Assembly (NCBI GenBank): GCA_965218795.1
Contig: OZ244653.1
Coordinates: 3,424,001-3,488,000 of the forward strand
Direction of reading: 5' to 3'
Length of the DNA stretch: 64,000 nt
Origin: a bacterium
GTDB taxonomy: Bacteria; UBA8248; JACPRG01; G963555815
Part shown: piece after piece, positions 1-64,000 of the stretch
Position numbering within the stretch: position 1 is the first letter of the stretch
Layout: each line of letters begins with the position of its first letter
Notes under the pieces: model-generated
Told to the model about the DNA's origin: nothing
Database searches by the model: none
The model's input: the letters and a program-made list of their open reading frames with translations, nothing else
Position numbers and translations under genes: made by a program

Positions 1-1
1 T

Positions 2-928
2 GACCGGTTGGGCGAGGGCGTCAGCCACGCCATCGGCACCGGTGGACGGGATCTGTCCAAAGAAGTCGGCGGGCGATCGATGCTGCAGGGCATCCGGATG
101 CTCGGCGAAGACGAGGCCACGAAGGTCCTCCTCCTCGTTTCCAAACCGCCCGACCCCGAAGTCATGAAGCGCGTCCTCGGAGCCGCGGTTGAAACCGGAA
201 AACCGGCGGTGGGGGTTTTCCTGGGCGGCGACCCGCAGGTGGTCGAAGCCGCCGGCGTTCACGCGGCGGGCAACCTGGAAGAGGCGGCCCGAATGGCCGC
301 GGCCCTCGCGGGGAGAGGAGCCATCGAGTCCGGCGGAGCCGATGACCCACCCGACAAATCCGAATGGATGAATGCTGAACGGTCGGCCCTCTCTCCCGGG
401 CAGCGATACATCCGCGGGCTATATTCCGGCGGAACGCTGTGCGACGAGGCCATGCTGATCCTCGCCGAGTCCATCGGCGGTATCCGTTCCAATGTCCCGT
501 TGCGGGACAACCTTACGCTTCAGGATCCGAACATGAGTGTCGAACACACCGTGGTGGATCTGGGGGAGGACTTCTTTACGCGCGGCCGGCCCCATCCGAT
601 GATCGATCCCGGGATGCGGAACGAACGAATCCTCCGTGAGGCGGCAGACCCGGAAACGGCCGTCATTCTGTTGGACGTGGTCCTCGGATACGGCTCGCAT
701 GAGAACCCGGGGGGCGCAGCGGCCGAGTCGATACGGGCGGCCAAGGACACCGCCCGAACATCAGGCCGGGGATTGGCGGTGGTGGCTTCCGTGTGCGGGA
801 CCGAGCGGGATCCGCAAGTGTTATCGGAACAGGAAACCGCCCTGGCGGAAGCCGGGGCGCGGGTATGCCAGAGCAATGCGCAGGCGGCGCGGTTTGCCGC
901 CGCGCTGGCGAAGGCTATCGCTTCATAG
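2..928 (+). CDS. fdrA: FdrA-family acyl-CoA synthetase (succinyl-CoA ligase-like), 5'-truncated by window edge
   Basis: Frame open from base 2. Motifs GVSHAIGTGGRDL, LLLVSKPP, RGLYSGGTLCDEA, GRPHPMIDP and LLDVVLGYGSHENP are typical of FdrA/YahF. Confidence 0.8.
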   Translation, partial: DRLGEGVSHAIGTGGRDLSKEVGGRSMLQGIRMLGEDEATKVLLLVSKPPDPEVMKRVLGAAVETGKPAVGVFLGGDPQVVEAAGVHAAGNLEEAARMAAALAGRGAIESGGADDPPDKSEWMNAERSALSPGQRYIRGLYSGGTLCDEAMLILAESIGGIRSNVPLRDNLTLQDPNMSVEHTVVDLGEDFFTRGRPHPMIDPGMRNERILREAADPETAVILLDVVLGYGSHENPGGAAAESIRAAKDTARTSGRGLAVVASVCGTERDPQVLSEQETALAEAGARVCQSNAQAARFAAALAKAIAS

Positions 929-3398
929 TGGCGGGACCGGCGCCCGGGACCAGAAGAATCTCGACGCGCCGGTTTCGGCTCCGCCCGGCGGGCGTCAGGT
1001 TGGAGTCGATCGGCCGAAAGGAGGAGTACCCCACCACGGACATCCGTTTGGGGTCTATCCCTTTGCCTTCCAGAAAACGGACGACCGCCGCGGCGCGGGC
1101 AAGCGACAACTCCCAGTTCGATTTGAACTTCTCAACCAGCGAGCCGTGAATCAGTCGGTTGTCCGCGTGTCCCTCGATGACAATCAGCCCATCCTTGACC
1201 GGCGCCAGGCTGGCGTAGATCACATCGAGTATATGCTTGCTGGATTCCGTCAGCTCGGCGCGCCCCGTCTCGAACGTTACCCGATTGACCATCTCGATGG
1301 AGATGTGCTCCTTCTCCTGGCGGACGGCCACCTCCTTCTTCTTGATCTCCGATTGCAGTCTTTCCAGCAGGAGCTCGTGACTGGCCTTGAGTTGTTCGAT
1401 CTCCCGTTCCTTGTCGCGAACGGCTTCTTCGAACCGCTCCCGCAGGCGGGCGATCCGCTCCTGAAGGGACTGGCGGGTGGATTGGGCCTCCTGGCTGACG
1501 GCGGAAAGCTCCTGAATTTCGCGGGTGAAGCGTTTCAGCTCCTCCTGCAGCTTGCGATTTTCCACGCGAAGAGAGACCACGGCTCTGGTGGCGGACACGT
1601 TCTGCGCTTGGAGCGCTTCAATCCTTTGGTTCGACGTGGTCAAGGCATCTCGGAATTCGGACAGAAAGCGGTCCGCGTCCCGCAATGAGGTCTGAAGACG
1701 ACCCGTCTCGCCCCGCGACGCCTTCTCCCGCTCCGCAGCCTGGCGCTGGCTCTGACCGAACTCGGATTCGCGATCCAGGAGCCGAGCCTCGACTTGTTGC
1801 AGACTGGACTCCGCATGACTCAACTGGATTCTTGTTTCCTCTAAACGGCTCTCGGTCTCCTTCAGGCGCTCTGTCGCGGACGCGCTCTGCGCTTGGAGCG
1901 CTTCAATCCTTTGGTTCGACGTGGTCAAGGCATCTCGGAATTCGGACAGAAAGCGGTCCGCGTCCCGCAATGAGGTCTGAAGACGACCCGTCTCGCCCCG
2001 CGACGCCTTCTCCCGCTCCGCAGCCTGGCGCTGGCTCTGACCGAACTCGGATTCGCGATCCAGGAGCCGAGCCTCGACTTGTTGCAGACTGGACTCCGCA
2101 TGGCTCAACTGGATTCTTGTTTCCTCTAAACGGCTCTCGGTCTCCTTCAGGCGCTCTGTCGCGGACGCGCTCTGCGCTTGGAGCGCTTCAATCCTTTGGT
2201 TCGACGTGGTCAAGGCATCTCGGAATTCGGACAGAAAGCGGTCCGCGTCCCGCAATGAGGTCTGAAGACGACCCGTCTCGCCCCGCGACGCCTTCTCCCG
2301 CTCCGCAGCCTGGCGCTGGCTCTGACCGAACTCGGATTCGCGATCCAGGAGCCGAGCCTCGACTTGTTGCAGACTGGACTCCGCATGACTCAACTGGATT
2401 CTTGTTTCCTCTAAACGGCTCTCGGTCTCCTTCAGGCGCTCTGTCGCGGACGCGCTCTGCGCTTGGAGCGCTTCAATCCTTTGGTTCGACGTGGTCAAGG
2501 CATCTCGGAATTCGGACAGAAAGCGGTCCGCGTCCCGCAATGAGGTCTGAAGACGACCCGTCTCGCCCCGCGACGCCTTCTCCCGCTCCGCAGCCTGGCG
2601 CTGGCTCTGACCGAACTCGGATTCGCGATCCAGGAGCCGAGCCTCGACTTGTTGCAGACTGGACTCCGCATGGCTCAACTGGATTCTTGTTTCCTCTAAA
2701 CGGCTCTCGGTCTCCTTCAGGCGCTCTGTCGCGGACGCGCTCTGCGCTTGGAGCGCTTCAATCCTTTGGTTCGACGTGGTCAAGGCATCTCGGAATTCGG
2801 ACAGAAAGCGGTCCGCGTCCCGCAATGAGGTCTGAAGACGACCCGTCTCGCCCCGCGACGCCTTCTCCCGCTCCGCAGCCTGGCGCTGGCTCTGACCGAA
2901 CTCGGATTCGCGATCCAGGAGCCGAGCCTCGACTTGTTGCAGACTGGACTCCGCATGGCTCAACTGGATTCTTGTTTCCTCTAAACGGCTCTCGGTCTCC
3001 TTCAGGCGCTCTGTCGCGGACGCGCTCTGCGCTTGGAGCGCTTCAATCCTTTGGTTCGACGTGGTCAAGGCATCTCGGAATTCGGACAGAAAGCGGTCCG
3101 CGTCCCGCAATGAGGTCTGAAGACGACCCGTCTCGCCCCGCGACGCCTTCTCCCGCTCCGCAGCCTGGCGCTGGCTCTGACCGAACTCGGATTCGCGATC
3201 CAGGAGCCGAGCCTCGAGTGTCTCGGCTTCCTTTTCGATGGCGATCAGTCGGGTCTGAAGGGCGTTTCGCTCATTCTCGAAGCTCGCGGTCTGCTCGGAC
3301 AGATTGCCTGACCGGGAGGCATACTGGTATCCGACCCCCGCCAAGGCGACGGCCATGATCCCGGCAACCCCCCACGCAGCTTTCGCGCTGGCAATCAC
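915..3398 (-). CDS. Membrane-anchored long coiled-coil protein with C-terminal OmpA/MotB-like peptidoglycan-binding domain
   Basis: GTG start with GAGGAGGAG SD. N-terminal hydrophobic anchor, then 95-aa repeats, then IEGHADN..NWELSLARAAAVVRFL..GIDPKRMSVVGY..RNRRVEILL. Confidence 0.85.
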   Translation of the reverse strand: MIASAKAAWGVAGIMAVALAGVGYQYASRSGNLSEQTASFENERNALQTRLIAIEKEAETLEARLLDRESEFGQSQRQAAEREKASRGETGRLQTSLRDADRFLSEFRDALTTSNQRIEALQAQSASATERLKETESRLEETRIQLSHAESSLQQVEARLLDRESEFGQSQRQAAEREKASRGETGRLQTSLRDADRFLSEFRDALTTSNQRIEALQAQSASATERLKETESRLEETRIQLSHAESSLQQVEARLLDRESEFGQSQRQAAEREKASRGETGRLQTSLRDADRFLSEFRDALTTSNQRIEALQAQSASATERLKETESRLEETRIQLSHAESSLQQVEARLLDRESEFGQSQRQAAEREKASRGETGRLQTSLRDADRFLSEFRDALTTSNQRIEALQAQSASATERLKETESRLEETRIQLSHAESSLQQVEARLLDRESEFGQSQRQAAEREKASRGETGRLQTSLRDADRFLSEFRDALTTSNQRIEALQAQSASATERLKETESRLEETRIQLSHAESSLQQVEARLLDRESEFGQSQRQAAEREKASRGETGRLQTSLRDADRFLSEFRDALTTSNQRIEALQAQNVSATRAVVSLRVENRKLQEELKRFTREIQELSAVSQEAQSTRQSLQERIARLRERFEEAVRDKEREIEQLKASHELLLERLQSEIKKKEVAVRQEKEHISIEMVNRVTFETGRAELTESSKHILDVIYASLAPVKDGLIVIEGHADNRLIHGSLVEKFKSNWELSLARAAAVVRFLEGKGIDPKRMSVVGYSSFRPIDSNLTPAGRSRNRRVEILLVPGAGPATMKR
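1601..3217. repeat. Intragenic tandem repeat, 285-bp unit, ~5.7 copies
   Basis: Identical text recurs at 1621/2191/2761 and 2041/3181 (multiples of 285). The only variable site seen is a/g/a/g/g at 1818, 2103, 2388, 2673, 2958. Confidence 0.97.
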
Positions 3399-3720
3399 CT
3401 TGCACTCCTCCTCTCGACACTAATCTGTCATTGGATGGACGGCGGGGAAGGCCTGCGACTTCAAAACCATTCTGGGGCAACGGGGGATAGAGCGTCAAGA
3501 GCGGCCACGGTTTCGCTTGCGAGCAGCGGCCGTTCCCCCGGCAATCTCGGCCGGCCGGCGCATAAACACCCGGCGTTCCATAGGGGTGTGTCGAAATTCG
3601 TAGCAGATGTCAAGAGTGGCCTGATCCATCCCGGCTCTCTTTACTATGGGAAACCAGATGAGTTCGCAAGACTCTCTCGGCGCACAACCGAGTGAGACAA
3701 TCGGTCCGATTAGACTGAGG

Positions 3721-4914
3721 TCATTGATCGGGTTCCGACACCAGCAGCAAGACACCGGAATATTGATGCAGGTACGTCTTTCCGCGGATGGGGGCGATCT
3801 CCGAACCGGTGAAAAAGCCCGCGAAAGGAACCCCTTGGAGCGTGCTGCGCAGCGCACTGGAGTCGACCCCGTCTTCACCGTAGAGCCCTCTACCGCGCGC
3901 CATGCAGTTGAAGTACATCCCGAAGGCGACCGGAGGCCGATCCGCCTGAAGCTCGTTCGACATGCGCATCAGATCCTCTCTCGCGCCGACCGGCTCCCGT
4001 AAAGTGAAAGTGAGTATCTGCCCCGTGCGCACTTCGTCGCCGATGGCAATCGCGCCGGAATCCGGGTCGACACCCATGATGTTGCGGACGAGGTATTGCC
4101 CGCGAGCGATCTGGTCCTGGTCCGGTTCCATGGGAAGGCCGACAAAGACCGCGGTGACCGCTTCACGAATGTCCTCCATCAGATCCTCCCCGGCCACCTC
4201 CTCGAAAACCTCGAAGGCCGGTCGGCCGCCGATCTCATGGATGATGTTCTTCTCGGCCCGGGTGACGATGAGCGGCTCTCCCACGGGACGGCACGCCTGT
4301 GTCATCCGCATGTTGATGGAGGCCGTACCCGTCATGAGCATTCCCACCACCGCGTTGGATTCGACCCGGTCCCGATAGAACTGATACGTCCGGCCGTGGG
4401 AGCCATCCTCCGAAGCGCCGCCGCCCAGCAGAGGGACCGGACCCAACCCGGTCTCCAGCCCGTCGAAAAAAGCATGCGGATGCATATGATACGTATCAGG
4501 AAGCAGAAGCAAGACGGCGTTTCCCGATACGTGAGGTTGAATCCGCGCTGCGACGGCCAGGGCGGCGTTTTCAGCCCGGCTGTGCATCGGGCGCTCGATG
4601 AAGGGCAATGCCTTGAGGGATGGGGAAGACACGGCCAAAAGGGCCATTCCCGGCGCTTCTTCGATCTCCCCTTCTTCCGTCAAGACCCCGTAGCCGCTGC
4701 ATCCGACGATGTCTTCCGTGCCGGTCCGTTCGGAAACCGTTTCCAGCATTTCCCGGAATTTGGAGAAATGGTGAACGGTGGCGAAGATCACCGCCCAATC
4801 GGCCGGACGGCCGTCGAGACGGGACATGGCCCGCCCGGTGACTTCCTCAATCGCCTGAAGGGTCTCCGGCTCTCCGGACAATCCGCTGCCCGCCAGGATT
4901 TCTTGACTCGTCAT
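3721..4914 (-). CDS. FIST N/C-domain signal-transduction protein
   Basis: IVGCSGYGV, PLLGGGASED, TQACRPVGEPLIVTRAEKNIIHEIGGRPA, YFNCMARG and GFFTGSEIAP match the FIST family. Confidence 0.85.
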   Translation of the reverse strand: MTSQEILAGSGLSGEPETLQAIEEVTGRAMSRLDGRPADWAVIFATVHHFSKFREMLETVSERTGTEDIVGCSGYGVLTEEGEIEEAPGMALLAVSSPSLKALPFIERPMHSRAENAALAVAARIQPHVSGNAVLLLLPDTYHMHPHAFFDGLETGLGPVPLLGGGASEDGSHGRTYQFYRDRVESNAVVGMLMTGTASINMRMTQACRPVGEPLIVTRAEKNIIHEIGGRPAFEVFEEVAGEDLMEDIREAVTAVFVGLPMEPDQDQIARGQYLVRNIMGVDPDSGAIAIGDEVRTGQILTFTLREPVGAREDLMRMSNELQADRPPVAFGMYFNCMARGRGLYGEDGVDSSALRSTLQGVPFAGFFTGSEIAPIRGKTYLHQYSGVLLLVSEPDQ

Positions 4915-4973
4915 GGAGCTTCATATTCCTGTGAATTCGGAAGAACCTGCGTTGACCATCCTACTACACTCAC

Positions 4974-4989
4974 TTGACGTTTACGTAAA
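4974..4989. promoter_or_regulatory. LiuR-like (MerR family) operator palindrome TTGACGTTTACGTAAA
   Basis: Near-palindrome matching TTTACGT-NN-ACGTAAA in the divergent FIST/AOR intergenic region. Confidence 0.45.
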
Positions 4990-5107
4990 GCGGGTTGTTG
5001 TACGTTTCTCTCGCTGAGATCTTTCACGCCGTTACTATTTTAGTCGATCGGGCCGAATGGTGCGCGGACAGGGGGGCGCGGCCGTACGCCCCATTCATCC
5101 AAATCCC

Positions 5108-5280
5108 GGTCGTGGGTCATATTGCAGCGAAGATCAGCACGGCACCGGACTTTGACACCATAGACCGATGATTCTCTGATGCAGACCCGCCGCGATTTCC
5201 GCCGGGATCGACAGCCCTGCGCTCAAATCGCGGCTGCAACCCGAGAAGGTGCAGGCCGGTCAGCCAACTGACCCACGACC
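5108..5280. ncRNA. Candidate rod-like structured RNA or degenerate MITE
   Basis: Perfect 12-bp terminal inverted repeat (5108-5119 / 5269-5280) enclosing nested stems gaccg/cggtc, ttctc/gagaa, tgcag/ctgca and gccgcgattt/aaatcgcggc. Confidence 0.35.
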
Positions 5281-5436
5281 CGAATCCCTTCGGTTCTTGA
5301 CACGTATGACCATCTCTCGGAAACTATCTCTCTGACTATGGTCACTCAGGCGGCCCGGCGAAGGAATAGCGGTTCACCGACTCCAAGCCTTCCGCGGGTC
5401 ATCTTGTTTATTCATTCAAAAACGGAGAGGTGCGCC

Positions 5437-7299
5437 GTGTGGACCGATTCGACAAACGAAGAGAAAACCCCACAAGACCACAAGTACCGACAAGTCTGGG
5501 CGGATCTGAGACAGGGTACGTTCCGGGAGGAAATCAAGACTTGCAAAGACGCGGAAGACCTCCTCGCCGGGATCGGCCGGTCCTTCAAGCTGCTTCAGGA
5601 TTACGACGTGATCGATCCCTACGCGCCCGAATCCCCTCTGATCATGAATCTCGGTCTGTTTTCCGGTACGGACGTCATGACCGGCCTGCGTACATTCTTC
5701 AGTGCCTACAGCCCCCTCAAGACCTCCAAAACCGGCATGCCGTCAGCCATGTGGAGCGCCGCCTCCGGGAAGTTCGGCACCAAGCTAGCCTGCGCGGGCG
5801 TGGATGAAATGATTTTCACGGGCCGCTGTGAGAAGTGGAGCTATCTGGTCATCGAAGGCGATAAGGAATCCCGGTCTTTCACGCTGCACGACGCCTCGGA
5901 AATCATGGGGATGACCACTCATGAAAAGATCCTGTGGCTCGCCGACCGTTACGAGGACGCCCACTTCGGTGTCTTGGGTCCTTCGGGCGAAAACTGGCAG
6001 GGGAACCGCTTCGCCGGGATCGCCATCAGCACCGAGAACCAGCTGAAATCCCGGGACCCGAAGCCGCGATTCGCCGGTCGGGGCGGCATGGGAAATTTGA
6101 TGGGATCAAAGAATCTGGTCGCTATCGCGGCCAAGGCGCCCGACCCGAAGGGCCGGGTGTCGCCGGTCATCAAGGCCGTGAACGTAGAGGTCTCCCGGGG
6201 CGACGGCTCGCGCAACTACCGCGACAAGCGAAAAAACAACGGCGCAGGCGGGACGTGGCGAAATTATCCGCCCCTTCATAAGGCGGGCATCCTGCCGGAG
6301 AACAACTTCAGGCCGCAGGGAGCCGAGGGGCCGGCCAACCAGTACCGGGACACCTTCGAGGAAAGCTACTACGTCAAGGACGAGTCGTGCTTCAAATGCG
6401 GAATCGCCTGCCACAAAAACGTCTACGAGGCCGTGGAGGAAAACGGGAAGAAAAAGCCCGGCGAGTTTTTCGTCAAGCTCGACTACGAGCCCATGAACCT
6501 GATGTCGACCAACCTGGGCATCTATGATCAGGCCCAAACGCTCGAAGCCGTGGAGCTGACGGACGATATGGGGTTCGACTCGATCAGCCTGGGGGTGATT
6601 CTGGGATACGCCATGGAATACAACGAGCGGCGGGACCAGGGCGCCCCGGGCGAAAAGATTCTCGGCGGCATCAAATTCGGCGATTTCGAAGCGATCGTGG
6701 ACCTCACACGCCGCTGCGCCCAGGGCGATCTTCCCCAACTCGGCCAGGGCGTGATGCGGCTGTCCGAAGAACTGGGCGAGACCGACTACGCCATGCACTG
6801 CAAAGGGGTGGAGCTTCCGGCCTACCTGCCCGAGACCAACCCCGGCTATCCTTTCGCCATCGCCGGCGGCCACATGTCCATGCGCACCTTCCTCTTCCTC
6901 GTTTTCGAGGAGGAGACATCGCTCGACTACTGGGAGGACGCCATCCTCAACCGGGGAATCCACTATACCCGGGACGACCTGATCGGCACCTGCAAATTCG
7001 CCGGCACGCCCGACAGCTTCATCCTGGACGCCATCAAAGACTGGACCGGCGTCCCCATGACGGAACAGGAACTGCAGGACGGCGTGATGCGAACGTACCT
7101 GCGGGGACTGTTGCTTGAGCGGAAGCAGGGATTCACGGACGAAGACTACGTCCTGCCGGAGCGCGTGTACGAACGGCAGGAACACATCAAGGTGCCGCAG
7201 TTCATCACGCCGGAATTCTGGACGGAACTCCGCAGCCGCGTTCTGAAAGGCTTCGATGAGCGCATCGAAGAATTCGGCCTGGTCACGGCGGTGTCGTAG
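5437..7299 (+). CDS. Tungsten-type aldehyde:ferredoxin oxidoreductase family protein
   Basis: FAGRGGMG, MGSKNL, Fe-S motif SCFKCGIAC plus GTCKF, LDYEP, DDMGFDSIS. GTG at 5437 has a GGAGAGG SD (ORF extends to 5338). Confidence 0.85.
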   Translation: MWTDSTNEEKTPQDHKYRQVWADLRQGTFREEIKTCKDAEDLLAGIGRSFKLLQDYDVIDPYAPESPLIMNLGLFSGTDVMTGLRTFFSAYSPLKTSKTGMPSAMWSAASGKFGTKLACAGVDEMIFTGRCEKWSYLVIEGDKESRSFTLHDASEIMGMTTHEKILWLADRYEDAHFGVLGPSGENWQGNRFAGIAISTENQLKSRDPKPRFAGRGGMGNLMGSKNLVAIAAKAPDPKGRVSPVIKAVNVEVSRGDGSRNYRDKRKNNGAGGTWRNYPPLHKAGILPENNFRPQGAEGPANQYRDTFEESYYVKDESCFKCGIACHKNVYEAVEENGKKKPGEFFVKLDYEPMNLMSTNLGIYDQAQTLEAVELTDDMGFDSISLGVILGYAMEYNERRDQGAPGEKILGGIKFGDFEAIVDLTRRCAQGDLPQLGQGVMRLSEELGETDYAMHCKGVELPAYLPETNPGYPFAIAGGHMSMRTFLFLVFEEETSLDYWEDAILNRGIHYTRDDLIGTCKFAGTPDSFILDAIKDWTGVPMTEQELQDGVMRTYLRGLLLERKQGFTDEDYVLPERVYERQEHIKVPQFITPEFWTELRSRVLKGFDERIEEFGLVTAVS

Positions 7300-7531
7300 G
7301 GATTCCGGCCGGAGGGCATTTTGGGCGCTGGCGCGCCGGCTATTTCACGGATGAGAATTTGTCTCTGAATCAGACCTTCATGTCGCATTGTCTTGCGATG
7401 GCCTCATCGCGCAAGCATGCGAGGGCTGAGAACCGGCACAGTGTGTTTCTCTCCAGACTCCCCTCGAAAACTTTTCATTCGCGACGGCGCGCTTCGCACT
7501 CCATCGCAAGAACCGGTTCCCTGGCAAGAAA

Positions 7532-8668
7532 TCAGGGCTCGTACGTCATCCGGTAAATCGCTCCCGCGCGGTCGTCCGATACCAGCATCGAGCCGTCGGG
7601 CATCACGAGCAAATCCACGGGCCGCCCCCAGGCTGACTGGCCTTGCAGCCAGCCTTCCGCAAAGGGCTCGTAACTGACCGCCCGGTTCCCTTCCAACCGC
7701 ACGATCGTGATGCGGTACCCAATCTTTGCGCTGCGGTTCCAAGAGCCGTGCTCGGCGATGAAGATCTGGTTCCGGTACTTTTCCGGGAACATCCGCCCCG
7801 TGTAAAAACGCATACCGAGCGCCGCCACGTGGGGACCGAGCTTACGCGCCGGAGGGCGGAAGGAGGAGCAAGGCTTCAGCGCGCCGAATTCCGGATCTGG
7901 GATGTCACCCCCGTGGCAGAAGGGATACCCGAAGTTCAGGCCCTTTGTCGGCGCGCGATTGAGCTCATCGGGCGGCGCGTCGTCCCCCATCCAGTCCCGG
8001 CCGTTGTCGGTGAACCAGAGCTCCTTTGTCTCCGGGTGCCAGTCGAACCCGACCGTATTGCGGACGCCGCGCGCGAAAACCTCCAGATTTTCGCCGTCGG
8101 GTTTCATTCTCAGAATCGCCGCATACGGGTCGCCGGGGTCGCAGGAGTTGCACGGAGCGCCCACCGGGACGTAGAGCCACCCATCGGGTCCGAAGCGGAT
8201 GAACTTCCACCCGTGATGTCCGTCCTTGGGCAGGCTTCCGTTGATGAGCTTCGAGCGGGGATTCCGAAGATTGGCTTCGATGTCGTCGAACCGATGAACC
8301 CGGTCGACTTCGGCCAGGTAGAGCGCGCCGTCGCGGAAGGCCACGCCGTTGGGCATGTCCAGATCCTTCGCCAGGGTAATGATTTCATCGGCCCGGTGGT
8401 CCCGGTTCCGGTCGACCACGGCGTACGCCCTGCCCGTTCGACGGGTGCCGACAAAGAGCGTCCCCTTCGTGCCCAGGGCCATCGAGCGGGCGCCCGGGAG
8501 GTTGACCGCATATGCATGGATCCTGAATCCGGGCGGCAGCTTGATGAGGCTCAGTTTCTCTTCGACCGCGCCGGTGGGCATGGGCGCCGTCGCGCAGGCG
8601 GCGAGCCATGCCAATAAAGCAAGCGATGTCACCCAGGCTGAAAAAGCAAATCGAGTTTGAATTCGCAT
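7532..8668 (-). CDS. PQQ-dependent sugar/sorbosone dehydrogenase family lipoprotein
   Basis: Lipobox LAAC; motifs LPPGF, IRFGPDGWLYVPVGAPCN, GVRNTVGFDWHP, NGRDWMGDD, HGSWNRS, GRPVD. Confidence 0.85.
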   Translation of the reverse strand: MRIQTRFAFSAWVTSLALLAWLAACATAPMPTGAVEEKLSLIKLPPGFRIHAYAVNLPGARSMALGTKGTLFVGTRRTGRAYAVVDRNRDHRADEIITLAKDLDMPNGVAFRDGALYLAEVDRVHRFDDIEANLRNPRSKLINGSLPKDGHHGWKFIRFGPDGWLYVPVGAPCNSCDPGDPYAAILRMKPDGENLEVFARGVRNTVGFDWHPETKELWFTDNGRDWMGDDAPPDELNRAPTKGLNFGYPFCHGGDIPDPEFGALKPCSSFRPPARKLGPHVAALGMRFYTGRMFPEKYRNQIFIAEHGSWNRSAKIGYRITIVRLEGNRAVSYEPFAEGWLQGQSAWGRPVDLLVMPDGSMLVSDDRAGAIYRMTYEP

Positions 8669-8717
8669 GCGTCCTCTTTCACGGCTGAGGAAGTTTGTTG
8701 CCGGGTGTCATTCGATT

Positions 8718-8729
8718 TTGTCATGACAA
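8718..8729. promoter_or_regulatory. FadR/GntR-type operator palindrome TTGTCATGACAA
   Basis: Perfect 12-bp palindrome 50 bp upstream of the dehydrogenase start, near a GntR gene. Confidence 0.45.
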
Positions 8730-8782
8730 CCTCCACAACATGAAAAACAGGGAATTATACGCTTGATTCGCCAAGTTTTTTT

Positions 8783-8893
8783 CTGGATTCCTGCTTGCGC
8801 AGGAATGACAATCAGAACCATGCTGGTCCCCAAGCGACCCCGCCCCCCCGCGAGCAACAGGCGGGGGTCATTCCCGCGGAAGCAGGAATCCAT
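8783..8893. repeat. Inverted pair of GTCATTCC..GGAATCCA REP-like palindromes
   Basis: ctggattcctgcttgcgcaggaatgac (8783-8809) and gtcattcccgcggaagcaggaatccat (8867-8893). The same family recurs at 60349, 61921 and 62022. Confidence 0.8.
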
Positions 8894-9089
8894 CTTGAGG
8901 GAGCCATTGACTTGCGCGGCACCTGACGATCTCGAAGCGAGGTACGAGTCAACCGAACCGCCATGCGCACATAAAGCGGGATGAAACCAGAATACTAAAT
9001 TCCGGCTCCGCAGGGAAGTTTTCAACCAGAGAACGGGGGGAGTGCGAAGGATCGGCTTCTGCCGGCCATCCAATTGCAGTCATGGCGCT

Positions 9090-9818
9090 TCAGGAGGATC
9101 GGCGTTCCTTCGCGCGGGCAAGACCCGGCGTCTGATCCATCAAGGAAAGAAACGCCCGTTCCTGGTTTTTGAGGTGCCGGCTCACCCGTCGTTCCGCTTT
9201 GAGGGAGTCGCGACGGATAAGGGCGGAGAGGATGCCCTTGTGCTCCCGCATGGATTGGTCCAGCCGATCGGGCACGCCGTGAGAGAGGATTCGCGTCTTG
9301 ACGATCTGGGACCGCACCTGCTCTACCAATTCCAGCAATCGGAGATTTCCGGATGCCTCTACAAAGGTGCGGTGGAAAAGATGATTGTAATGGTAGTAGC
9401 CGTCGATGTCGCCCGTCCGTCTGCACTCCTCCAATGCGTTGGTGGTCTCGCGCAAGCGCTTCAGGTCTTCCTCCGAAATCCGCTCGGCCGCCAGCCGGGC
9501 CGCCAGCCCCTCCAAAACGCCCGCGACGGCATACAGATCGCGGACATCTTCCTCGGTCGGCCGGCTCACGAACGCCCCCTTGTGGGGGACAAGCGAGATA
9601 TACCCCTGGGCCTCGAGCTCTTTGAGGGCCTCCCGAACGGAGGTGCGGCTCACGCCGAACGTGGCGGTCAAATCCTTTTCGACCAGCCGGTGTCCGGCCC
9701 CCAATCGGCCTTCGAGAATGGCCTCCCGGATTTGGGAGGCGACCACCCGGCTCATCGGCCGGGGACGGACTTCCTCGAATCCGGCAAGAATCGAACGCGC
9801 AGACGTCCTCTTCGCCAT
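9090..9818 (-). CDS. GntR family transcriptional regulator (FCD domain)
   Basis: HTH RLVEKDLTATFGVSRTSVREALKELEAQG; FCD histidines NHLFH, EHKGI and HL. Confidence 0.92.
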   Translation of the reverse strand: MAKRTSARSILAGFEEVRPRPMSRVVASQIREAILEGRLGAGHRLVEKDLTATFGVSRTSVREALKELEAQGYISLVPHKGAFVSRPTEEDVRDLYAVAGVLEGLAARLAAERISEEDLKRLRETTNALEECRRTGDIDGYYHYNHLFHRTFVEASGNLRLLELVEQVRSQIVKTRILSHGVPDRLDQSMREHKGILSALIRRDSLKAERRVSRHLKNQERAFLSLMDQTPGLARAKERRSS

Positions 9819-9821
9819 GGC

Positions 9822-11012
9822 TCAAACGACCCCTTCATCCCGCAGGGCCTGAATCTCATCCACCGAGAAATTCAAAACCCCCTGCAGCACTTCATCCGTA
9901 TGCTCGCCGAGCAGCGGCGGCGGTGAATGGACCCCGGCGGGCGTGTCGGAAAGCTTTACGGGGGCGCCCGTGAGCTTCGTCTTCCCGGCGACCGGATGAT
10001 CCACTTCGACCACCATACCCCTCGCCAGCACCTGAGGATGCGTGAGAACCTGGTCCAGCGTGTTGATGGAGCCGCACGGAATGCCGGCCTCGTTCAGCCT
10101 GTCGAGCCAGAAAGAGCGTGGCTGCGCCCTGAGGATCTCCCCCAACTCTTCCTTCAACTCATCGTGGTTCCGGACGCGGTTCGCGTTGGTTTCATACCTG
10201 GCGTCATGCGCCCAATCGGGCCGGTCGATGACATCGCAAAACTTGACCCACAAGGAGTCATTGCCCACCCCGAGATTGATGAACCCGTCCGCGCATGCAA
10301 GCGTTTCATAAGGGACGATACTCGGATGGGCGTTCCCGAGCCGCTTGGGGGGATTTCCAGTGGAAAAATAGATCCCCGCCTGATAGGTCAGCAGGGCCAC
10401 CTGGCCGTCCAGCATGCCGATGTCCACCTTCTGGCCTTTTCCCGTCCGCGCGCGCGCGATCAGCGCAGCCAGGACCCCGTGGCAGGCCAGCATCCCCGCG
10501 GTGATATCGGCGATGGAGGCTCCGACTTTGGCGGGCTGGCCGTCCGGCTCTCCGGTCAGGCTCATGATCCCGCCTTCGCCCTGAATCACCACGTCGTAGC
10601 CGGGCCGGTCCTGAAGCGGTCCCGTGTGCCCGAAGCCCGAGATCGAAGCGTAGACCATGCGCGAATTGATTTCATGGATACGGTCATAGCCGAAGCCCAG
10701 CTTCTCCATCGTTCCCGGCCGGAAGTTCTCGACGACCACATCGGACCGTTCGATCAGCCGGGTGAGAATCGTCTTCCCCTTCTCCGCCTTCAGGTTGAGC
10801 GTGAGGCTCTTTTTATTACGGTTGATGCTCATGAAATAAGAGCTCTCGCCATTCACGAAGGGGGGGCCCCAGGCCCGAGTGTCATCCCCCGTGCCGGGAA
10901 GCTCCACCTTGACGACCTCGGCCCCCAGGTCCGCCAGCATCATGGTGGCGTACGGACCCGCGAGGATTCGGGTGAGATCGAGAACAAGGGTGCCTTCCAA
11001 TGCGCCGGACAT
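9822..11012 (-). CDS. Family III CoA-transferase (CaiB/BaiF)
   Basis: VLDLTRILAGPYATMMLADLGAEVVKVE, NRNKKS, ENFRPG, GYD, and catalytic Asp in IADITAG. Confidence 0.93.
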   Translation of the reverse strand: MSGALEGTLVLDLTRILAGPYATMMLADLGAEVVKVELPGTGDDTRAWGPPFVNGESSYFMSINRNKKSLTLNLKAEKGKTILTRLIERSDVVVENFRPGTMEKLGFGYDRIHEINSRMVYASISGFGHTGPLQDRPGYDVVIQGEGGIMSLTGEPDGQPAKVGASIADITAGMLACHGVLAALIARARTGKGQKVDIGMLDGQVALLTYQAGIYFSTGNPPKRLGNAHPSIVPYETLACADGFINLGVGNDSLWVKFCDVIDRPDWAHDARYETNANRVRNHDELKEELGEILRAQPRSFWLDRLNEAGIPCGSINTLDQVLTHPQVLARGMVVEVDHPVAGKTKLTGAPVKLSDTPAGVHSPPPLLGEHTDEVLQGVLNFSVDEIQALRDEGVV

Positions 11013-11038
11013 CTACAATCCTCCGAAATCAAACACCG

Positions 11039-12163
11039 TTATCCTCCCACCAGTGACAGCAGGACGCCGGCTGCGATGGCCGATCCGATCACTCCGGCGA
11101 CATTCGGCCCCATGGCGTGCATCAGCAGAAAGTTGTGACGGTCCGCATCCTGGCCGACCTTCTGGACAACCCGGGCGGCCATGGGAACAGCCGAAACCCC
11201 CGCCGCGCCGATGAGGGGGTTCATGGGCTCTTTGGAGAACGCAGCCATGAGTTTCCCGAAGAGGACGCCCGCAGCCGTCCCGATGGAAAAGGCGATAAAA
11301 CCCAGGACGATAATGAAAAGGGTCTCCAGGTTCAGGAACTGCTTCGCCGTCATCGAAGCGCCGACGGAAAGGCCGAGAAAGATCGTCACCATGTTGAGCA
11401 TTTCGTTCTCCGAAGCCCTCAAGAGGCGGTCCACAACCCCGCACTCCCGGAACAGGTTGCCCAGCATGAGCATTCCGACCAGAGGGGCCGAGGAGGGAAG
11501 AAGAAGGCCCGTAAAGAACAGGGTCACAATCGGGAACAGAATTCGCACCGTCTTGGAAACCTGTTTTCGCTGCACCATCACGACCTTCCTTTCCTCATCC
11601 GACGTCAGGAGCTTCATGATGGGAGGCTGAATGATGGGAACCAGCGCCATGTAGGAATAGGCCGCCACCGCCACCGGGCCCAGCAGATGAGGCGCCAACT
11701 TGGAAGTCAGGTAGATGGCCGTGGGGCCGTCGGCGCCGCCGATGATTCCGATCGAGCTCGATTCCGGAAGGTTGAACCCCAGGAGAATGGCCCCGATGAG
11801 CGTCCCGAAGATACCGAATTGCGCGGCCGCTCCCAGCAGGATGGTTTTCGGGTTGGCCAGGAGGGGCCCGAAATCCGTCAGGGCCCCGACGCCCAGGAAA
11901 ATCAGCGGCGGGAAGATCCCCGCCTTGACGCCGAAATAGAAGAAATGCAAGAGGCCTCCCTCTTCGAACATGCCGCCCAGGGGGAGGTTCGACAAGATCG
12001 CACCGATGCCGATGGGAAGGAGCAGGAGCGGCTCGAATCCCTTTTTGATCGCCAGATAGACCAGAACGGCTCCGACCAGCAGCATCGTGGCGGATTGCCA
12101 CGTGAGATTCGCAAATCCCGTCTGCCCCAGGAACCGGATGATGCCATGGCCCAGGCTGTCCAC
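11039..12163 (-). CDS. mmdB: Na+-translocating decarboxylase beta subunit (MmdB/GcdB/OadB)
   Basis: [62 protein letters not shown]. Confidence 0.95.
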
Positions 12164-12186
12164 TTGTTATCGTCTCCCGATACGAC

Positions 12187-12594
12187 TCAATCCGGGTCAA
12201 TCCGGACCAGAAGCTGACCGCCGTTTACTTTGTCGCCCGGGTTGACCAGGATCTCGGCCACGGTGCCGGCCTGGTCCGCGACGACCCGGGTCTCCATCTT
12301 CATCGCCTCCAGGACGCAGACGACCGTGTCCGGTTTAACCGGGTCCCCCACCTTGACCATCACCTTGAGAATGGCGCCCGGCAATGGCGAGACGACTCCG
12401 CCCGCGCCGGCCGCCGGGCGGGGACGAGGACGAGCGGCCGAAACCGGCGCGGCGCCGGCCGCCGATTCCTCGGCAACCACCTCGACCAAATGCTCCACGC
12501 CGTCCACCAACACCCGAAGCTGATCGGGACTCTCCGTATCCTCGACGGTCACTTCGTAGGTGATGTTCTTGTGCGTGATGGTGAACTTCTTCAA
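12187..12594 (-). CDS. mmdC: Biotin carboxyl carrier subunit of Na+-translocating decarboxylase
   Basis: TTG at 12594 overlaps the upstream TGA. KKFTITHKNITYEVTVE N-terminus, Ala/Pro linker, biotinylation motif EAMKME. Confidence 0.9.
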   Translation of the reverse strand: MKKFTITHKNITYEVTVEDTESPDQLRVLVDGVEHLVEVVAEESAAGAAPVSAARPRPRPAAGAGGVVSPLPGAILKVMVKVGDPVKPDTVVCVLEAMKMETRVVADQAGTVAEILVNPGDKVNGGQLLVRIDPD

Positions 12595-12950
12595 ACCCGA
12601 TCTCCCCCCGCGTAGGCGTCCGCCCTGGAAAGGGCGGCCACCCGACCGTCCATCACCCACTTGGATCGGTCGGGACGCTTCACGTCCACCATGAACACCT
12701 GAGCGGACTGCGCCTTCAGATAGGCCCCGACGGCAGCAGTGATGACCGGCAACAGCTCCTCTTCTCCGGCCCCGCCGACGGGCGTAGCCGCAACTCCCGC
12801 AGCCGGCTCTCCGGCCGGGGCCGGGCCGCCTTCCCATATCGAGGCCAACCCATCCAGCACGCGGATCAAAACGGCCAAGGCAATCAGCGAGAGGAAAACC
12901 GTCCCCATTCCAATGATTATCAGCATGATCCCCTGGCCCATCAGGCTCAC
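12591..12950 (-). CDS. mmdD: OadG/MmdD-like membrane subunit of Na+-translocating decarboxylase
   Basis: GTG at 12950 with GGAAGGAG SD. Single TM GMGTVFLSLIAL, Ala/Pro linker, VITAAV, KWVMDGR. Confidence 0.85.
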   Translation of the reverse strand: MSLMGQGIMLIIIGMGTVFLSLIALAVLIRVLDGLASIWEGGPAPAGEPAAGVAATPVGGAGEEELLPVITAAVGAYLKAQSAQVFMVDVKRPDRSKWVMDGRVAALSRADAYAGGDRV

Positions 12951-13045
12951 GGATGAATCTCCTTCCAGTGAATGACGCTCCGCCGCCCACGGCGATACAC
13001 CGCGCCGTGAGCCGGAGAAAGCCGCCATCCACCCAGCGCTGAGAA

Positions 13046-14617
13046 TTACAAGGGGATGTTCCCGTGCTTCTTTCGGGGGCGGCTTTCCCGCTTGCCCTGG
13101 AGCATCTCCAGCGCGCGCAACAGCTCCCGGCGTGTGTACCGGGGCTCGATGATGGAATCCACATAGGACAATGCCGCGGCCGAGTAGGGCGTGCAGAACT
13201 TCTTCCGGAACTCCTCGATCAGCTCCTGCCGCTTGGCCTCGGGGTCGGAGGCTTCCGCAATCTCCCGCCGGAAGATGATGTTGGCCGCGCCTTCCGGACC
13301 CATCACGGCGATCTCAGCCGTGGGATAGGCCAACACGCGGTCAAATCCCATATCCCGGTTACTGAAGGCGATATAGGCGCCGCCGTACGCCTTCCGCACG
13401 ATGATGCTGATCTTCGGGACGGTGGCCTCCGAGTAGGCAAACAAAATCTTGGCCCCATGCCGGATAATCCCGCCGAACTCCTGCTGCGACCCGGGCAGGA
13501 ACCCCGGAACGTCGACAAGCGTGATAACCGGCAGATTGAAGCTGTCGCAAAAACGGACCATTCGGGCCACCTTGTCCGAAGAGTCGATGTCCAGGACGCC
13601 GGCCAAGACCGAAGGCTGGTTGGCGACGACCCCCACCGGTTGACCTCCCAGCCGCGCAAATCCGACGACTGCGTTCTTGGCGAAATCCGGTTGAACCTCG
13701 AGAAAATCAGAGTGGTCGAAAACTCCCTCGATCAGGTCGTGCACGTCATAGGGCTCGGTTTGGCGGGCGGGTATCAGTTCATTCAGAGCCTCATTTTCTA
13801 CCGGGGGGTAATCGGGGGGATCGCTCCGCGGGGGATCGTCCACGTTGTTCGAGGGCAGAAAGCTCAGGAGCTTCTTGACCATCGACAAGCATTCCTTTTC
13901 GTTGGTCGGAGTGAAATGGGCGACGCCGCTCACGCCGCCATGAACCCCCGCACCCCCGAGCTCCTCCAAGGTGATGTCTTCTCCCGTCACGGCCTTGATT
14001 ACGTCAGGGCCCGTCACGAACATGTTGCTGATGCCAGGGACCATGAAGATGAAATCGCAGATGGCCGGCGAGTAGACGGCGCCTCCCGCGCAGGGGCCGA
14101 GTATCACCGCAATCTGCGGAATGACGCCCGAGGCTTGGGTGTTTCGACGGAAGATGTTTCCGTACCCGTTGAGGGAGCTCACTCCTTCCTGAATGCGGGC
14201 TCCGCCCGAGTCGTTGATCTGGATGAACGGGCACCCCGCGCTCATGGCGAGGTCCATGGCCCGGCAGATCTTCGCCGCATGCATCTCACCCAGCGAGCCG
14301 CCCAGGGCCGTGAAATCCTGGGAAGAGAAGTAGACGAGGTTGCCGTCGATCTTTCCCGCCCCGGTTACAACACCGTCGCCCGCGTAGCGGCGCTTATCCA
14401 TCCCGAAATCAGAGTTGCGCGTCTCGGCGAAAGCATCGAGCTCGACAAAGGTTTCTTCGTCCAGAAGGAATTCGAGGCGCTCCCGCGCGGTCATTTTGCC
14501 ACGCTCGCGCTGCTTCTTGATGGCCTCGCGACCTCCGCCCAGACGAGCCTGTTCCGCCCGCTGCCGCAATTCATCTGACAGAGACTTCACGCCTGATTCC
14601 CTCTTTTCCCGTTCCAT
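13046..14617 (-). CDS. mmdA: Acyl-CoA (methylmalonyl-CoA-type) decarboxylase alpha / carboxyltransferase subunit
   Basis: GKMTARER, DSGGARIQEG, GPCAGGAVYSPA, DVPGFLPG, RKAYGGAY, KKHGNIPL. Start is ATG 14617 or GTG 14590, because the promoter lies over the annotated 14701 start. Confidence 0.9.
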   Translation of the reverse strand: MEREKRESGVKSLSDELRQRAEQARLGGGREAIKKQRERGKMTARERLEFLLDEETFVELDAFAETRNSDFGMDKRRYAGDGVVTGAGKIDGNLVYFSSQDFTALGGSLGEMHAAKICRAMDLAMSAGCPFIQINDSGGARIQEGVSSLNGYGNIFRRNTQASGVIPQIAVILGPCAGGAVYSPAICDFIFMVPGISNMFVTGPDVIKAVTGEDITLEELGGAGVHGGVSGVAHFTPTNEKECLSMVKKLLSFLPSNNVDDPPRSDPPDYPPVENEALNELIPARQTEPYDVHDLIEGVFDHSDFLEVQPDFAKNAVVGFARLGGQPVGVVANQPSVLAGVLDIDSSDKVARMVRFCDSFNLPVITLVDVPGFLPGSQQEFGGIIRHGAKILFAYSEATVPKISIIVRKAYGGAYIAFSNRDMGFDRVLAYPTAEIAVMGPEGAANIIFRREIAEASDPEAKRQELIEEFRKKFCTPYSAAALSYVDSIIEPRYTRRELLRALEMLQGKRESRPRKKHGNIPL

Positions 14618-14689
14618 GCGGAATTTCGCGCCGAAGTGCGAGTGAGAGCCCCTCGGTCGCCACTTGGGGAAAAATGACTGGATTGAATG

Positions 14690-14726
14690 ATTATCAGACA
14701 ATAAGACAATCTACATTGCAAGTCAA
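14690..14726 (-). promoter_or_regulatory. Sigma70 promoter TTGACT-17-TATTGT for the decarboxylase operon, with overlapping GntR-like box
   Basis: -35 at 14726-14721 and -10 at 14703-14698. The AGACAAT direct repeat and ATTATCAGACAAT near-palindrome overlap the -10. Confidence 0.55.
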
Positions 14727-15183
14727 GCCACCTGCGCTGATAGCTGCGAAAAAGAGGGCGAGGCCTTCCTCTACTCGGTGATTCCCGGATTTGGGGTAAG
14801 CCGCTCTGGGGCAGGCGGGGCCCGCACTGCTGTCGCCGGGCATGAGGGCAAATGATTTTCGATTTCTCCTGATAACCCGGCGACAGGGGCGCGCTGCCCC
14901 CGAGAAGCGCCCCCCTGAAAATCCCCTTTGATCCGGCACTGCGAAATCGCGGAGGCGCGTTGCCTGCCCCAATATCCCCCTGAAATGGAGCTCCATCATC
15001 TCTGGCGTCCGCTCGAACCGGGGATCACTGTGAGTGTCCTGCACCCTTGACCGCAGACCGGCGAATATGCGGAAATGTAACGAATTATCATTTTCGTGTA
15101 CGATGTGTACGAATCGCTCTGCACTTGGAAGGATCATTTGGCCGAGGGTAAATCCGTTTGCCCGATTCGGCGGGGAGGCCCGA

Positions 15184-15843
15184 ATGAAGATTATCGATCT
15201 GAGCCTGGATACCCAAGATCAGGTTCCGGTACCGCCTTCGGTTCCACAAATCGTGAAGATGACGACTGCGTTTCGCAAGCCGACCCACTGGCAGGCTACT
15301 TGGGTGTCATTTTCCGCGCATACCGCTTCTCACTGCGACTCGGCCCTGCACGTCCTCGCTCGGAAGGCGCCGATCAACAAGGTTCCGCTGGAAAAGTTCG
15401 TCGGGGAAGCCGTCATGCTCGACTTGACCCAGAAGGGCAGGAAAAATGCGGAAATCACGCTTGAGGACGTCAAGAAATACGACAAAGTCCCGAAAAAGAA
15501 CGATATCATCGTGATGCGAACGGATTGGGGGCGCAAAAAGTTCGGGAAAACCGAGTACTATACAGACTCCCCTTACATCAACGAGGATGTGGCGCGGTGG
15601 CTGGTGAGCAAGAAGCCGAAGGCCATCGGGTTCGACTTTTTCGAGGAGTACAACGCGAGGCTGAAGGACTTCAAACCGGCGGATTTCATCGTACACCGGA
15701 TTATGATGGGAGCGGGAATCTTCCTCATCGAGGGGATAACGAATCTGCATCTGGTCAAGAAAAGGCGCTTCATGCTGCACGCGGCTCCCATCAAGCTGAA
15801 AGACTGCGAAGCAGCGCCTGCGCGTATTTATGCTGTGGTGTAA
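15184..15843 (+). CDS. Cyclase family (kynurenine formamidase-like) metal hydrolase
   Basis: MKIIDLS start after GGGGAGG; HTASHCDSALH metal motif; IEGITNL; APIKL..AAPAR. Confidence 0.85.
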   Translation: MKIIDLSLDTQDQVPVPPSVPQIVKMTTAFRKPTHWQATWVSFSAHTASHCDSALHVLARKAPINKVPLEKFVGEAVMLDLTQKGRKNAEITLEDVKKYDKVPKKNDIIVMRTDWGRKKFGKTEYYTDSPYINEDVARWLVSKKPKAIGFDFFEEYNARLKDFKPADFIVHRIMMGAGIFLIEGITNLHLVKKRRFMLHAAPIKLKDCEAAPARIYAVV

Positions 15844-15989
15844 CCGATTTCTTCGCTCTGCGGTTTGGCGATAGTTTTCACTGCGGATTGGATTTCAGGG
15901 CAGCTATCGGTCAAGCGCCGTACCCACCAACAACGGAATACAGTTTGAACGTAATGGGGCGAACTGCGCCCGGATGGAGGCGACTTCGG

Positions 15990-16709
15990 ATGAAAGGCGT
16001 CACGATTGTCGATCTATCGCAGCCTATCTACCAGGGGATGCCGGTCTATCCCGGCCACGTGAAAACCGTCATTTTCACCAATCCCACCCACGACGAAACC
16101 CGGAGAATGAAAAAGGATTTCTCCTACGAATGCCGCGGCATCCTGATGAGCGATCACGGCCCGACGCATCTGGATGCCATCAACCACCTGACGCCGGATC
16201 CCAGCGCCGCCTCCATCGATCAAATTCCCCTGGAGACCTTCCTCACGCCGGCCATCTGCCTGGATGTCTCGCATGTGGGCTCGCAGGCCGCCATCACGAA
16301 GTCCGACCTGGAAGAAGCTCTCAAGAAACACAACCTGACCATCGAGCAAGGAGACACAGTCCTTCTCTGGACGGGTCACTACGACCGGAATTACGGGAAA
16401 AATGAAAATATCGAGTGGCTCTACGAATATCCCGGCCTGGACCGGGAGGCCACCGAGTGGCTTCACGACCAGGGGTGCGTCAACATCGGCGTGGACGCCC
16501 CGAGCATCGATAACTTCAAGGACACGACCTATCCCGCCCACCACGTCTGCCTGGAGCGGAAGATGATCAACACCGAGAACCTCTGCAATCTTGACCAGGT
16601 GGCGGGTAAGCGGTTTGTCTTCAGTGGGCTCCCGCTGAAGATCATCGAGGGGACCGGGTCGCCCATCCGGGCGGTGGCCCTGCTCTTCAATGGGGAATTC
16701 GGTCAGTAA
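15990..16709 (+). CDS. Cyclase family metal hydrolase, second paralog
   Basis: IVDLSQPIYQGMPVYPG, HGPTHLDAINH, GVDAPSID, ENLCNL, GTGSPIRAVA; GGAGG SD. Confidence 0.88.
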   Translation: MKGVTIVDLSQPIYQGMPVYPGHVKTVIFTNPTHDETRRMKKDFSYECRGILMSDHGPTHLDAINHLTPDPSAASIDQIPLETFLTPAICLDVSHVGSQAAITKSDLEEALKKHNLTIEQGDTVLLWTGHYDRNYGKNENIEWLYEYPGLDREATEWLHDQGCVNIGVDAPSIDNFKDTTYPAHHVCLERKMINTENLCNLDQVAGKRFVFSGLPLKIIEGTGSPIRAVALLFNGEFGQ

Positions 16710-16822
16710 CAGCGCGGTCTGAGATACGGGATGCCGCCACGGCCCTGGTCATCCGCCAGGGCTGCGGTCCCGCTTGCAGCCGGAAATTCAACAGAAGGTC
16801 GAATGCAAACGGAGTCAATCTG

Positions 16823-17980
16823 ATGGACGTTGCGAGGATGCGCTTTTCCAATCGGGTCTGGTTCGGACCCGGATGTACGGAGAGGCTCGAGGAGGAATCC
16901 AAGACACTCGGGGCCAAACGCGCCCTGGTCATCTCCGATGAAGGGATCAAGAACGCCGGCCTCCTCGAACGCGCCCTGGACCCGCTCCAAGGCGCCGGTG
17001 CGGAGGTGGAAGTCTATACCGATGTCACTCCCGAGCCTCCCATCGAGGATCTGGAGAAGTGCTTCGAGGCCTACCGGAAGGAGAATTTCGATCTGGTCGT
17101 CGGTGTCGGGGGCGGAAGCCCGCTCGACGTGGCGAAATCGATGAGCGTCCTCCTGGCGAACGGCGGAGAGGTTCGCGACTACCTGGGCATCGACCTCGTC
17201 CCCAACCCGGGCCTGCCCTCCATCCTCATACCGACCACCGCCGGAACAGGCGCTGAGGCGACGCCCAACGCAATCTTTTCCATCGAAGAGGAAAAGGTCA
17301 AAAAGGCTATCGTCAGCTCGCACATCATCGCGAACGTCGCCGTACTGGACCCGGAACTCACGTTGGGCCTGCCGCCCGCGCAGACCGCGGCCTCCGGAGT
17401 CGATGCCCTCACCCACTGTCTGGAAACTTACGTCGCCCTCAATGCGACGCCTATCTCGGAGATGTTCTCCATAGAGGGGATGCGCCTCATCGCGGGCAGC
17501 ATCCGCCGGGCCGTCCACAACGGAAAAGACCTCCAGGCGCGGGCCGATATGCTGCTCGGAAGTTATTACGGCGGGGTCTGTCTCGCCGGGGCCAGCGCCG
17601 GAGCGATCCATGCACTCTCGTATCCGCTGGGCGGCCGGTACCACGTTCCCCACGGCGTCAGCAACGCGATGCTCTTCCCCCACGTGATGGAGTTCAACTT
17701 CCTCGGGAACCTGGAAAAGTTCGCCGGCATCGCGGAATTTCTGGGCGAGGAAGTGGATGGACTTTCGCTGAGGGAAGCGGCGGAGACCTCGGTCGACGCG
17801 GTCCGAACGCTCTGCGAGGATGTAAACATCCCCACGACGCTCAAGGAACTGGATATCGACGCTTCGGCGATCCCGGAGTTGGCTGAGGCCGCTTCGCTGA
17901 TCACGCGGATCCTCGATTTCAACCCCCGCCGAATGACGAAGGACGATATCATCCGGGTCTACGAACGCGCCGCGGAATAG
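16823..17980 (+). CDS. Iron-containing (class III) alcohol dehydrogenase
   Basis: GVGGGSPLDVAK, IPTTAGTGAEAT, DALTHCLE, HALSYPLG..HVPHG. Confidence 0.93.
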   Translation: MDVARMRFSNRVWFGPGCTERLEEESKTLGAKRALVISDEGIKNAGLLERALDPLQGAGAEVEVYTDVTPEPPIEDLEKCFEAYRKENFDLVVGVGGGSPLDVAKSMSVLLANGGEVRDYLGIDLVPNPGLPSILIPTTAGTGAEATPNAIFSIEEEKVKKAIVSSHIIANVAVLDPELTLGLPPAQTAASGVDALTHCLETYVALNATPISEMFSIEGMRLIAGSIRRAVHNGKDLQARADMLLGSYYGGVCLAGASAGAIHALSYPLGGRYHVPHGVSNAMLFPHVMEFNFLGNLEKFAGIAEFLGEEVDGLSLREAAETSVDAVRTLCEDVNIPTTLKELDIDASAIPELAEAASLITRILDFNPRRMTKDDIIRVYERAAE

Positions 17981-17989
17981 GGGCGAACA

Positions 17990-18191
17990 TTTGGGGGGCC
18001 TTTTTGAAAACCGGCCCCCCAAACCCCCTGGAAAACTTTTATTTCGCGCCGAAGGGGTGTCCGATGGACACCCCTTCGGCGCAGTATCGTAACAAAAAAC
18101 CCTTATTCACAATCGATTGATCACGTTTCCATGGCCGCAGAAAGTTTTTTGAGGAGGTCAGGAGGACATTTTTTAAAAAATCGTCCTCCTG
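17990..18191. terminator. Hairpin cluster / inverted REP-like pair between convergent genes
   Basis: Hairpins at 17990-18023, a perfect 17-bp stem at 18046-18082, and a hairpin at 18159-18191. The outer units are related AAAGTTTT..GG inverted copies. Confidence 0.6.
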
Positions 18192-18226
18192 GGAGCTTTC
18201 TTTCACCCCTTCCGGCCGAATTTGAA

Positions 18227-18877
18227 TCACTTCCTTTTCCCGGACGGTCGGAGCGTTTCCTCGCCTTCGACGAGGCAGACCATCTCCCGGGCGCGGGTTC
18301 CCGGATCGGCGTCAGCGAACACGTAGGAAATCAGCGCCACTCCGTAGGCCCCGGCATCCAGGGCGCCGGGGGCGTTTTCCGGGGTGATTCCCCCGAGGGC
18401 ATACACCGGGATATCCGATTCAGAGCAGGCGTATCGCAAACCCTCCAGCCCCAGGATCGGGGCCGTGAACTCCTTGCGGGTCGGGAAGACCGGGCTCAGC
18501 GTTACGAAGCTCGCTCCGAGGCGGCTGGCCATATTCGCTTCTTCCGCGGTATGGGCTGAATAACCGATCAGCGCCTTCTCGCCGAGAATTTCTCGAGCTT
18601 CACGCAAAGGGACGCCGCGGCTTCCCAGGTGCGCGCCATCCGCCCCGATTGCGGCCGCCACGTCCACTCGATCGTTGATCAGAAACTTTGCGTCAAATTG
18701 CTTCGCGAGCTCTTTGACGGATCCGGCCAGATTGTACAGCGGTCCGCCCGGCATTTCTTTTTCACGAATCTGGAGTAAACGAACGCCTGCCTGAAAAGAT
18801 GCTTCGATGGACGCCAACAGATCGCCGCCGGGAACCAGCCTTCGATCTGTAATCAGGTAGAAACGGGGCAAATCCAT
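18227..18877 (-). CDS. thiE: Thiamine-phosphate synthase (ThiE/TenI family)
   Basis: YLITDR, LQIREK, INDRVDVA..ADGAHLG, SPVFPT, YALGGIT; downstream of thiG. Confidence 0.85.
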   Translation of the reverse strand: MDLPRFYLITDRRLVPGGDLLASIEASFQAGVRLLQIREKEMPGGPLYNLAGSVKELAKQFDAKFLINDRVDVAAAIGADGAHLGSRGVPLREAREILGEKALIGYSAHTAEEANMASRLGASFVTLSPVFPTRKEFTAPILGLEGLRYACSESDIPVYALGGITPENAPGALDAGAYGVALISYVFADADPGTRAREMVCLVEGEETLRPSGKRK

Positions 18878-19144
18878 AGAAGTTCTCGAGAAGGTCAACA
18901 GATGGATTCATTTTATCAGGGTTTGCGATCGAGGTAGACAAGAGGAATCTTGGGAAATTCTTTTCAGGGGGACCTTCCGTTTTCGAAATCCAGAGTCTCT
19001 GCTTGTTGACAGCGAGGGCGTTGGGACCGAAGCCTTTCTCTTGGTCGGCGCCGCAGCCGGGCTGAACGATCAAATCGTAAATCATTAACTCTTGCGCCCG
19101 GCGAGAACGAAGCAGGCCGTGCCTGCCCCCGCAAATTGTCTGCT

Positions 19145-19924
19145 CTAAGCCCGAACGACGCCTTCCAGAGGGCTGGAGGCCGTGGCGTAGAGCTTTTTCG
19201 GGATCCGTCCGGCCTCATAGGCCAGGCGGCCCGCCTCGATGGCCAGCTTCATGGCCTCGGCCATCCTCACGGGGTCCTGGGCGCCGGCGATTGCCGAGTT
19301 CATGAGGACCGCCGTACATCCCATCTCCATCGCAACCGAGGCGTCGGAGGCGGTGCCCACGCCCGCATCCACGATGACCGGCACGTTGGCGTTCTCAAGG
19401 ATGATCCGAATATTATAGGGATTGCGGATCCCCAGTCCCGATCCGATGGGCGCTGCCAGCGGCATCACCGCGGCACAGCCGACATCTTCCAGCTTCTTGC
19501 AGACAATGGGGTCGTCGGTGCAGTAGGGGAGCACGACGAATCCCTCCCCCACGAGTATCTTCGAGGCTTCCACGGTTTTCTCGTTGTCCGGGAAGAGGGT
19601 TTTTTCGTCGCCGATCACCTCCAGCTTGATCATGTCCAAATCCAGGAGCTCCCGGGCAAGTCGGCAGGTCATCACCGCGTCATCGACCGTATAGCAACCG
19701 GCGCTGTTGGGGAGGATTGTGTACTTCTTCGGGTCGATGAAATCCAGCAGGCTCTCGCCCTTGGCCGCGTCCAGGTTGACGCGGCGCACGGCAACCGTGA
19801 TGATCTCGGCCCCGCTCGCTTCAGTGGCCAGCCGGGTTTCCTCAAAGGACTTGTACTTGCCGCTTCCCACGATCAGCCTGGAGGTGTAACCCTTCCCGCC
19901 CAGCTCATAGGTGGATGTCATCAC
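19145..19924 (-). CDS. thiG: Thiazole synthase
   Basis: [49 protein letters not shown]; GAGGAGG SD before GTG 19924 / ATG 19921. Confidence 0.96.
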
Positions 19925-19996
19925 GGATTCCTCCTCGCTGATATGGTTCGCCCGGCGGGGTGAACTCCCACGTCGTTTCGTTGCGGGCAATTCGCG

Positions 19997-20224
19997 TCAA
20001 GCGGTCCCACCCCCGATGGCGTGCACAATCTCGATACTGTCTCCGGCCTCTATGCGGACGGATTCATAACCGGATTTGGGTACGATTTCCGAATTGCGGG
20101 CCACAGCCACCTGTTCCCCCCCCATCTCCAGATGGTCCAACAGGCCCTGAACCGTAAGGCCCGCGGGGATCTCCCGGGTGTCCCCATTCAATGTGATGGA
20201 GATGCCACCGCCTGCCTCGGTCAT
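19997..20224 (-). CDS. thiS: Sulfur carrier protein ThiS with C-terminal extension after GG
   Basis: ITLNG, VAVARNSEIVP, GDSIEIVHAIGGG-TA. Confidence 0.92.
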   Translation of the reverse strand: MTEAGGGISITLNGDTREIPAGLTVQGLLDHLEMGGEQVAVARNSEIVPKSGYESVRIEAGDSIEIVHAIGGGTA

Positions 20225-20302
20225 GAAAAAAACCGCCTGTCCGCAGGGGACATGCGGCTGAATCGGGGCTTGCTCAGGGGTGATGGAAACATTGCCCGTT
20301 TC

Positions 20303-20393
20303 AACCGCTTCCCTCCGCGGGATTTACCCCGATCAGGTTCCAAGGGTTATCGGCGTCTCCCGGCCGACTCTCAGTATTCCACCCCTAGCGGTT
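20303..20393 (-). ncRNA. TPP riboswitch
   Basis: Minus strand reads ctaggggtg..ctgaga..acccttggaacctgatcggggtaaatcccgcggagggaag, with P1 aaccgct/agcggtt, upstream of thiS. Confidence 0.95.
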
Positions 20394-20644
20394 ATCCAGA
20401 TCAATATAAGCGGAAGCGGAAACAGCCGCAAGAACAAGGTTCAAGAACAGGGTTGCAGTTGAAATCCTGCTTTCCCCTCGACCAGAGCCGAATCAGATGA
20501 TTTTTCATCAATCCGTGGCGGAGAAAATTCTTCAGGCTGTATATTGATAAAGGAATTCCACTCCTCTCCCATGCGAAACCGGCGCGTCAAACCCTAGACG
20601 AAGTTCAGGGAACCGGTCTCCTTCGAGGAACAAGCCAAGAGCGC

Positions 20645-20993
20645 TTGCAGGGATTCATCCGGCATCGGGTTGCGAAGGGCTCTACGGTTTACACGGACGA
20701 TCATGGCGGGTATTCTGAGCTTTGGATGGATTTCAGGCATGAAGCCGTCCGACACAGCCGAGAATTCGTTCGCGATCAAGCTCACGCCAATGGGATCGAG
20801 TCTTTCCGGGCAATGCGCAAGAGCGGTGACTACGGCGCTTATCACCGCATGAGCGAGAAACACTTGAACCGCTGCGTCACGAAGTTCGCGGGGGCGGCGC
20901 AATATCCGCAATCGGGACACTGCCACACAGATAGCCTCAATTGTCAAAGGCATGATCGGCAAGCGGCTCCGCTATCGGGATTTGGCGGCGTGA
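20645..20993 (+). mobile_element. IS1595-family (ISXO2-like) transposase remnant
   Basis: GSTVYTDD..HANGIESF..YHRMSEKHLNRC, then after a frameshift near 20890 RRNIRNRDT..MIGKRLRYRDLAA*. The N-terminus is missing. Confidence 0.8.
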
Positions 20994-21022
20994 GTATCCT
21001 AAGCCCGCAGGAGGGTCACGGA

Positions 21023-21903
21023 ATGGGAGGGAGGGAGCAAGCGGTTCCTGCGGTGAATGCCACGGGAACGGGGCGTCGTATTGCCCGTCGAAGTTCGGTT
21101 CGTCGTTCTAAACGGTTGATTGCGTTTGGTTGGTACGGCGGAAAATTCAGCCATCTGGATTTTATCCTTCCCCATATCCCGCCCGACGCCTTGCATTTTT
21201 GCGATGTCTATGGGGGGTCCGCTGCGGTTCTTTTGAATCTTCCTCCGTACCCCGTCGAAACCTACAACGACCTCGATTCAGAGTTGGTGAACTTCTTCCA
21301 TACGCTTCGCAATCAAGGCGCGAAGCTCATGAAAGCGATCAGCTTGACTCCGTTTTCACGGGAAGAGTTAGTGCGGGCCTGTGAGCCGGAGGAAGGATTA
21401 TCCCGGCTGGAGCGCGCCCGACGCTTCTATGTCCGCGCCCGCCAAACACGGACGGGGCTTGCCCAGAAAAGCAGCCGCGGGCGTTGGGCGCATTGCGTAC
21501 TCACGTCACGTGCTGGAATGGCCGGCGCGGTGTCCCGGTGGCTCGGGTCCGTAGAGGGGCTTCCAGAAGTAGTCCAGCGGCTCCAGCGCATCCAGATCGA
21601 GAATGCTCCTGCTCTTGACGTCATCCGCCGATACGATACGGCAGAAACCGTCTTTTACCTTGATCCGTCCACTCCGTGCGCGGAGATTCAGCAGCGTATG
21701 GCTATGAAATGACCGATGCGGACCACGAAGAACTCGCCGACACCCTTCAAGGCGTTCGGGGGCGGATCATTCTTTCCGGCTATGGAACGCCGCTCTATGA
21801 TCGCTTGTACAAGGGCTGGAGACGTGTCGATGCTTCTGTTCGGATTTGTCATTCGGTACGGAAATCCCGCCAAGAGTCGCTGTGGATGAACTTCGGGCCA
21901 TGA
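21023..21903 (+). pseudogene. Dam/D12-class N6-adenine DNA methyltransferase, frameshifted
   Basis: FGWYGGK, DVYGGSAAV, YNDLDSELVNFF, IQIEN. YLDP lacks PY and the C-terminus (EMTDADH..LSGY..ESLWMNF) continues in another frame from ~21670. Confidence 0.85.
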
Positions 21904-22020
21904 ACAACGCTGAGGCCCGTCAATAGCAACACCTCAAGCCTCAGAAAGAAAAAGAAGGTCATTGTAGTAAAAAGGATTGGTTACTTCCGTACATAGATTA
22001 TCCCTGGAGAAATCACATCC

Positions 22021-22983
22021 TCAAATCCCCCAATCCCTTGCGTAGCGGAAGTCACGGTCGATCGTGCGGGCGGACACTTTGGCGATGACGGGCAGGCGGC
22101 GCTTATACTGATTCAACCGCACCAGGCGGTCCACGCGGTCGATGAAGGCGGGGTCAAATCCCTTCTCGATCAGTTCCTCCCTCGAGCAACGCAGATCCAC
22201 CAGGTGATACAGCAGCACGTCCACGTCGGCGTACTTGAAGCCCAAGTCGTCCTCGTCCGTCTGGCCCATCACCAAATCCGCGCTGGCGGCTTTGCCGACG
22301 ATCTCCTCCGGAACGCCCATGTGAGTCGCCATCTGCCAGACTTGCGTCTTGTAGAGATCGCCCAATGGGTTCAAGGCATGCGCCATGTCGCCGTAGAGCG
22401 TCCCATACCCGAGCAACAACTCCGATTTATTGCTCGTTCCGAGGACCAGCGCGTTGAGCGCTGCGGACTGGTCGTACAGGATTGTCATCCGCTCCCGGGC
22501 CATCTTGTTGCCCTTTCGCATGTTGTCGATGCCAGGAACCTTCTCGAAGTAGGCATCCACCATTTCAGAGATGTCGACGGTCATGGACCGGATACGGGTC
22601 TTCTTCACAATCAGCCGCCCGTGCTGAACGCTCTCCGGGTTGCTCAGCCGATAAGGCATGATGATGCCCGTCACGTTTTCCCGGCCCAGGGCCCTTTTGG
22701 CCAGATAGGCGCATAGCGCGGAATCAACTCCGCCCGACAGCCCGATGACCACGCGGGTGAATCCCGTTTTCGTCACGACGTTTTCGATAAAACCGATGAG
22801 CAGTTTCTCGACGAGCTTGACGTTGATCTCGAGCTCCGGGATCGGCGGGACGTGATTCGGATTCGCAATCCGCGTCGAACGCCGGGTCCCGTTGCCCGAT
22901 GACCGGGAAGCCGCCGATGACTTCTTTCTTTTTGCCGGGGATTGATGCGCCATTTCCTTGTCCGATCGTTTATTGACCGCCAT
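22021..22983 (-). CDS. nadE: NAD+ synthetase, synthetase-only subunit
   Basis: [49 protein letters not shown]. Alternative start at 22953. Confidence 0.93.
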
Positions 22984-23851
22984 TTCCTTCCACCGATCGT
23001 CCGTCTTCGCGAAGGCCTCGCTGGTATAAAAGTTCCTGGATGGTGAGATTCATATCTTCATCTCCAAGAATGGGCGAAGCGACACGGGCCCGCCGGACTT
23101 CTTCCAAATCCAACGTTGTCTCAATCAGCGCCTCGTCCAGATAAGGGCCTTTCAGGATCCGCTTACCGCTGGGATTCACGACCTCCGAGCCGCCCCAGAA
23201 ATTGATGCCGTCCTCATAGCCCACCCGGTTGACGAACACGCAAAATTGCATGTACAAGGTCGCATACACCCGGACCATGCTCTCCCAGGTCTCGCTGATT
23301 TGGAGCTTGGCGCCCTTCTGCACCCCCCGGCCCGGACTGGAAGCAGGAATGAGAAGGATATGGGATCCGGCCTGGGATGCGAGATAGACCGTGGACGGGT
23401 GCCAGGCATCTTCACAAACAAGCATGGCCATCCGGCCGAAACGGGTCTCGAAAGCCCTCACCTGCGTTCCGCGGGAGAGGTACCGCTCCTCGTCGAAAAT
23501 TCCATAGGTCGGCAGATACACCTTCCGGTGGACGTGGAGGATTTCCCCCTTCTCGATATAGAGAACCGAGTTGTAAAAGAAATGTTCGGGCGATTCTTCG
23601 ACCATCCCCACGACAATGGAGAGCTTTCTGCTCGCCCGTCGAATTTCCCGGACCAGCCTGGAGTCGAGCCGTTGAGCTACGGTGGGGACCATGTCCTTCA
23701 GGAAATAACCCGTCAAGCCGAGCTCCGGGAAGACGAGAAGTTCCGTCCCGTTGTCCGCGGCCTCCTTCACCGTTTTTCGAAAGATCTCAACGTTTTGGTC
23801 CAGGTTGCCGAGCGTGGGATTGATTTGAGCGATACCCAGTTTCAGTTTCAT
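22970..23851 (-). CDS. Nitrilase-superfamily glutaminase subunit of split Gln-dependent NAD synthetase
   Basis: [12 protein letters not shown] (Glu), [17 protein letters not shown] (Lys), VCEDAW (Cys). Overlaps nadE. Confidence 0.85.
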
Positions 23852-24681
23852 AACCTTTCAGCCGATGGCCTGCCGGCGGCTGCCCTGTCTTCCCGCAGAT
23901 TGATGCCGAAGCGTTCGTAGATCATCCGAGCCTCTTCAGTGTACATTCCGGGCTCTTCGTAAACAATCAAGGGCGGGTGGACCGCCGCCGCAAGTTCCGC
24001 GTCTCCCATTGGATGGACGGCTTCCGCCAAAATGGTTGTGGGGGGCCGGTTTTCCATCGGATGCACCCGCCGGAGGCGCGTCAGTTGGAAATCCGCCGAT
24101 TGAGCCGCCTGAATCACCTCGGTTTCCCGTTCCGCAAGATGGCAAAAGATCAAAAAGCCGCCCGGACGGATCATGTGAGCAACGGCCCCGAGCCAAGCGT
24201 CCAGGGGAAGGGACACTTCGTGCCTTGACATGGCCCGGTCGAAGTCCGGACTCAGCCGGCCCGTTCCCGCCTTGCGGTAAGGGGGATTGATAACGGCTCC
24301 GTCAAACCAGCCTCCCCTGGACCAAAGGTCCGCCCGCCGCACATCAGCCAGGACAAAACCGGCCCGTTCCGTCAGACGGCTGTTCCGCGCGTTTGCGACC
24401 GCGACCGCAAGGGAGCCTTCCCGAAGGTCAAATCCAAAGACGCGGAGCGCGGCGCAGCGATATGCGAGAAGCAGGGCTACGACTCCGGTGCCGGTGCCCA
24501 GGTCGGCCACCAGCGGCCCGGTGTTCTCCGCGGGGGAAAGCGAATCCTTCCACTCCCAACGTTCGGATGCAAAATCAGCGAGAAGGAAAGCGTCTGCATT
24601 GTAACGGCCCCCGCGAGGGCCCGGATCGAGAGAGATCGGTATTCGGGGGGAAAGGGTCGCGATGGGCGGTTGCGGCCTCAC
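23848..24681 (-). CDS. SAM-dependent methyltransferase, tRNA1(Val) m6A37 (TrmN/YfiC)-like
   Basis: YNADAFLLADF, DLGTGTGVVALLLA, INPPY, SRHE. Confidence 0.75.
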   Translation of the reverse strand: MRPQPPIATLSPRIPISLDPGPRGGRYNADAFLLADFASERWEWKDSLSPAENTGPLVADLGTGTGVVALLLAYRCAALRVFGFDLREGSLAVAVANARNSRLTERAGFVLADVRRADLWSRGGWFDGAVINPPYRKAGTGRLSPDFDRAMSRHEVSLPLDAWLGAVAHMIRPGGFLIFCHLAERETEVIQAAQSADFQLTRLRRVHPMENRPPTTILAEAVHPMGDAELAAAVHPPLIVYEEPGMYTEEARMIYERFGINLREDRAAAGRPSAERL

Positions 24682-24795
24682 GAGACACGGCTCAGGTTGA
24701 ACCTTCGATTCGGCGGCATGGCGGGATGATAACGCGATGGGTCTTGACCCAAGGGGAATTTGGCCGGCTGCGTCTCCACCCTTTGGCGGGGGGCG

Positions 24796-25209
24796 TTACT
24801 GCTTTCCGGCAACCTGGAGGCGGAGGGTGGCCCGCATCAGCGCGCCCATAGCGCGGGTGGCGTCGATCGCCTCCTCGCCCCGGGTCAGACGCTCCATGGC
24901 GCGCTTGCGCGCGGCCTCGGCGCGATCGACGTCGATCTCCTCGACCTTTTCCGCCGTCTCGGCCAGGATGGTCACCTTTTCAGGGCCGACTTCCGCGTAG
25001 CCCCAGGTCACCGCCAGCCCACGGGTTTCGCCGTTCATCTTGTAGGCCAAACGACCGACGCCCAGACTGGTGAGCATGGGGGTATGGCCCGGAAGAACGC
25101 CGAACTCACCCAAGGCCCCGGGCGCGGTAACCATGTCGACGTCTTCGCTGACGACAACCCGCTCAGGGGTGACGATTTCCAATCGGATCTTGCTCGGCAG
25201 ATCCGCCAT
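24796..25209 (-). CDS. atpC: F1 ATP synthase epsilon subunit
   Basis: LEIVTPER, GEFGVLPGHTP, ILAETAE..EIDVDRA. Confidence 0.95.
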   Translation of the reverse strand: MADLPSKIRLEIVTPERVVVSEDVDMVTAPGALGEFGVLPGHTPMLTSLGVGRLAYKMNGETRGLAVTWGYAEVGPEKVTILAETAEKVEEIDVDRAEAARKRAMERLTRGEEAIDATRAMGALMRATLRLQVAGKQ

Positions 25210-25256
25210 GTGCTTCTCCGATTCGCCGGTGGCGACCTCGGTGGATCCCCGCAGTC

Positions 25257-26711
<1,455 letters not shown>

Positions 26712-26782
26712 TCAACAACCCGGCCCGGCGATTCATCTTGATGAAGACAAGTCAACGGAGCCGGCGGGTCTCCATCCGTCCC

Positions 26783-27682
26783 TTACCCGGATAAAGCATC
26801 CGCCCCGCTGACGACCTCAATGAGCTCCGTCGTAATCTTCGCCTGACGCTGGCGGTTGAAGAGAAGGGTCAGGCTGCCGATCATTTCCTTCGCGTTGTTC
26901 GACGCATTATCCATCGCCGTCATGCGCGCGCCGTGCTCGCTGGCATCGGCATCCAGGATGACCCGGTACATCTGCGTATAGAGATGCCGATCGATCAGTT
27001 TCTCCAGAACGGCCTCGGGCGACGGCTCATAGATGAAATCCGGCTCGAATCCCGTTTCTCCTTCCTCTTCTTCCACAACCGGGGGCTTGATGGGTAGCAA
27101 CGTCTCGACCGTTACGCGCTGAATCAGGGTGGACCGGAACCGGTTATAAACCAGAATCACCTCATCCGCCCGGCCTTCGGTGAACTCCTCGACAAAGTAT
27201 TCTCCGAGCGCCTTGGCCAGGTCATAGTCCATCCTGCCGAAATTTCCGATGAACTCCTTCTCGATGGGATAGCCCCGGTAGTGGCAGATATCACGGCCCT
27301 TCTTTCCGATGGGCGCCACCGCCAGGAATGGAGTCTCCTCCGAGGCGTCCTCCTCCGATATCGCGCCGTCCTGTATCAGCTCGGCCAGGCCTCGGATGAT
27401 ATTGGTGTTGTAGACCCCGCACAGCCCCTTGTCGGAAGTGATGGGCACCAGGAGACGGCGCTTGACCGGCCGCCTTTCCATCAGCGGGTGGGACAGATGC
27501 TCGGACCGTTTCGCCAGGCTCTGCAGCACCTCATTGAGCTTGTCGGCGAAGGGACGCGCCGCCGTGATGCGGTCCTGAGCCCGGCGCAGCTTGGCCGCGG
27601 CCACCAGCTTCATGGCGCGAGTGATTTTTTCCGTATTTTTGACGCTGCCAATGCGCCGCTTGATCTGTCTCAGGCTTGCCAT
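26783..27682 (-). CDS. atpG: F1 ATP synthase gamma subunit
   Basis: KITRAMKLVAAAK, DKGLCG, SEHGARMTAM, RQAKITTEL. Confidence 0.98.
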   Translation of the reverse strand: MASLRQIKRRIGSVKNTEKITRAMKLVAAAKLRRAQDRITAARPFADKLNEVLQSLAKRSEHLSHPLMERRPVKRRLLVPITSDKGLCGVYNTNIIRGLAELIQDGAISEEDASEETPFLAVAPIGKKGRDICHYRGYPIEKEFIGNFGRMDYDLAKALGEYFVEEFTEGRADEVILVYNRFRSTLIQRVTVETLLPIKPPVVEEEEGETGFEPDFIYEPSPEAVLEKLIDRHLYTQMYRVILDADASEHGARMTAMDNASNNAKEMIGSLTLLFNRQRQAKITTELIEVVSGADALSG

Positions 27683-27697
27683 GCGCAGATCATCCCT

Positions 27698-29314
<1,617 letters not shown>

Positions 29315-29860
29315 TCAGACTCTGCCAACCAGCCTTTCCCGAAGGGTCTCCAAATGATTTCGGACGCTCCCGTCCCAGGTCGAGCTCCCCAGCCGGGCCC
29401 GGATCCCTCCCAGAAGCGATCTGTCCGTCTCGATCTCAAGGACGACGTTTTTTCCCGTCGCGGCGGAAAGCCGGGCTCGAAGCGCCTCTTCTTCCGCGGC
29501 CGAAAGGACGAAGGCCGATCGGATCTCCGCGCGAATTCGGTTGTTCAGTTCGTCGGCGAATTCCCGGTACGACGCGGAAATCGCCTCGATGTAGCGGGCC
29601 CTGTCCTTGTCCAGGAGCAACTGGAGAAATCTCGAAGACAGATCACTCATCCCCCCGCGCCGGATAATCTCCATCAGGATGCCGCGTTTGACCTCTTTCA
29701 CGATGCCCGGGCTGAACATGAGGTTCCGCAACTCGGCGCTTGATTCGAATTGGGCCGCCATCCCGGCAATCTCATCTCCCACCTGATCGACCCGCCCCTC
29801 TTGCCGGGCCAGCTCGATCAGGGCCTTGGCGTAACGGCGGGAGACAGCCTGGCCGGTCAA
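29315..29860 (-). CDS. atpH: F1 ATP synthase delta subunit
   Basis: RRYAKAL and DRSLLGG..DGSVR; position in the operon. Confidence 0.93.
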   Translation of the reverse strand: MTGQAVSRRYAKALIELARQEGRVDQVGDEIAGMAAQFESSAELRNLMFSPGIVKEVKRGILMEIIRRGGMSDLSSRFLQLLLDKDRARYIEAISASYREFADELNNRIRAEIRSAFVLSAAEEEALRARLSAATGKNVVLEIETDRSLLGGIRARLGSSTWDGSVRNHLETLRERLVGRV

Positions 29861-30447
29861 TTCATCTCTCCCACTTTGGCGAGGTAATCCTGGAGGAAGC
29901 GTCGCTGATCATCAGGGCCGAGATCGCGCTCGAGCGCTTTCTCCGCCAACTCCAGCGCCAGGAGAGCCGCGCGCGCCCGGATCTGGGATTCCGCTTTCCT
30001 GGATTCCTGTTCGATGGTGAACCGCGCATGCTCCATCACCCGGGCTGCGGCTTCATCCCCTTCTTGGAGCAAACGCAACCGGAGCGCCTCCTGACCCGCC
30101 TGAGCCTGGGCGCGAATATCCCCCAGCTCCTTCTCCAGTTCGGCGGTCCGACGCTCATAATCCTTACGCAGCCGCTGCGCCTCGGCGCGGGCCTCTTCCG
30201 CCTCCTTGATCGCGCGCTCAATGCCTTCCCGCCGGTTCGTGAACAGCTTCCGGAGGGACTTGCGCAAAATGAAATAAAGGCCCACGGCAACAATCAGGAA
30301 GTTCAGGATTCGGGAAAACTCGAACCAGGAATCCCACTCGTTGTGAAACTCTCCGCCCGTAGCAGCGTAAACCCATGAAGGCAAACCCAAAAGCGCCAGC
30401 ATGAGGATGATCTGAAGATACCAGCGGCCGGACAGACGCCTAAACAC
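29857..30447 (-). CDS. atpF: F0 subunit b
   Basis: GTG at 30447 with GGGAGGGAG SD; RILNFLIV TM followed by charged coiled coil. Confidence 0.85.
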   Translation of the reverse strand: MFRRLSGRWYLQIILMLALLGLPSWVYAATGGEFHNEWDSWFEFSRILNFLIVAVGLYFILRKSLRKLFTNRREGIERAIKEAEEARAEAQRLRKDYERRTAELEKELGDIRAQAQAGQEALRLRLLQEGDEAAARVMEHARFTIEQESRKAESQIRARAALLALELAEKALERDLGPDDQRRFLQDYLAKVGEMN

Positions 30448-30871
30448 GAATCTCCCTCCCGGCCAACCGGCGGCCGATGTCGCCGGCCAACTCCCTGACC
30501 CTGCCTTCGAGACCATCTTCGGCTTCACGGCTCTGGATTTCGATACGCCTCCGCGCGTCCTCGGCCATGCGGTCCGTCTCGGACCGCCTCTCATCCAGCT
30601 TCCGGCGCACTTCCTCCCCCACATCTTTCTCCAACCGGAGCAAAGACTCCATTCCCTCATGTCTCGCTCCACCGATGGCTTCCTCATACTCGGCCATCCG
30701 CTTTTCGGCTTCACCACGGTCCGCGGCCGCTGCATCAAGGTTCCCCTGAATCGCCCGCTCCCGTTCCTCCATCCGCTGGATGATGGGACGGAAAAGAAAC
30801 CGGTTCAACAGAAACAGAAGGACCAGCAGGTTGATCCACTGAACCCACATGCTCGCATCGGGAAAAATCAC
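30440..30871 (-). CDS. F0 subunit b'
   Basis: PDASMWVQWINLLVLLFLLNRFLFRPI, then coiled coil; first gene of the F-type block. Confidence 0.88.
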   Translation of the reverse strand: MIFPDASMWVQWINLLVLLFLLNRFLFRPIIQRMEERERAIQGNLDAAAADRGEAEKRMAEYEEAIGGARHEGMESLLRLEKDVGEEVRRKLDERRSETDRMAEDARRRIEIQSREAEDGLEGRVRELAGDIGRRLAGREIRV

Positions 30872-30917
30872 TTGCCTGTCGTCTCCATAGGGGGCCCCTT
30901 TGGGAGCTGCCTCCGGC

Positions 30918-31547
30918 TCAGGTCCGGATGATCTTCTTGATTCTCATCAGAGCGGACACCGTCGAGCGCGCCATCTCATCGAGTTTCAGCGTAATAAATC
31001 GAATCGTATCCTCGAGGTTTGGGATGAGAACGTGCTCCAAGGCATTGACGCGCCGCCGGGTCTTCTCAATCTCGTCGGCAAGCCGTTCCACCGTCTTCTC
31101 CAACTCGGCCAGCCGAATCAAACCCGGCAACAGGTCATTGAATTCGAGAACGGCCGCGTCCAATTCCGCCGCTGTCCCCTCGAACCCGTAGGGGAACAGG
31201 CTGCCGACCCGCTCAGACTGGAGCGTGGCAATCCGCACACTCATCAGATTGACTTCTTTGACACGGATGTCCAGCACCGAAGCTGGAGCGCTGAGGGCTG
31301 CATCCAGCGCCTCCGGGACCATGCTTCCAAACGCCCGCAGGGACTTGCCGTAGGCCAGCGCAAGCCGGGAGTCGACGTTGCGCCGGACCTTCTGCACCTC
31401 CCAGATGACAGCGATAAACTGCTGAATCAGGGCGTCCAGCTTGTCTTTCAAAAGCTTGCGGCCCCGCCGCGCCACGGCAAGTCGGCGGCGCAAGCCAAGG
31501 AGTTCCATCCGGTTGGGGCTGACGTTCATGATCATCGCCGAACTCAA
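30918..31547 (-). CDS. ntpD: V/A-type ATPase subunit D
   Basis: PNRMELL, RGRKLLKDK, EIEKTRRRVNALEH. Confidence 0.95.
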   Translation of the reverse strand: MSSAMIMNVSPNRMELLGLRRRLAVARRGRKLLKDKLDALIQQFIAVIWEVQKVRRNVDSRLALAYGKSLRAFGSMVPEALDAALSAPASVLDIRVKEVNLMSVRIATLQSERVGSLFPYGFEGTAAELDAAVLEFNDLLPGLIRLAELEKTVERLADEIEKTRRRVNALEHVLIPNLEDTIRFITLKLDEMARSTVSALMRIKKIIRT

Positions 31548-31670
31548 CGGCCGGTCCCATCCAATCCCATCGTTGCTTTTTCGGATTCACCCGTGTCCGG
31601 CGGCCGGAATCCGCGAGAGCGGCTAGCCGATACCCTTTCTGAATCACGTCATGCCGGGCAAAGTGACAAC

Positions 31671-31732
31671 AATTTATCGGATGGCCCTTAGGCCGTCAAC
31701 CCTCCCATATCCATTTGTGAAATACTTCACTT
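31671..31732 (-). promoter_or_regulatory. Internal sigma70 promoter (TTGACG-17-TAAATT) plus Rex-like box upstream of ntpD and the F-type atp genes
   Basis: -35 at 31699-31694, -10 at 31676-31671; TTGTGAA-ATAC-TTCACTT at 31715-31732. Confidence 0.6.
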
Positions 31733-31800
31733 GACCCATGATACCGAACCACCCGCCCGGTGGGCGCCCTTCTCCCGCTGGGCTGTCCCGCCCCCACAGC

Positions 31801-33225
31801 TCAATGTTCCGAAGACAGGCCGGCGGCCGGCGGCGAGGAGGAGGATTCGGCGCTCTTCTCTTTCAGGTATTTCTCCAGGAATGCCTCCCGGATACGCTTC
31901 AACTCGACCCTGGGAAGAAGAGAAAGCAGATCCCACCCCAGGTCGAGCGTTTCTTCGATGCTGCGATCCTCTTCTTCGCTCTGCCGGACATATCGGTCTT
32001 CGAACGCGCCGGAGAAACGGATAAAAAGCTTGTCGGCCTCGCTCAATGCCGATTCGCCCAGGATGACCGCCAGCTCCTCCGCCTCTTTGCCCCGCGCGTA
32101 CGCGGCGTAGAGCTGATTCATGGTATCGGCGTGATCCTCGCGCGTCTTGCCGCCGCCGATTCCCTTGTCCTTCAACCTGGAGAGCGAGGGCAAGACGTTC
32201 ACGGGTGGATAGAGGCCCTGCCGGTGGAGCTCCCGGCTGAGGATGATCTGACCTTCGGTGATATAGCCGGTGAGGTCCGGGATGGGGTGGGTCTTGTCGT
32301 CTTCCGGCATGGAAAGGATCGGAATCTGCGTGATAGAGCCGGCCCTCCCCTCAATTCTCCCCGCTCGCTCGTACAGGGAGGCAAGATCCGTATAGAGGTA
32401 ACCGGGATACCCCCGCCTTCCGGGTATCTCTTTGCGGGACGCGGATACTTCGCGAAGCGCTTCGCAATAATTCGTCATATCCGTGAGGATGACGAGGACG
32501 TGCATCCCGAGGTCGAAAGCGAGATACTCCGCAGCCGTCAGGGCCAGCCGGGGGGTAATGATGCGCTCGACCGCGGGGTCGTTGGCCAGGTTGACGAACA
32601 GGGCGGAGCGCGCGATGGCCCCCGTTTTGTTGAAGTCGCGAATGAAGTAATCCGCCTCCTCGAAGGTAATCCCCATCGCGCAAAAAACGATGGCGAAGTT
32701 CTCCCCCCGCCCGAGCACCTTGGCCTGCCGCGCAATCTGGGCGGCCAGACGGGCATGAGGCAGGCCCGCTCCGGAGAAGATCGGAAGCTTCTGCCCCCGG
32801 ACGAGGGTGTTCAGTCCGTCGATGGTTGAAATTCCGGTCTGGATGAACTCGGCCGGGTAGTCCCGGGCAAAGGGGTTCAGCGGGTTTCCGTTGATGTCGC
32901 GCCGGACCTCGGCCAAAACGGGAGGGCCGCCATCGACTGGCGTGCCGGCGCCCTGGAACACCCTGCCCAGGATGTCGGGCGAGAGCGGCATCTCGATGGT
33001 CTTTCCCAGAAACCGGATCCGGCTCTGATTGAGACCGATTCCGGTGGTCCCTTCGAACACCTGCACAAGAGCCTGGCCGCGGGAAGACATCAGAACCTGC
33101 CCGCGACGTATTTCTCCGGTTTGAAGCACAATCTCGACCAATTCCTGATACTTCGCGTCCTGAACCTCATCGACCACCATCAGAGGCCCCGACAGCTCTG
33201 TGACATTCAAATATTCTTTCAGCAT
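31801..33225 (-). CDS. ntpB: V/A-type ATPase subunit B
   Basis: [43 protein letters not shown]. Confidence 0.98.
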
Positions 33226-33280
33226 GCTTTTCTCTTACTGTGAAATGGACCCAATACTCGGGTTCCAAGGGGAAAATTCT

Positions 33281-35128
33281 TCAAGAATGTTTCTTTTCAC
33301 CCTTGGCGCGCGCTCCTCCTTTTTCATCCCTCTCATCACCGGCTTGGGCGCTGACGGTTCCAGGCTGGGCGGAATCGGCAACCTCCGACTCGATTTCCAA
33401 CAACGTTTTTTCCCACTCATTCTCCACAACGTACTTTGCCCTGGCGATTCGCTCCCGGACAGGGTCCGAGACAATGACATCGAACTCCGCGCCTCCGGCC
33501 AGCCGCTCGGACGCCACATCGTGAAACTTGAGGATCAATCCCAAAAGACCGGTCTGTTTCGAGAGCGAAGCGTAGGCGTCCACCTCATCGAAGGCATTCT
33601 GGTGGAGAAAATCCTCCCGGATCGATCGGGCCGTCTCAAGGAGAAGGCGCTCCTCCAGCGAGAGGGCATCGATCCCGATCAGCCGGACAATTTCCTGTAG
33701 CTCCGCCTCCTTCTGGAGAATTTCCATCCCCCTCAGCCGGTTGGCCAGAAAGCCTTCTCCCGCAAAATCGGAGAAATAAGATGCCAACTGATCCAGGTAA
33801 AGAGAGTAGCTTCGGAGCCAGCTGATGGCCGGGAAGTGCCGCTGATACGCAAGGCCGGCCTCCAGGCTCCAAAAGACCGAGACGGTTCGCAGTGTGTTCT
33901 GGACCACGGGCTCGGAAAGATCACCGCCCTGGGGGGAAACCGCCCCGATCACCGTAACGGTGGCCTCCCTCTTGCCGGAACCCAAGCACTGGATGCGGCC
34001 GGCACGCTCATAGAAGGTTGCCACCCGGGTCCCCAGATAAGCCGGATATCCCTCCTCGCCCGGCATCTCCTCCAATCGCCCGGAGATTTCGCGCATCGCT
34101 TCGGCCCAGCGGGAGGTGGAGTCGGCCATGAGCGCTACGTTGTAGCCCATATCGCGAAAATACTCGGCAATTGTGATTCCCGTATAAACGGACGCCTCAC
34201 GCGCGGCCACGGGCATGTTCGAAGTGTTGGCGATGAGAATGGTTCGCTGCATCAGGGGGAGGCCCGTCCGGGCATCCGTGAGATGGGGGAATTCGAGGAG
34301 GACGTCCGTCATCTCGTTGCCACGCTCGCCGCAGCCGACGTAGACGATGATCTCAGCATCCGCCCACTTGGCCAACTGGTGTTGAATCACGGTCTTGCCG
34401 CTGCCGAACGGCCCGGGGATACACGCGGTGCCTCCCTTCGCCACGGGGAAAAACGTGTCCACCACCCGCTGGCCCGACAGGAGCGGCTCATTGGGCGGAA
34501 ACTTCCTGGCGTAGGGACGCCCCTTCCGCACCGGCCACCGCTGAAGCAGCCCGATCTCCCGGCGCTCGCCTCCCTCGGTTTCGATGACCGCCACCGTATC
34601 CTGTACGCGCATACCGCCCGAGCGGATCTCCGCAATCCTGCCGGCTGTATCGGGCGGTACGAGAATCCGATGTTCAACAGCCTCGGTCTCCTGGACGACG
34701 CCCAGGATGTCGCCTGCCGTGACCGTCTCACCGTCCTCCATGCCGGGGATAAAGTCCCACGTTTTTTCTCTGTCGAGGGCCGGCTGCTCCACCCCCCGGA
34801 CGATGAAATCGCCGACCTGGGCGCGGATTTCATCCAGCGGCCGCTGAATCCCGTCATAAATTCCCCCGAGCAGCCCGGGCCCCAGCTCGACCCCGAGCGG
34901 CATGCCGGTTGAAACAACCGGCTCCCCGGGGGCGACACCGCCGGTCTCTTCGTACACCTGGATCAGCGCGGATTCGCCTTCCAGACCAATGATCTCACCC
35001 ACCAACCCGCCTTCACCCACACGCACGACATCGTACATATGAACGTCGGGCAATCCCTCGGCGGTGACAACCGGCCCGTTGACCCGGACGATGACACCTG
35101 CGCCTGATCCGCGATCATCCTGTTGCAC
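33281..35128 (-). CDS. ntpA: V/A-type ATPase subunit A
   Basis: [42 protein letters not shown]. Confidence 0.98.
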
Positions 35129-35271
35129 AATCTCTTGCCTTTATCGTAGGGCGTTTATCGGCGCCAACGGACCGCTTCGGTTTCGCAGTCCCCCCCCCCT
35201 AGCGCGGCGGCGCCGCAGCCGGATGATTGGAGGGCGTTGCCGTGTCCGCCCCCTTGCTTCTAAACCCCCTT

Positions 35272-35595
35272 CTACTCGACGGCCTGCAAGACCATGCTCG
35301 AGCCCAGGGCTTTTTCCACATTTCGTTTCAACCGTTCCTGACCGCCGCCTCCGGGCGAGGATACGCCGGGAAGGACTGCCACGGCCGGCAGTGACCGGGC
35401 CCGCAACGGTTCCAGGGCATCCCCGGCCCACCGGGCGCATTCCTCTGTCACCAGGAGAACCGCGCAGCCCTCTTTCACGGCGCGGATCACTTGCGCCAAG
35501 GCCGAATCGGGGTCTTCCGCTTCGAGGACTTTCACTCCCAAAGGACGAAAGGCCAGCGTGGAAACGCGGTCCCCTACAAAAAACGCCTTAGACAT
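35272..35595 (-). CDS. V/A-type ATPase subunit F
   Basis: VGDRVSTLAFRPLGV..NVEKALG; between C and A. Confidence 0.88.
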   Translation of the reverse strand: MSKAFFVGDRVSTLAFRPLGVKVLEAEDPDSALAQVIRAVKEGCAVLLVTEECARWAGDALEPLRARSLPAVAVLPGVSSPGGGGQERLKRNVEKALGSSMVLQAVE

Positions 35596-36607
35596 AGGGC
35601 CTCCGAAGATCCGTCAGAATGCTTTCGCTGTCTTCGCTACGGGAAATCCCGCTCAGAATTCGGCGGACGTTTTTCACTTCCATCTCGACGCCATGAAGGT
35701 ATCCGATAAGAGGTTCGGGCCCGAATGAAAGGTACTTGGCGGAGTGAACAAACTCGGTCATGTGATCGTCTATCAACTGCTCCAAGCGATGACCGATCTC
35801 GGATTCATCATTCACCCGTTGCAAAGGGTCCAGCAGGCTTTCCAGCGACGTTCCCGCAAAGACCGCGGCCAGTGAGGCGGCGACCCCCGAGCCGCCCCCG
35901 GAAGAAGCCTCCAGGAAATGCGCATACGGCAGCGTCCCCCCAGGGATCAACCACGACTGAACCTCTTGTCGATCGGCGCTTCTCAGCTTCCCCCGAAGGG
36001 CCGTGCTCAGATTCAGCAGATCCGCGCGCAAGGAAAAAAACTGGCGGGCGAATGGAACGGGATGCTCGGAAAGACGCCGAAAGATGATATGGAACATCTC
36101 GGCGTCGAGGAATCGATCAATCACGTGGGGTCGGGTTTCCCGCGCAAGGGCCTCGGACAGCTTCGCAACCGCCTCGCTGTAATCCAAAGGGGGCGTCCCC
36201 GGAAGAAGGAAGTCGGCTTCCTCCAGCATTCGGTCGAGCTGTTCAGGCTCTGCAGAATCACCGAACGCATGCCGGCGCGCCCAACCCTTGAGCCGGAGAA
36301 AATCCCACCGGATGGCGAACGTCCTCGCAATCGGAGCGGCGGGCATCATCAATGAAACTTCACGGATCGACTCTTCGAGACGCTCTTTCAACAGGGCTTC
36401 GATGTCGGGAGGATCTCCGGCGATCCCTTCTCCCCACCACTGGGTGGCGTCGCGCAGCGCCTCCCACGCGCCTTCGACCGATCGGCTCTCCGCCGCCCGC
36501 TCGAAGTGAAACCGCCTGAGGAGGGCGTTCTCCATCACCCGGATCCGGCCCACGGAAAAGATGTAAGCCTCCGCCTCGTTAATGGAACCGGTATACAGAC
36601 CCAGCAT
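35588..36607 (-). CDS. ntpC: V/A-type ATPase subunit C
   Basis: GRIRVMENALL, DLLNL, FGPEPLIGYL..EVKNVRRIL. Confidence 0.88.
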   Translation of the reverse strand: MLGLYTGSINEAEAYIFSVGRIRVMENALLRRFHFERAAESRSVEGAWEALRDATQWWGEGIAGDPPDIEALLKERLEESIREVSLMMPAAPIARTFAIRWDFLRLKGWARRHAFGDSAEPEQLDRMLEEADFLLPGTPPLDYSEAVAKLSEALARETRPHVIDRFLDAEMFHIIFRRLSEHPVPFARQFFSLRADLLNLSTALRGKLRSADRQEVQSWLIPGGTLPYAHFLEASSGGGSGVAASLAAVFAGTSLESLLDPLQRVNDESEIGHRLEQLIDDHMTEFVHSAKYLSFGPEPLIGYLHGVEMEVKNVRRILSGISRSEDSESILTDLRRPYV

Positions 36608-37227
36608 CAGCCGCCCGCCTTCGCGGAACCTTCTTCACCAAAAAGCAGACGGGCGACCCGCTCTTCGAGCCGCTCTCTCACTTGACGGATCATAAGGTCC
36701 AAAGAGAGGTTCACCTCCACCCCACGGCCGCGAAGAACCGCGCCGGACGTCAGATCCGGATCCTCTTCGGCCAGCCGGATCGATCCCTTCCGGCCCTGCG
36801 CCGAGAGCTCACGGTTCAATTTCTCAACGAATGTTGTCCCCCACGCATCCCGATCCGTCCGCGGCAGCGCAAGCGCTTCCTCTCCGGTCTCGACCGCGTT
36901 CAAGAGAGCTTGACGGAGGGCCGAGCGGAATTCATCTCCGGAGGCCGCGAACGCATCCAAGGCAGAACCGAAGGCATCATCCAAGACCGCCTGCTTCTCG
37001 GCCAAAACGGCCTTTCTGGAGACAAGGCGGGCATCGGTGGCCATTCGCTCTTTTCGCGCTTCCGCGTCCTGCCTGGCGCGCCGCAGCAATCTTCGCTCCA
37101 GGTCTTCCGCTTCGACCGCTCCCCGTGAGCGAATCGAATCGGCTTCCCCCCTGGCCGCCGCGACACGCGCCTCGGCTTCGGTCCTCGCCCCATCAAGCAC
37201 ATTCGACCTGATCTCTTCCAGACCCAA
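36607..37227 (-). CDS. ntpE: V/A-type ATPase subunit E
   Basis: MGLEEIRSNVL coiled coil, GAVL..EVNLS, VARLLF. Confidence 0.88.
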   Translation of the reverse strand: MGLEEIRSNVLDGARTEAEARVAAARGEADSIRSRGAVEAEDLERRLLRRARQDAEARKERMATDARLVSRKAVLAEKQAVLDDAFGSALDAFAASGDEFRSALRQALLNAVETGEEALALPRTDRDAWGTTFVEKLNRELSAQGRKGSIRLAEEDPDLTSGAVLRGRGVEVNLSLDLMIRQVRERLEERVARLLFGEEGSAKAGG

Positions 37228-37291
37228 TTTGAAAATCCGAAAAAGTTTGCCGCCGTCATCCGACCGCGCGAAGGGTCGGACCTCCGTTTCA

Positions 37292-37816
<525 letters not shown>

Positions 37817-37872
37817 TCATCTCTCCATCCGCTGTCCTCAGCAGCGCAAACGGCCGGGTCGATGAAATCGAC

Positions 37873-39906
37873 TCAAGTCTCCAAAGCTACATAACGGGGG
37901 GCCGAGCGGAACGGCGCCATCGCCCGGCCTCCTCCTTCATAGAATTTCGAAAAGAATTCGACGTACTGAAGACGCGCGGAATGGATAAAAGCCCCCATCG
38001 AGCTGATCACCAGATTGAAGGCATGCCCGACGATATAAACCAGAGCCATCAACAATACACCGGCATACGGAACCTGGCCCAAGAGCTCCGTCAATGTGTT
38101 CACGACAACCGCGATGACCCCCGTCGCCAATCCCAGGGCAAAGAGCCTCGAATAAGAAAGGATATCGCCAAGATAATTAACAAGGCCGTAAACCCCCAAG
38201 AGGCCTCCGCCAAACTTGGCGAATATGTTCTTGTACTCTCTCCCCCGCGCGAGGATTGTCGTCCCGACCGCGAGGGCGGCCATCCAGTTCGCAACGGGAA
38301 CGAGAAACTCCGGCAGCAGGTCCGCGCCGGAAAGTCCAAAGAAAAGAAATCCCGAAAGAAGGAAAATCTCGACGCCTTCATTCAAAACCGCTTCGCGCGA
38401 TCCTTCTCGGGCGCGGGTTGCAACGAACTTGGCCACCAGTCCGACATAAATCTGAATCACCCCGAGAATCAGAGAAAGAATGAGGAAAGGAACAGGATTC
38501 CTGATCGGGTCCAGCACCAGAATCGAATCCGCCCACCGATCCAGAAAACCAAGGCTTTCGGGGAGGATCTTCGGCGTGTTGCCTAACCAGCCGCCGACGA
38601 ACGCGCCGAATATCAACGCAGAGATACCTCCCAAAAAGAGGAGGCGAAAGAACTTCTTCGCCGTAGGACTCAGCGTCATCTTGCGAAGTCCCCATCCGAA
38701 GAGAAGCGCGATAAGAAGACCGTACCCGGAATCCGTCAGGCAAAGTCCGAAAAAAACAAAGAAAAACGGTGTCAGAAGCGGCGTGGGATCGGCTTCGGAA
38801 TGCTTCGGAAGTCCATAGAGCCCGGTGAGAACCGAGAAAGGGCGCGTGATCGGTGTGTTTTCCAATTGGATGGGAGGGTCGTCACCCGGATCATTCTCAA
38901 AAAACTCCACGTGCGGATGAAGAACAGCTTTGGAGAGGCTTTCCCGGAGCTCTTCTTTCTTATTCTCGAGGATCCAGCCCACCGCCAAAGCGACATCCCC
39001 CGCACGAACGAGCCAGCCCTCGGCCTCCTTGCGGGCTTTCAAAAGCTCAACGTAATCCGATGCGGCCCGGAGCGCTTCCCGATGAGCCGATAGCTGCCGC
39101 GCAATACCGACGACCTCGAGGCGCTCGGCCTCGAGCGCCTCGCTCCTGTCTCGCAATCCCGCGAGAATCTCGGCGGGCGTTCCGGCCCAGGCGATGTCAC
39201 TGCCGGTATCCTCTTCCAATTTTCGAGATACGGCCGGCCTCTCTACAACCGTAAGGGCGGAATCGCGAATCGCCTCATCCGCGGCCTCTTGATCCCCTGC
39301 CAGACAGACAACCAGGAAACGTTCTGTGTCCTTGCCGCCGGCCAGGCTGTCGAAGCAGACCCGCTCGGCCACCTCTCCCAAAGCGTGCCTCAGCGTTGTT
39401 TGTGATCCCACCGGCCCCGTAACCATGAGTACCGCCGCCGACTTCAGCCCCTCGAGCTCCGACAGGCGCACATCCACATCCCGCCAAGGCTCAAGGGCCT
39501 CCGCCAGCTGCTGACCGCGGGTTTCTTCCGCAGAGATTTCCTGGAGCCGGGCCTCCGCCTCACGAACCCGGCCGTAGACTTGATCCAAGGGAAATCCCCG
39601 GAACTGATCGGCAAGGTCCTCAAGATTGAAGCCGGGCTTTGGAGAGAAGAGACTTTTCAGGCCGCCGGGTTCCGGCGCGTGGGCGTCCAGAAAAGCGAGG
39701 CTTCGGCGCAGGGCGGTGGATTCTTTTTCGAGGTCGAACAGGCGAGCCCCCAAGGGTCGGGTGACCGATAGCTCATCGTCTTGCACGGGCCAAGCCTCCG
39801 CGGGGATCAGTTCGACCAGCCCGTTCGACTGAAGGGCGCCCAGAAGCACGGGCGCGGCGCCCGCATGGACAGCCATGAGAACCCGCTGAGCCTTAACGAC
39901 TGCCAC
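37873..39906 (-). CDS. ntpI: V/A-type ATPase subunit I
   Basis: DPTP..FFFVFFGLCLTDSGYG, DILSYSRLFALGLA, HSARLQYVEFFSKFY. Confidence 0.96.
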   Translation of the reverse strand: MAVVKAQRVLMAVHAGAAPVLLGALQSNGLVELIPAEAWPVQDDELSVTRPLGARLFDLEKESTALRRSLAFLDAHAPEPGGLKSLFSPKPGFNLEDLADQFRGFPLDQVYGRVREAEARLQEISAEETRGQQLAEALEPWRDVDVRLSELEGLKSAAVLMVTGPVGSQTTLRHALGEVAERVCFDSLAGGKDTERFLVVCLAGDQEAADEAIRDSALTVVERPAVSRKLEEDTGSDIAWAGTPAEILAGLRDRSEALEAERLEVVGIARQLSAHREALRAASDYVELLKARKEAEGWLVRAGDVALAVGWILENKKEELRESLSKAVLHPHVEFFENDPGDDPPIQLENTPITRPFSVLTGLYGLPKHSEADPTPLLTPFFFVFFGLCLTDSGYGLLIALLFGWGLRKMTLSPTAKKFFRLLFLGGISALIFGAFVGGWLGNTPKILPESLGFLDRWADSILVLDPIRNPVPFLILSLILGVIQIYVGLVAKFVATRAREGSREAVLNEGVEIFLLSGFLFFGLSGADLLPEFLVPVANWMAALAVGTTILARGREYKNIFAKFGGGLLGVYGLVNYLGDILSYSRLFALGLATGVIAVVVNTLTELLGQVPYAGVLLMALVYIVGHAFNLVISSMGAFIHSARLQYVEFFSKFYEGGGRAMAPFRSAPRYVALET

Positions 39907-40225
39907 AGATCTCTCTCATCTCTTTGAGTACCAGGTCGACTGCATCCGCCCTTCGGGATTTCACCCATTCTTTCAGGCGGCACAATTCCTCCTGCGACTC
40001 TTGGACGATTCGATCGGCGAGTTCTCTGCCTTCTGATTCCGCGGCCGCAATCAATCGTTCCCGCTCGGCAGCGCACCTGGCTTCAACTGCGGAGATCTGT
40101 TCCGCCGAATCGGCTCGTGCCTTTTCTATCAGCCCCTCCGCCTCTTCCTCGGAACGACGGCTGATCGCCTCGGCCTCCGCTTCCCAGGCCGCAATATCAC
40201 GAATCACCTCACCGATCTTTGACAT
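39893..40225 (-). CDS. V/A-type ATPase subunit G/H (peripheral stalk)
   Basis: Short Glu/Ala/Arg helical protein, first in the V-type operon, overlapping the ntpI start. Confidence 0.75.
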   Translation of the reverse strand: MSKIGEVIRDIAAWEAEAEAISRRSEEEAEGLIEKARADSAEQISAVEARCAAERERLIAAAESEGRELADRIVQESQEELCRLKEWVKSRRADAVDLVLKEMREICGSR

Positions 40226-40426
40226 GGACGCGAGCTTTATGGGTGTCAGTCGAAAAATACAGGCCGGGATCGGCAATGGAGCGACCATTTAATTAAGTTT
40301 TTTCTTCCGCCTGCGCAATCATTTTGTCCGCTCCTCCCACCCGGCAATTCCAACACGGGTAGCCTTTCGATACCACCCCGTCGAATCCCGACCCAGAAGA
40401 CAGGAAGTCGGAGTGAGAGTAGAAGC

Positions 40427-41296
40427 TCACCGTTTCAAGAGATCGACGATCCGTATGAGGTCTTCATTCGAATAGTATTCTAAATTTATTCGTCCTTTAT
40501 TTGTATCTCCGCTAATTGAAACCTTCGTCCCGAACTTTCTCTTCAAGTCCTCCACAGCCTGCCGGACGTGAACATCATTTGCGGCAGCAGGTTTTTCCCG
40601 GCTGGAGCGTTGCGGACGGCTCACAATCGCTTCCGTTTCACGGACGGACAGCCCTTGGGCCTTAATCCGCTCGGCCAGTCCTATTTGGGCAACGGCCGTC
40701 GGAAGGGTCAGAAGGGCTCGGGCATGGCCGGCGGAGATGGTTCCCGAGGCGACATCGGCCTGGAGGGATTTTGGCAATCGCAATAATCTCAAGAAGTTGG
40801 CAACAGTCGACCGATTTTTCCCAACCCTCGCCGCCGCCTCATCCTGCGAGAGACCGAATTCCTCTATCAGCCGGACATAGGCTTCGGCCTCCTCGATTGG
40901 ATTCAAATCCTCGCGCTGGAGATTCTCGATGACCGATACTTCCATAACCTTTCGATCATCCGCCTCCATAATGATCGCCGGGATGGTCTCGAGGCCGGCA
41001 ATCCCTGACGCGCGCCATCGCCGCTCCCCCGCTATGATTTCATACTGGCCGCCAGGCAACGCGCGCAAGATTAGAGGCTGAATCACTCCACCCGCCTTGA
41101 TCGATTCAGCAAGTTCGCGGAGGGCGCCTTCCTCGAACCTTCTTCTGGGCTGATGGCCGCCCGGCTGAATCCTGGACAGTGAAACCTCGGCAACGGTAGC
41201 GCCTGTTTCAGTCCGGCCGATTGCGGGATCCCTTGAAACTGGAGGCATTTCCGGAATGAGTGCCGCCAGGCCTCGACCGAGTCGTTTTTTCTCCAT
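40427..41296 (-). CDS. parB: Chromosome partitioning protein ParB
   Basis: RLGRGLAALI, GVIQP, IIAGERRWRA, IENLQREDLN, GHARALL. Confidence 0.97.
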   Translation of the reverse strand: MEKKRLGRGLAALIPEMPPVSRDPAIGRTETGATVAEVSLSRIQPGGHQPRRRFEEGALRELAESIKAGGVIQPLILRALPGGQYEIIAGERRWRASGIAGLETIPAIIMEADDRKVMEVSVIENLQREDLNPIEEAEAYVRLIEEFGLSQDEAAARVGKNRSTVANFLRLLRLPKSLQADVASGTISAGHARALLTLPTAVAQIGLAERIKAQGLSVRETEAIVSRPQRSSREKPAAANDVHVRQAVEDLKRKFGTKVSISGDTNKGRINLEYYSNEDLIRIVDLLKR

Positions 41297-41362
41297 TTTG
41301 GAGTCCTCACGCAATCCGGTGAACCGTAGATTTTCAGAAGGGAACTCTGCCGTACTGTCCGA

Positions 41363-42124
41363 CTAGCCTCTGGCGATGACCTCCCCCGCCAAGCGAAGAT
41401 AAGCCGCGGCGCCCTTTGAATTGATATCGTACTGGATAATGGGTTTCCCGTAGCTTGGGGCTTCGCTGAGCCTGACATTTCTGGGAACTACCGTATCAAA
41501 TATCTTGCCCTGGAAATTTTCACGGACGTCAGCCGCGACCTGACTTGCCAGCGAGGTCCTGCTATCGAACATCGTCAACAGGACACCCTCTGTCTGCAAA
41601 TTCGGGTTTAGCCCGGACTGGACGCGAGAGACTGTACGGATCAGATTCGAGAGGCCCTCGAGCGCATAGTATTCGCACTGGAGCGGGACGATGATCGAAT
41701 CGGCGGCCACAAGGGCATTGAGGGTCAAGAGTCCGAGGGAAGGCGGACAGTCAATCAGAACGTAACCATAAATTCCTGATATCGGCTGAAGCGCCTCGCG
41801 TAGCCGGAACTCGCGTCTTTCGGCCCGTGCAAGCTCCATTTCAGCAACCGTAAGGTCGATTCCGGACGGCACAAGGTCCAAGAAGCCGAGGGTTGTCTTT
41901 TGGGTAACCGATATGACCGGACTTTGATCGACAAGCATGGCGTAGGCTCCGCCATCGGGTCCCGGGTCTTCGATCCCAAGGCCCGATGTGGCATTTCCCT
42001 GGGGGTCGAAATCTATGAGCAGGGTCTTCCGCTCGACTGCGGCCAGGCAGGCAGCCAGATTGACGGCAGTCGTTGTTTTGCCTACCCCTCCCTTCTGGTT
42101 GACGATCGCGATGGTTCTGGCCAT
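41363..42124 (-). CDS. parA: ParA/Soj ATPase
   Basis: NQKGGVGKTT, DPQGNAT, IDCPPSL, QCEYYALEG, PRNVRLSEAPS. Confidence 0.98.
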   Translation of the reverse strand: MARTIAIVNQKGGVGKTTTAVNLAACLAAVERKTLLIDFDPQGNATSGLGIEDPGPDGGAYAMLVDQSPVISVTQKTTLGFLDLVPSGIDLTVAEMELARAERREFRLREALQPISGIYGYVLIDCPPSLGLLTLNALVAADSIIVPLQCEYYALEGLSNLIRTVSRVQSGLNPNLQTEGVLLTMFDSRTSLASQVAADVRENFQGKIFDTVVPRNVRLSEAPSYGKPIIQYDINSKGAAAYLRLAGEVIARG

Positions 42125-42150
42125 TCTTCCTTGGGCCTCAGTCTCGAAGA

Positions 42151-42214
42151 AGTTTCACGTGAAACAACACAGGAGGCAGTTTACCAAAATTCTGCGGATG
42201 TTTCACGTGAAACA
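42151..42214. promoter_or_regulatory. Two parS sites
   Basis: AGTTTCACGTGAAACA (42151-42166) and perfect TGTTTCACGTGAAACA (42199-42214) just upstream of parA. Confidence 0.95.
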
Positions 42215-42361
42215 TCCAATCATTTGGAGCGGGAAACGGGCTTTCATGCTCACAATACCCCCTTCGGCTGGTGGAAGAACAGAATTTCCGTCAATAGCTG
42301 AATCACACCAATGGGGGGGCGGGTTTGAATTTCAATCTACGCGACCATAAAGCCTCCAATG

Positions 42362-43012
42362 CTAATCCGTACGCTTCAACCTGACCACCGCTCCCCTATC
42401 CACCTTCAAACGCTTAGCCACAACCGCATGATGATTGGCAAGCATGGGCCCGGCCTCCTTCAGTTCCTTGTCGCCATTCTCGCCCTGCCGAATCAGAAGA
42501 ACGCCCTCCCGATCCAAAAGAGGCCAAACCAGCGGGAGCAGCTCGCCAATCGGGGCAACCGCTCTCGAAAAAACAGCATCAAAACCGCCGATACCGATCC
42601 TCTCTTCCGAGATGTTTTCGACACGATCACAAATGATCCTGAAATTTCCGACACCGATTTCCCTTATCGCTTCCGACAAGAACGCTGATTTGCGGGCGTT
42701 TGACTCCACCATGGACACCCGAATGTTCTGAAACAATATTCCGATCGGGATCCCGACGATGCCCGCTCCCGCGCCAACGTCAAGAACGATATCCCCTGTC
42801 AAGGGTTCCCAAATCTTCAAGAAATCCAAGGTTCCGGGGAGCAGGCGGCGGGCGACCTCCTCCGAATTCCGAAGGCCCGTCAAGCGGACATTGCTGTTCC
42901 ATTTCTCCAGAAGAGTCAGATAATCCGCAAGCGCCAAGGCCTGAGTCTCGTCCAGCGGCACCCCTTCGGCGGAAAAGCACTCTTTTAAGACATCCGTAAG
43001 ATTTGATTCCAT
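42362..43012 (-). CDS. rsmG: 16S rRNA m7G527 methyltransferase
   Basis: LLEKWNSNVRLT, LDVGAGAG..GIP, VESNARK, SRAV; between mnmG and parA. Confidence 0.92.
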   Translation of the reverse strand: MESNLTDVLKECFSAEGVPLDETQALALADYLTLLEKWNSNVRLTGLRNSEEVARRLLPGTLDFLKIWEPLTGDIVLDVGAGAGIVGIPIGILFQNIRVSMVESNARKSAFLSEAIREIGVGNFRIICDRVENISEERIGIGGFDAVFSRAVAPIGELLPLVWPLLDREGVLLIRQGENGDKELKEAGPMLANHHAVVAKRLKVDRGAVVRLKRTD

Positions 43013-43020
43013 CGCCGTGT

Positions 43021-44916
43021 TCAGGCGGCTGACCTCCGCAGCCTTTCCAAGTGAACCATAAGGAGACCGATGGCCGAGGGCGTTACCCCGGAAATCCTGG
43101 CTGCCTGACCAAGAGTTCGGGGGCGGATGGCGTCCAGTTTTTCTTCGACCTCTGCCGACAGCCCCGTAATCATTTTAAAATCAAATCCTTCTGGAATCCT
43201 TCGCTCCTCGAGCCCCCGAATTCGATCCACCTGCTTCCGTTGCCTCGCAATGTACCCATCATATTTCACGGCAATCTCGACCTGCTCCACCGCTTCGGGC
43301 GACAGGCCGGCCTCTCCCGCTATCGATGCGTTCTCTTGCAGGTTGGGCGCAAGGGAAATGACGGACTCATAGCTCAGTTCCGGGCGGCGCAGAAGCTCCT
43401 CAAGGGTGGCGGGCGATTGAAGCGGTGGCGTGTTCAGGCGGGCCAGTTTGCGATTGCATTCCGAACCGGGACTCAACCGGGTCGCCCTCAGGAATGAGAG
43501 AGCGCGTTCAACAGCCTCCCGTTTACCTTGAAACTTCACGAAATCGGAATCGCCGACAAGTCCGATTTCACGGCCGAGGTCGCGAAGCCGCATGTCGGCG
43601 TTGTCGTTTCGAAGGAGGAGGCGGAACTCCGCACGCGATGTGAACATTCGGTAAGGCTCTTTCGTGCCCTTGGTCACCAGGTCGTCAATGAGAACGCCGA
43701 TGTACGCCTGTTCCCTGCCGAGCACGACCGGCTCCCTTCTCTGGACCGAAAGGGCGGCGTTGATACCGGCCATGAACCCCTGGGCGGCGGCCTCCTCATA
43801 TCCGGTCGTCCCGTTCAGCTGACCGGCGTGGTAGAGGCCGCGGACGATCTTCGTTTCCAGCGTGGAGCGAAGTTGCGTGGGCGGGATGAAATCATACTCC
43901 ACCGCGTAACCGGGCCTGGTCATCTCAACCTCTTCCAACCCGGCAATGGTGCGGACAAACTGAAGCTGGATGTCTTCGGGCAGGCTCGTCGAGATCCCGT
44001 TGGGATAGACTTCGTGGGTGTCCAGGCCCTCGGGCTCAAGGAAAACCTGATGGCCCTTCTTCTCGGCGAACCGGACCACCTTGTCTTCAATCGATGGGCA
44101 ATACCGCGGCCCAGTGCCGATGATAGCCCCTGAATAAAGGGGCGAGTGCTTCATGTTTTCGCGGATGATCTCGTTCGTCCGCTCATTCGTACAGGTCAAA
44201 TGGCACGGAATCTGCCCTCTCTCGATTCTCTCCGTGGAATAGGAGAATGGGGGGGGCGGCTCATCGCCTGGCTGAACATCAAGCCTTTTAAAATCAATGG
44301 ATTCTCCATCCAGGCGGGGCGGGGTTCCGGTCTTCAGCCGGGCGACTTGAAACCCTTTGGCCTTTAGGTTGTCCGACAGGCCGAGCGCCGGGGACTCCCC
44401 CATCCGACCGGCCCGAATTTGCTGTGACCCGACATGGATCAGGCCGTTCAGGAAGGTCCCGGGGGTCAGGACAATGGTCCGGCCGCAGATCTCTTCTCCG
44501 GCCTCGGTCAGAACACCGCGAACGCGGCCGCCTTCGACCAGAACGTCGACAACCATCCCGCTTTTCAGGGTGAGGCCGGGCTGATGATGCAGAACCTGAA
44601 CGGCGTGAGAGCGATAAAGGTTCCGGTCGGCCTGCGCGCGCAGCGCGCGAACGGCGGGACCCTTCCGGGTGTTGAGCATCCTGAACTGAATGCCCGTGGC
44701 GTCGATCATCTTCGCCATCTCACCGCCGAGCGCGTCGATCTCGCGGACGAGATGGCCTTTCGCAATTCCGCCGATTGCTGGATTGCAGGACATCTGGCCG
44801 ATGCGCTGCAGGTCGCCCGTGACCATCAAGGTGTCTGCGCCCAGACGCGCGGCTGCAAGACAGGCCTCGATTCCCGCGTGCCCCGCGCCGACCACAATGA
44901 CGTCATGCGCCTTCAT
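43021..44916 (-). CDS. mnmG: tRNA uridine 5-carboxymethylaminomethyl modification enzyme
   Basis: [48 protein letters not shown]. Confidence 0.98.
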
Positions 44917-45044
44917 GTCGTGGAGCCCCTCCCTGATGCCGCAGGCCGCTTGCCCATTGTCAATCAAATCGTCCGTTTCATTTTATTCCTTTGCGCAAAA
45001 TTTGCCAGCCGGACCCGGGCAGTGAAACGGAAACATGCGGACAT

Positions 45045-45062
45045 TTGTGAAATGCTTCACAA
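45045..45062. promoter_or_regulatory. Rex-consensus operator TTGTGAA-ATGC-TTCACAA (also fits CRP TGTGA-N6-TCACA)
   Basis: Perfect 7-4-7 inverted repeat in the mnmE-mnmG gap. Confidence 0.65.
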
Positions 45063-45151
45063 GCAACTGTGGGTGCGGCCGCTTTTGGACCGTTGATCGC
45101 AGACGATGGTGCAGAATCAATCCCGGACCCCTCGGGGCGGAGAACTTCGAT

Positions 45152-46612
45152 TTATTTCCCGATGCAGAAATCGCTGAAGATGCTGTCAAGCAGATCTTCG
45201 GTGAAATCCTTGCCGAGAAGCCCGGCGAGGGCGTTCATGGCCTCGGTGAACTCGATGGCGACAAGCTCGGGCGACACCCCTTTCCGCATCGCTGAGATCC
45301 CGGCTTCCACGGAATCCTGTGCGGCCTTGACGCGCTCCCGATGACGCTCGCGCGTGAGCATGATTTCCCCGCTGACCGAGCCTCCGCGCAAAGCCGTATT
45401 CACCATCGCCTCCTCCAGGACCCCCAGGCCGTCCCCTCGAAGCGAGGACAAGGAAACGACCCGGTCCTTTTCAAAGAAGGGCTTCAGGTCTGCAGGCCCA
45501 ATGGCGGCGGGCAAATCCGACTTGTTCAGAACACCGATGGCCGGCTGTCCTTTCCGTGAGGCGAACTCGCCGAGGATCTTCTCATCCTCTTCCGCCAGAG
45601 CCTCCGAGCCGTCGATGATAATCAGGATCAGCGCAGCCGATTCCACGAGGCGCCGGGCCCGGGCGATCCCCGCCCGCTCTATCGGGTCGTCCGAATCTCT
45701 CAGGCCGGCAGTGTCGATGAAGTGGAACGGGAGCCCCTCAATGACGGCGGTCTCCTCGATCGTGTCCCGTGTCGTTCCCGGGATGGGGCTCGTCAGCGCG
45801 CGGTCTTCCCGAAGAAGCTGGTTGAGCAGGGAGGACTTGCCGACGTTGGGCCTTCCGAGTATCGCAACGGGCGTTCCCTCCCGTATGGCGCGACCCGCGT
45901 GAAAGCTCTCAAGCAAAAGCCGCAGGCGGCCGGCGGCTTCCGCCGTCCGTTCCACCAAGCGTTCGGAAGACTGAATCTCCAGGTGCTCGTCCGGGAAATC
46001 GATGGCGGCTTCGAGTTGGGCCGATACCCCAACGAGCGCCTCCCACACCCCTTCCAGCTCCCTGGAAAGGCGCCCCGAGAGATGCCCCAACGCCGCCCGC
46101 AACGCCGTTTCGGAGCGCGCCGAGATGATGTCCGCAACCGCTTCGGCTTGAACCAGATCCAGCCGCCCATTGAGGAATGCCCGCCGCGTGAACTCTCCCG
46201 GCTCCGCGGGCCGCGCGCCCAGATCCACCAGCACGCGCAGGATCGACCGCAGGGAGAGCGGGCCTCCATGGGCGTGAATTTCGGCCACGTCCTCGCCCGT
46301 GTAAGAGTCGGGACCCGGCATCACGGCCAGAAGACACTCGTCCAGCGGTTCCTCTGTGCAGGGGTTCCTCACCGTGCCGCGTTCAAGCTTCCTGGGAGAA
46401 AACTCGCGAAGGGCCGCCCCCGACGGCGCCCGGAAAATTTCCCGTGCGATACCCAAGGCCTCGGGCCCGCTCAGGCGAATAATCCCGATCGCTCCTTCAC
46501 CCGGGGCGGTGGCGATTGCGGCAATGGTCTGGATGTCCTGACGGGTCGTTGGGTCGTTCGGTTTCAAGCGCAATGGATGGGAAAAGCGGGAAACACCGCC
46601 TTCGGACGGCAT
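45152..46612 (-). CDS. mnmE: tRNA modification GTPase
   Basis: TIAAIATAPG, GRPNVGKSS, GTTRD, DTAG, NKSD, C-terminal FCIGK. Confidence 0.98.
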   Translation of the reverse strand: MPSEGGVSRFSHPLRLKPNDPTTRQDIQTIAAIATAPGEGAIGIIRLSGPEALGIAREIFRAPSGAALREFSPRKLERGTVRNPCTEEPLDECLLAVMPGPDSYTGEDVAEIHAHGGPLSLRSILRVLVDLGARPAEPGEFTRRAFLNGRLDLVQAEAVADIISARSETALRAALGHLSGRLSRELEGVWEALVGVSAQLEAAIDFPDEHLEIQSSERLVERTAEAAGRLRLLLESFHAGRAIREGTPVAILGRPNVGKSSLLNQLLREDRALTSPIPGTTRDTIEETAVIEGLPFHFIDTAGLRDSDDPIERAGIARARRLVESAALILIIIDGSEALAEEDEKILGEFASRKGQPAIGVLNKSDLPAAIGPADLKPFFEKDRVVSLSSLRGDGLGVLEEAMVNTALRGGSVSGEIMLTRERHRERVKAAQDSVEAGISAMRKGVSPELVAIEFTEAMNALAGLLGKDFTEDLLDSIFSDFCIGK

Positions 46613-46620
46613 GAATCCAC

Positions 46621-47247
46621 TCAGTACAGAGGAGAAATAATAACGCGTCGGAAGCCGCCCTCCCCTTCGCTGTGCGTCTCCACCTCCTCGTCGTCCCGCA
46701 ACGCCATATGGACAACGCGGCGGTCACGCGAATTCATCGGGCGGCAGGATACCGGCTCCCCCTGGCGTTTGGCTTTCCCGGCCAACCGGTGGGCCAAAAC
46801 CCGCACTTGTTCGGCCGAGCGCTCCCGGTACCCCTCCGCGTCCAAAAGGATGCGAATGCACTCGTGGGACGGCCGGTTCACAATTCGGTCTACCAGATAC
46901 TCCAGCGCATCGAGTGTCTCCCCCCGTCGACCGATCAGGAAATCCAAGCGCTCCCCTCGAATATTCAGATGGGCGTCGGCGCCGTCGAGCTTCGCATCCA
47001 CCGACGCTTCAAACCCCATTCCGCCGATCAGCCGGCTCAGGGTCTCCCGGGCCGCCCGGAGCCTGCCAAGCGAATCGGCATAATGCAACCTCAGACGAAC
47101 ACCGGACCGCCCAAAGATACCCAACAGCTTCCGGTTGCCCTCAATTTCTTCTACATCCACGTCGCCTTCGCTGAGGCCGAGTTGTTCCAGCCCCTTCGCG
47201 AGAGCTTCCTCGCGCGTTTCCCCTTCGATTTCGATTGAGCCCACCAA
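46621..47247 (-). CDS. jag: Jag/KhpB RNA-binding protein (KH + R3H)
   Basis: LIGRRGETLDALEYL, MNSRDRRVVH, SEGEG..RRVII. Confidence 0.92.
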   Translation of the reverse strand: MVGSIEIEGETREEALAKGLEQLGLSEGDVDVEEIEGNRKLLGIFGRSGVRLRLHYADSLGRLRAARETLSRLIGGMGFEASVDAKLDGADAHLNIRGERLDFLIGRRGETLDALEYLVDRIVNRPSHECIRILLDAEGYRERSAEQVRVLAHRLAGKAKRQGEPVSCRPMNSRDRRVVHMALRDDEEVETHSEGEGGFRRVIISPLY

Positions 47248-47267
47248 AATCTCTCCCGGGGGAAGGC

Positions 47268-49061
47268 CTACGATTTCTTTCCGGCCTTCGAGCGCTTGGA
47301 AGGTTTCCCCTTCATCTTGGGGGCCGCCTTCTTCGCGGAAGGCTTTGGAGCGGGGAGCTCGTTGGTCGCGGCAACTGCAACGACCGCCGCCTTGGGCTTT
47401 CCGACGCCCCGGAGAGTGAAATATTGCTGAATGATACTCAAAACATTATTGGTAAACCAATAAACGACAAGGCCCGCCGGAAACGACCAGAAGAGAAAAG
47501 TGAAAAAGATCGGCATGAACAACATCATTTTTTGCTGGGTCGGGTCCCCCGCCGCGGGCGTCATCTTCTGCTGCAGAAACATGGAAGCGCCCATCAGGAG
47601 AACCAAAACCCTGAAATCGACTCCGGTACCCGGGATGACGAACAGGCCGGTCTCCGGCGCGGAGAGATCATGCATCCAGAGGAACGGCGTTTGGCGGAGA
47701 TCGATCGAACCCAGCAGGGCATTATAAAGGGCGAAAAAAACCGGAATCTGAAGCACCATCGGGAGGCAGCCGCCAAGCGGATTGACCTTGTTCGCCTTGT
47801 ACAGCTTCATGACCTCCTCGTTCATCCGCTGTCGATCTTCTTTGAATATTTCACGGACCTGTTTCATCTTCGGCTGAAGTCTTTGCATGGCCTGCATGGA
47901 TTTCGTGCTTTTCTGTGTCAGCGGATAAAAAAGGATCTTGATCACGAATGTCACGATGATGATCGACAGCCCATAGCTGCCGGTCAGGCCATGGAAAAAA
48001 CGAAGGCCAACAAGCAGGGGTTTGGCGAGGAAGCTGAAAAACCCCAGGTCGATGGCTTCGTTCAGCGAAGAGCCGTATGACTTCAGGAGTCTCACGTCCT
48101 TGGGTCCTGCGAAAAGCGACAGCCTGCCCTCCCCGCTGGCCCCGCCCCGGTACCTCAGTCCGACCAGAACCCCCCCATCGTCGCGAACAACGGCGCCGTC
48201 AAATGCGCTCCGGGGAATCAATGCGGCCATGAAGTATTTACTATGCAGCGAGGTCCACCGAATATCTCCCTGCTGGACCACCGTCTTCCCTTCTTCCAAC
48301 TCGTCCTCGTCGGCGAACATCAACTTACCGCTGCGGTACGTCACCGGCCCCGTCGTGGCATAGTAGTCGTCCTCCCGGCCCTCCGTTGTAATGCCGGGCC
48401 CCCAGACAATCGATACGTCTCCGCTGTCGGGCCCCCCCCGCCACCGAAGGTCCACATCGAAGACATACGAGCCGTGCTCGAAGCGAAGGCTCTTGCTGAT
48501 CGCAACTCCCGAAGGGGACCGGTAGGTGAGCTCGAGGGTTCCCTCGGGATTTTCGGGCGTCAGTGTCAGGCTTTCCCGGTTTGCGGTATATACTCCGCTG
48601 TTTGCCTGATTGCCCAGGGCGCCTCCGTCCAGATACAGGGGGCGCCACTTCACTTCTTGCTCCGGGCGGCCCTTCGCGTTTTCATCCTTGCCCGCTTTTC
48701 CGGTTGAAACCAGGTTTAACGGCTTTCCCTTGGAATCTCGATATTTCAAAAACGTCACTTCCTTGAGCCCGGCCCCCAAAGTCGTGATCGTGATACGGGT
48801 CACGCCGGTGTCCACGGTGATGTCTTTCGCAACCGTGGATTTCGGCGTCTCCTGAGCTCGGAGCGACTTCGGGACGATAGGCGGCGTTTCGGATTTCTCC
48901 GTGTCTTCGGATTCCCTCAACCTGGCCTGTTCCGCAGCCAATTTGCGGGCTTTCTCCTGCAAGGCCCGGCGGGCTTCCATGCGGGGATTAATAAAGAAGA
49001 TTTGATAGCCCAGCAGAACCGCCATGGACAAGACGGCTGCAATAATCGCGCGTTTATCCAT
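47268..49061 (-). CDS. yidC: Membrane protein insertase YidC
   Basis: MDKRAII, KYFMAAL, NPLGGCLPMVLQIPVFFALY, GLVVYW..NN; Lys-rich tail. Confidence 0.97.
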   Translation of the reverse strand: MDKRAIIAAVLSMAVLLGYQIFFINPRMEARRALQEKARKLAAEQARLRESEDTEKSETPPIVPKSLRAQETPKSTVAKDITVDTGVTRITITTLGAGLKEVTFLKYRDSKGKPLNLVSTGKAGKDENAKGRPEQEVKWRPLYLDGGALGNQANSGVYTANRESLTLTPENPEGTLELTYRSPSGVAISKSLRFEHGSYVFDVDLRWRGGPDSGDVSIVWGPGITTEGREDDYYATTGPVTYRSGKLMFADEDELEEGKTVVQQGDIRWTSLHSKYFMAALIPRSAFDGAVVRDDGGVLVGLRYRGGASGEGRLSLFAGPKDVRLLKSYGSSLNEAIDLGFFSFLAKPLLVGLRFFHGLTGSYGLSIIIVTFVIKILFYPLTQKSTKSMQAMQRLQPKMKQVREIFKEDRQRMNEEVMKLYKANKVNPLGGCLPMVLQIPVFFALYNALLGSIDLRQTPFLWMHDLSAPETGLFVIPGTGVDFRVLVLLMGASMFLQQKMTPAAGDPTQQKMMLFMPIFFTFLFWSFPAGLVVYWFTNNVLSIIQQYFTLRGVGKPKAAVVAVAATNELPAPKPSAKKAAPKMKGKPSKRSKAGKKS

Positions 49062-49069
49062 CGGTTGCT

Positions 49070-49306
49070 CTAAGGCCGGCCTTCAGGTCGCGGAAGAGGG
49101 TCATATCCACCGGGATGGAAGGGATGACAACGCAGAAATCGTCTGGCGATCAAATAGATGGCCTTCGGAGCGTCGTACTCACGGATTGCCTGCATCGCGT
49201 ACTCGGAGCAGGTCGGGTGGAACCTACACGCTCGAGGAAGAATAGGGGAGAGCAGAAGCTGGTAGAGCCGAATCGGCGCCGCCAGCAGAATTTTTGTCGG
49301 CTTCAT
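49070..49306 (-). CDS. yidD: Membrane protein insertion efficiency factor
   Basis: YQLLLSP, CRFHPTCSEY, RCHPFHPGGYDP. Confidence 0.95.
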   Translation of the reverse strand: MKPTKILLAAPIRLYQLLLSPILPRACRFHPTCSEYAMQAIREYDAPKAIYLIARRFLRCHPFHPGGYDPLPRPEGRP

Positions 49307-49706
49307 ATCGATCTTCGTTCAGGGCCTGGTCGCTTTTACCCGCGGCAGACGGCTGTCCCGCAACCGCAACGGCGATGGAGCGCTCCAACGCATTCCGCAA
49401 TTCAGCGTAAGAAACATTCCGTGCGCCCGGTTTGGCAATGATCACCATATCCAGACCCACAGCCAAATCCTTCACATGCACCCAGATGGAGCGTAAGCGG
49501 CGCTTCAGCCGATTCCTCGTGACCGCGTTCCCCAGCCGCCTCGATACAGATAAGCCAAGCAGGCTTTCAAGCGACCCGGTCGGGCCCGCTTCCCGGGGCG
49601 TATCGGCATACAGTCTATAAAAGCTTGTGCGATCAGCCGGGGCTTGCGAACATATCCGCCGAAAGTCGCTTTGCTTCAAGCGGGTTCTTGCCCATCGAGG
49701 CTTCAT
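49224..49706 (-). CDS. rnpA: RNase P protein component
   Basis: RL..SDFRRI, GLSVSRRLGNAVTRNRLKRRLR (RNR motif). Start uncertain because the frame stays open upstream through rpmH. Confidence 0.85.
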   Translation of the reverse strand: MKPRWARTRLKQSDFRRICSQAPADRTSFYRLYADTPREAGPTGSLESLLGLSVSRRLGNAVTRNRLKRRLRSIWVHVKDLAVGLDMVIIAKPGARNVSYAELRNALERSIAVAVAGQPSAAGKSDQALNEDRYEADKNSAGGADSALPASALPYSSSSV

Positions 49707-49735
49707 TGCTGCTCTCAAACGGTCCGCCGGCAGAC

Positions 49736-49870
49736 TCAAACAGCCAAGCGCTTTCGGCCTTTTTTGCGGCGCCTGCTGAGAACCTTTCGGCCGGACCGTG
49801 ACGACATCCTTGCAAAGAAGCCGTGTGTCCGGGCGCGCTTGATTCTCGAGGGTTGGTACGTCCGTTTCAC
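49736..49870 (-). CDS. rpmH: 50S ribosomal protein L34 (not in ORF track)
   Basis: GTG start; translates [44 protein letters not shown]. Confidence 0.97.
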
Positions 49871-49957
49871 AGGAGAAACCCTTCTCTGACGGGAGCCTGC
49901 CTTCGCCCTTAGCCCTTGGGGAAATTACGGGGAAGAAACATGCCAAGAACGCGGTTC

Positions 49958-49986
49958 AGTTTAGGTTCAAGAGCCAAGGGTGTCAA
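49958..49986 (-). promoter_or_regulatory. Sigma70 promoter for the rpmH operon
   Basis: TTGACA-17 bp-TAAACT on the minus strand. Confidence 0.75.
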
Positions 49987-50003
49987 GTGCACAGCTTTTT
50001 CTG

Positions 50004-50032
50004 TTGAAAACCGCCCATCATTCTGGTATGAT
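50004..50032 (+). promoter_or_regulatory. Sigma70 promoter for dnaA
   Basis: TTGAAA-17 bp-TATGAT with TG extension; DnaA-box-like TAATCCACA at 50064-50072. Confidence 0.65.
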
Positions 50033-50216
50033 CAACCGAGAAAAATGAGGGGTTCCGAATTCATAATCCACAATACCAAAACATTAACTTTCAATGAGTT
50101 GTATATCATTTTCGCGAAATGAGTTCAGATTGCGGAAATTTCCGCATGCAAGGTCTCGGCGTGGAATTCCCAACACATGTTGAAAAACTTCATACATATT
50201 TAATCTCAAGGGGTTC

Positions 50217-51578
50217 ATGATGAATCAATCGAACGTTATCAACATGGATTTGGTCGAGATTTGGCAAACCGGCCTTGAGCATGCCCGAAAATTCATTACC
50301 GAGCAAGCGTTTGAGGTCTGGTTGAAACCGATCAAGCCGGTAGCCCTTGACGGTTCCACGCTCAGCCTCCTTGTTCCAAACCGATTCTTCCGCGACCAGT
50401 TCGAAGGTCGATTCCGGCCGGTGCTCAGCAGGGCCCTGCGGGAGGCTGCCGGTCAGGAAATCCATTTACGTCTGATCATCAGCGAGACCGGAGAGGAAAA
50501 TGCGCCAACGTCACCGCCCCAAAGGCGTAAAGAAAAACCGGCAACTCGAAGGAGCTCGTTCGGAATTCTCAATTCCAAGTACACGTTCGATAGCTTCATC
50601 GTGGGGAGCTCAAACCAATTTGCGCACGCTGCGGCGCGTGCCGTGGCCGAAAGCCCGGCGACTGCCTACAACCCGCTGTTCATTTATGGCGGGGTCGGCC
50701 TCGGCAAAACCCACCTCATGCACGCGATCGGACAGCAGATCATCGAGAAAAACCCAAACGTCCAGCTTCACTACACATCCTCGGAAGATTTCACCATCGG
50801 CCTGATCAATTCCATTCGCCGTGACCGGATGGCGGCTTTCCGCGAGAAATATCGCAAGATGGACGTCCTCCTTGTCGATGATATCCAATTCATCGCCGGC
50901 AAGGACCGCACGCAGGAAGAATTCTTCCACACATTCAACGCCCTTTACGAATCCTTCAAACAGATTATCATTTCAAGCGACAAGTTCCCCAAGGAGATGA
51001 TCGAGCTGGAGGAGCGTCTTCGATCTCGATTCGAGTGGGGGCTCGTCGCGGACATTCAGCCGCCCGATCTTGAGACCAAGGTCGCTATCCTGAACAGGAA
51101 AGCGGAAGAAAACGGTGTCAACCTCCCCCAGGACGTCGCCATGCTCATTGGCCGAAAAATCCGCACCAACGTCCGCGAATTGGAAGGCTGCCTGATCCGC
51201 TTGTCCGCGTTCGGTTCACTGACCAAGCAATCCATCTCGATGGACATGGCGGAGGAAATTCTCCAGCAGATGTTTTACGACGATCAACAATCCATCTCCA
51301 TTGACAACATCCAAAAAGCTGTGGCGGCGCACTTCAGCATCAAGGTTTCCGATCTGAAGTCCAAACGGCGCCACCGCAACATCGCGGAACCGAGACAAAT
51401 CGCGATGTATCTCGCGCGGGACCTGACGGGGGCGTCGCTCTCCGAGATTGGCGGTCGATTCGGCGGAAAGGATCACAGCACGGTCATTCATTCCTGCAAC
51501 AAGATTGCGAAACTCAAGGACAAAGAGACCCGCATCCTCTCCGCAATCAATCAAATACGCAGAGCGCTGAATGTGTAA
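50217..51578 (+). CDS. dnaA: Chromosomal replication initiator DnaA
   Basis: YNPLFIYGGVGLGKTHL, DDIQF, QEEFFHTFN, GGKDHSTVIH. Confidence 0.99.
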   Translation: MMNQSNVINMDLVEIWQTGLEHARKFITEQAFEVWLKPIKPVALDGSTLSLLVPNRFFRDQFEGRFRPVLSRALREAAGQEIHLRLIISETGEENAPTSPPQRRKEKPATRRSSFGILNSKYTFDSFIVGSSNQFAHAAARAVAESPATAYNPLFIYGGVGLGKTHLMHAIGQQIIEKNPNVQLHYTSSEDFTIGLINSIRRDRMAAFREKYRKMDVLLVDDIQFIAGKDRTQEEFFHTFNALYESFKQIIISSDKFPKEMIELEERLRSRFEWGLVADIQPPDLETKVAILNRKAEENGVNLPQDVAMLIGRKIRTNVRELEGCLIRLSAFGSLTKQSISMDMAEEILQQMFYDDQQSISIDNIQKAVAAHFSIKVSDLKSKRRHRNIAEPRQIAMYLARDLTGASLSEIGGRFGGKDHSTVIHSCNKIAKLKDKETRILSAINQIRRALNV

Positions 51579-51760
51579 GACAACTGTTGATTCATCGAGG
51601 GGGAAATGTGTAAAAGTCCGCGCCCGCTGCGCGTCTGTGGATTTATTGAACTCTCTCAACAGGTTCCCGTGCCTTTAAACCCTTCAAAACCAAGGAACTC
51701 CTCCCGGTTTCCACAAATCCACAGCTCCTTCTGCTATTACTTCTTTTTTTATTACTTTAC
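51579..51760. other. oriC: DnaA boxes, DnaA-trio run and AT-rich unwinding element
   Basis: Box-like TGTGTAAAA (51607), TGTGGATTT (51636), tandem GTTTCCACA/AAATCCACA (51707-51723), then GCTCC, CTGCTATTACTTCT and a T-rich tract, as in the B. subtilis-type basal unwinding system. Confidence 0.85.
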
Positions 51761-51784
51761 TTGATGACAAGAACACCGCGCGTT

Positions 51785-52918
51785 ATGCACTTGAAAAAGC
51801 TTTACGCCGAGAATTTCCGGAACCTGCAAATAAACGAGATTGAATTTTCAGAAGGGGCCAATCTGATTATCGGAATGAACGGACAGGGGAAATCCAATCT
51901 CTTGGAAGCTGTTTACTTTTTGGGAAACCTGAAATCCTTTCGGGATGCAAGGAGAGCGAACCTGACCCGGTGGGGATCCGACAGATTTGGTTTGCGGGGC
52001 GAATTCGTTTCCCAGACAACCGGCAGAGGGTTCTCATTGGGGGTGATCTGTGAGCGGGGGAGAGCGCAATACAATATCAATGAAAATACAGCGGAATCCG
52101 TCGAAGATTTTCTATCACAAGTTCGGGTCATGGCGTTTCATCCGGATAGTCTCTCCGTGCTCAAGGGAGGTCCGGGCCGCCGACGGATGTTTATCGATCG
52201 GGGAATTTTCAGTCAAAGGCGGGAACACCTGCGGACCTTGAAGGAATATAACCGGGTTTTAGCTGAGCGGCGTTGGATTCTCAAGAACCGCAAGAAGTCA
52301 ATCCTTGGCGTCTGGACCGAAAAACTGATTGAATTGGGCGTCAAGACGGCAATGATGAGGCGGGATTACTGTCATCGGCTCAACGAGACGGTACTTGAAA
52401 TGGAGCGGTCGCCTGGAGAGGAGGAACCGCCACAGATTGAATATCTGTCATCGATTCCCGGGCTGGATGATGGCGGTCCGGGCTCGACGGAGGAAACCCA
52501 CAGGCAGGCTTTTTCAAGAAGACTGGAAGAGGCCGTCGAGGAGGAGCAAAGGCGCGGGCAGACGCTCACCGGACCCCACCGGGATGATTTCCTTATTTCG
52601 GCCGGCGGAAGAGATCTCTCGAAATTTGGCTCTCAAGGACAGCAGAAAGCGGCGCTTCTCTCGATGATCCTGGCCCAGTCCGATCTGGCCGGCCAGGGCG
52701 AAGCGGGCATGCCGATACTTCTCTTCGATGACGTTGCATCCGAGTTGGATGCGTCGAGGGTCGAGTGGGTTTGTCACATCCTGGCAAGCCGCGGCAATCA
52801 GGTGTTCGTGAGTGCACTGGAGACCGTTCCGATCCGGACGATGAGCGGTCTTGTGCGGACGCTGCTCGTCCGCCGGGGAGAGACGAAAGTAATTGAAGCG
52901 GCCGCCTCATCGGCCTAA
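51785..52918 (+). CDS. recF: DNA replication/repair protein RecF
   Basis: NFRN, GMNGQGKSNLLEA, GPHRDD, GSQGQQK, LLFDDVASELD. Confidence 0.95.
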   Translation: MHLKKLYAENFRNLQINEIEFSEGANLIIGMNGQGKSNLLEAVYFLGNLKSFRDARRANLTRWGSDRFGLRGEFVSQTTGRGFSLGVICERGRAQYNINENTAESVEDFLSQVRVMAFHPDSLSVLKGGPGRRRMFIDRGIFSQRREHLRTLKEYNRVLAERRWILKNRKKSILGVWTEKLIELGVKTAMMRRDYCHRLNETVLEMERSPGEEEPPQIEYLSSIPGLDDGGPGSTEETHRQAFSRRLEEAVEEEQRRGQTLTGPHRDDFLISAGGRDLSKFGSQGQQKAALLSMILAQSDLAGQGEAGMPILLFDDVASELDASRVEWVCHILASRGNQVFVSALETVPIRTMSGLVRTLLVRRGETKVIEAAASSA

Positions 52919-52922
52919 ATAG

Positions 52923-55415
<2,493 letters not shown>

Positions 55416-55502
55416 CGGACTCCCGCCGCCGTACCGCACCGGTGACGGCGTGAACCATCCCCGGTTCGCCGCCCCGTGAAACCCGAATCATGAGGAGAAG
55501 AG

Positions 55503-58028
55503 ATGGCGGAGATTCAGGAGACCCGGATTCCCGTTGCGATCGAAGAGGAGATGAAGTCCTCTTTTATGGACTACGCGATGAGCGTCATCGTCGCGCGGGC
55601 CCTGCCGGATGTTCGCGATGGCCTGAAACCGGTCCATCGGCGAATCCTCGTCACATTGAATGATCTCAACCTCCGCCCCGGGCGGCCTTACCGGAAGTGC
55701 GCCAAAATCGCCGGCGATGTCAGCGGAAACTATCACCCCCACGGCGAGGCCATCGTCTACCCGTCGCTGGTCCGCATGGCTCAGGATTTCTCACTCAGGT
55801 ACCCGCTTGTCGAGGGCCAGGGCAACTTCGGGTCCGTGGACGGGGATCCCCCGGCCGCCATGCGTTACACCGAGTCGCGGATGACGGCTCTCACCGAAGA
55901 GATGCTCCGCGATATTGACAGCGATACGGTCGATTTCGCGCCCAACTACGATGAGACCCTCCGGGAGCCGACGGTTCTTCCGTCGGCCATTCCCAATCTG
56001 GTCATCAACGGCTCGGATGGGATCGCGGTCGGCATGGCCACGAAGATCCCGCCGCACAACCTTGGCGAGATCGTCGACGGGCTTGCGGCGATGCTGGACG
56101 AACCCGACATTCCGGAGGAAAAGCTGCTCGAGCTGATTCCCGGACCCGATTTCCCGACCGGCGGGATCATCAACGGGCGGAAGGGGATCCGGGATGCCTA
56201 TCTGACCGGCCGGGGCCTGATTCAGGTCCGGGCGGAAGCGCGCGTCGAGATCACCAAGCGCATGGGCCGCGAGATCGAATCCATCGTTGTCACGGAGATT
56301 CCCTATCAGGTCAACAAGGCCAAACTCATCGAGAAAATCGCCCAGCTTGTCCGCGACAAGCAGATTGAGGGCATCGCCGATCTGCGGGATGAGTCCGACC
56401 GGGACGGCATGCGAATCGTCATCGAGCTCCGGCAGGGCAGAGTTTCGGACTACATCCTGAACCAGCTGTATAAGCAGACGCCCATGCAGGGGACCTTCGG
56501 GGTCATCATGCTGGCCCTGGTCAGCAACCAGCCGCGGATTCTCCCCCTGAAGTCGATGCTGGAGTTCTTTATCCAGCACCGTCGCGAGGTCGTTGTCCGG
56601 CGGACCCGCTATGACTTGGGGAAGGCCCGCGAGCGCGCCCATATTCTCGAAGGCCTGCTGATCGCGCTGAAGAACATCGATGCGGTCATCAAGCTGATCC
56701 GCGCATCCAAAACGCCCGAGGACGCCCGTAACGGCCTGATGGCCAAATTGAAGGTGACCCATACCCAGGCCCAGGCCATCTTGGATATGCGGCTTCAGCG
56801 CCTCGTTGCGCTGGAGCGGGAGAAAATTCAGGACGAGCACAAGGAACTGCAGAAGAGGATCGCCTACCTGGAGTCCGTCCTTGCGGATGAGAAGCTCGTG
56901 ATCGGGATCATCAGAGACGAGCTGCTGGAGATCAGAAAGAAGTACGCGGATGAGCGGCGGACCCGGATCATCGACGCCACCAGCGAGATCACGCTGGAAG
57001 ACATGCTGATCGAAGAGGACATGGTGGTCACCGTCAGCCAGGACGGCTATATCAAACGGACTGCGGTGTCCCTGTATCGGAGCCAGCGGCGCGGCGGAAT
57101 GGGCGTAAACGGCATGCAGACCCGCCCGGAAGATGCCGTCGAGTCGATCTTCGTGGCGTCCACTCATGATTACATGCTCTTTTTCACATCCCGCGGACGC
57201 CTCCATTGGCTGAAGGTTCACCAACTCCCGCCCGCCGGACGAGACGGCCGCGGCAAGGCCCTCGTCAATCTTCTCCAGCTGAAGGATGGTGAAACCGTTT
57301 CGGGAGCCTTGTCCGTCCGGGAATTCTTGGACGGCAAGTTTGTCCTGATGGTGACCCGCAAGGGGGTAGTGAAGAAAACGGCGCTGCCGCTGTTCGGCAA
57401 CCCGAGGGTCGGAGGGATCATTGCGATCAATCTGGACGATGGCGATGAGCTGGTGCGGGCGCGGATCACCGACGGCTCCCGCCAGATCTTCATCGCCACG
57501 CGGCAAGGCAAGGCCATACGGTTTGAAGAAAGCCAAGTGCGCGCGATGGGCCGAAACGCGGCCGGCGTCAGGGGGATCACCCTGGCCCAGGGCGACGACG
57601 TTGTCGGCGCGGAGGTCGTGACGCCGGAGAGCGTCATCCTCTCCGTCACGGAAAAAGGGTACGGCAAGCGGACCGCCCTGAAGGATTACCGTCTGACGGC
57701 AAGAGGCGGAAAGGGCGTAATCAATCTGAAGATCACCGAGAAGAACGGACCCGTGGTCGCGATCCGGCAGGTGTACGATACCGACGGATACCTGCTGATC
57801 ACGAGCGGAGGCAAAATCATTCGCGGGCGCGTCGAGAAGGTCTCCGTCATCGGCCGCGCCACGCAGGGTGTCCGCCTGATCAACCTGGCGGATGAGGACG
57901 TGCTGGTCTCCATCGCCCGGATCGAGGAAAGGGACGCCCTCGAAGGAGCGGATCTCACGAATGGGGCGGGATCCAACGGCTCCGGCCAACCCGAACCTTC
58001 GGATGGAGCGGACGGAGCCTCCGGATAA
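55503..58028 (+). CDS. gyrA: DNA gyrase subunit A
   Basis: [23 protein letters not shown], GyrA-box QRRGGMG, C-terminal pinwheel repeats. Confidence 0.99.
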
Positions 58029-58049
58029 AATCCGGAAGACCCGAGTGAA

Positions 58050-58145
58050 TTATTTCCATACCACGGGGTCCAGACCGCCCAGCATCCATAAGGCCAGAAG
58101 GCCGACGGCGACAGCGTAAAGCAGGAAGAGCTTCAGTCTTTTCAT
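58050..58145 (-). CDS. Putative 31-aa single-TM small protein
   Basis: MKRLKLFLLYAVAVGLLALWMLGGLDPVVWK* fits entirely in the gyrA-serS gap. No clear SD. Confidence 0.4.
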   Translation of the reverse strand: MKRLKLFLLYAVAVGLLALWMLGGLDPVVWK

Positions 58146-58268
58146 GGAATCGCGTGAGGACAGACCCATTCCGGCGGAAAGAGAAGGGCGCGTTGCAAAC
58201 CAGCCGGAGAATTTTTCAACCGCGTTCATGGTAGCATTCGGGTCTCAGACGCGCAATGAAGGGGGCGT

Positions 58269-60050
58269 ATGCTCGACATTCGAAGGATCAGAGAGGAGAG
58301 CGAGAGCCTCCGGGAAGCCTTGGCCCGCCGGGGCGGCGCGCCCGACTTTGCGCCGATTCTGGAACGGGATACCCGCCGCCGGGCGGTGATCGCCGAGCTT
58401 CAGGCGCATCGCTCCAGACAGAAGGACCTTTCCAGGCAGATCGGAGACTTGAAACGGGAAGGGCGGGATGCCGAGCCGCTCATGGCCCAGGTGCGCGGCA
58501 TGGGCGACCGGATCGCTCCCCTGGAAAGGCAGGTCCGCGAAGAGGCGGAAGCCGTCCGGGGGATGATGCTGGATGTTCCCAACACCCCCCACCCGTCGGT
58601 TCCGGACGGCCGGGATGAGCGCTCCAACAGGGAGGTTCGGCGTTGGGGGTCTTCCCGCGCGTTCAACTTCCAGGCCCGCGATCACCTCGCTGTCGGCGAA
58701 AGCCTCGGCATCATCGATCTGCAGCGGGCGGCAAAGATTGCGGGCGCCCGCTTTCCCCTCATGATGGGCGCGGGCGCCGCGCTGGAGCGGGCCCTGCTGA
58801 ACTTCATGCTGGATCTCCATACCCGCCGGCACGGATATTACGAAGTTCTTCCGCCCTTCCTGGTCAACGCCGAGTCCGCGATCGGCACGGGTCAGCTCCC
58901 GAAATTCGAGGCGGATCTCTTTAAGACCGGAGAAGACGAACTTTACTTGACGCCGACGGCGGAGGTTCCCCTGGCCAACATCCACCGGGATGAAACCCTC
59001 CCCGAGCGGCTGCTCCCCGTCAAATTCACGGCCTTCACGCCCTGCTTCCGCCGGGAGGCGGGCTCGTATGGAAAAGAGACGCGCGGCCTGATCCGCCAGC
59101 ATCAGTTCGGCAAGGTCGAGCTGGTCAAGTTTACGTCCGCGGAAACGTCTTACGATGAGCTGGAGAGCCTCACGGCGGATGCCGAGGAGATCCTCCAGCG
59201 TCTGGAAATCCCGTACCGGGTAGTGGTTTTGTGCGCGGGGGACCTCGGTTTCAGCGCAGCGAAGACGTATGACATCGAGGTCTGGCTTCCTGCCAGGCAG
59301 GGCTACCTTGAAATTTCATCGTGCAGCAACTTCGAGGACTTCCAGGCCCGTCGGATCGGCGTCCGCTACCGCACCCAGGACGGCCGGACGAACTTCGCCC
59401 ACACGCTGAACGGCTCGGGGCTCGCCATTGGCCGGACGATCGTCGCTATCCTGGAGAACTTCCAGCAGCAGGACGGATCCGTCGAGATCCCCATGGTGCT
59501 TCGCCCATATATGGGCGGAATGGAAACCATCACGCGCGCCCGGGGACCTTGGATGACGAAGGGCGGAGCCCAGCCCTTGGTCAAGGTCTCGGAAGAGGCC
59601 GACAAAGAGCCGGGGAGCCAAGAGTCCTCCGGGGACGAAGAGGTCTCAGGGAGCAAGGAGGCCCCGGGAGGCGAAGAGGGCCGCGGGCGCCGCGGCAGGG
59701 GCCGAAGAGGGCGAAATCGGAAGGGCCGCGGCGGCCAGCGGGGCGACGGACAAGGGCAGGGCGAGCGCCGGGATTCGGGCGGACAGACCGGCGGCGAGCG
59801 CGGCCCCGAGGGCAATCAGGGAGAGGGCCGGCAACCCCAGGGCCATCGATCTGAAGGCGGCCGGCCCGGGCGCCAACGGCCCGCAGGCTCGCAGTCTGAG
59901 CCTCAACGATCCGGGGGCAGGCCGGAGCCGCGGTCAACCGAGTCGAAAGCGGCTTCCGACGGAGAATCGCCGTCCGGTCCCGGGGCGGAACGATCTCCGG
60001 GGTCCGGCCAGGAGGCCGGCCGGGTGGACAATCCCTCGCCCGGCCGCTAA
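58269..60050 (+). CDS. serS: Seryl-tRNA synthetase with long low-complexity C-terminal extension
   Basis: MLDIRRIRE, PTAEVPL, FRREAGSYG, GLIRQHQF, EISSCSN, HTLNGSGLA. The core ends near YMGGMETI (~59530) and the frame continues ~170 aa. Confidence 0.95.
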   Translation: MLDIRRIREESESLREALARRGGAPDFAPILERDTRRRAVIAELQAHRSRQKDLSRQIGDLKREGRDAEPLMAQVRGMGDRIAPLERQVREEAEAVRGMMLDVPNTPHPSVPDGRDERSNREVRRWGSSRAFNFQARDHLAVGESLGIIDLQRAAKIAGARFPLMMGAGAALERALLNFMLDLHTRRHGYYEVLPPFLVNAESAIGTGQLPKFEADLFKTGEDELYLTPTAEVPLANIHRDETLPERLLPVKFTAFTPCFRREAGSYGKETRGLIRQHQFGKVELVKFTSAETSYDELESLTADAEEILQRLEIPYRVVVLCAGDLGFSAAKTYDIEVWLPARQGYLEISSCSNFEDFQARRIGVRYRTQDGRTNFAHTLNGSGLAIGRTIVAILENFQQQDGSVEIPMVLRPYMGGMETITRARGPWMTKGGAQPLVKVSEEADKEPGSQESSGDEEVSGSKEAPGGEEGRGRRGRGRRGRNRKGRGGQRGDGQGQGERRDSGGQTGGERGPEGNQGEGRQPQGHRSEGGRPGRQRPAGSQSEPQRSGGRPEPRSTESKAASDGESPSGPGAERSPGSGQEAGRVDNPSPGR

Positions 60051-60109
60051 TTTTGGATAAGGCTTTCAACCCATCCAGGCGGAACGGCATGACCGCGAGG
60101 CCTTCCGGC

Positions 60110-60201
60110 GGAGGGATGGCCGAGTGGTTGAAGGCGGCGGTCTTGAAAACCGTTAGGGGCCGAAAGGTCTCTCGGGGGTTCGAATCCCTCTCCCTCCGCC
60201 A
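60110..60201 (+). tRNA. tRNA-Ser (TGA)
   Basis: GGAGGGA acceptor, anticodon arm gcggtc-TTGAAA-accgt, long variable arm, GGTTCGAATCC, encoded CCA. Confidence 0.96.
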
Positions 60202-60348
60202 TGGCTCTTGGAGCGTTCCCGGAAAACATTCGCGCGTGATAACATTGGGCGATGGTTCTCGAAAAGGGGACGTTCGACTCGGGGATGATACGCTTGACTG
60301 GCCGGGGGGCCGGATTGAGCCTGTCCCCCGAAGGATTTCGCCGGGGAG

Positions 60349-60374
60349 TGGATTCCTGCTTGCGCAGGAATGAC
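60349..60374. repeat. REP-like palindrome identical to 8784-8809
   Basis: tggattcctgcttgcgcaggaatgac. Confidence 0.8.
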
Positions 60375-60413
60375 GAACAAGACCCTAAGGGCTACGAGGC
60401 CGCCCGGTTCGAA

Positions 60414-60695
60414 TGTAGGGGCGGGGGGGCCGGCCTCCGTACCCGCCCTTCAATGGCCGTCCTGCCCGGCCGAGCCTTGGCCTGCTCGCGGCGTTGGGCG
60501 GGTCCACTGCGCCACGGGTCTGCCGGCGCGGAACATGAACATGGGCAGTCCATCCGCTTTTTTGAGCGGAGAGGTGGCCGAGCGGCTGAAGGCGCTCGCC
60601 TGCTAAGCGAGTAGGGGGGGAAACCTCCCTCGAGGGTTCGAATCCCTCCCTCTCCGCCATGGCTTTTGGGGCGGGTACGGAGCCCCGCCCCTACA
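60414..60695. repeat. Inverted pair of GTAG-family REP elements flanking tRNA-Ser(GCT)
   Basis: tgtaggggcggg..ctccgtacccgccc (60414-60448) and its reverse complement gggcgggtacggagccccgcccctaca (60669-60695). Confidence 0.75.
60568..60659 (+). tRNA. tRNA-Ser (GCT)
   Basis: GGAGAGG acceptor, ctcgc-CTGCTAA-gcgag anticodon arm, long variable arm, GGTTCGAATCC, CCA. Confidence 0.96.
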
Positions 60696-60746
60696 CTGGT
60701 TCGCTTGCAGCGATGAGACGGAAATCCGCCCCTTTGTTCTCAACGG

Positions 60747-61766
60747 TCAGGATCGGGTTTCCTGATCGGGGCAATCGGCGCGATGGTGCGCCGCGAGCGA
60801 GGCGCACATCTCGGCCAGCCGCCGGCGAAGGCCGGCCGGTCCCTCGACCGTAACGCTCCCTCCCCATGTCACGAGGTGCCAGAACATTTCCTCGATCCCG
60901 CCGGCCTTGAAGCGCACCGTCAGCGAACCGTCGCCGTTCTCCACGACGGTCTGGCCGGGATGGAACTGAAACGCCCTCGCATCCGGCGCCGCGCAGGTGT
61001 CGAAACGCAGCGCCACCTCGACCGGCTCCTCCTGGAAGGTGCCGAACGAACGCTCGGCGTAGCCCTGCAAGTCGAACGCCGGATCGCGCTCGAACGCTTC
61101 ATCGGCGATCCGGGCCTTGCTCACGTTCGCAAGCCGCCAAAGCCTCGTATCGTTCGCCCAGTCGGTCCGCCCCACCAGGAACGCGCGGTTGCCGTAGAGC
61201 ACCCCGTAGGGCTGGACGCGCTGGCGGCTCCGCTGTCCCGTCGACCGGGAGAGATAGTCGAACTCGATCGTGCGGCGCGCCTTGATGGCGTCGCGCACGA
61301 GCGGGAGCAGGCCCTCTTCGAGGTTTTGTTTCGGTCCGGGCCGCATCGCGAGCCCTTCCGCCTCCATGTGCGCCTCCAGAGCGGATTCGAATTCTTCGGG
61401 GGAGTGACCGCGCGATACGGCACGCAGCTTGGCGGCAAGCTCGCGGAGCCCGCCGGCGCGCTCGGCGAGGCCGGCGCGGTCCAGGCTCCCGGCCGCGGCT
61501 TCGAGTTCCGCCAACTCCTCGGGCGAGACGCGGATGAATTGGAGCAAGTCGGGCGACTGAAGCCGCCAGTGTTTTCGCCGGTCGCCGGTGTCCGCGTCCA
61601 CGGTTTCCAGCGGCCCGAATGCCTCCTCGACGGCATCGCGCATCCGCTCCGCCGTGCGCCGGCTGACGTTGAACTCGTCTTCTATGTCGGCGATGGTCAG
61701 GCCGCCCCGCACCCCCTGGAGGCGAATGGCCAGGCGCAAAAGGTTCTCAAGCCGCTCAAACCGCAT
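60747..61766 (-). CDS. HTH-WYL-WCX transcriptional regulator
   Basis: N-terminal HTH (FNVSRRTAERMRD), WYL core RRVQPYGVLYGNRAFLVG..RLWRLANV, and WCX tail WHLVTWGGSVTVEGPAGLR. Confidence 0.9.
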   Translation of the reverse strand: MRFERLENLLRLAIRLQGVRGGLTIADIEDEFNVSRRTAERMRDAVEEAFGPLETVDADTGDRRKHWRLQSPDLLQFIRVSPEELAELEAAAGSLDRAGLAERAGGLRELAAKLRAVSRGHSPEEFESALEAHMEAEGLAMRPGPKQNLEEGLLPLVRDAIKARRTIEFDYLSRSTGQRSRQRVQPYGVLYGNRAFLVGRTDWANDTRLWRLANVSKARIADEAFERDPAFDLQGYAERSFGTFQEEPVEVALRFDTCAAPDARAFQFHPGQTVVENGDGSLTVRFKAGGIEEMFWHLVTWGGSVTVEGPAGLRRRLAEMCASLAAHHRADCPDQETRS

Positions 61767-61920
61767 TCCGCTGCCTCCTCACAGAGCGGCCCGCCCCCCG
61801 CGGTCATCCCGCGAATGTCGGAGGACAACGTCGACCGCCGGAAGGTATTGCGTCACTCGAATGAGTCGAAGGACGGCAAAGTCCCGCTCCCGCGTTGCTC
61901 GGAATGTATTCGTCGAGAAA

Positions 61921-62047
61921 TGGATTCCCGCGCAAGCGGGAATCCAGGAAAAGGACCGCTTGACGAGGCGTCCCCAAACCACGCCCCCCCCGGCCCGTCC
62001 TTCCCGCGGGACCCCCGGTTTGTCATTCCCGCGGATGCGGGAATCCA
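61921..62047. repeat. Two REP-like ATTCCCGC..GCGGGAAT palindromes
   Basis: tggattcccgcgcaagcgggaatcca (61921-61946) and gtcattcccgcggatgcgggaatcca (62022-62047). Confidence 0.8.
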
Positions 62048-62187
62048 TTACGTTGCCCAGGGCCTCGGTCAGTTGCACGGCTCCCCCCTCTCTGTCCCCC
62101 GACTGAGACATTCGAGGGCAGGCATCCGGGGGTTCTCCTCCCTCTTTGCGAGACATCATTCGTTCGGGAAGATACCTGGTCGTACAG

Positions 62188-63465
62188 CTAAAGCGTTTCT
62201 CCCCACGTTGCGAGGGCGCGCGCAAGCAAATCAAGGATTTTTTTCTCGAGCTCTCCGCTCTGCTCCAACCTGATCACTTCCTCGAGATCCCACTCATGAT
62301 AGATTTTGAACCCTGGGATGACGTTGATGTGATCCCGGTTCGTCTCAAGGAACTCAGCTTCGATCCCTTTCTTCTCCGAACTGATCAAGCCATCATTTAC
62401 CCACGAATCGAGTAGAGGCAGCAGTGTGGCGGGATTTGCTGGCTTGTGTTGCTTGGCTAACCCATCCGAGGCCAGGTCGAAGTACGCTTCGTTTTCTAGT
62501 TCTGTGTCGGCCCAGACCAACTTCTTACCCATGTAGGCAAAATGGAGATCTGGTACGATTTCCCATCCGTCCGCTGTAAGATTCAGAAACCTCTTCTTGT
62601 CAACTTTGTAGAAGTCTCTGGCTTGGGTGACGCTGCATCCCGGCCACAGAGCCATCTGGAGTTTCGGTTTCGATGTGTGATTTTTAATTATAAAGGCAAC
62701 TCTCTCAGCGATTTTCCCCGGACGATAGAGGTACCACCAGCCGCGATCTGTACCTGTATCGTACCAACATTCCAGATCGTCCTTGTCTCCCTTTAGCTCA
62801 TTTACCAGAAGGTTTGTCCGCTTCTTTAGTGCTTTAGGCCTGTTACCGCAGAGAGCGAATTTGCGGTAGGGGGTCAGCATAGGATGCTCCTTTTCCACAA
62901 GTGACAGGAAATCGTAGACGATCTCGCGGCTTCCGAAGGGCGCGACGCTGGAATCGGCGTACCTGAGCATACCTTCCAGGACTTCCGCCCACTCCAGGCA
63001 GATCGCCGACTCATGGAGCTTGACATCTTGGATGTCATCCGCCGGCAATGAATTCTTGCTCGGCGACAACTGTTCTTTCCGCACGCCGCCATGTTGGAGC
63101 TTGTTTTCGATTATCAACGTCAATCTGTTTGGGTATTCGACGACTCCGTCGTATCTGGCCTTACGGTCCGACCACTTCACCTCCACCGGCTTCTTAAGAT
63201 CCTCATCGGTGAGAAGGACCGAGATAAGAAGAGGCGGGGGTATTGCTATCCACTCAGTCTGTGTTGAAACGACTGCTGGCTCCCAGGTGACGCCGTTGTT
63301 CGAATTCTCCAGGGGGGCGCACCCCGCCTTCGCCAACACCATTTCACGCAAGAAGTTTTGAAGGCTCGAATCATACTTCAGGATCGAGAGGAACGCCCAG
63401 GTCAAGCGATCTTCGTGCTTGTTTGACTTCGGATAGAATGGATTGAACAGATTTACGCGGCCCAT
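62188..63465 (-). CDS. Putative PD-(D/E)XK nuclease-family protein
   Basis: HEDRLTWAF N-terminus and RYDGVV..LIIENKL catalytic-like motif; AGGAG SD; visibly lower GC than neighbouring genes. Confidence 0.6.
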   Translation of the reverse strand: MGRVNLFNPFYPKSNKHEDRLTWAFLSILKYDSSLQNFLREMVLAKAGCAPLENSNNGVTWEPAVVSTQTEWIAIPPPLLISVLLTDEDLKKPVEVKWSDRKARYDGVVEYPNRLTLIIENKLQHGGVRKEQLSPSKNSLPADDIQDVKLHESAICLEWAEVLEGMLRYADSSVAPFGSREIVYDFLSLVEKEHPMLTPYRKFALCGNRPKALKKRTNLLVNELKGDKDDLECWYDTGTDRGWWYLYRPGKIAERVAFIIKNHTSKPKLQMALWPGCSVTQARDFYKVDKKRFLNLTADGWEIVPDLHFAYMGKKLVWADTELENEAYFDLASDGLAKQHKPANPATLLPLLDSWVNDGLISSEKKGIEAEFLETNRDHINVIPGFKIYHEWDLEEVIRLEQSGELEKKILDLLARALATWGETL

Positions 63466-63771
63466 TGGTCGTTCTCCTGTGAAGTTCTTGGTGTACAGAT
63501 AGAGTATTCACCTGACAGTCTGCGCTCCTGTTAGGGGTGGGTGGTTCAGGCGGCTTTTTTCATTTTTTCCTCCTTCGGTCTCTTGGGTTTTGGTAGGCAT
63601 CGGACGAAGACCTCTGCGGGTGTCCTTCCCCGCATGCCGCGGTCCTGCGTGGGGCCGTTTGGTCTTATAGATGTCGAGATACTTGCCCCCCAAAATGTAA
63701 AGCGTCACCGACGGTCAGATTTCTCGGTCTTTTCCAAAAAATATTTAAAACTTGTTTCACTCTGGTCGAGC

Positions 63772-63999
63772 TCACCTCCGAAAGCCCGCCGGCCCTGGAC
63801 GGTCCGGCTTGGCTTCGCATTCGGCGCGCAGCATTTTGGAGAGCGCCTGCGGGTCTTGCAGGCAGTCGAGGATCTCGGCTTTCCGGCGCACGACGGCGAA
63901 GTCGCCCGGGGTCAGGCCGGCAAGGCCCGCGACCGCGGCCGGGGGCGCAAGCGCGAAATAGGCCCGGAACGCCGCCGTCGCCTGTTCGGGGGAAAGGTA
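63772..63999 (-). CDS. C-terminal end of an AAA-family ATPase (5' part outside window; not in ORF track)
   Basis: Minus strand translates YLSPEQATAAFRAYF..LTPGDFAVVRRKAEIL..LRAECEAK..AGFRR*, resembling an AAA+ lid and tail. Confidence 0.65.
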   Translation of the reverse strand, partial: YLSPEQATAAFRAYFALAPPAAVAGLAGLTPGDFAVVRRKAEILDCLQDPQALSKMLRAECEAKPDRPGPAGFRR

Positions 64000-64000
64000 A

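What the first reader, a model, noticed from the sequence alone, without database searches (positions are those of the whole stretch)
9090..14617. Self-contained Na+-pumping decarboxylase + family III CoA-transferase operon
Seen: alpha-delta-biotin carrier-beta genes followed directly by a CaiB/BaiF CoA-transferase and GntR. No methylmalonyl-CoA mutase or epimerase is in the window. Established: MmdABCD/GcdABCD pump Na+ during acyl-CoA decarboxylation, and the characterised systems I know use class I CoA-transferases. Inference: a two-step, ATP-free cycle in which the transferase moves CoA from the product acyl-CoA onto a (substituted) malonate that is then decarboxylated, generating Na+ motive force.
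Basis: partly seen in the sequence, partly recalled or inferred. Interest (0 to 1): 0.7.

Follow-up and report, generated by a model that had tools for sequence, protein, structure and literature searches.

The report
Sodium-pump acyl-CoA decarboxylase with CoA-transferase
A tightly packed six-gene operon encodes a sodium-coupled, biotin-dependent (methyl)malonyl-CoA decarboxylase together with a CoA-transferase and its own regulator, and it appears to be the only biotin enzyme of a bacterium that lacks the usual acetyl-CoA carboxylase, so it may make, not only break, malonyl-CoA.

Summary
Window 9090-14617 (minus strand) is a tight six-gene operon: MmdA-like carboxyltransferase, OAD_gamma-type anchor, biotin carrier, OAD_beta Na+ pump, family III CoA-transferase and GntR/FCD regulator. 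It sits behind a conserved promoter/operator.

The linkage is conserved. In 36 of 39 related genomes with the pump gene, the transferase lies directly beside it.

It is not shown here. 'Self-contained' is doubtful, because a B12 mutase and an epimerase lie elsewhere in the genome.

The larger finding is that this complex is the genome's only detectable biotin enzyme. The genome is 98.9% complete, in one contig, and has FabD. It shows no biotin carboxylase, no AccA/AccD and no OadA-type subunit. The pump is kept in 49 of 51 genomes of the phylum.

I favour (0.4) a reversible complex that the Na+ gradient drives as an acetyl-/propionyl-CoA carboxylase. Nothing was assayed.

The parts
14678..14726 (-). 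Promoter-like site (TTGACT, 17 nt, TATTGT; 14726-14698) overlapping a conserved operator-like box (14712-14682)
   Evidence: The consensus scan found the site, but the count was not above shuffles: 2 found, 1.5 expected. The block is invariant in 4 of 4 aligned upstream regions of the same family (window, L001, L002, L110), while the flanks are unconserved. The 31-nt box is unique in the 5.17 Mb genome at up to 8 mismatches. The 19-nt core is present with 0-1 mismatch in L001, L002 and L110. No such hit appeared in the 18 other loci scanned; three of them (L007, L012, L114) gave only 5-mismatch hits at other places.
13046..14617 (-). alpha: acyl-CoA:biotin carboxyltransferase of the PccB/MmdA/12S type (523 aa from ATG 14617; the longest ORF runs to TTG 14701)
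   Evidence: Pfam Carboxyl_trans 635.6 bits. TIGR01117 mmdA 797.8 bits, below cut-off 998.8. Best solved relative is T. maritima 1vrg at 693 bits; GcdA chains score 125 and 97 bits. Ile at the position of PccB residue 422. It is the only Carboxyl_trans match in the genome.
12591..12950 (-). delta: small membrane anchor (OAD_gamma family), GTG start behind an AGGAG
   Evidence: PF04277 OAD_gamma 50 bits, above cut-off 27. Hydrophobic N-terminal stretch in the translation. Start and ribosome-binding site read.
12187..12594 (-). biotin carboxyl carrier (135 aa) with a Pro/Ala linker and AMKM motif; its TTG start overlaps the delta stop (TTGA)
   Evidence: Biotin_lipoyl 70.4 bits. NCBIfam MmdC NF047903 54.3 bits, below cut-off 200. 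Junction read. At E<=1e-5, tblastn with this carrier matched no other place in the genome.
11039..12163 (-). beta: Na+-translocating carboxybiotin decarboxylase, membrane subunit
   Evidence: OAD_beta 530.9 bits. TIGR01109 520.7 bits, above cut-off 190.6. 423 bits to Salmonella OadB (6iva), with the residues aligned to D203, Y229, N373, G377, S382 and R389 identical (the roles of these residues are recalled). Single copy in the genome.
9822..11012 (-). family III (CaiB/BaiF) CoA-transferase, dicarboxylate branch
   Evidence: PF02515 468.7 bits. Best NCBIfam models are succinate-glutarate (391 bits, cut-off 750), CoA:oxalate (354, cut-off 522) and succinyl-CoA:mesaconate (345, cut-off 700), all below cut-off. 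Best solved relative is human SUGCT at 368 bits. Four paralogues at 42-52% identity and a fifth at 25% lie elsewhere in the genome.
9090..9818 (-). GntR-family regulator with FCD ligand domain (FadR subfamily)
   Evidence: GntR 62.6 bits and FCD 104.3 bits. No NCBIfam equivalog reached. Conserved at the operon end in L001-L007 and L012 at 39-81% identity.

Best explanation
The six genes form one operon under a local GntR repressor. They encode an MmdABCD-type complex plus a family III CoA-transferase.

In the complex, alpha moves the carboxyl group between an acyl-CoA and the biotin of the carrier. Beta couples carboxybiotin decarboxylation to Na+ movement across the membrane. Delta anchors the complex. 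These parts are shown by sequence.

Because this is the genome's only detectable biotin enzyme and only acyl-CoA carboxyltransferase, I infer that it is core metabolism and works reversibly:
- acetyl-CoA + CO2 <-> malonyl-CoA
- propionyl-CoA + CO2 <-> (S)-methylmalonyl-CoA

I propose that inward Na+ flow drives the carboxylating direction. This would supply malonyl-CoA to FabD and fatty-acid synthesis in place of the missing ATP-dependent acetyl-CoA carboxylase. It would also join propionyl-CoA to the epimerase and B12 mutase encoded elsewhere.

The transferase would exchange CoA between these thioesters and a free dicarboxylate such as malonate, methylmalonate or succinate. Direction, substrates and Na+ coupling are inferred, not shown.
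For: 1. Anatomy. All four Mmd-type subunits are intact, and the residues of beta aligned to the Na+-site residues of OadB are identical.

2. Substrate. Alpha has Ile (GGAYIA) where a strict propionyl-CoA carboxylase (8sgx) has Asp. The 'acetyl-CoA carboxylase complex beta-chain' 7w5u and T. maritima 1vrg have Ile; the 12S transcarboxylase subunit has Leu. That this position sets acetyl versus propionyl preference is recalled.

3. Sole biotin system in G000 (one contig, 98.92% complete):
- Carboxyl_trans: 1 match, which is alpha.
- ACCA: matches only alpha.
- Biotin_carb_C: 0 matches, while the control rang in 13 of 14 genomes.
- accC TIGR00514: 0 matches.
- tblastn with 18 ORFs from six relatives' biotin-carboxylase loci: no biotin carboxylase found.
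- PYC_OADA: 0 matches.

4. Need for malonyl-CoA. FabD scores 362.5 bits, above its 260.9 cut-off. FabD is present in 49 of 51 genomes of the phylum.

5. Core-gene behaviour across relatives:
- Beta is in 49 of 51 genomes of the phylum, with one match in each but G033, where the gene is split into two frames.
- Alpha is on the same contig within about 3 kb of beta in 36 of 39 genomes.
- 21 of 41 relatives have no Biotin_carb_C match at all. In 11 more the only match lies in a pyruvate-carboxylase-length frame.
- The 2.1 Mb genomes of genus g2 keep alpha-delta-carrier-beta while lacking the adjacent transferase and regulator.

6. The same pattern shows in the T. maritima control lines. Carboxyl_trans, OAD_beta and FabD ring, and Biotin_carb_C does not. 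PMC3199775 (passages) reports no ACC biotin carboxylase or ACC carboxyltransferase subunits in Thermotogales.

7. Reversibility in vitro is stated in the title of Dimroth & Hilpert 1984. I saw it only as a reference entry.

8. A mutase family gene is present in 41 of 41 relatives, and an epimerase in G000. Most have no ATP-dependent propionyl-CoA carboxylase partner.
Against: - No assay, expression data or flux data exist for any of this.
- All characterised enzymes of this type work as decarboxylases in vivo (recalled; reviews PMC8085960 and PMC8473912, passages).
- A substrate-type GntR/FCD repressor and a dicarboxylate CoA-transferase in the operon look more like an inducible catabolic unit.
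- The Fusibacter analogue with MadLM is plainly catabolic.
- Other sources of malonyl-CoA are not excluded. There are 16 acyl-CoA ligase-like matches in the genome, none above the cut-off of the model I recalled as malonyl-CoA synthase. The transferase itself could act on malonate. A 2-oxoacid:ferredoxin oxidoreductase could act on oxaloacetate (not tested).
- Nine or so relatives carry a second carboxyltransferase with a biotin carboxylase, yet they keep the operon.
- Absence calls rest on profile searches of one genome with 6.36% estimated contamination.
- The role proposed for the transferase under this reading is vague.
Confidence: 0.4

Rival explanations
1. The transferase loads CoA from acetyl-CoA (or propionyl-CoA) onto malonate (or methylmalonate). 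The complex decarboxylates the malonyl-/methylmalonyl-CoA, exports Na+ and regenerates the donor thioester. The net reaction is dicarboxylate -> monocarboxylate + CO2, with Na+ motive force and no ATP. The GntR regulator senses the acid.
For: - The linkage is conserved in 36 of 39 relatives.
- The transferase is in the dicarboxylate branch.
- Alpha is of the type that handles malonyl-/methylmalonyl-CoA, with Ile at the specificity position.
- Fusibacter ferrireducens L020 has transferase-MadL-MadM-alpha-delta-carrier-beta behind a sensor kinase and a sigma-54 activator.
- In the transferase tree, 5 of the 14 rows of the starred clade holding L020 have an alpha gene nearby.
- A dedicated repressor with a unique operator fits an inducible unit.
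- Growth by malonate decarboxylation is known for Sporomusa malonica and Malonomonas rubra (PMC8085960, passages). That S. malonica uses malonyl-CoA is recalled, not seen.
Against: - There is no transporter in the operon, and no MadM match in the genome (control silent).
- The operator is unique, so no co-regulated uptake gene was found.
- The Fusibacter transferase is not sister to this one.
- Genus g2 keeps the pump without the adjacent transferase.
- Near-universal single-copy retention in a phylum labelled as nitrite-oxidising autotrophs (record titles; PMC3578206) is unusual for a niche substrate pathway.
- This reading leaves the supply of malonyl-CoA for FabD unexplained.
Confidence: 0.25
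2. Classical succinate-to-propionate route, or its reverse for propionate assimilation. The transferase makes succinyl-CoA from succinate and propionyl-CoA. The mutase and epimerase encoded elsewhere give (S)-methylmalonyl-CoA. The complex decarboxylates it and pumps Na+.
For: - One MM_CoA_mutase family gene at G000 4330221-4331783, 750.7 bits.
- One epimerase above cut-off, 133.4 bits against 114.95.
- The mutase family is present in 41 of 41 relatives.
- Many family III enzymes use succinyl-CoA (names of the best models).
- Alpha is closest to the mmdA model.
Against: - The mutase and epimerase are about 0.9 and 2.1 Mb from the operon and were not shown to be co-regulated. The operator box is unique.
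- The specificity of the mutase (methylmalonyl versus other acyl-CoA mutases) was not examined.
- Known propionyl-CoA:succinate transferases belong to another family (recalled).
- A fermentative route is unexpected for the lineage, though the lifestyle of this family is unknown.
Confidence: 0.15
3. Oxaloacetate decarboxylase Na+ pump run backwards to carboxylate pyruvate, as proposed for Nitrospina gracilis (PMC3578206).
For: The beta and delta subunits belong to the OAD families. The proposal is in print for a member of the phylum (passages).
Against: - This genome has no PYC_OADA domain, and neither do 24 of 41 relatives.
- Where that domain occurs, it is never beside beta.
- The subunit encoded next to beta is an acyl-CoA carboxyltransferase in 36 of 39 genomes.
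- The HMGL-like gene upstream of alpha in the Nitrospinaceae-like genomes scores as HMG-CoA lyase (364.8 bits, cut-off 246) and only 47 bits on the oadA model.
- I could not see the paper's supplementary gene table.
Confidence: 0.03
4. Glutaconyl-CoA decarboxylase with a glutarate/glutaconate-activating transferase.
For: The best NCBIfam model for the transferase is succinate-glutarate CoA-transferase, 391 bits.
Against: Alpha scores 125 and 97 bits on the two GcdA structures against 693 on the PccB-like 1vrg. The transferase is far below the model's 750-bit cut-off.
Confidence: 0.02

Closest known systems
Methylmalonyl-CoA decarboxylase Na+ pump (MmdABCD(E)) of Veillonella and Propionigenium modestum (EC 7.2.4.3)
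   Same: Same four kinds of subunit: PccB-like carboxyltransferase, OAD_beta pump, small anchor, separate biotin carrier. The closest NCBIfam model for alpha is mmdA.
   Different: Alpha is below the model's cut-off, 797.8 against 998.8. The operon adds a family III CoA-transferase and a GntR regulator. The mutase and epimerase are unlinked. Here it is the only biotin enzyme of a genome without acetyl-CoA carboxylase. The gene orders of the reference systems are recalled, not compared here.
Thermotoga maritima PccB-like carboxyltransferase (PDB 1vrg) and its OAD_beta partner
   Same: It is the best solved relative of alpha, 693 bits, with the same Ile at the specificity position. T. maritima likewise rings for OAD_beta, Carboxyl_trans and FabD but not for Biotin_carb_C.
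   Different: T. maritima also has a PYC_OADA protein (control). Its gene neighbourhood and any linked transferase were not examined.
Malonate decarboxylase Na+ pump of Malonomonas rubra (Mad system, with MadLM uptake)
   Same: Biotin carrier, OAD_beta-type pump and activation of malonate as a thioester before decarboxylation (PMC8085960, passages). MadL and MadM occur in the analogous Fusibacter locus.
   Different: That system uses an acyl carrier protein, not CoA. Beta here scores 172 bits on the malonate-specific model TIGR03136, whose cut-off is 596.9. No MadM was found in this genome.
Dicarboxylate family III CoA-transferases: human SUGCT, E. coli YfdE, succinyl-CoA:mesaconate transferase
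   Same: Full-length matches of 321-368 bits to the solved SUGCT and YfdE and 345-391 bits to the NCBIfam models. EC 2.8.3.13 is listed as accepting malonyl-CoA as donor (table in PMC8085960).
   Different: The protein is below every curated cut-off, so it is an orthologue of none. No characterised member is known to me to be encoded with a Na+-pumping decarboxylase (recalled; one literature search found no paper holding both terms).
'Membrane-bound oxaloacetate decarboxylase' proposed for Nitrospina gracilis (PMC3578206)
   Same: Probably the same gene cluster. Nitrospinaceae-labelled loci L006 and L007 carry the operon. Each relative has one OAD_beta gene; it is split into two frames in G033.
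   Different: The partner of beta is an acyl-CoA carboxyltransferase, not an OadA. The proposed reversed, Na+-driven carboxylation would then act on acetyl-/propionyl-CoA rather than pyruvate. I did not examine the N. gracilis genome itself or the paper's supplement.

Membership tests
Na+-translocating methylmalonyl-CoA decarboxylase (MmdABCD type) | Carboxyltransferase subunit of the PccB/MmdA/12S clade | tested here: met
   Carboxyl_trans 635.6 bits. 693-608 bits to 1vrg, PccB, 1x0u and 12S.
Na+-translocating methylmalonyl-CoA decarboxylase (MmdABCD type) | Reaches the curated score of the mmdA model TIGR01117 | tested here: not met
   797.8 bits against cut-off 998.8. The Fusibacter alpha also falls short, at 930.6.
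Na+-translocating methylmalonyl-CoA decarboxylase (MmdABCD type) | OAD_beta membrane subunit with the conserved Na+-site residues | tested here: met
   TIGR01109 520.7 bits, above cut-off 190.6. Residues aligned to OadB D203, Y229, N373, G377, S382 and R389 are identical (their roles are recalled).
Na+-translocating methylmalonyl-CoA decarboxylase (MmdABCD type) | Small anchor subunit and separate biotin carrier with a biotinyl-lysine motif | tested here: met
   OAD_gamma 50 bits and Biotin_lipoyl 70.4 bits. AMKM is visible in the translation.
Na+-translocating methylmalonyl-CoA decarboxylase (MmdABCD type) | Na+-dependent decarboxylation of (S)-methylmalonyl-CoA with Na+ export | not testable with these tools
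   Needs membranes or proteoliposomes.
Glutaconyl-CoA decarboxylase (GcdABCD) | GcdA-type carboxyltransferase | tested here: not met
   125 bits (3gf3) and 97 bits (1pix), against 693 bits for 1vrg.
Oxaloacetate decarboxylase Na+ pump (OadABG) | OadA subunit (HMGL-like plus PYC_OADA domain) | tested here: not met
   PYC_OADA has 0 matches in G000, while the control rang in 7 of 14. None of the 17 matches in 41 relatives lies beside beta.
Biotin-dependent malonate decarboxylase of Malonomonas (Mad) | MadB-type beta subunit and MadLM carrier | tested here: not met
   TIGR03136 172.1 bits against cut-off 596.9. MadM has 0 matches in G000, but the control rang nowhere, so that half is inconclusive.
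Family III (CaiB/BaiF) CoA-transferases | Full-length CoA_transf_3 domain | tested here: met
   468.7 bits over residues 5-372, covering profile positions 1-366 of 366. The catalytic aspartate was not checked.
Named family III enzymes (succinate-glutarate, CoA:oxalate, succinyl-CoA:mesaconate, formyl-CoA transferases) | Reaches the curated equivalog score | tested here: not met
   391 against 750, 354 against 522, 345 against 700, 318 against 504.
GntR family, FadR/FCD subfamily | N-terminal GntR winged helix plus C-terminal FCD domain | tested here: met
   62.6 and 104.3 bits. No equivalog reached. The ligand is unknown.
ATP-dependent acetyl-CoA carboxylase (AccABCD or acyl-CoA carboxylase), considered as the missing alternative | Biotin carboxylase and AccA/AccD-type carboxyltransferases somewhere in the genome | tested here: not met
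   Biotin_carb_C 0 matches. accC 0 matches. tblastn with relatives' biotin carboxylase ORFs found none. Carboxyl_trans and ACCA match only alpha.

The most novel reading that the evidence does not exclude
A whole phylum, whose records are labelled Nitrospinota and which includes the main marine nitrite oxidisers, has no ATP-dependent acetyl-CoA carboxylase in most members. It makes malonyl-CoA for fatty acids with a Na+-gradient-driven, reversed Mmd-type pump. That would be a physiological 'sodium-motive acetyl-CoA carboxylase'. The complex earlier read as an oxaloacetate decarboxylase in Nitrospina would be this enzyme, and the same solution may serve Thermotogales. The linked family III transferase and GntR regulator would tune the malonyl-/methylmalonyl-CoA pool against free dicarboxylates.
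Probability: 0.35. Interest if true: 0.85.

Novelty: new variant of a known kind. Interest (0 to 1): 0.62.

Why it matters
[quoted passage not shown] A 2026 review states that malonyl-CoA is naturally made by acetyl-CoA carboxylase and lists only malonate assimilation and an engineered route as alternatives (PMC12799670, passages).

Suppose an ion gradient does this job in a globally important group of nitrifiers. Three things would follow:
- It would change their energy budget.
- It would give a further reason for their dependence on sodium.
- It would correct the annotation of their 'oxaloacetate decarboxylase'.

It would also offer an ATP-free carboxylation module for engineering.

To my recollection that pathway is known only biochemically.

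Either way, the operon is a compact and testable unit with its own regulator and operator.

Tried and rejected
**Glutaconyl-CoA and oxaloacetate readings.** Both were considered and rejected on subunit type.

**HMG-CoA lyase-like gene.** In the Nitrospinaceae-like genomes such a gene sits directly upstream of alpha. I considered a hydroxymethylglutarate or citramalate module, by analogy with a transferase-lyase pair in Chloroflexus that I recall. I set it aside for this window because no such gene adjoins the operon here. The nearest HMGL-like gene of that size lies 1.69 Mb away, about 2.3 kb from another transferase paralogue.

**Regulon search.** The operator box found no second site in the genome.

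**ORFs at 14694-15137 and 8708-9073.** Neither has a family match or a counterpart in related loci. I treat them as doubtful genes.

**Phylum-level comparison.** It could not test complementarity with acetyl-CoA carboxylase, because all 51 genomes held for the phylum belong to one class.

**Malonyl-CoA synthetase.** I recalled accession NF005702 as malonyl-CoA synthase; the tool printed only the label PRK07514.1. Its best match was 327 bits against a 558 cut-off. This does not exclude a divergent enzyme.

**Sequencing runs.** No RNA holder was listed. Thirteen runs from several studies hold half or more of the sampled words. A few runs labelled sponge metagenome hold shares near 0.2, which I did not lay and do not use. 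I did not use read laying, since only contigs were on offer and contigs cannot show expression.

**Literature.** None of the listed papers that I opened proposes a reversed Mmd-type complex as the physiological source of malonyl-CoA. One search found no paper holding both 'methylmalonyl-CoA decarboxylase' and 'family III CoA-transferase'. Subscription papers and supplements were not searchable. In particular, the gene table of PMC3578206 may name the Nitrospina genes.

Full report
**What is there.**
On the minus strand between 9090 and 14617 lie six genes with operon spacing.
- Alpha (13046-14617) is a Carboxyl_trans protein at 635.6 bits. Its best NCBIfam model is mmdA, at 797.8 bits against a curated cut-off of 998.8.
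- Delta (12591-12950) is an OAD_gamma-family anchor at 50 bits.
- The carrier (12187-12594) has a biotinyl domain and an AMKM motif.
- Beta (11039-12163) is an OAD_beta pump subunit at 530.9 bits. It also scores TIGR01109 520.7 bits against a cut-off of 190.6.
- Then come a family III CoA-transferase (9822-11012, 468.7 bits) and a GntR/FCD regulator (9090-9818).

Gaps between the genes are 95, 23, 26 and 3 nt, and the delta stop overlaps the carrier's TTG start. The mechanical ORF of alpha begins at a TTG at 14701.

**What kind of decarboxylase.**
Against solved structures, alpha scores 693 bits on the T. maritima PccB-like protein 1vrg. It scores 608-640 bits on Streptomyces PccB, the Sulfolobus 'MmdA' and the 12S transcarboxylase subunit. 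On the two glutaconyl-CoA decarboxylase alpha subunits it scores only 125 and 97 bits. It is therefore a (methyl)malonyl-CoA-type carboxyltransferase.

At the position aligned to PccB residue 422 it has Ile, in the motif GGAYIA. So do 1vrg and a chain deposited as acetyl-CoA carboxylase beta (7w5u). The 12S subunit has Leu and a propionyl-CoA carboxylase (8sgx) has Asp. That this residue sets acetyl versus propionyl preference is my recollection of work on PccB. If right, malonyl-CoA/acetyl-CoA should be accepted.

Beta aligns with Salmonella OadB at 423 bits. The residues aligned to D203, Y229, N373, G377, S382 and R389 are identical (their roles in Na+ coupling are recalled).

**The transferase.**
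Its best curated models are succinate-glutarate, CoA:oxalate and succinyl-CoA:mesaconate CoA-transferases, all far below cut-off. Its best solved relative is human SUGCT at 368 bits. It belongs to the dicarboxylate-handling branch but is an orthologue of no characterised enzyme. The genome holds four paralogues at 42-52% identity and a fifth at 25%.

**Is the linkage conserved?**
I fetched 80 loci by similarity to the transferase.
- Eight (L001-L007, L012; records labelled Nitrospinota, Nitrospinaceae or unclassified) carry alpha, beta, transferase and GntR in the same order.
- One more (Fusibacter, L020) carries alpha and beta.
- Seven others carry only an alpha-like gene.
- 71 show no beta within the flanks held.

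In whole genomes of relatives the picture is sharper.
- Beta is present in 39 of 41, as one gene each (split into two frames in G033).
- Alpha lies on the same contig within about 3 kb in 36 of those 39. In the other three, beta touches a contig end.
- The best transferase match lies within about 100 nt of beta in 36 of 39 (coordinates compared by hand).
- The exceptions are the two 2.1 Mb genomes of genus g2 and G024, where no match was listed on that contig.

All 51 genomes held for the phylum belong to one class, and 49 of them have beta.

In a tree of 85 transferases, the operon-linked ones form two starred clades of 3 and 6 rows. These may be one clade (support 76). The Fusibacter enzyme sits in a different starred clade with Firmicutes and Bacteroides sequences (quick method).

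The Fusibacter locus reads transferase, MadL, MadM (malonate/Na+ symporter families at 133.5 and 351.8 bits), alpha, OAD_gamma protein, carrier, beta. A Cache/PAS histidine kinase and a sigma-54 activator precede it. That is a plausible gene set for malonate uptake, CoA transfer and Na+-pumping decarboxylation of malonyl-CoA.

For the window it stays an analogy.
- The two transferases are not sisters.
- No MadM match was found in this genome, though the control genomes were silent too.
- The operon has no transporter.

**The regulator and its site.**
Upstream of alpha, four genomes of the family share an invariant block at window 14726-14678, amid unconserved flanks. It comprises a TTGACT -35 hexamer and a 31-nt box over the -10 region. 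The box is unique in the genome at up to 8 mismatches. It is absent from genus g2 and from the other family, whose GntR proteins are only about 40% identical. This looks like a dedicated repressor acting only on its own operon. Binding was not tested.

**Why 'self-contained' is doubtful.**
The genome has one MM_CoA_mutase family gene (750.7 bits, about 0.9 Mb away). It has one methylmalonyl-CoA epimerase above cut-off, 133.4 against 114.95. The mutase family is present in 41 of 41 relatives. The classical succinyl-CoA/propionyl-CoA route is thus available, with alpha as its only possible carboxyltransferase.

**The unexpected part.**
In this single-contig, 98.92%-complete genome:
- The Carboxyl_trans profile matches only alpha.
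- The ACCA profile matches only alpha.
- Biotin_carb_C and the accC model match nothing, while the controls rang in 13 and 14 of 14 genomes.
- tblastn with 18 ORFs from six relatives' biotin carboxylase loci finds no biotin carboxylase. Its only relevant hit was to the operon's own carrier.
- PYC_OADA matches nothing.

So no acetyl-CoA, propionyl-CoA or pyruvate carboxylase and no OadA subunit was detected. The operon encodes the only biotin enzyme found.

Yet FabD is present at 362.5 bits against a cut-off of 260.9, and in 49 of 51 genomes of the phylum. Malonyl-CoA is therefore needed.

Among 41 relatives:
- 21 have no Biotin_carb_C match.
- 11 have it only in a frame of 1157-1189 aa that also holds PYC_OADA, which is pyruvate carboxylase length.
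- 8 have it in a 331-581 aa frame. In at least 4 of these it lies beside a second carboxyltransferase.
- One more is a 638 aa frame.

Genus g2, with the smallest genomes, keeps alpha-delta-carrier-beta but not the adjacent transferase and regulator.

The T. maritima control shows the same pattern: FabD, OAD_beta and Carboxyl_trans ring, and Biotin_carb_C does not. Lombard and Moreira report no ACC-type biotin carboxylase or carboxyltransferase in Thermotogales (PMC3199775, passages).

**Most likely mechanism.**
I read the complex as a reversible Na+-coupled carboxyl-transfer machine and the core link between acetyl-CoA and malonyl-CoA, and between propionyl-CoA and methylmalonyl-CoA.
- Shown by sequence: the subunit set and its integrity.
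- Established elsewhere: enzymes of this type pump Na+ on decarboxylation (reviews). Their reversal carboxylates acetyl-CoA in vitro (title of Dimroth & Hilpert 1984, seen only in reference lists).
- Inferred: that in this organism the Na+ gradient drives carboxylation to feed FabD, and that the transferase exchanges CoA with a free dicarboxylate.

I put this at 0.4. The readings are not exclusive, since a reversible enzyme could serve all three.

**Relation to print.**
Lücker et al. proposed that Nitrospina gracilis replaces pyruvate carboxylase by a reversed membrane-bound oxaloacetate decarboxylase (PMC3578206, passages). In the genomes searched here, beta is always next to an acyl-CoA carboxyltransferase. 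OadA-type domains are absent from 24 of 41 genomes and are never adjacent to beta. The HMGL-like gene upstream of alpha in the Nitrospinaceae-like genomes scores as HMG-CoA lyase at 364.8 bits and only 47 bits on the oadA model. The same logic of reversal may therefore apply to acetyl-CoA rather than pyruvate. I did not examine that genome or its supplement.

My ten literature searches turned up no paper, among those I opened, that proposes this. A 2026 review of malonyl-CoA routes names only acetyl-CoA carboxylase as natural (PMC12799670, passages). This is not proof that the idea is unpublished.

**Limits.**
- Everything rests on sequence and profile searches.
- Absence calls could fail for very divergent proteins.
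- Contamination of the genome is estimated at 6.36%.
- Relatives are not independent samples.
- The tree used the quick method.
- No RNA run holding the stretch was listed.

Noticed in passing
window 25257-30738 and 31801-39906: An F-type ATP synthase gene set (beta, gamma, alpha, b) lies directly beside a V/A-type ATPase gene set (B, A, C/AC39, E, I subunits), both on the minus strand. Which ion each one uses was not examined. This bears on the Na+ economy that the decarboxylase would feed or draw on.
   Followed up: partly
window 40427-58028: This looks like the replication origin region. It holds parB, mnmG, mnmE, yidC and gyrB. ORFs of dnaA-, dnaN- and gyrA-like length lie at 50217-51578, 51761-52918 and 55503-58028; these were not scanned and are guessed from position. 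GC skew changes sign near 52 kb, where cumulative skew is lowest, and GC dips to 0.51 at 50-52 kb. The operon lies about 37 kb from it.
   Followed up: partly
window 20645-21712: One ORF combines a fragment of an IS1595/ISXO2-like transposase domain (profile positions 68-148 of 153) with a D12-class N6-adenine methyltransferase domain. It lies in a stretch of lower GC, 0.563.
   Followed up: no
window 5338-7299; L001 6337-8226: An aldehyde:ferredoxin oxidoreductase (AFOR_N and AFOR_C) lies downstream of the operon. It is also beside it in the closest relative locus at 88% identity. It hints at an anaerobic or low-oxygen lifestyle for this family.
   Followed up: no
L006 3637-4545; L003 3130-4053; L104-L109, L113-L115: In the other family of the class, an HMG-CoA lyase-like gene (364.8 bits, cut-off 246) sits upstream of alpha: directly in some loci, with one short ORF between in L104 and L108. 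Further upstream are conserved cyclase, MobA-like, Fe-alcohol dehydrogenase and phosphoribosyltransferase genes. The operon's far end abuts rplQ-rpoA. The cyclase and Fe-ADH genes also flank the operon in the window (15525-16709, 16823-17980).
   Followed up: partly
G028:C1:123117-126359; G011:C1:1031557-1034798; G034:C4:130201-133410: In several relatives, a more distant family III transferase paralogue (about 43% identity) lies about 0.5 kb from a second MM_CoA_mutase paralogue. This suggests another transferase-mutase module in the phylum.
   Followed up: no
G033:C1:2452224-2453266: In this single-contig relative, the beta gene matches in two overlapping frames (profile positions 2-189 and 187-348). 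This is either a frameshift or a sequencing error.
   Followed up: no
L010 7992-10986: In a Thermofontivivens-labelled genome, a homologous transferase is followed by a 589 aa protein with both Carboxyl_trans and ACCA domains (a fused AccD/AccA-like carboxyltransferase) and a zinc alcohol dehydrogenase. A PccB-like alpha lies 3 kb further on.
   Followed up: no
G000:C1:5111450-5126993: Two transferase paralogues (46% identity) lie 13 kb apart. An HMGL-like gene of HMG-CoA-lyase size (326 aa frame, 166.9 bits) lies between them, about 2.3 kb from one of them.
   Followed up: no
G011, G028, G009, G014, G007, G010, G016, G027, G040 (coordinates): In the other family, fabD lies on the same contig 12-30 kb from the operon in at least nine genomes. 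In the window's genome it is 380 kb away. Whether this loose proximity means anything was not tested.
   Followed up: no
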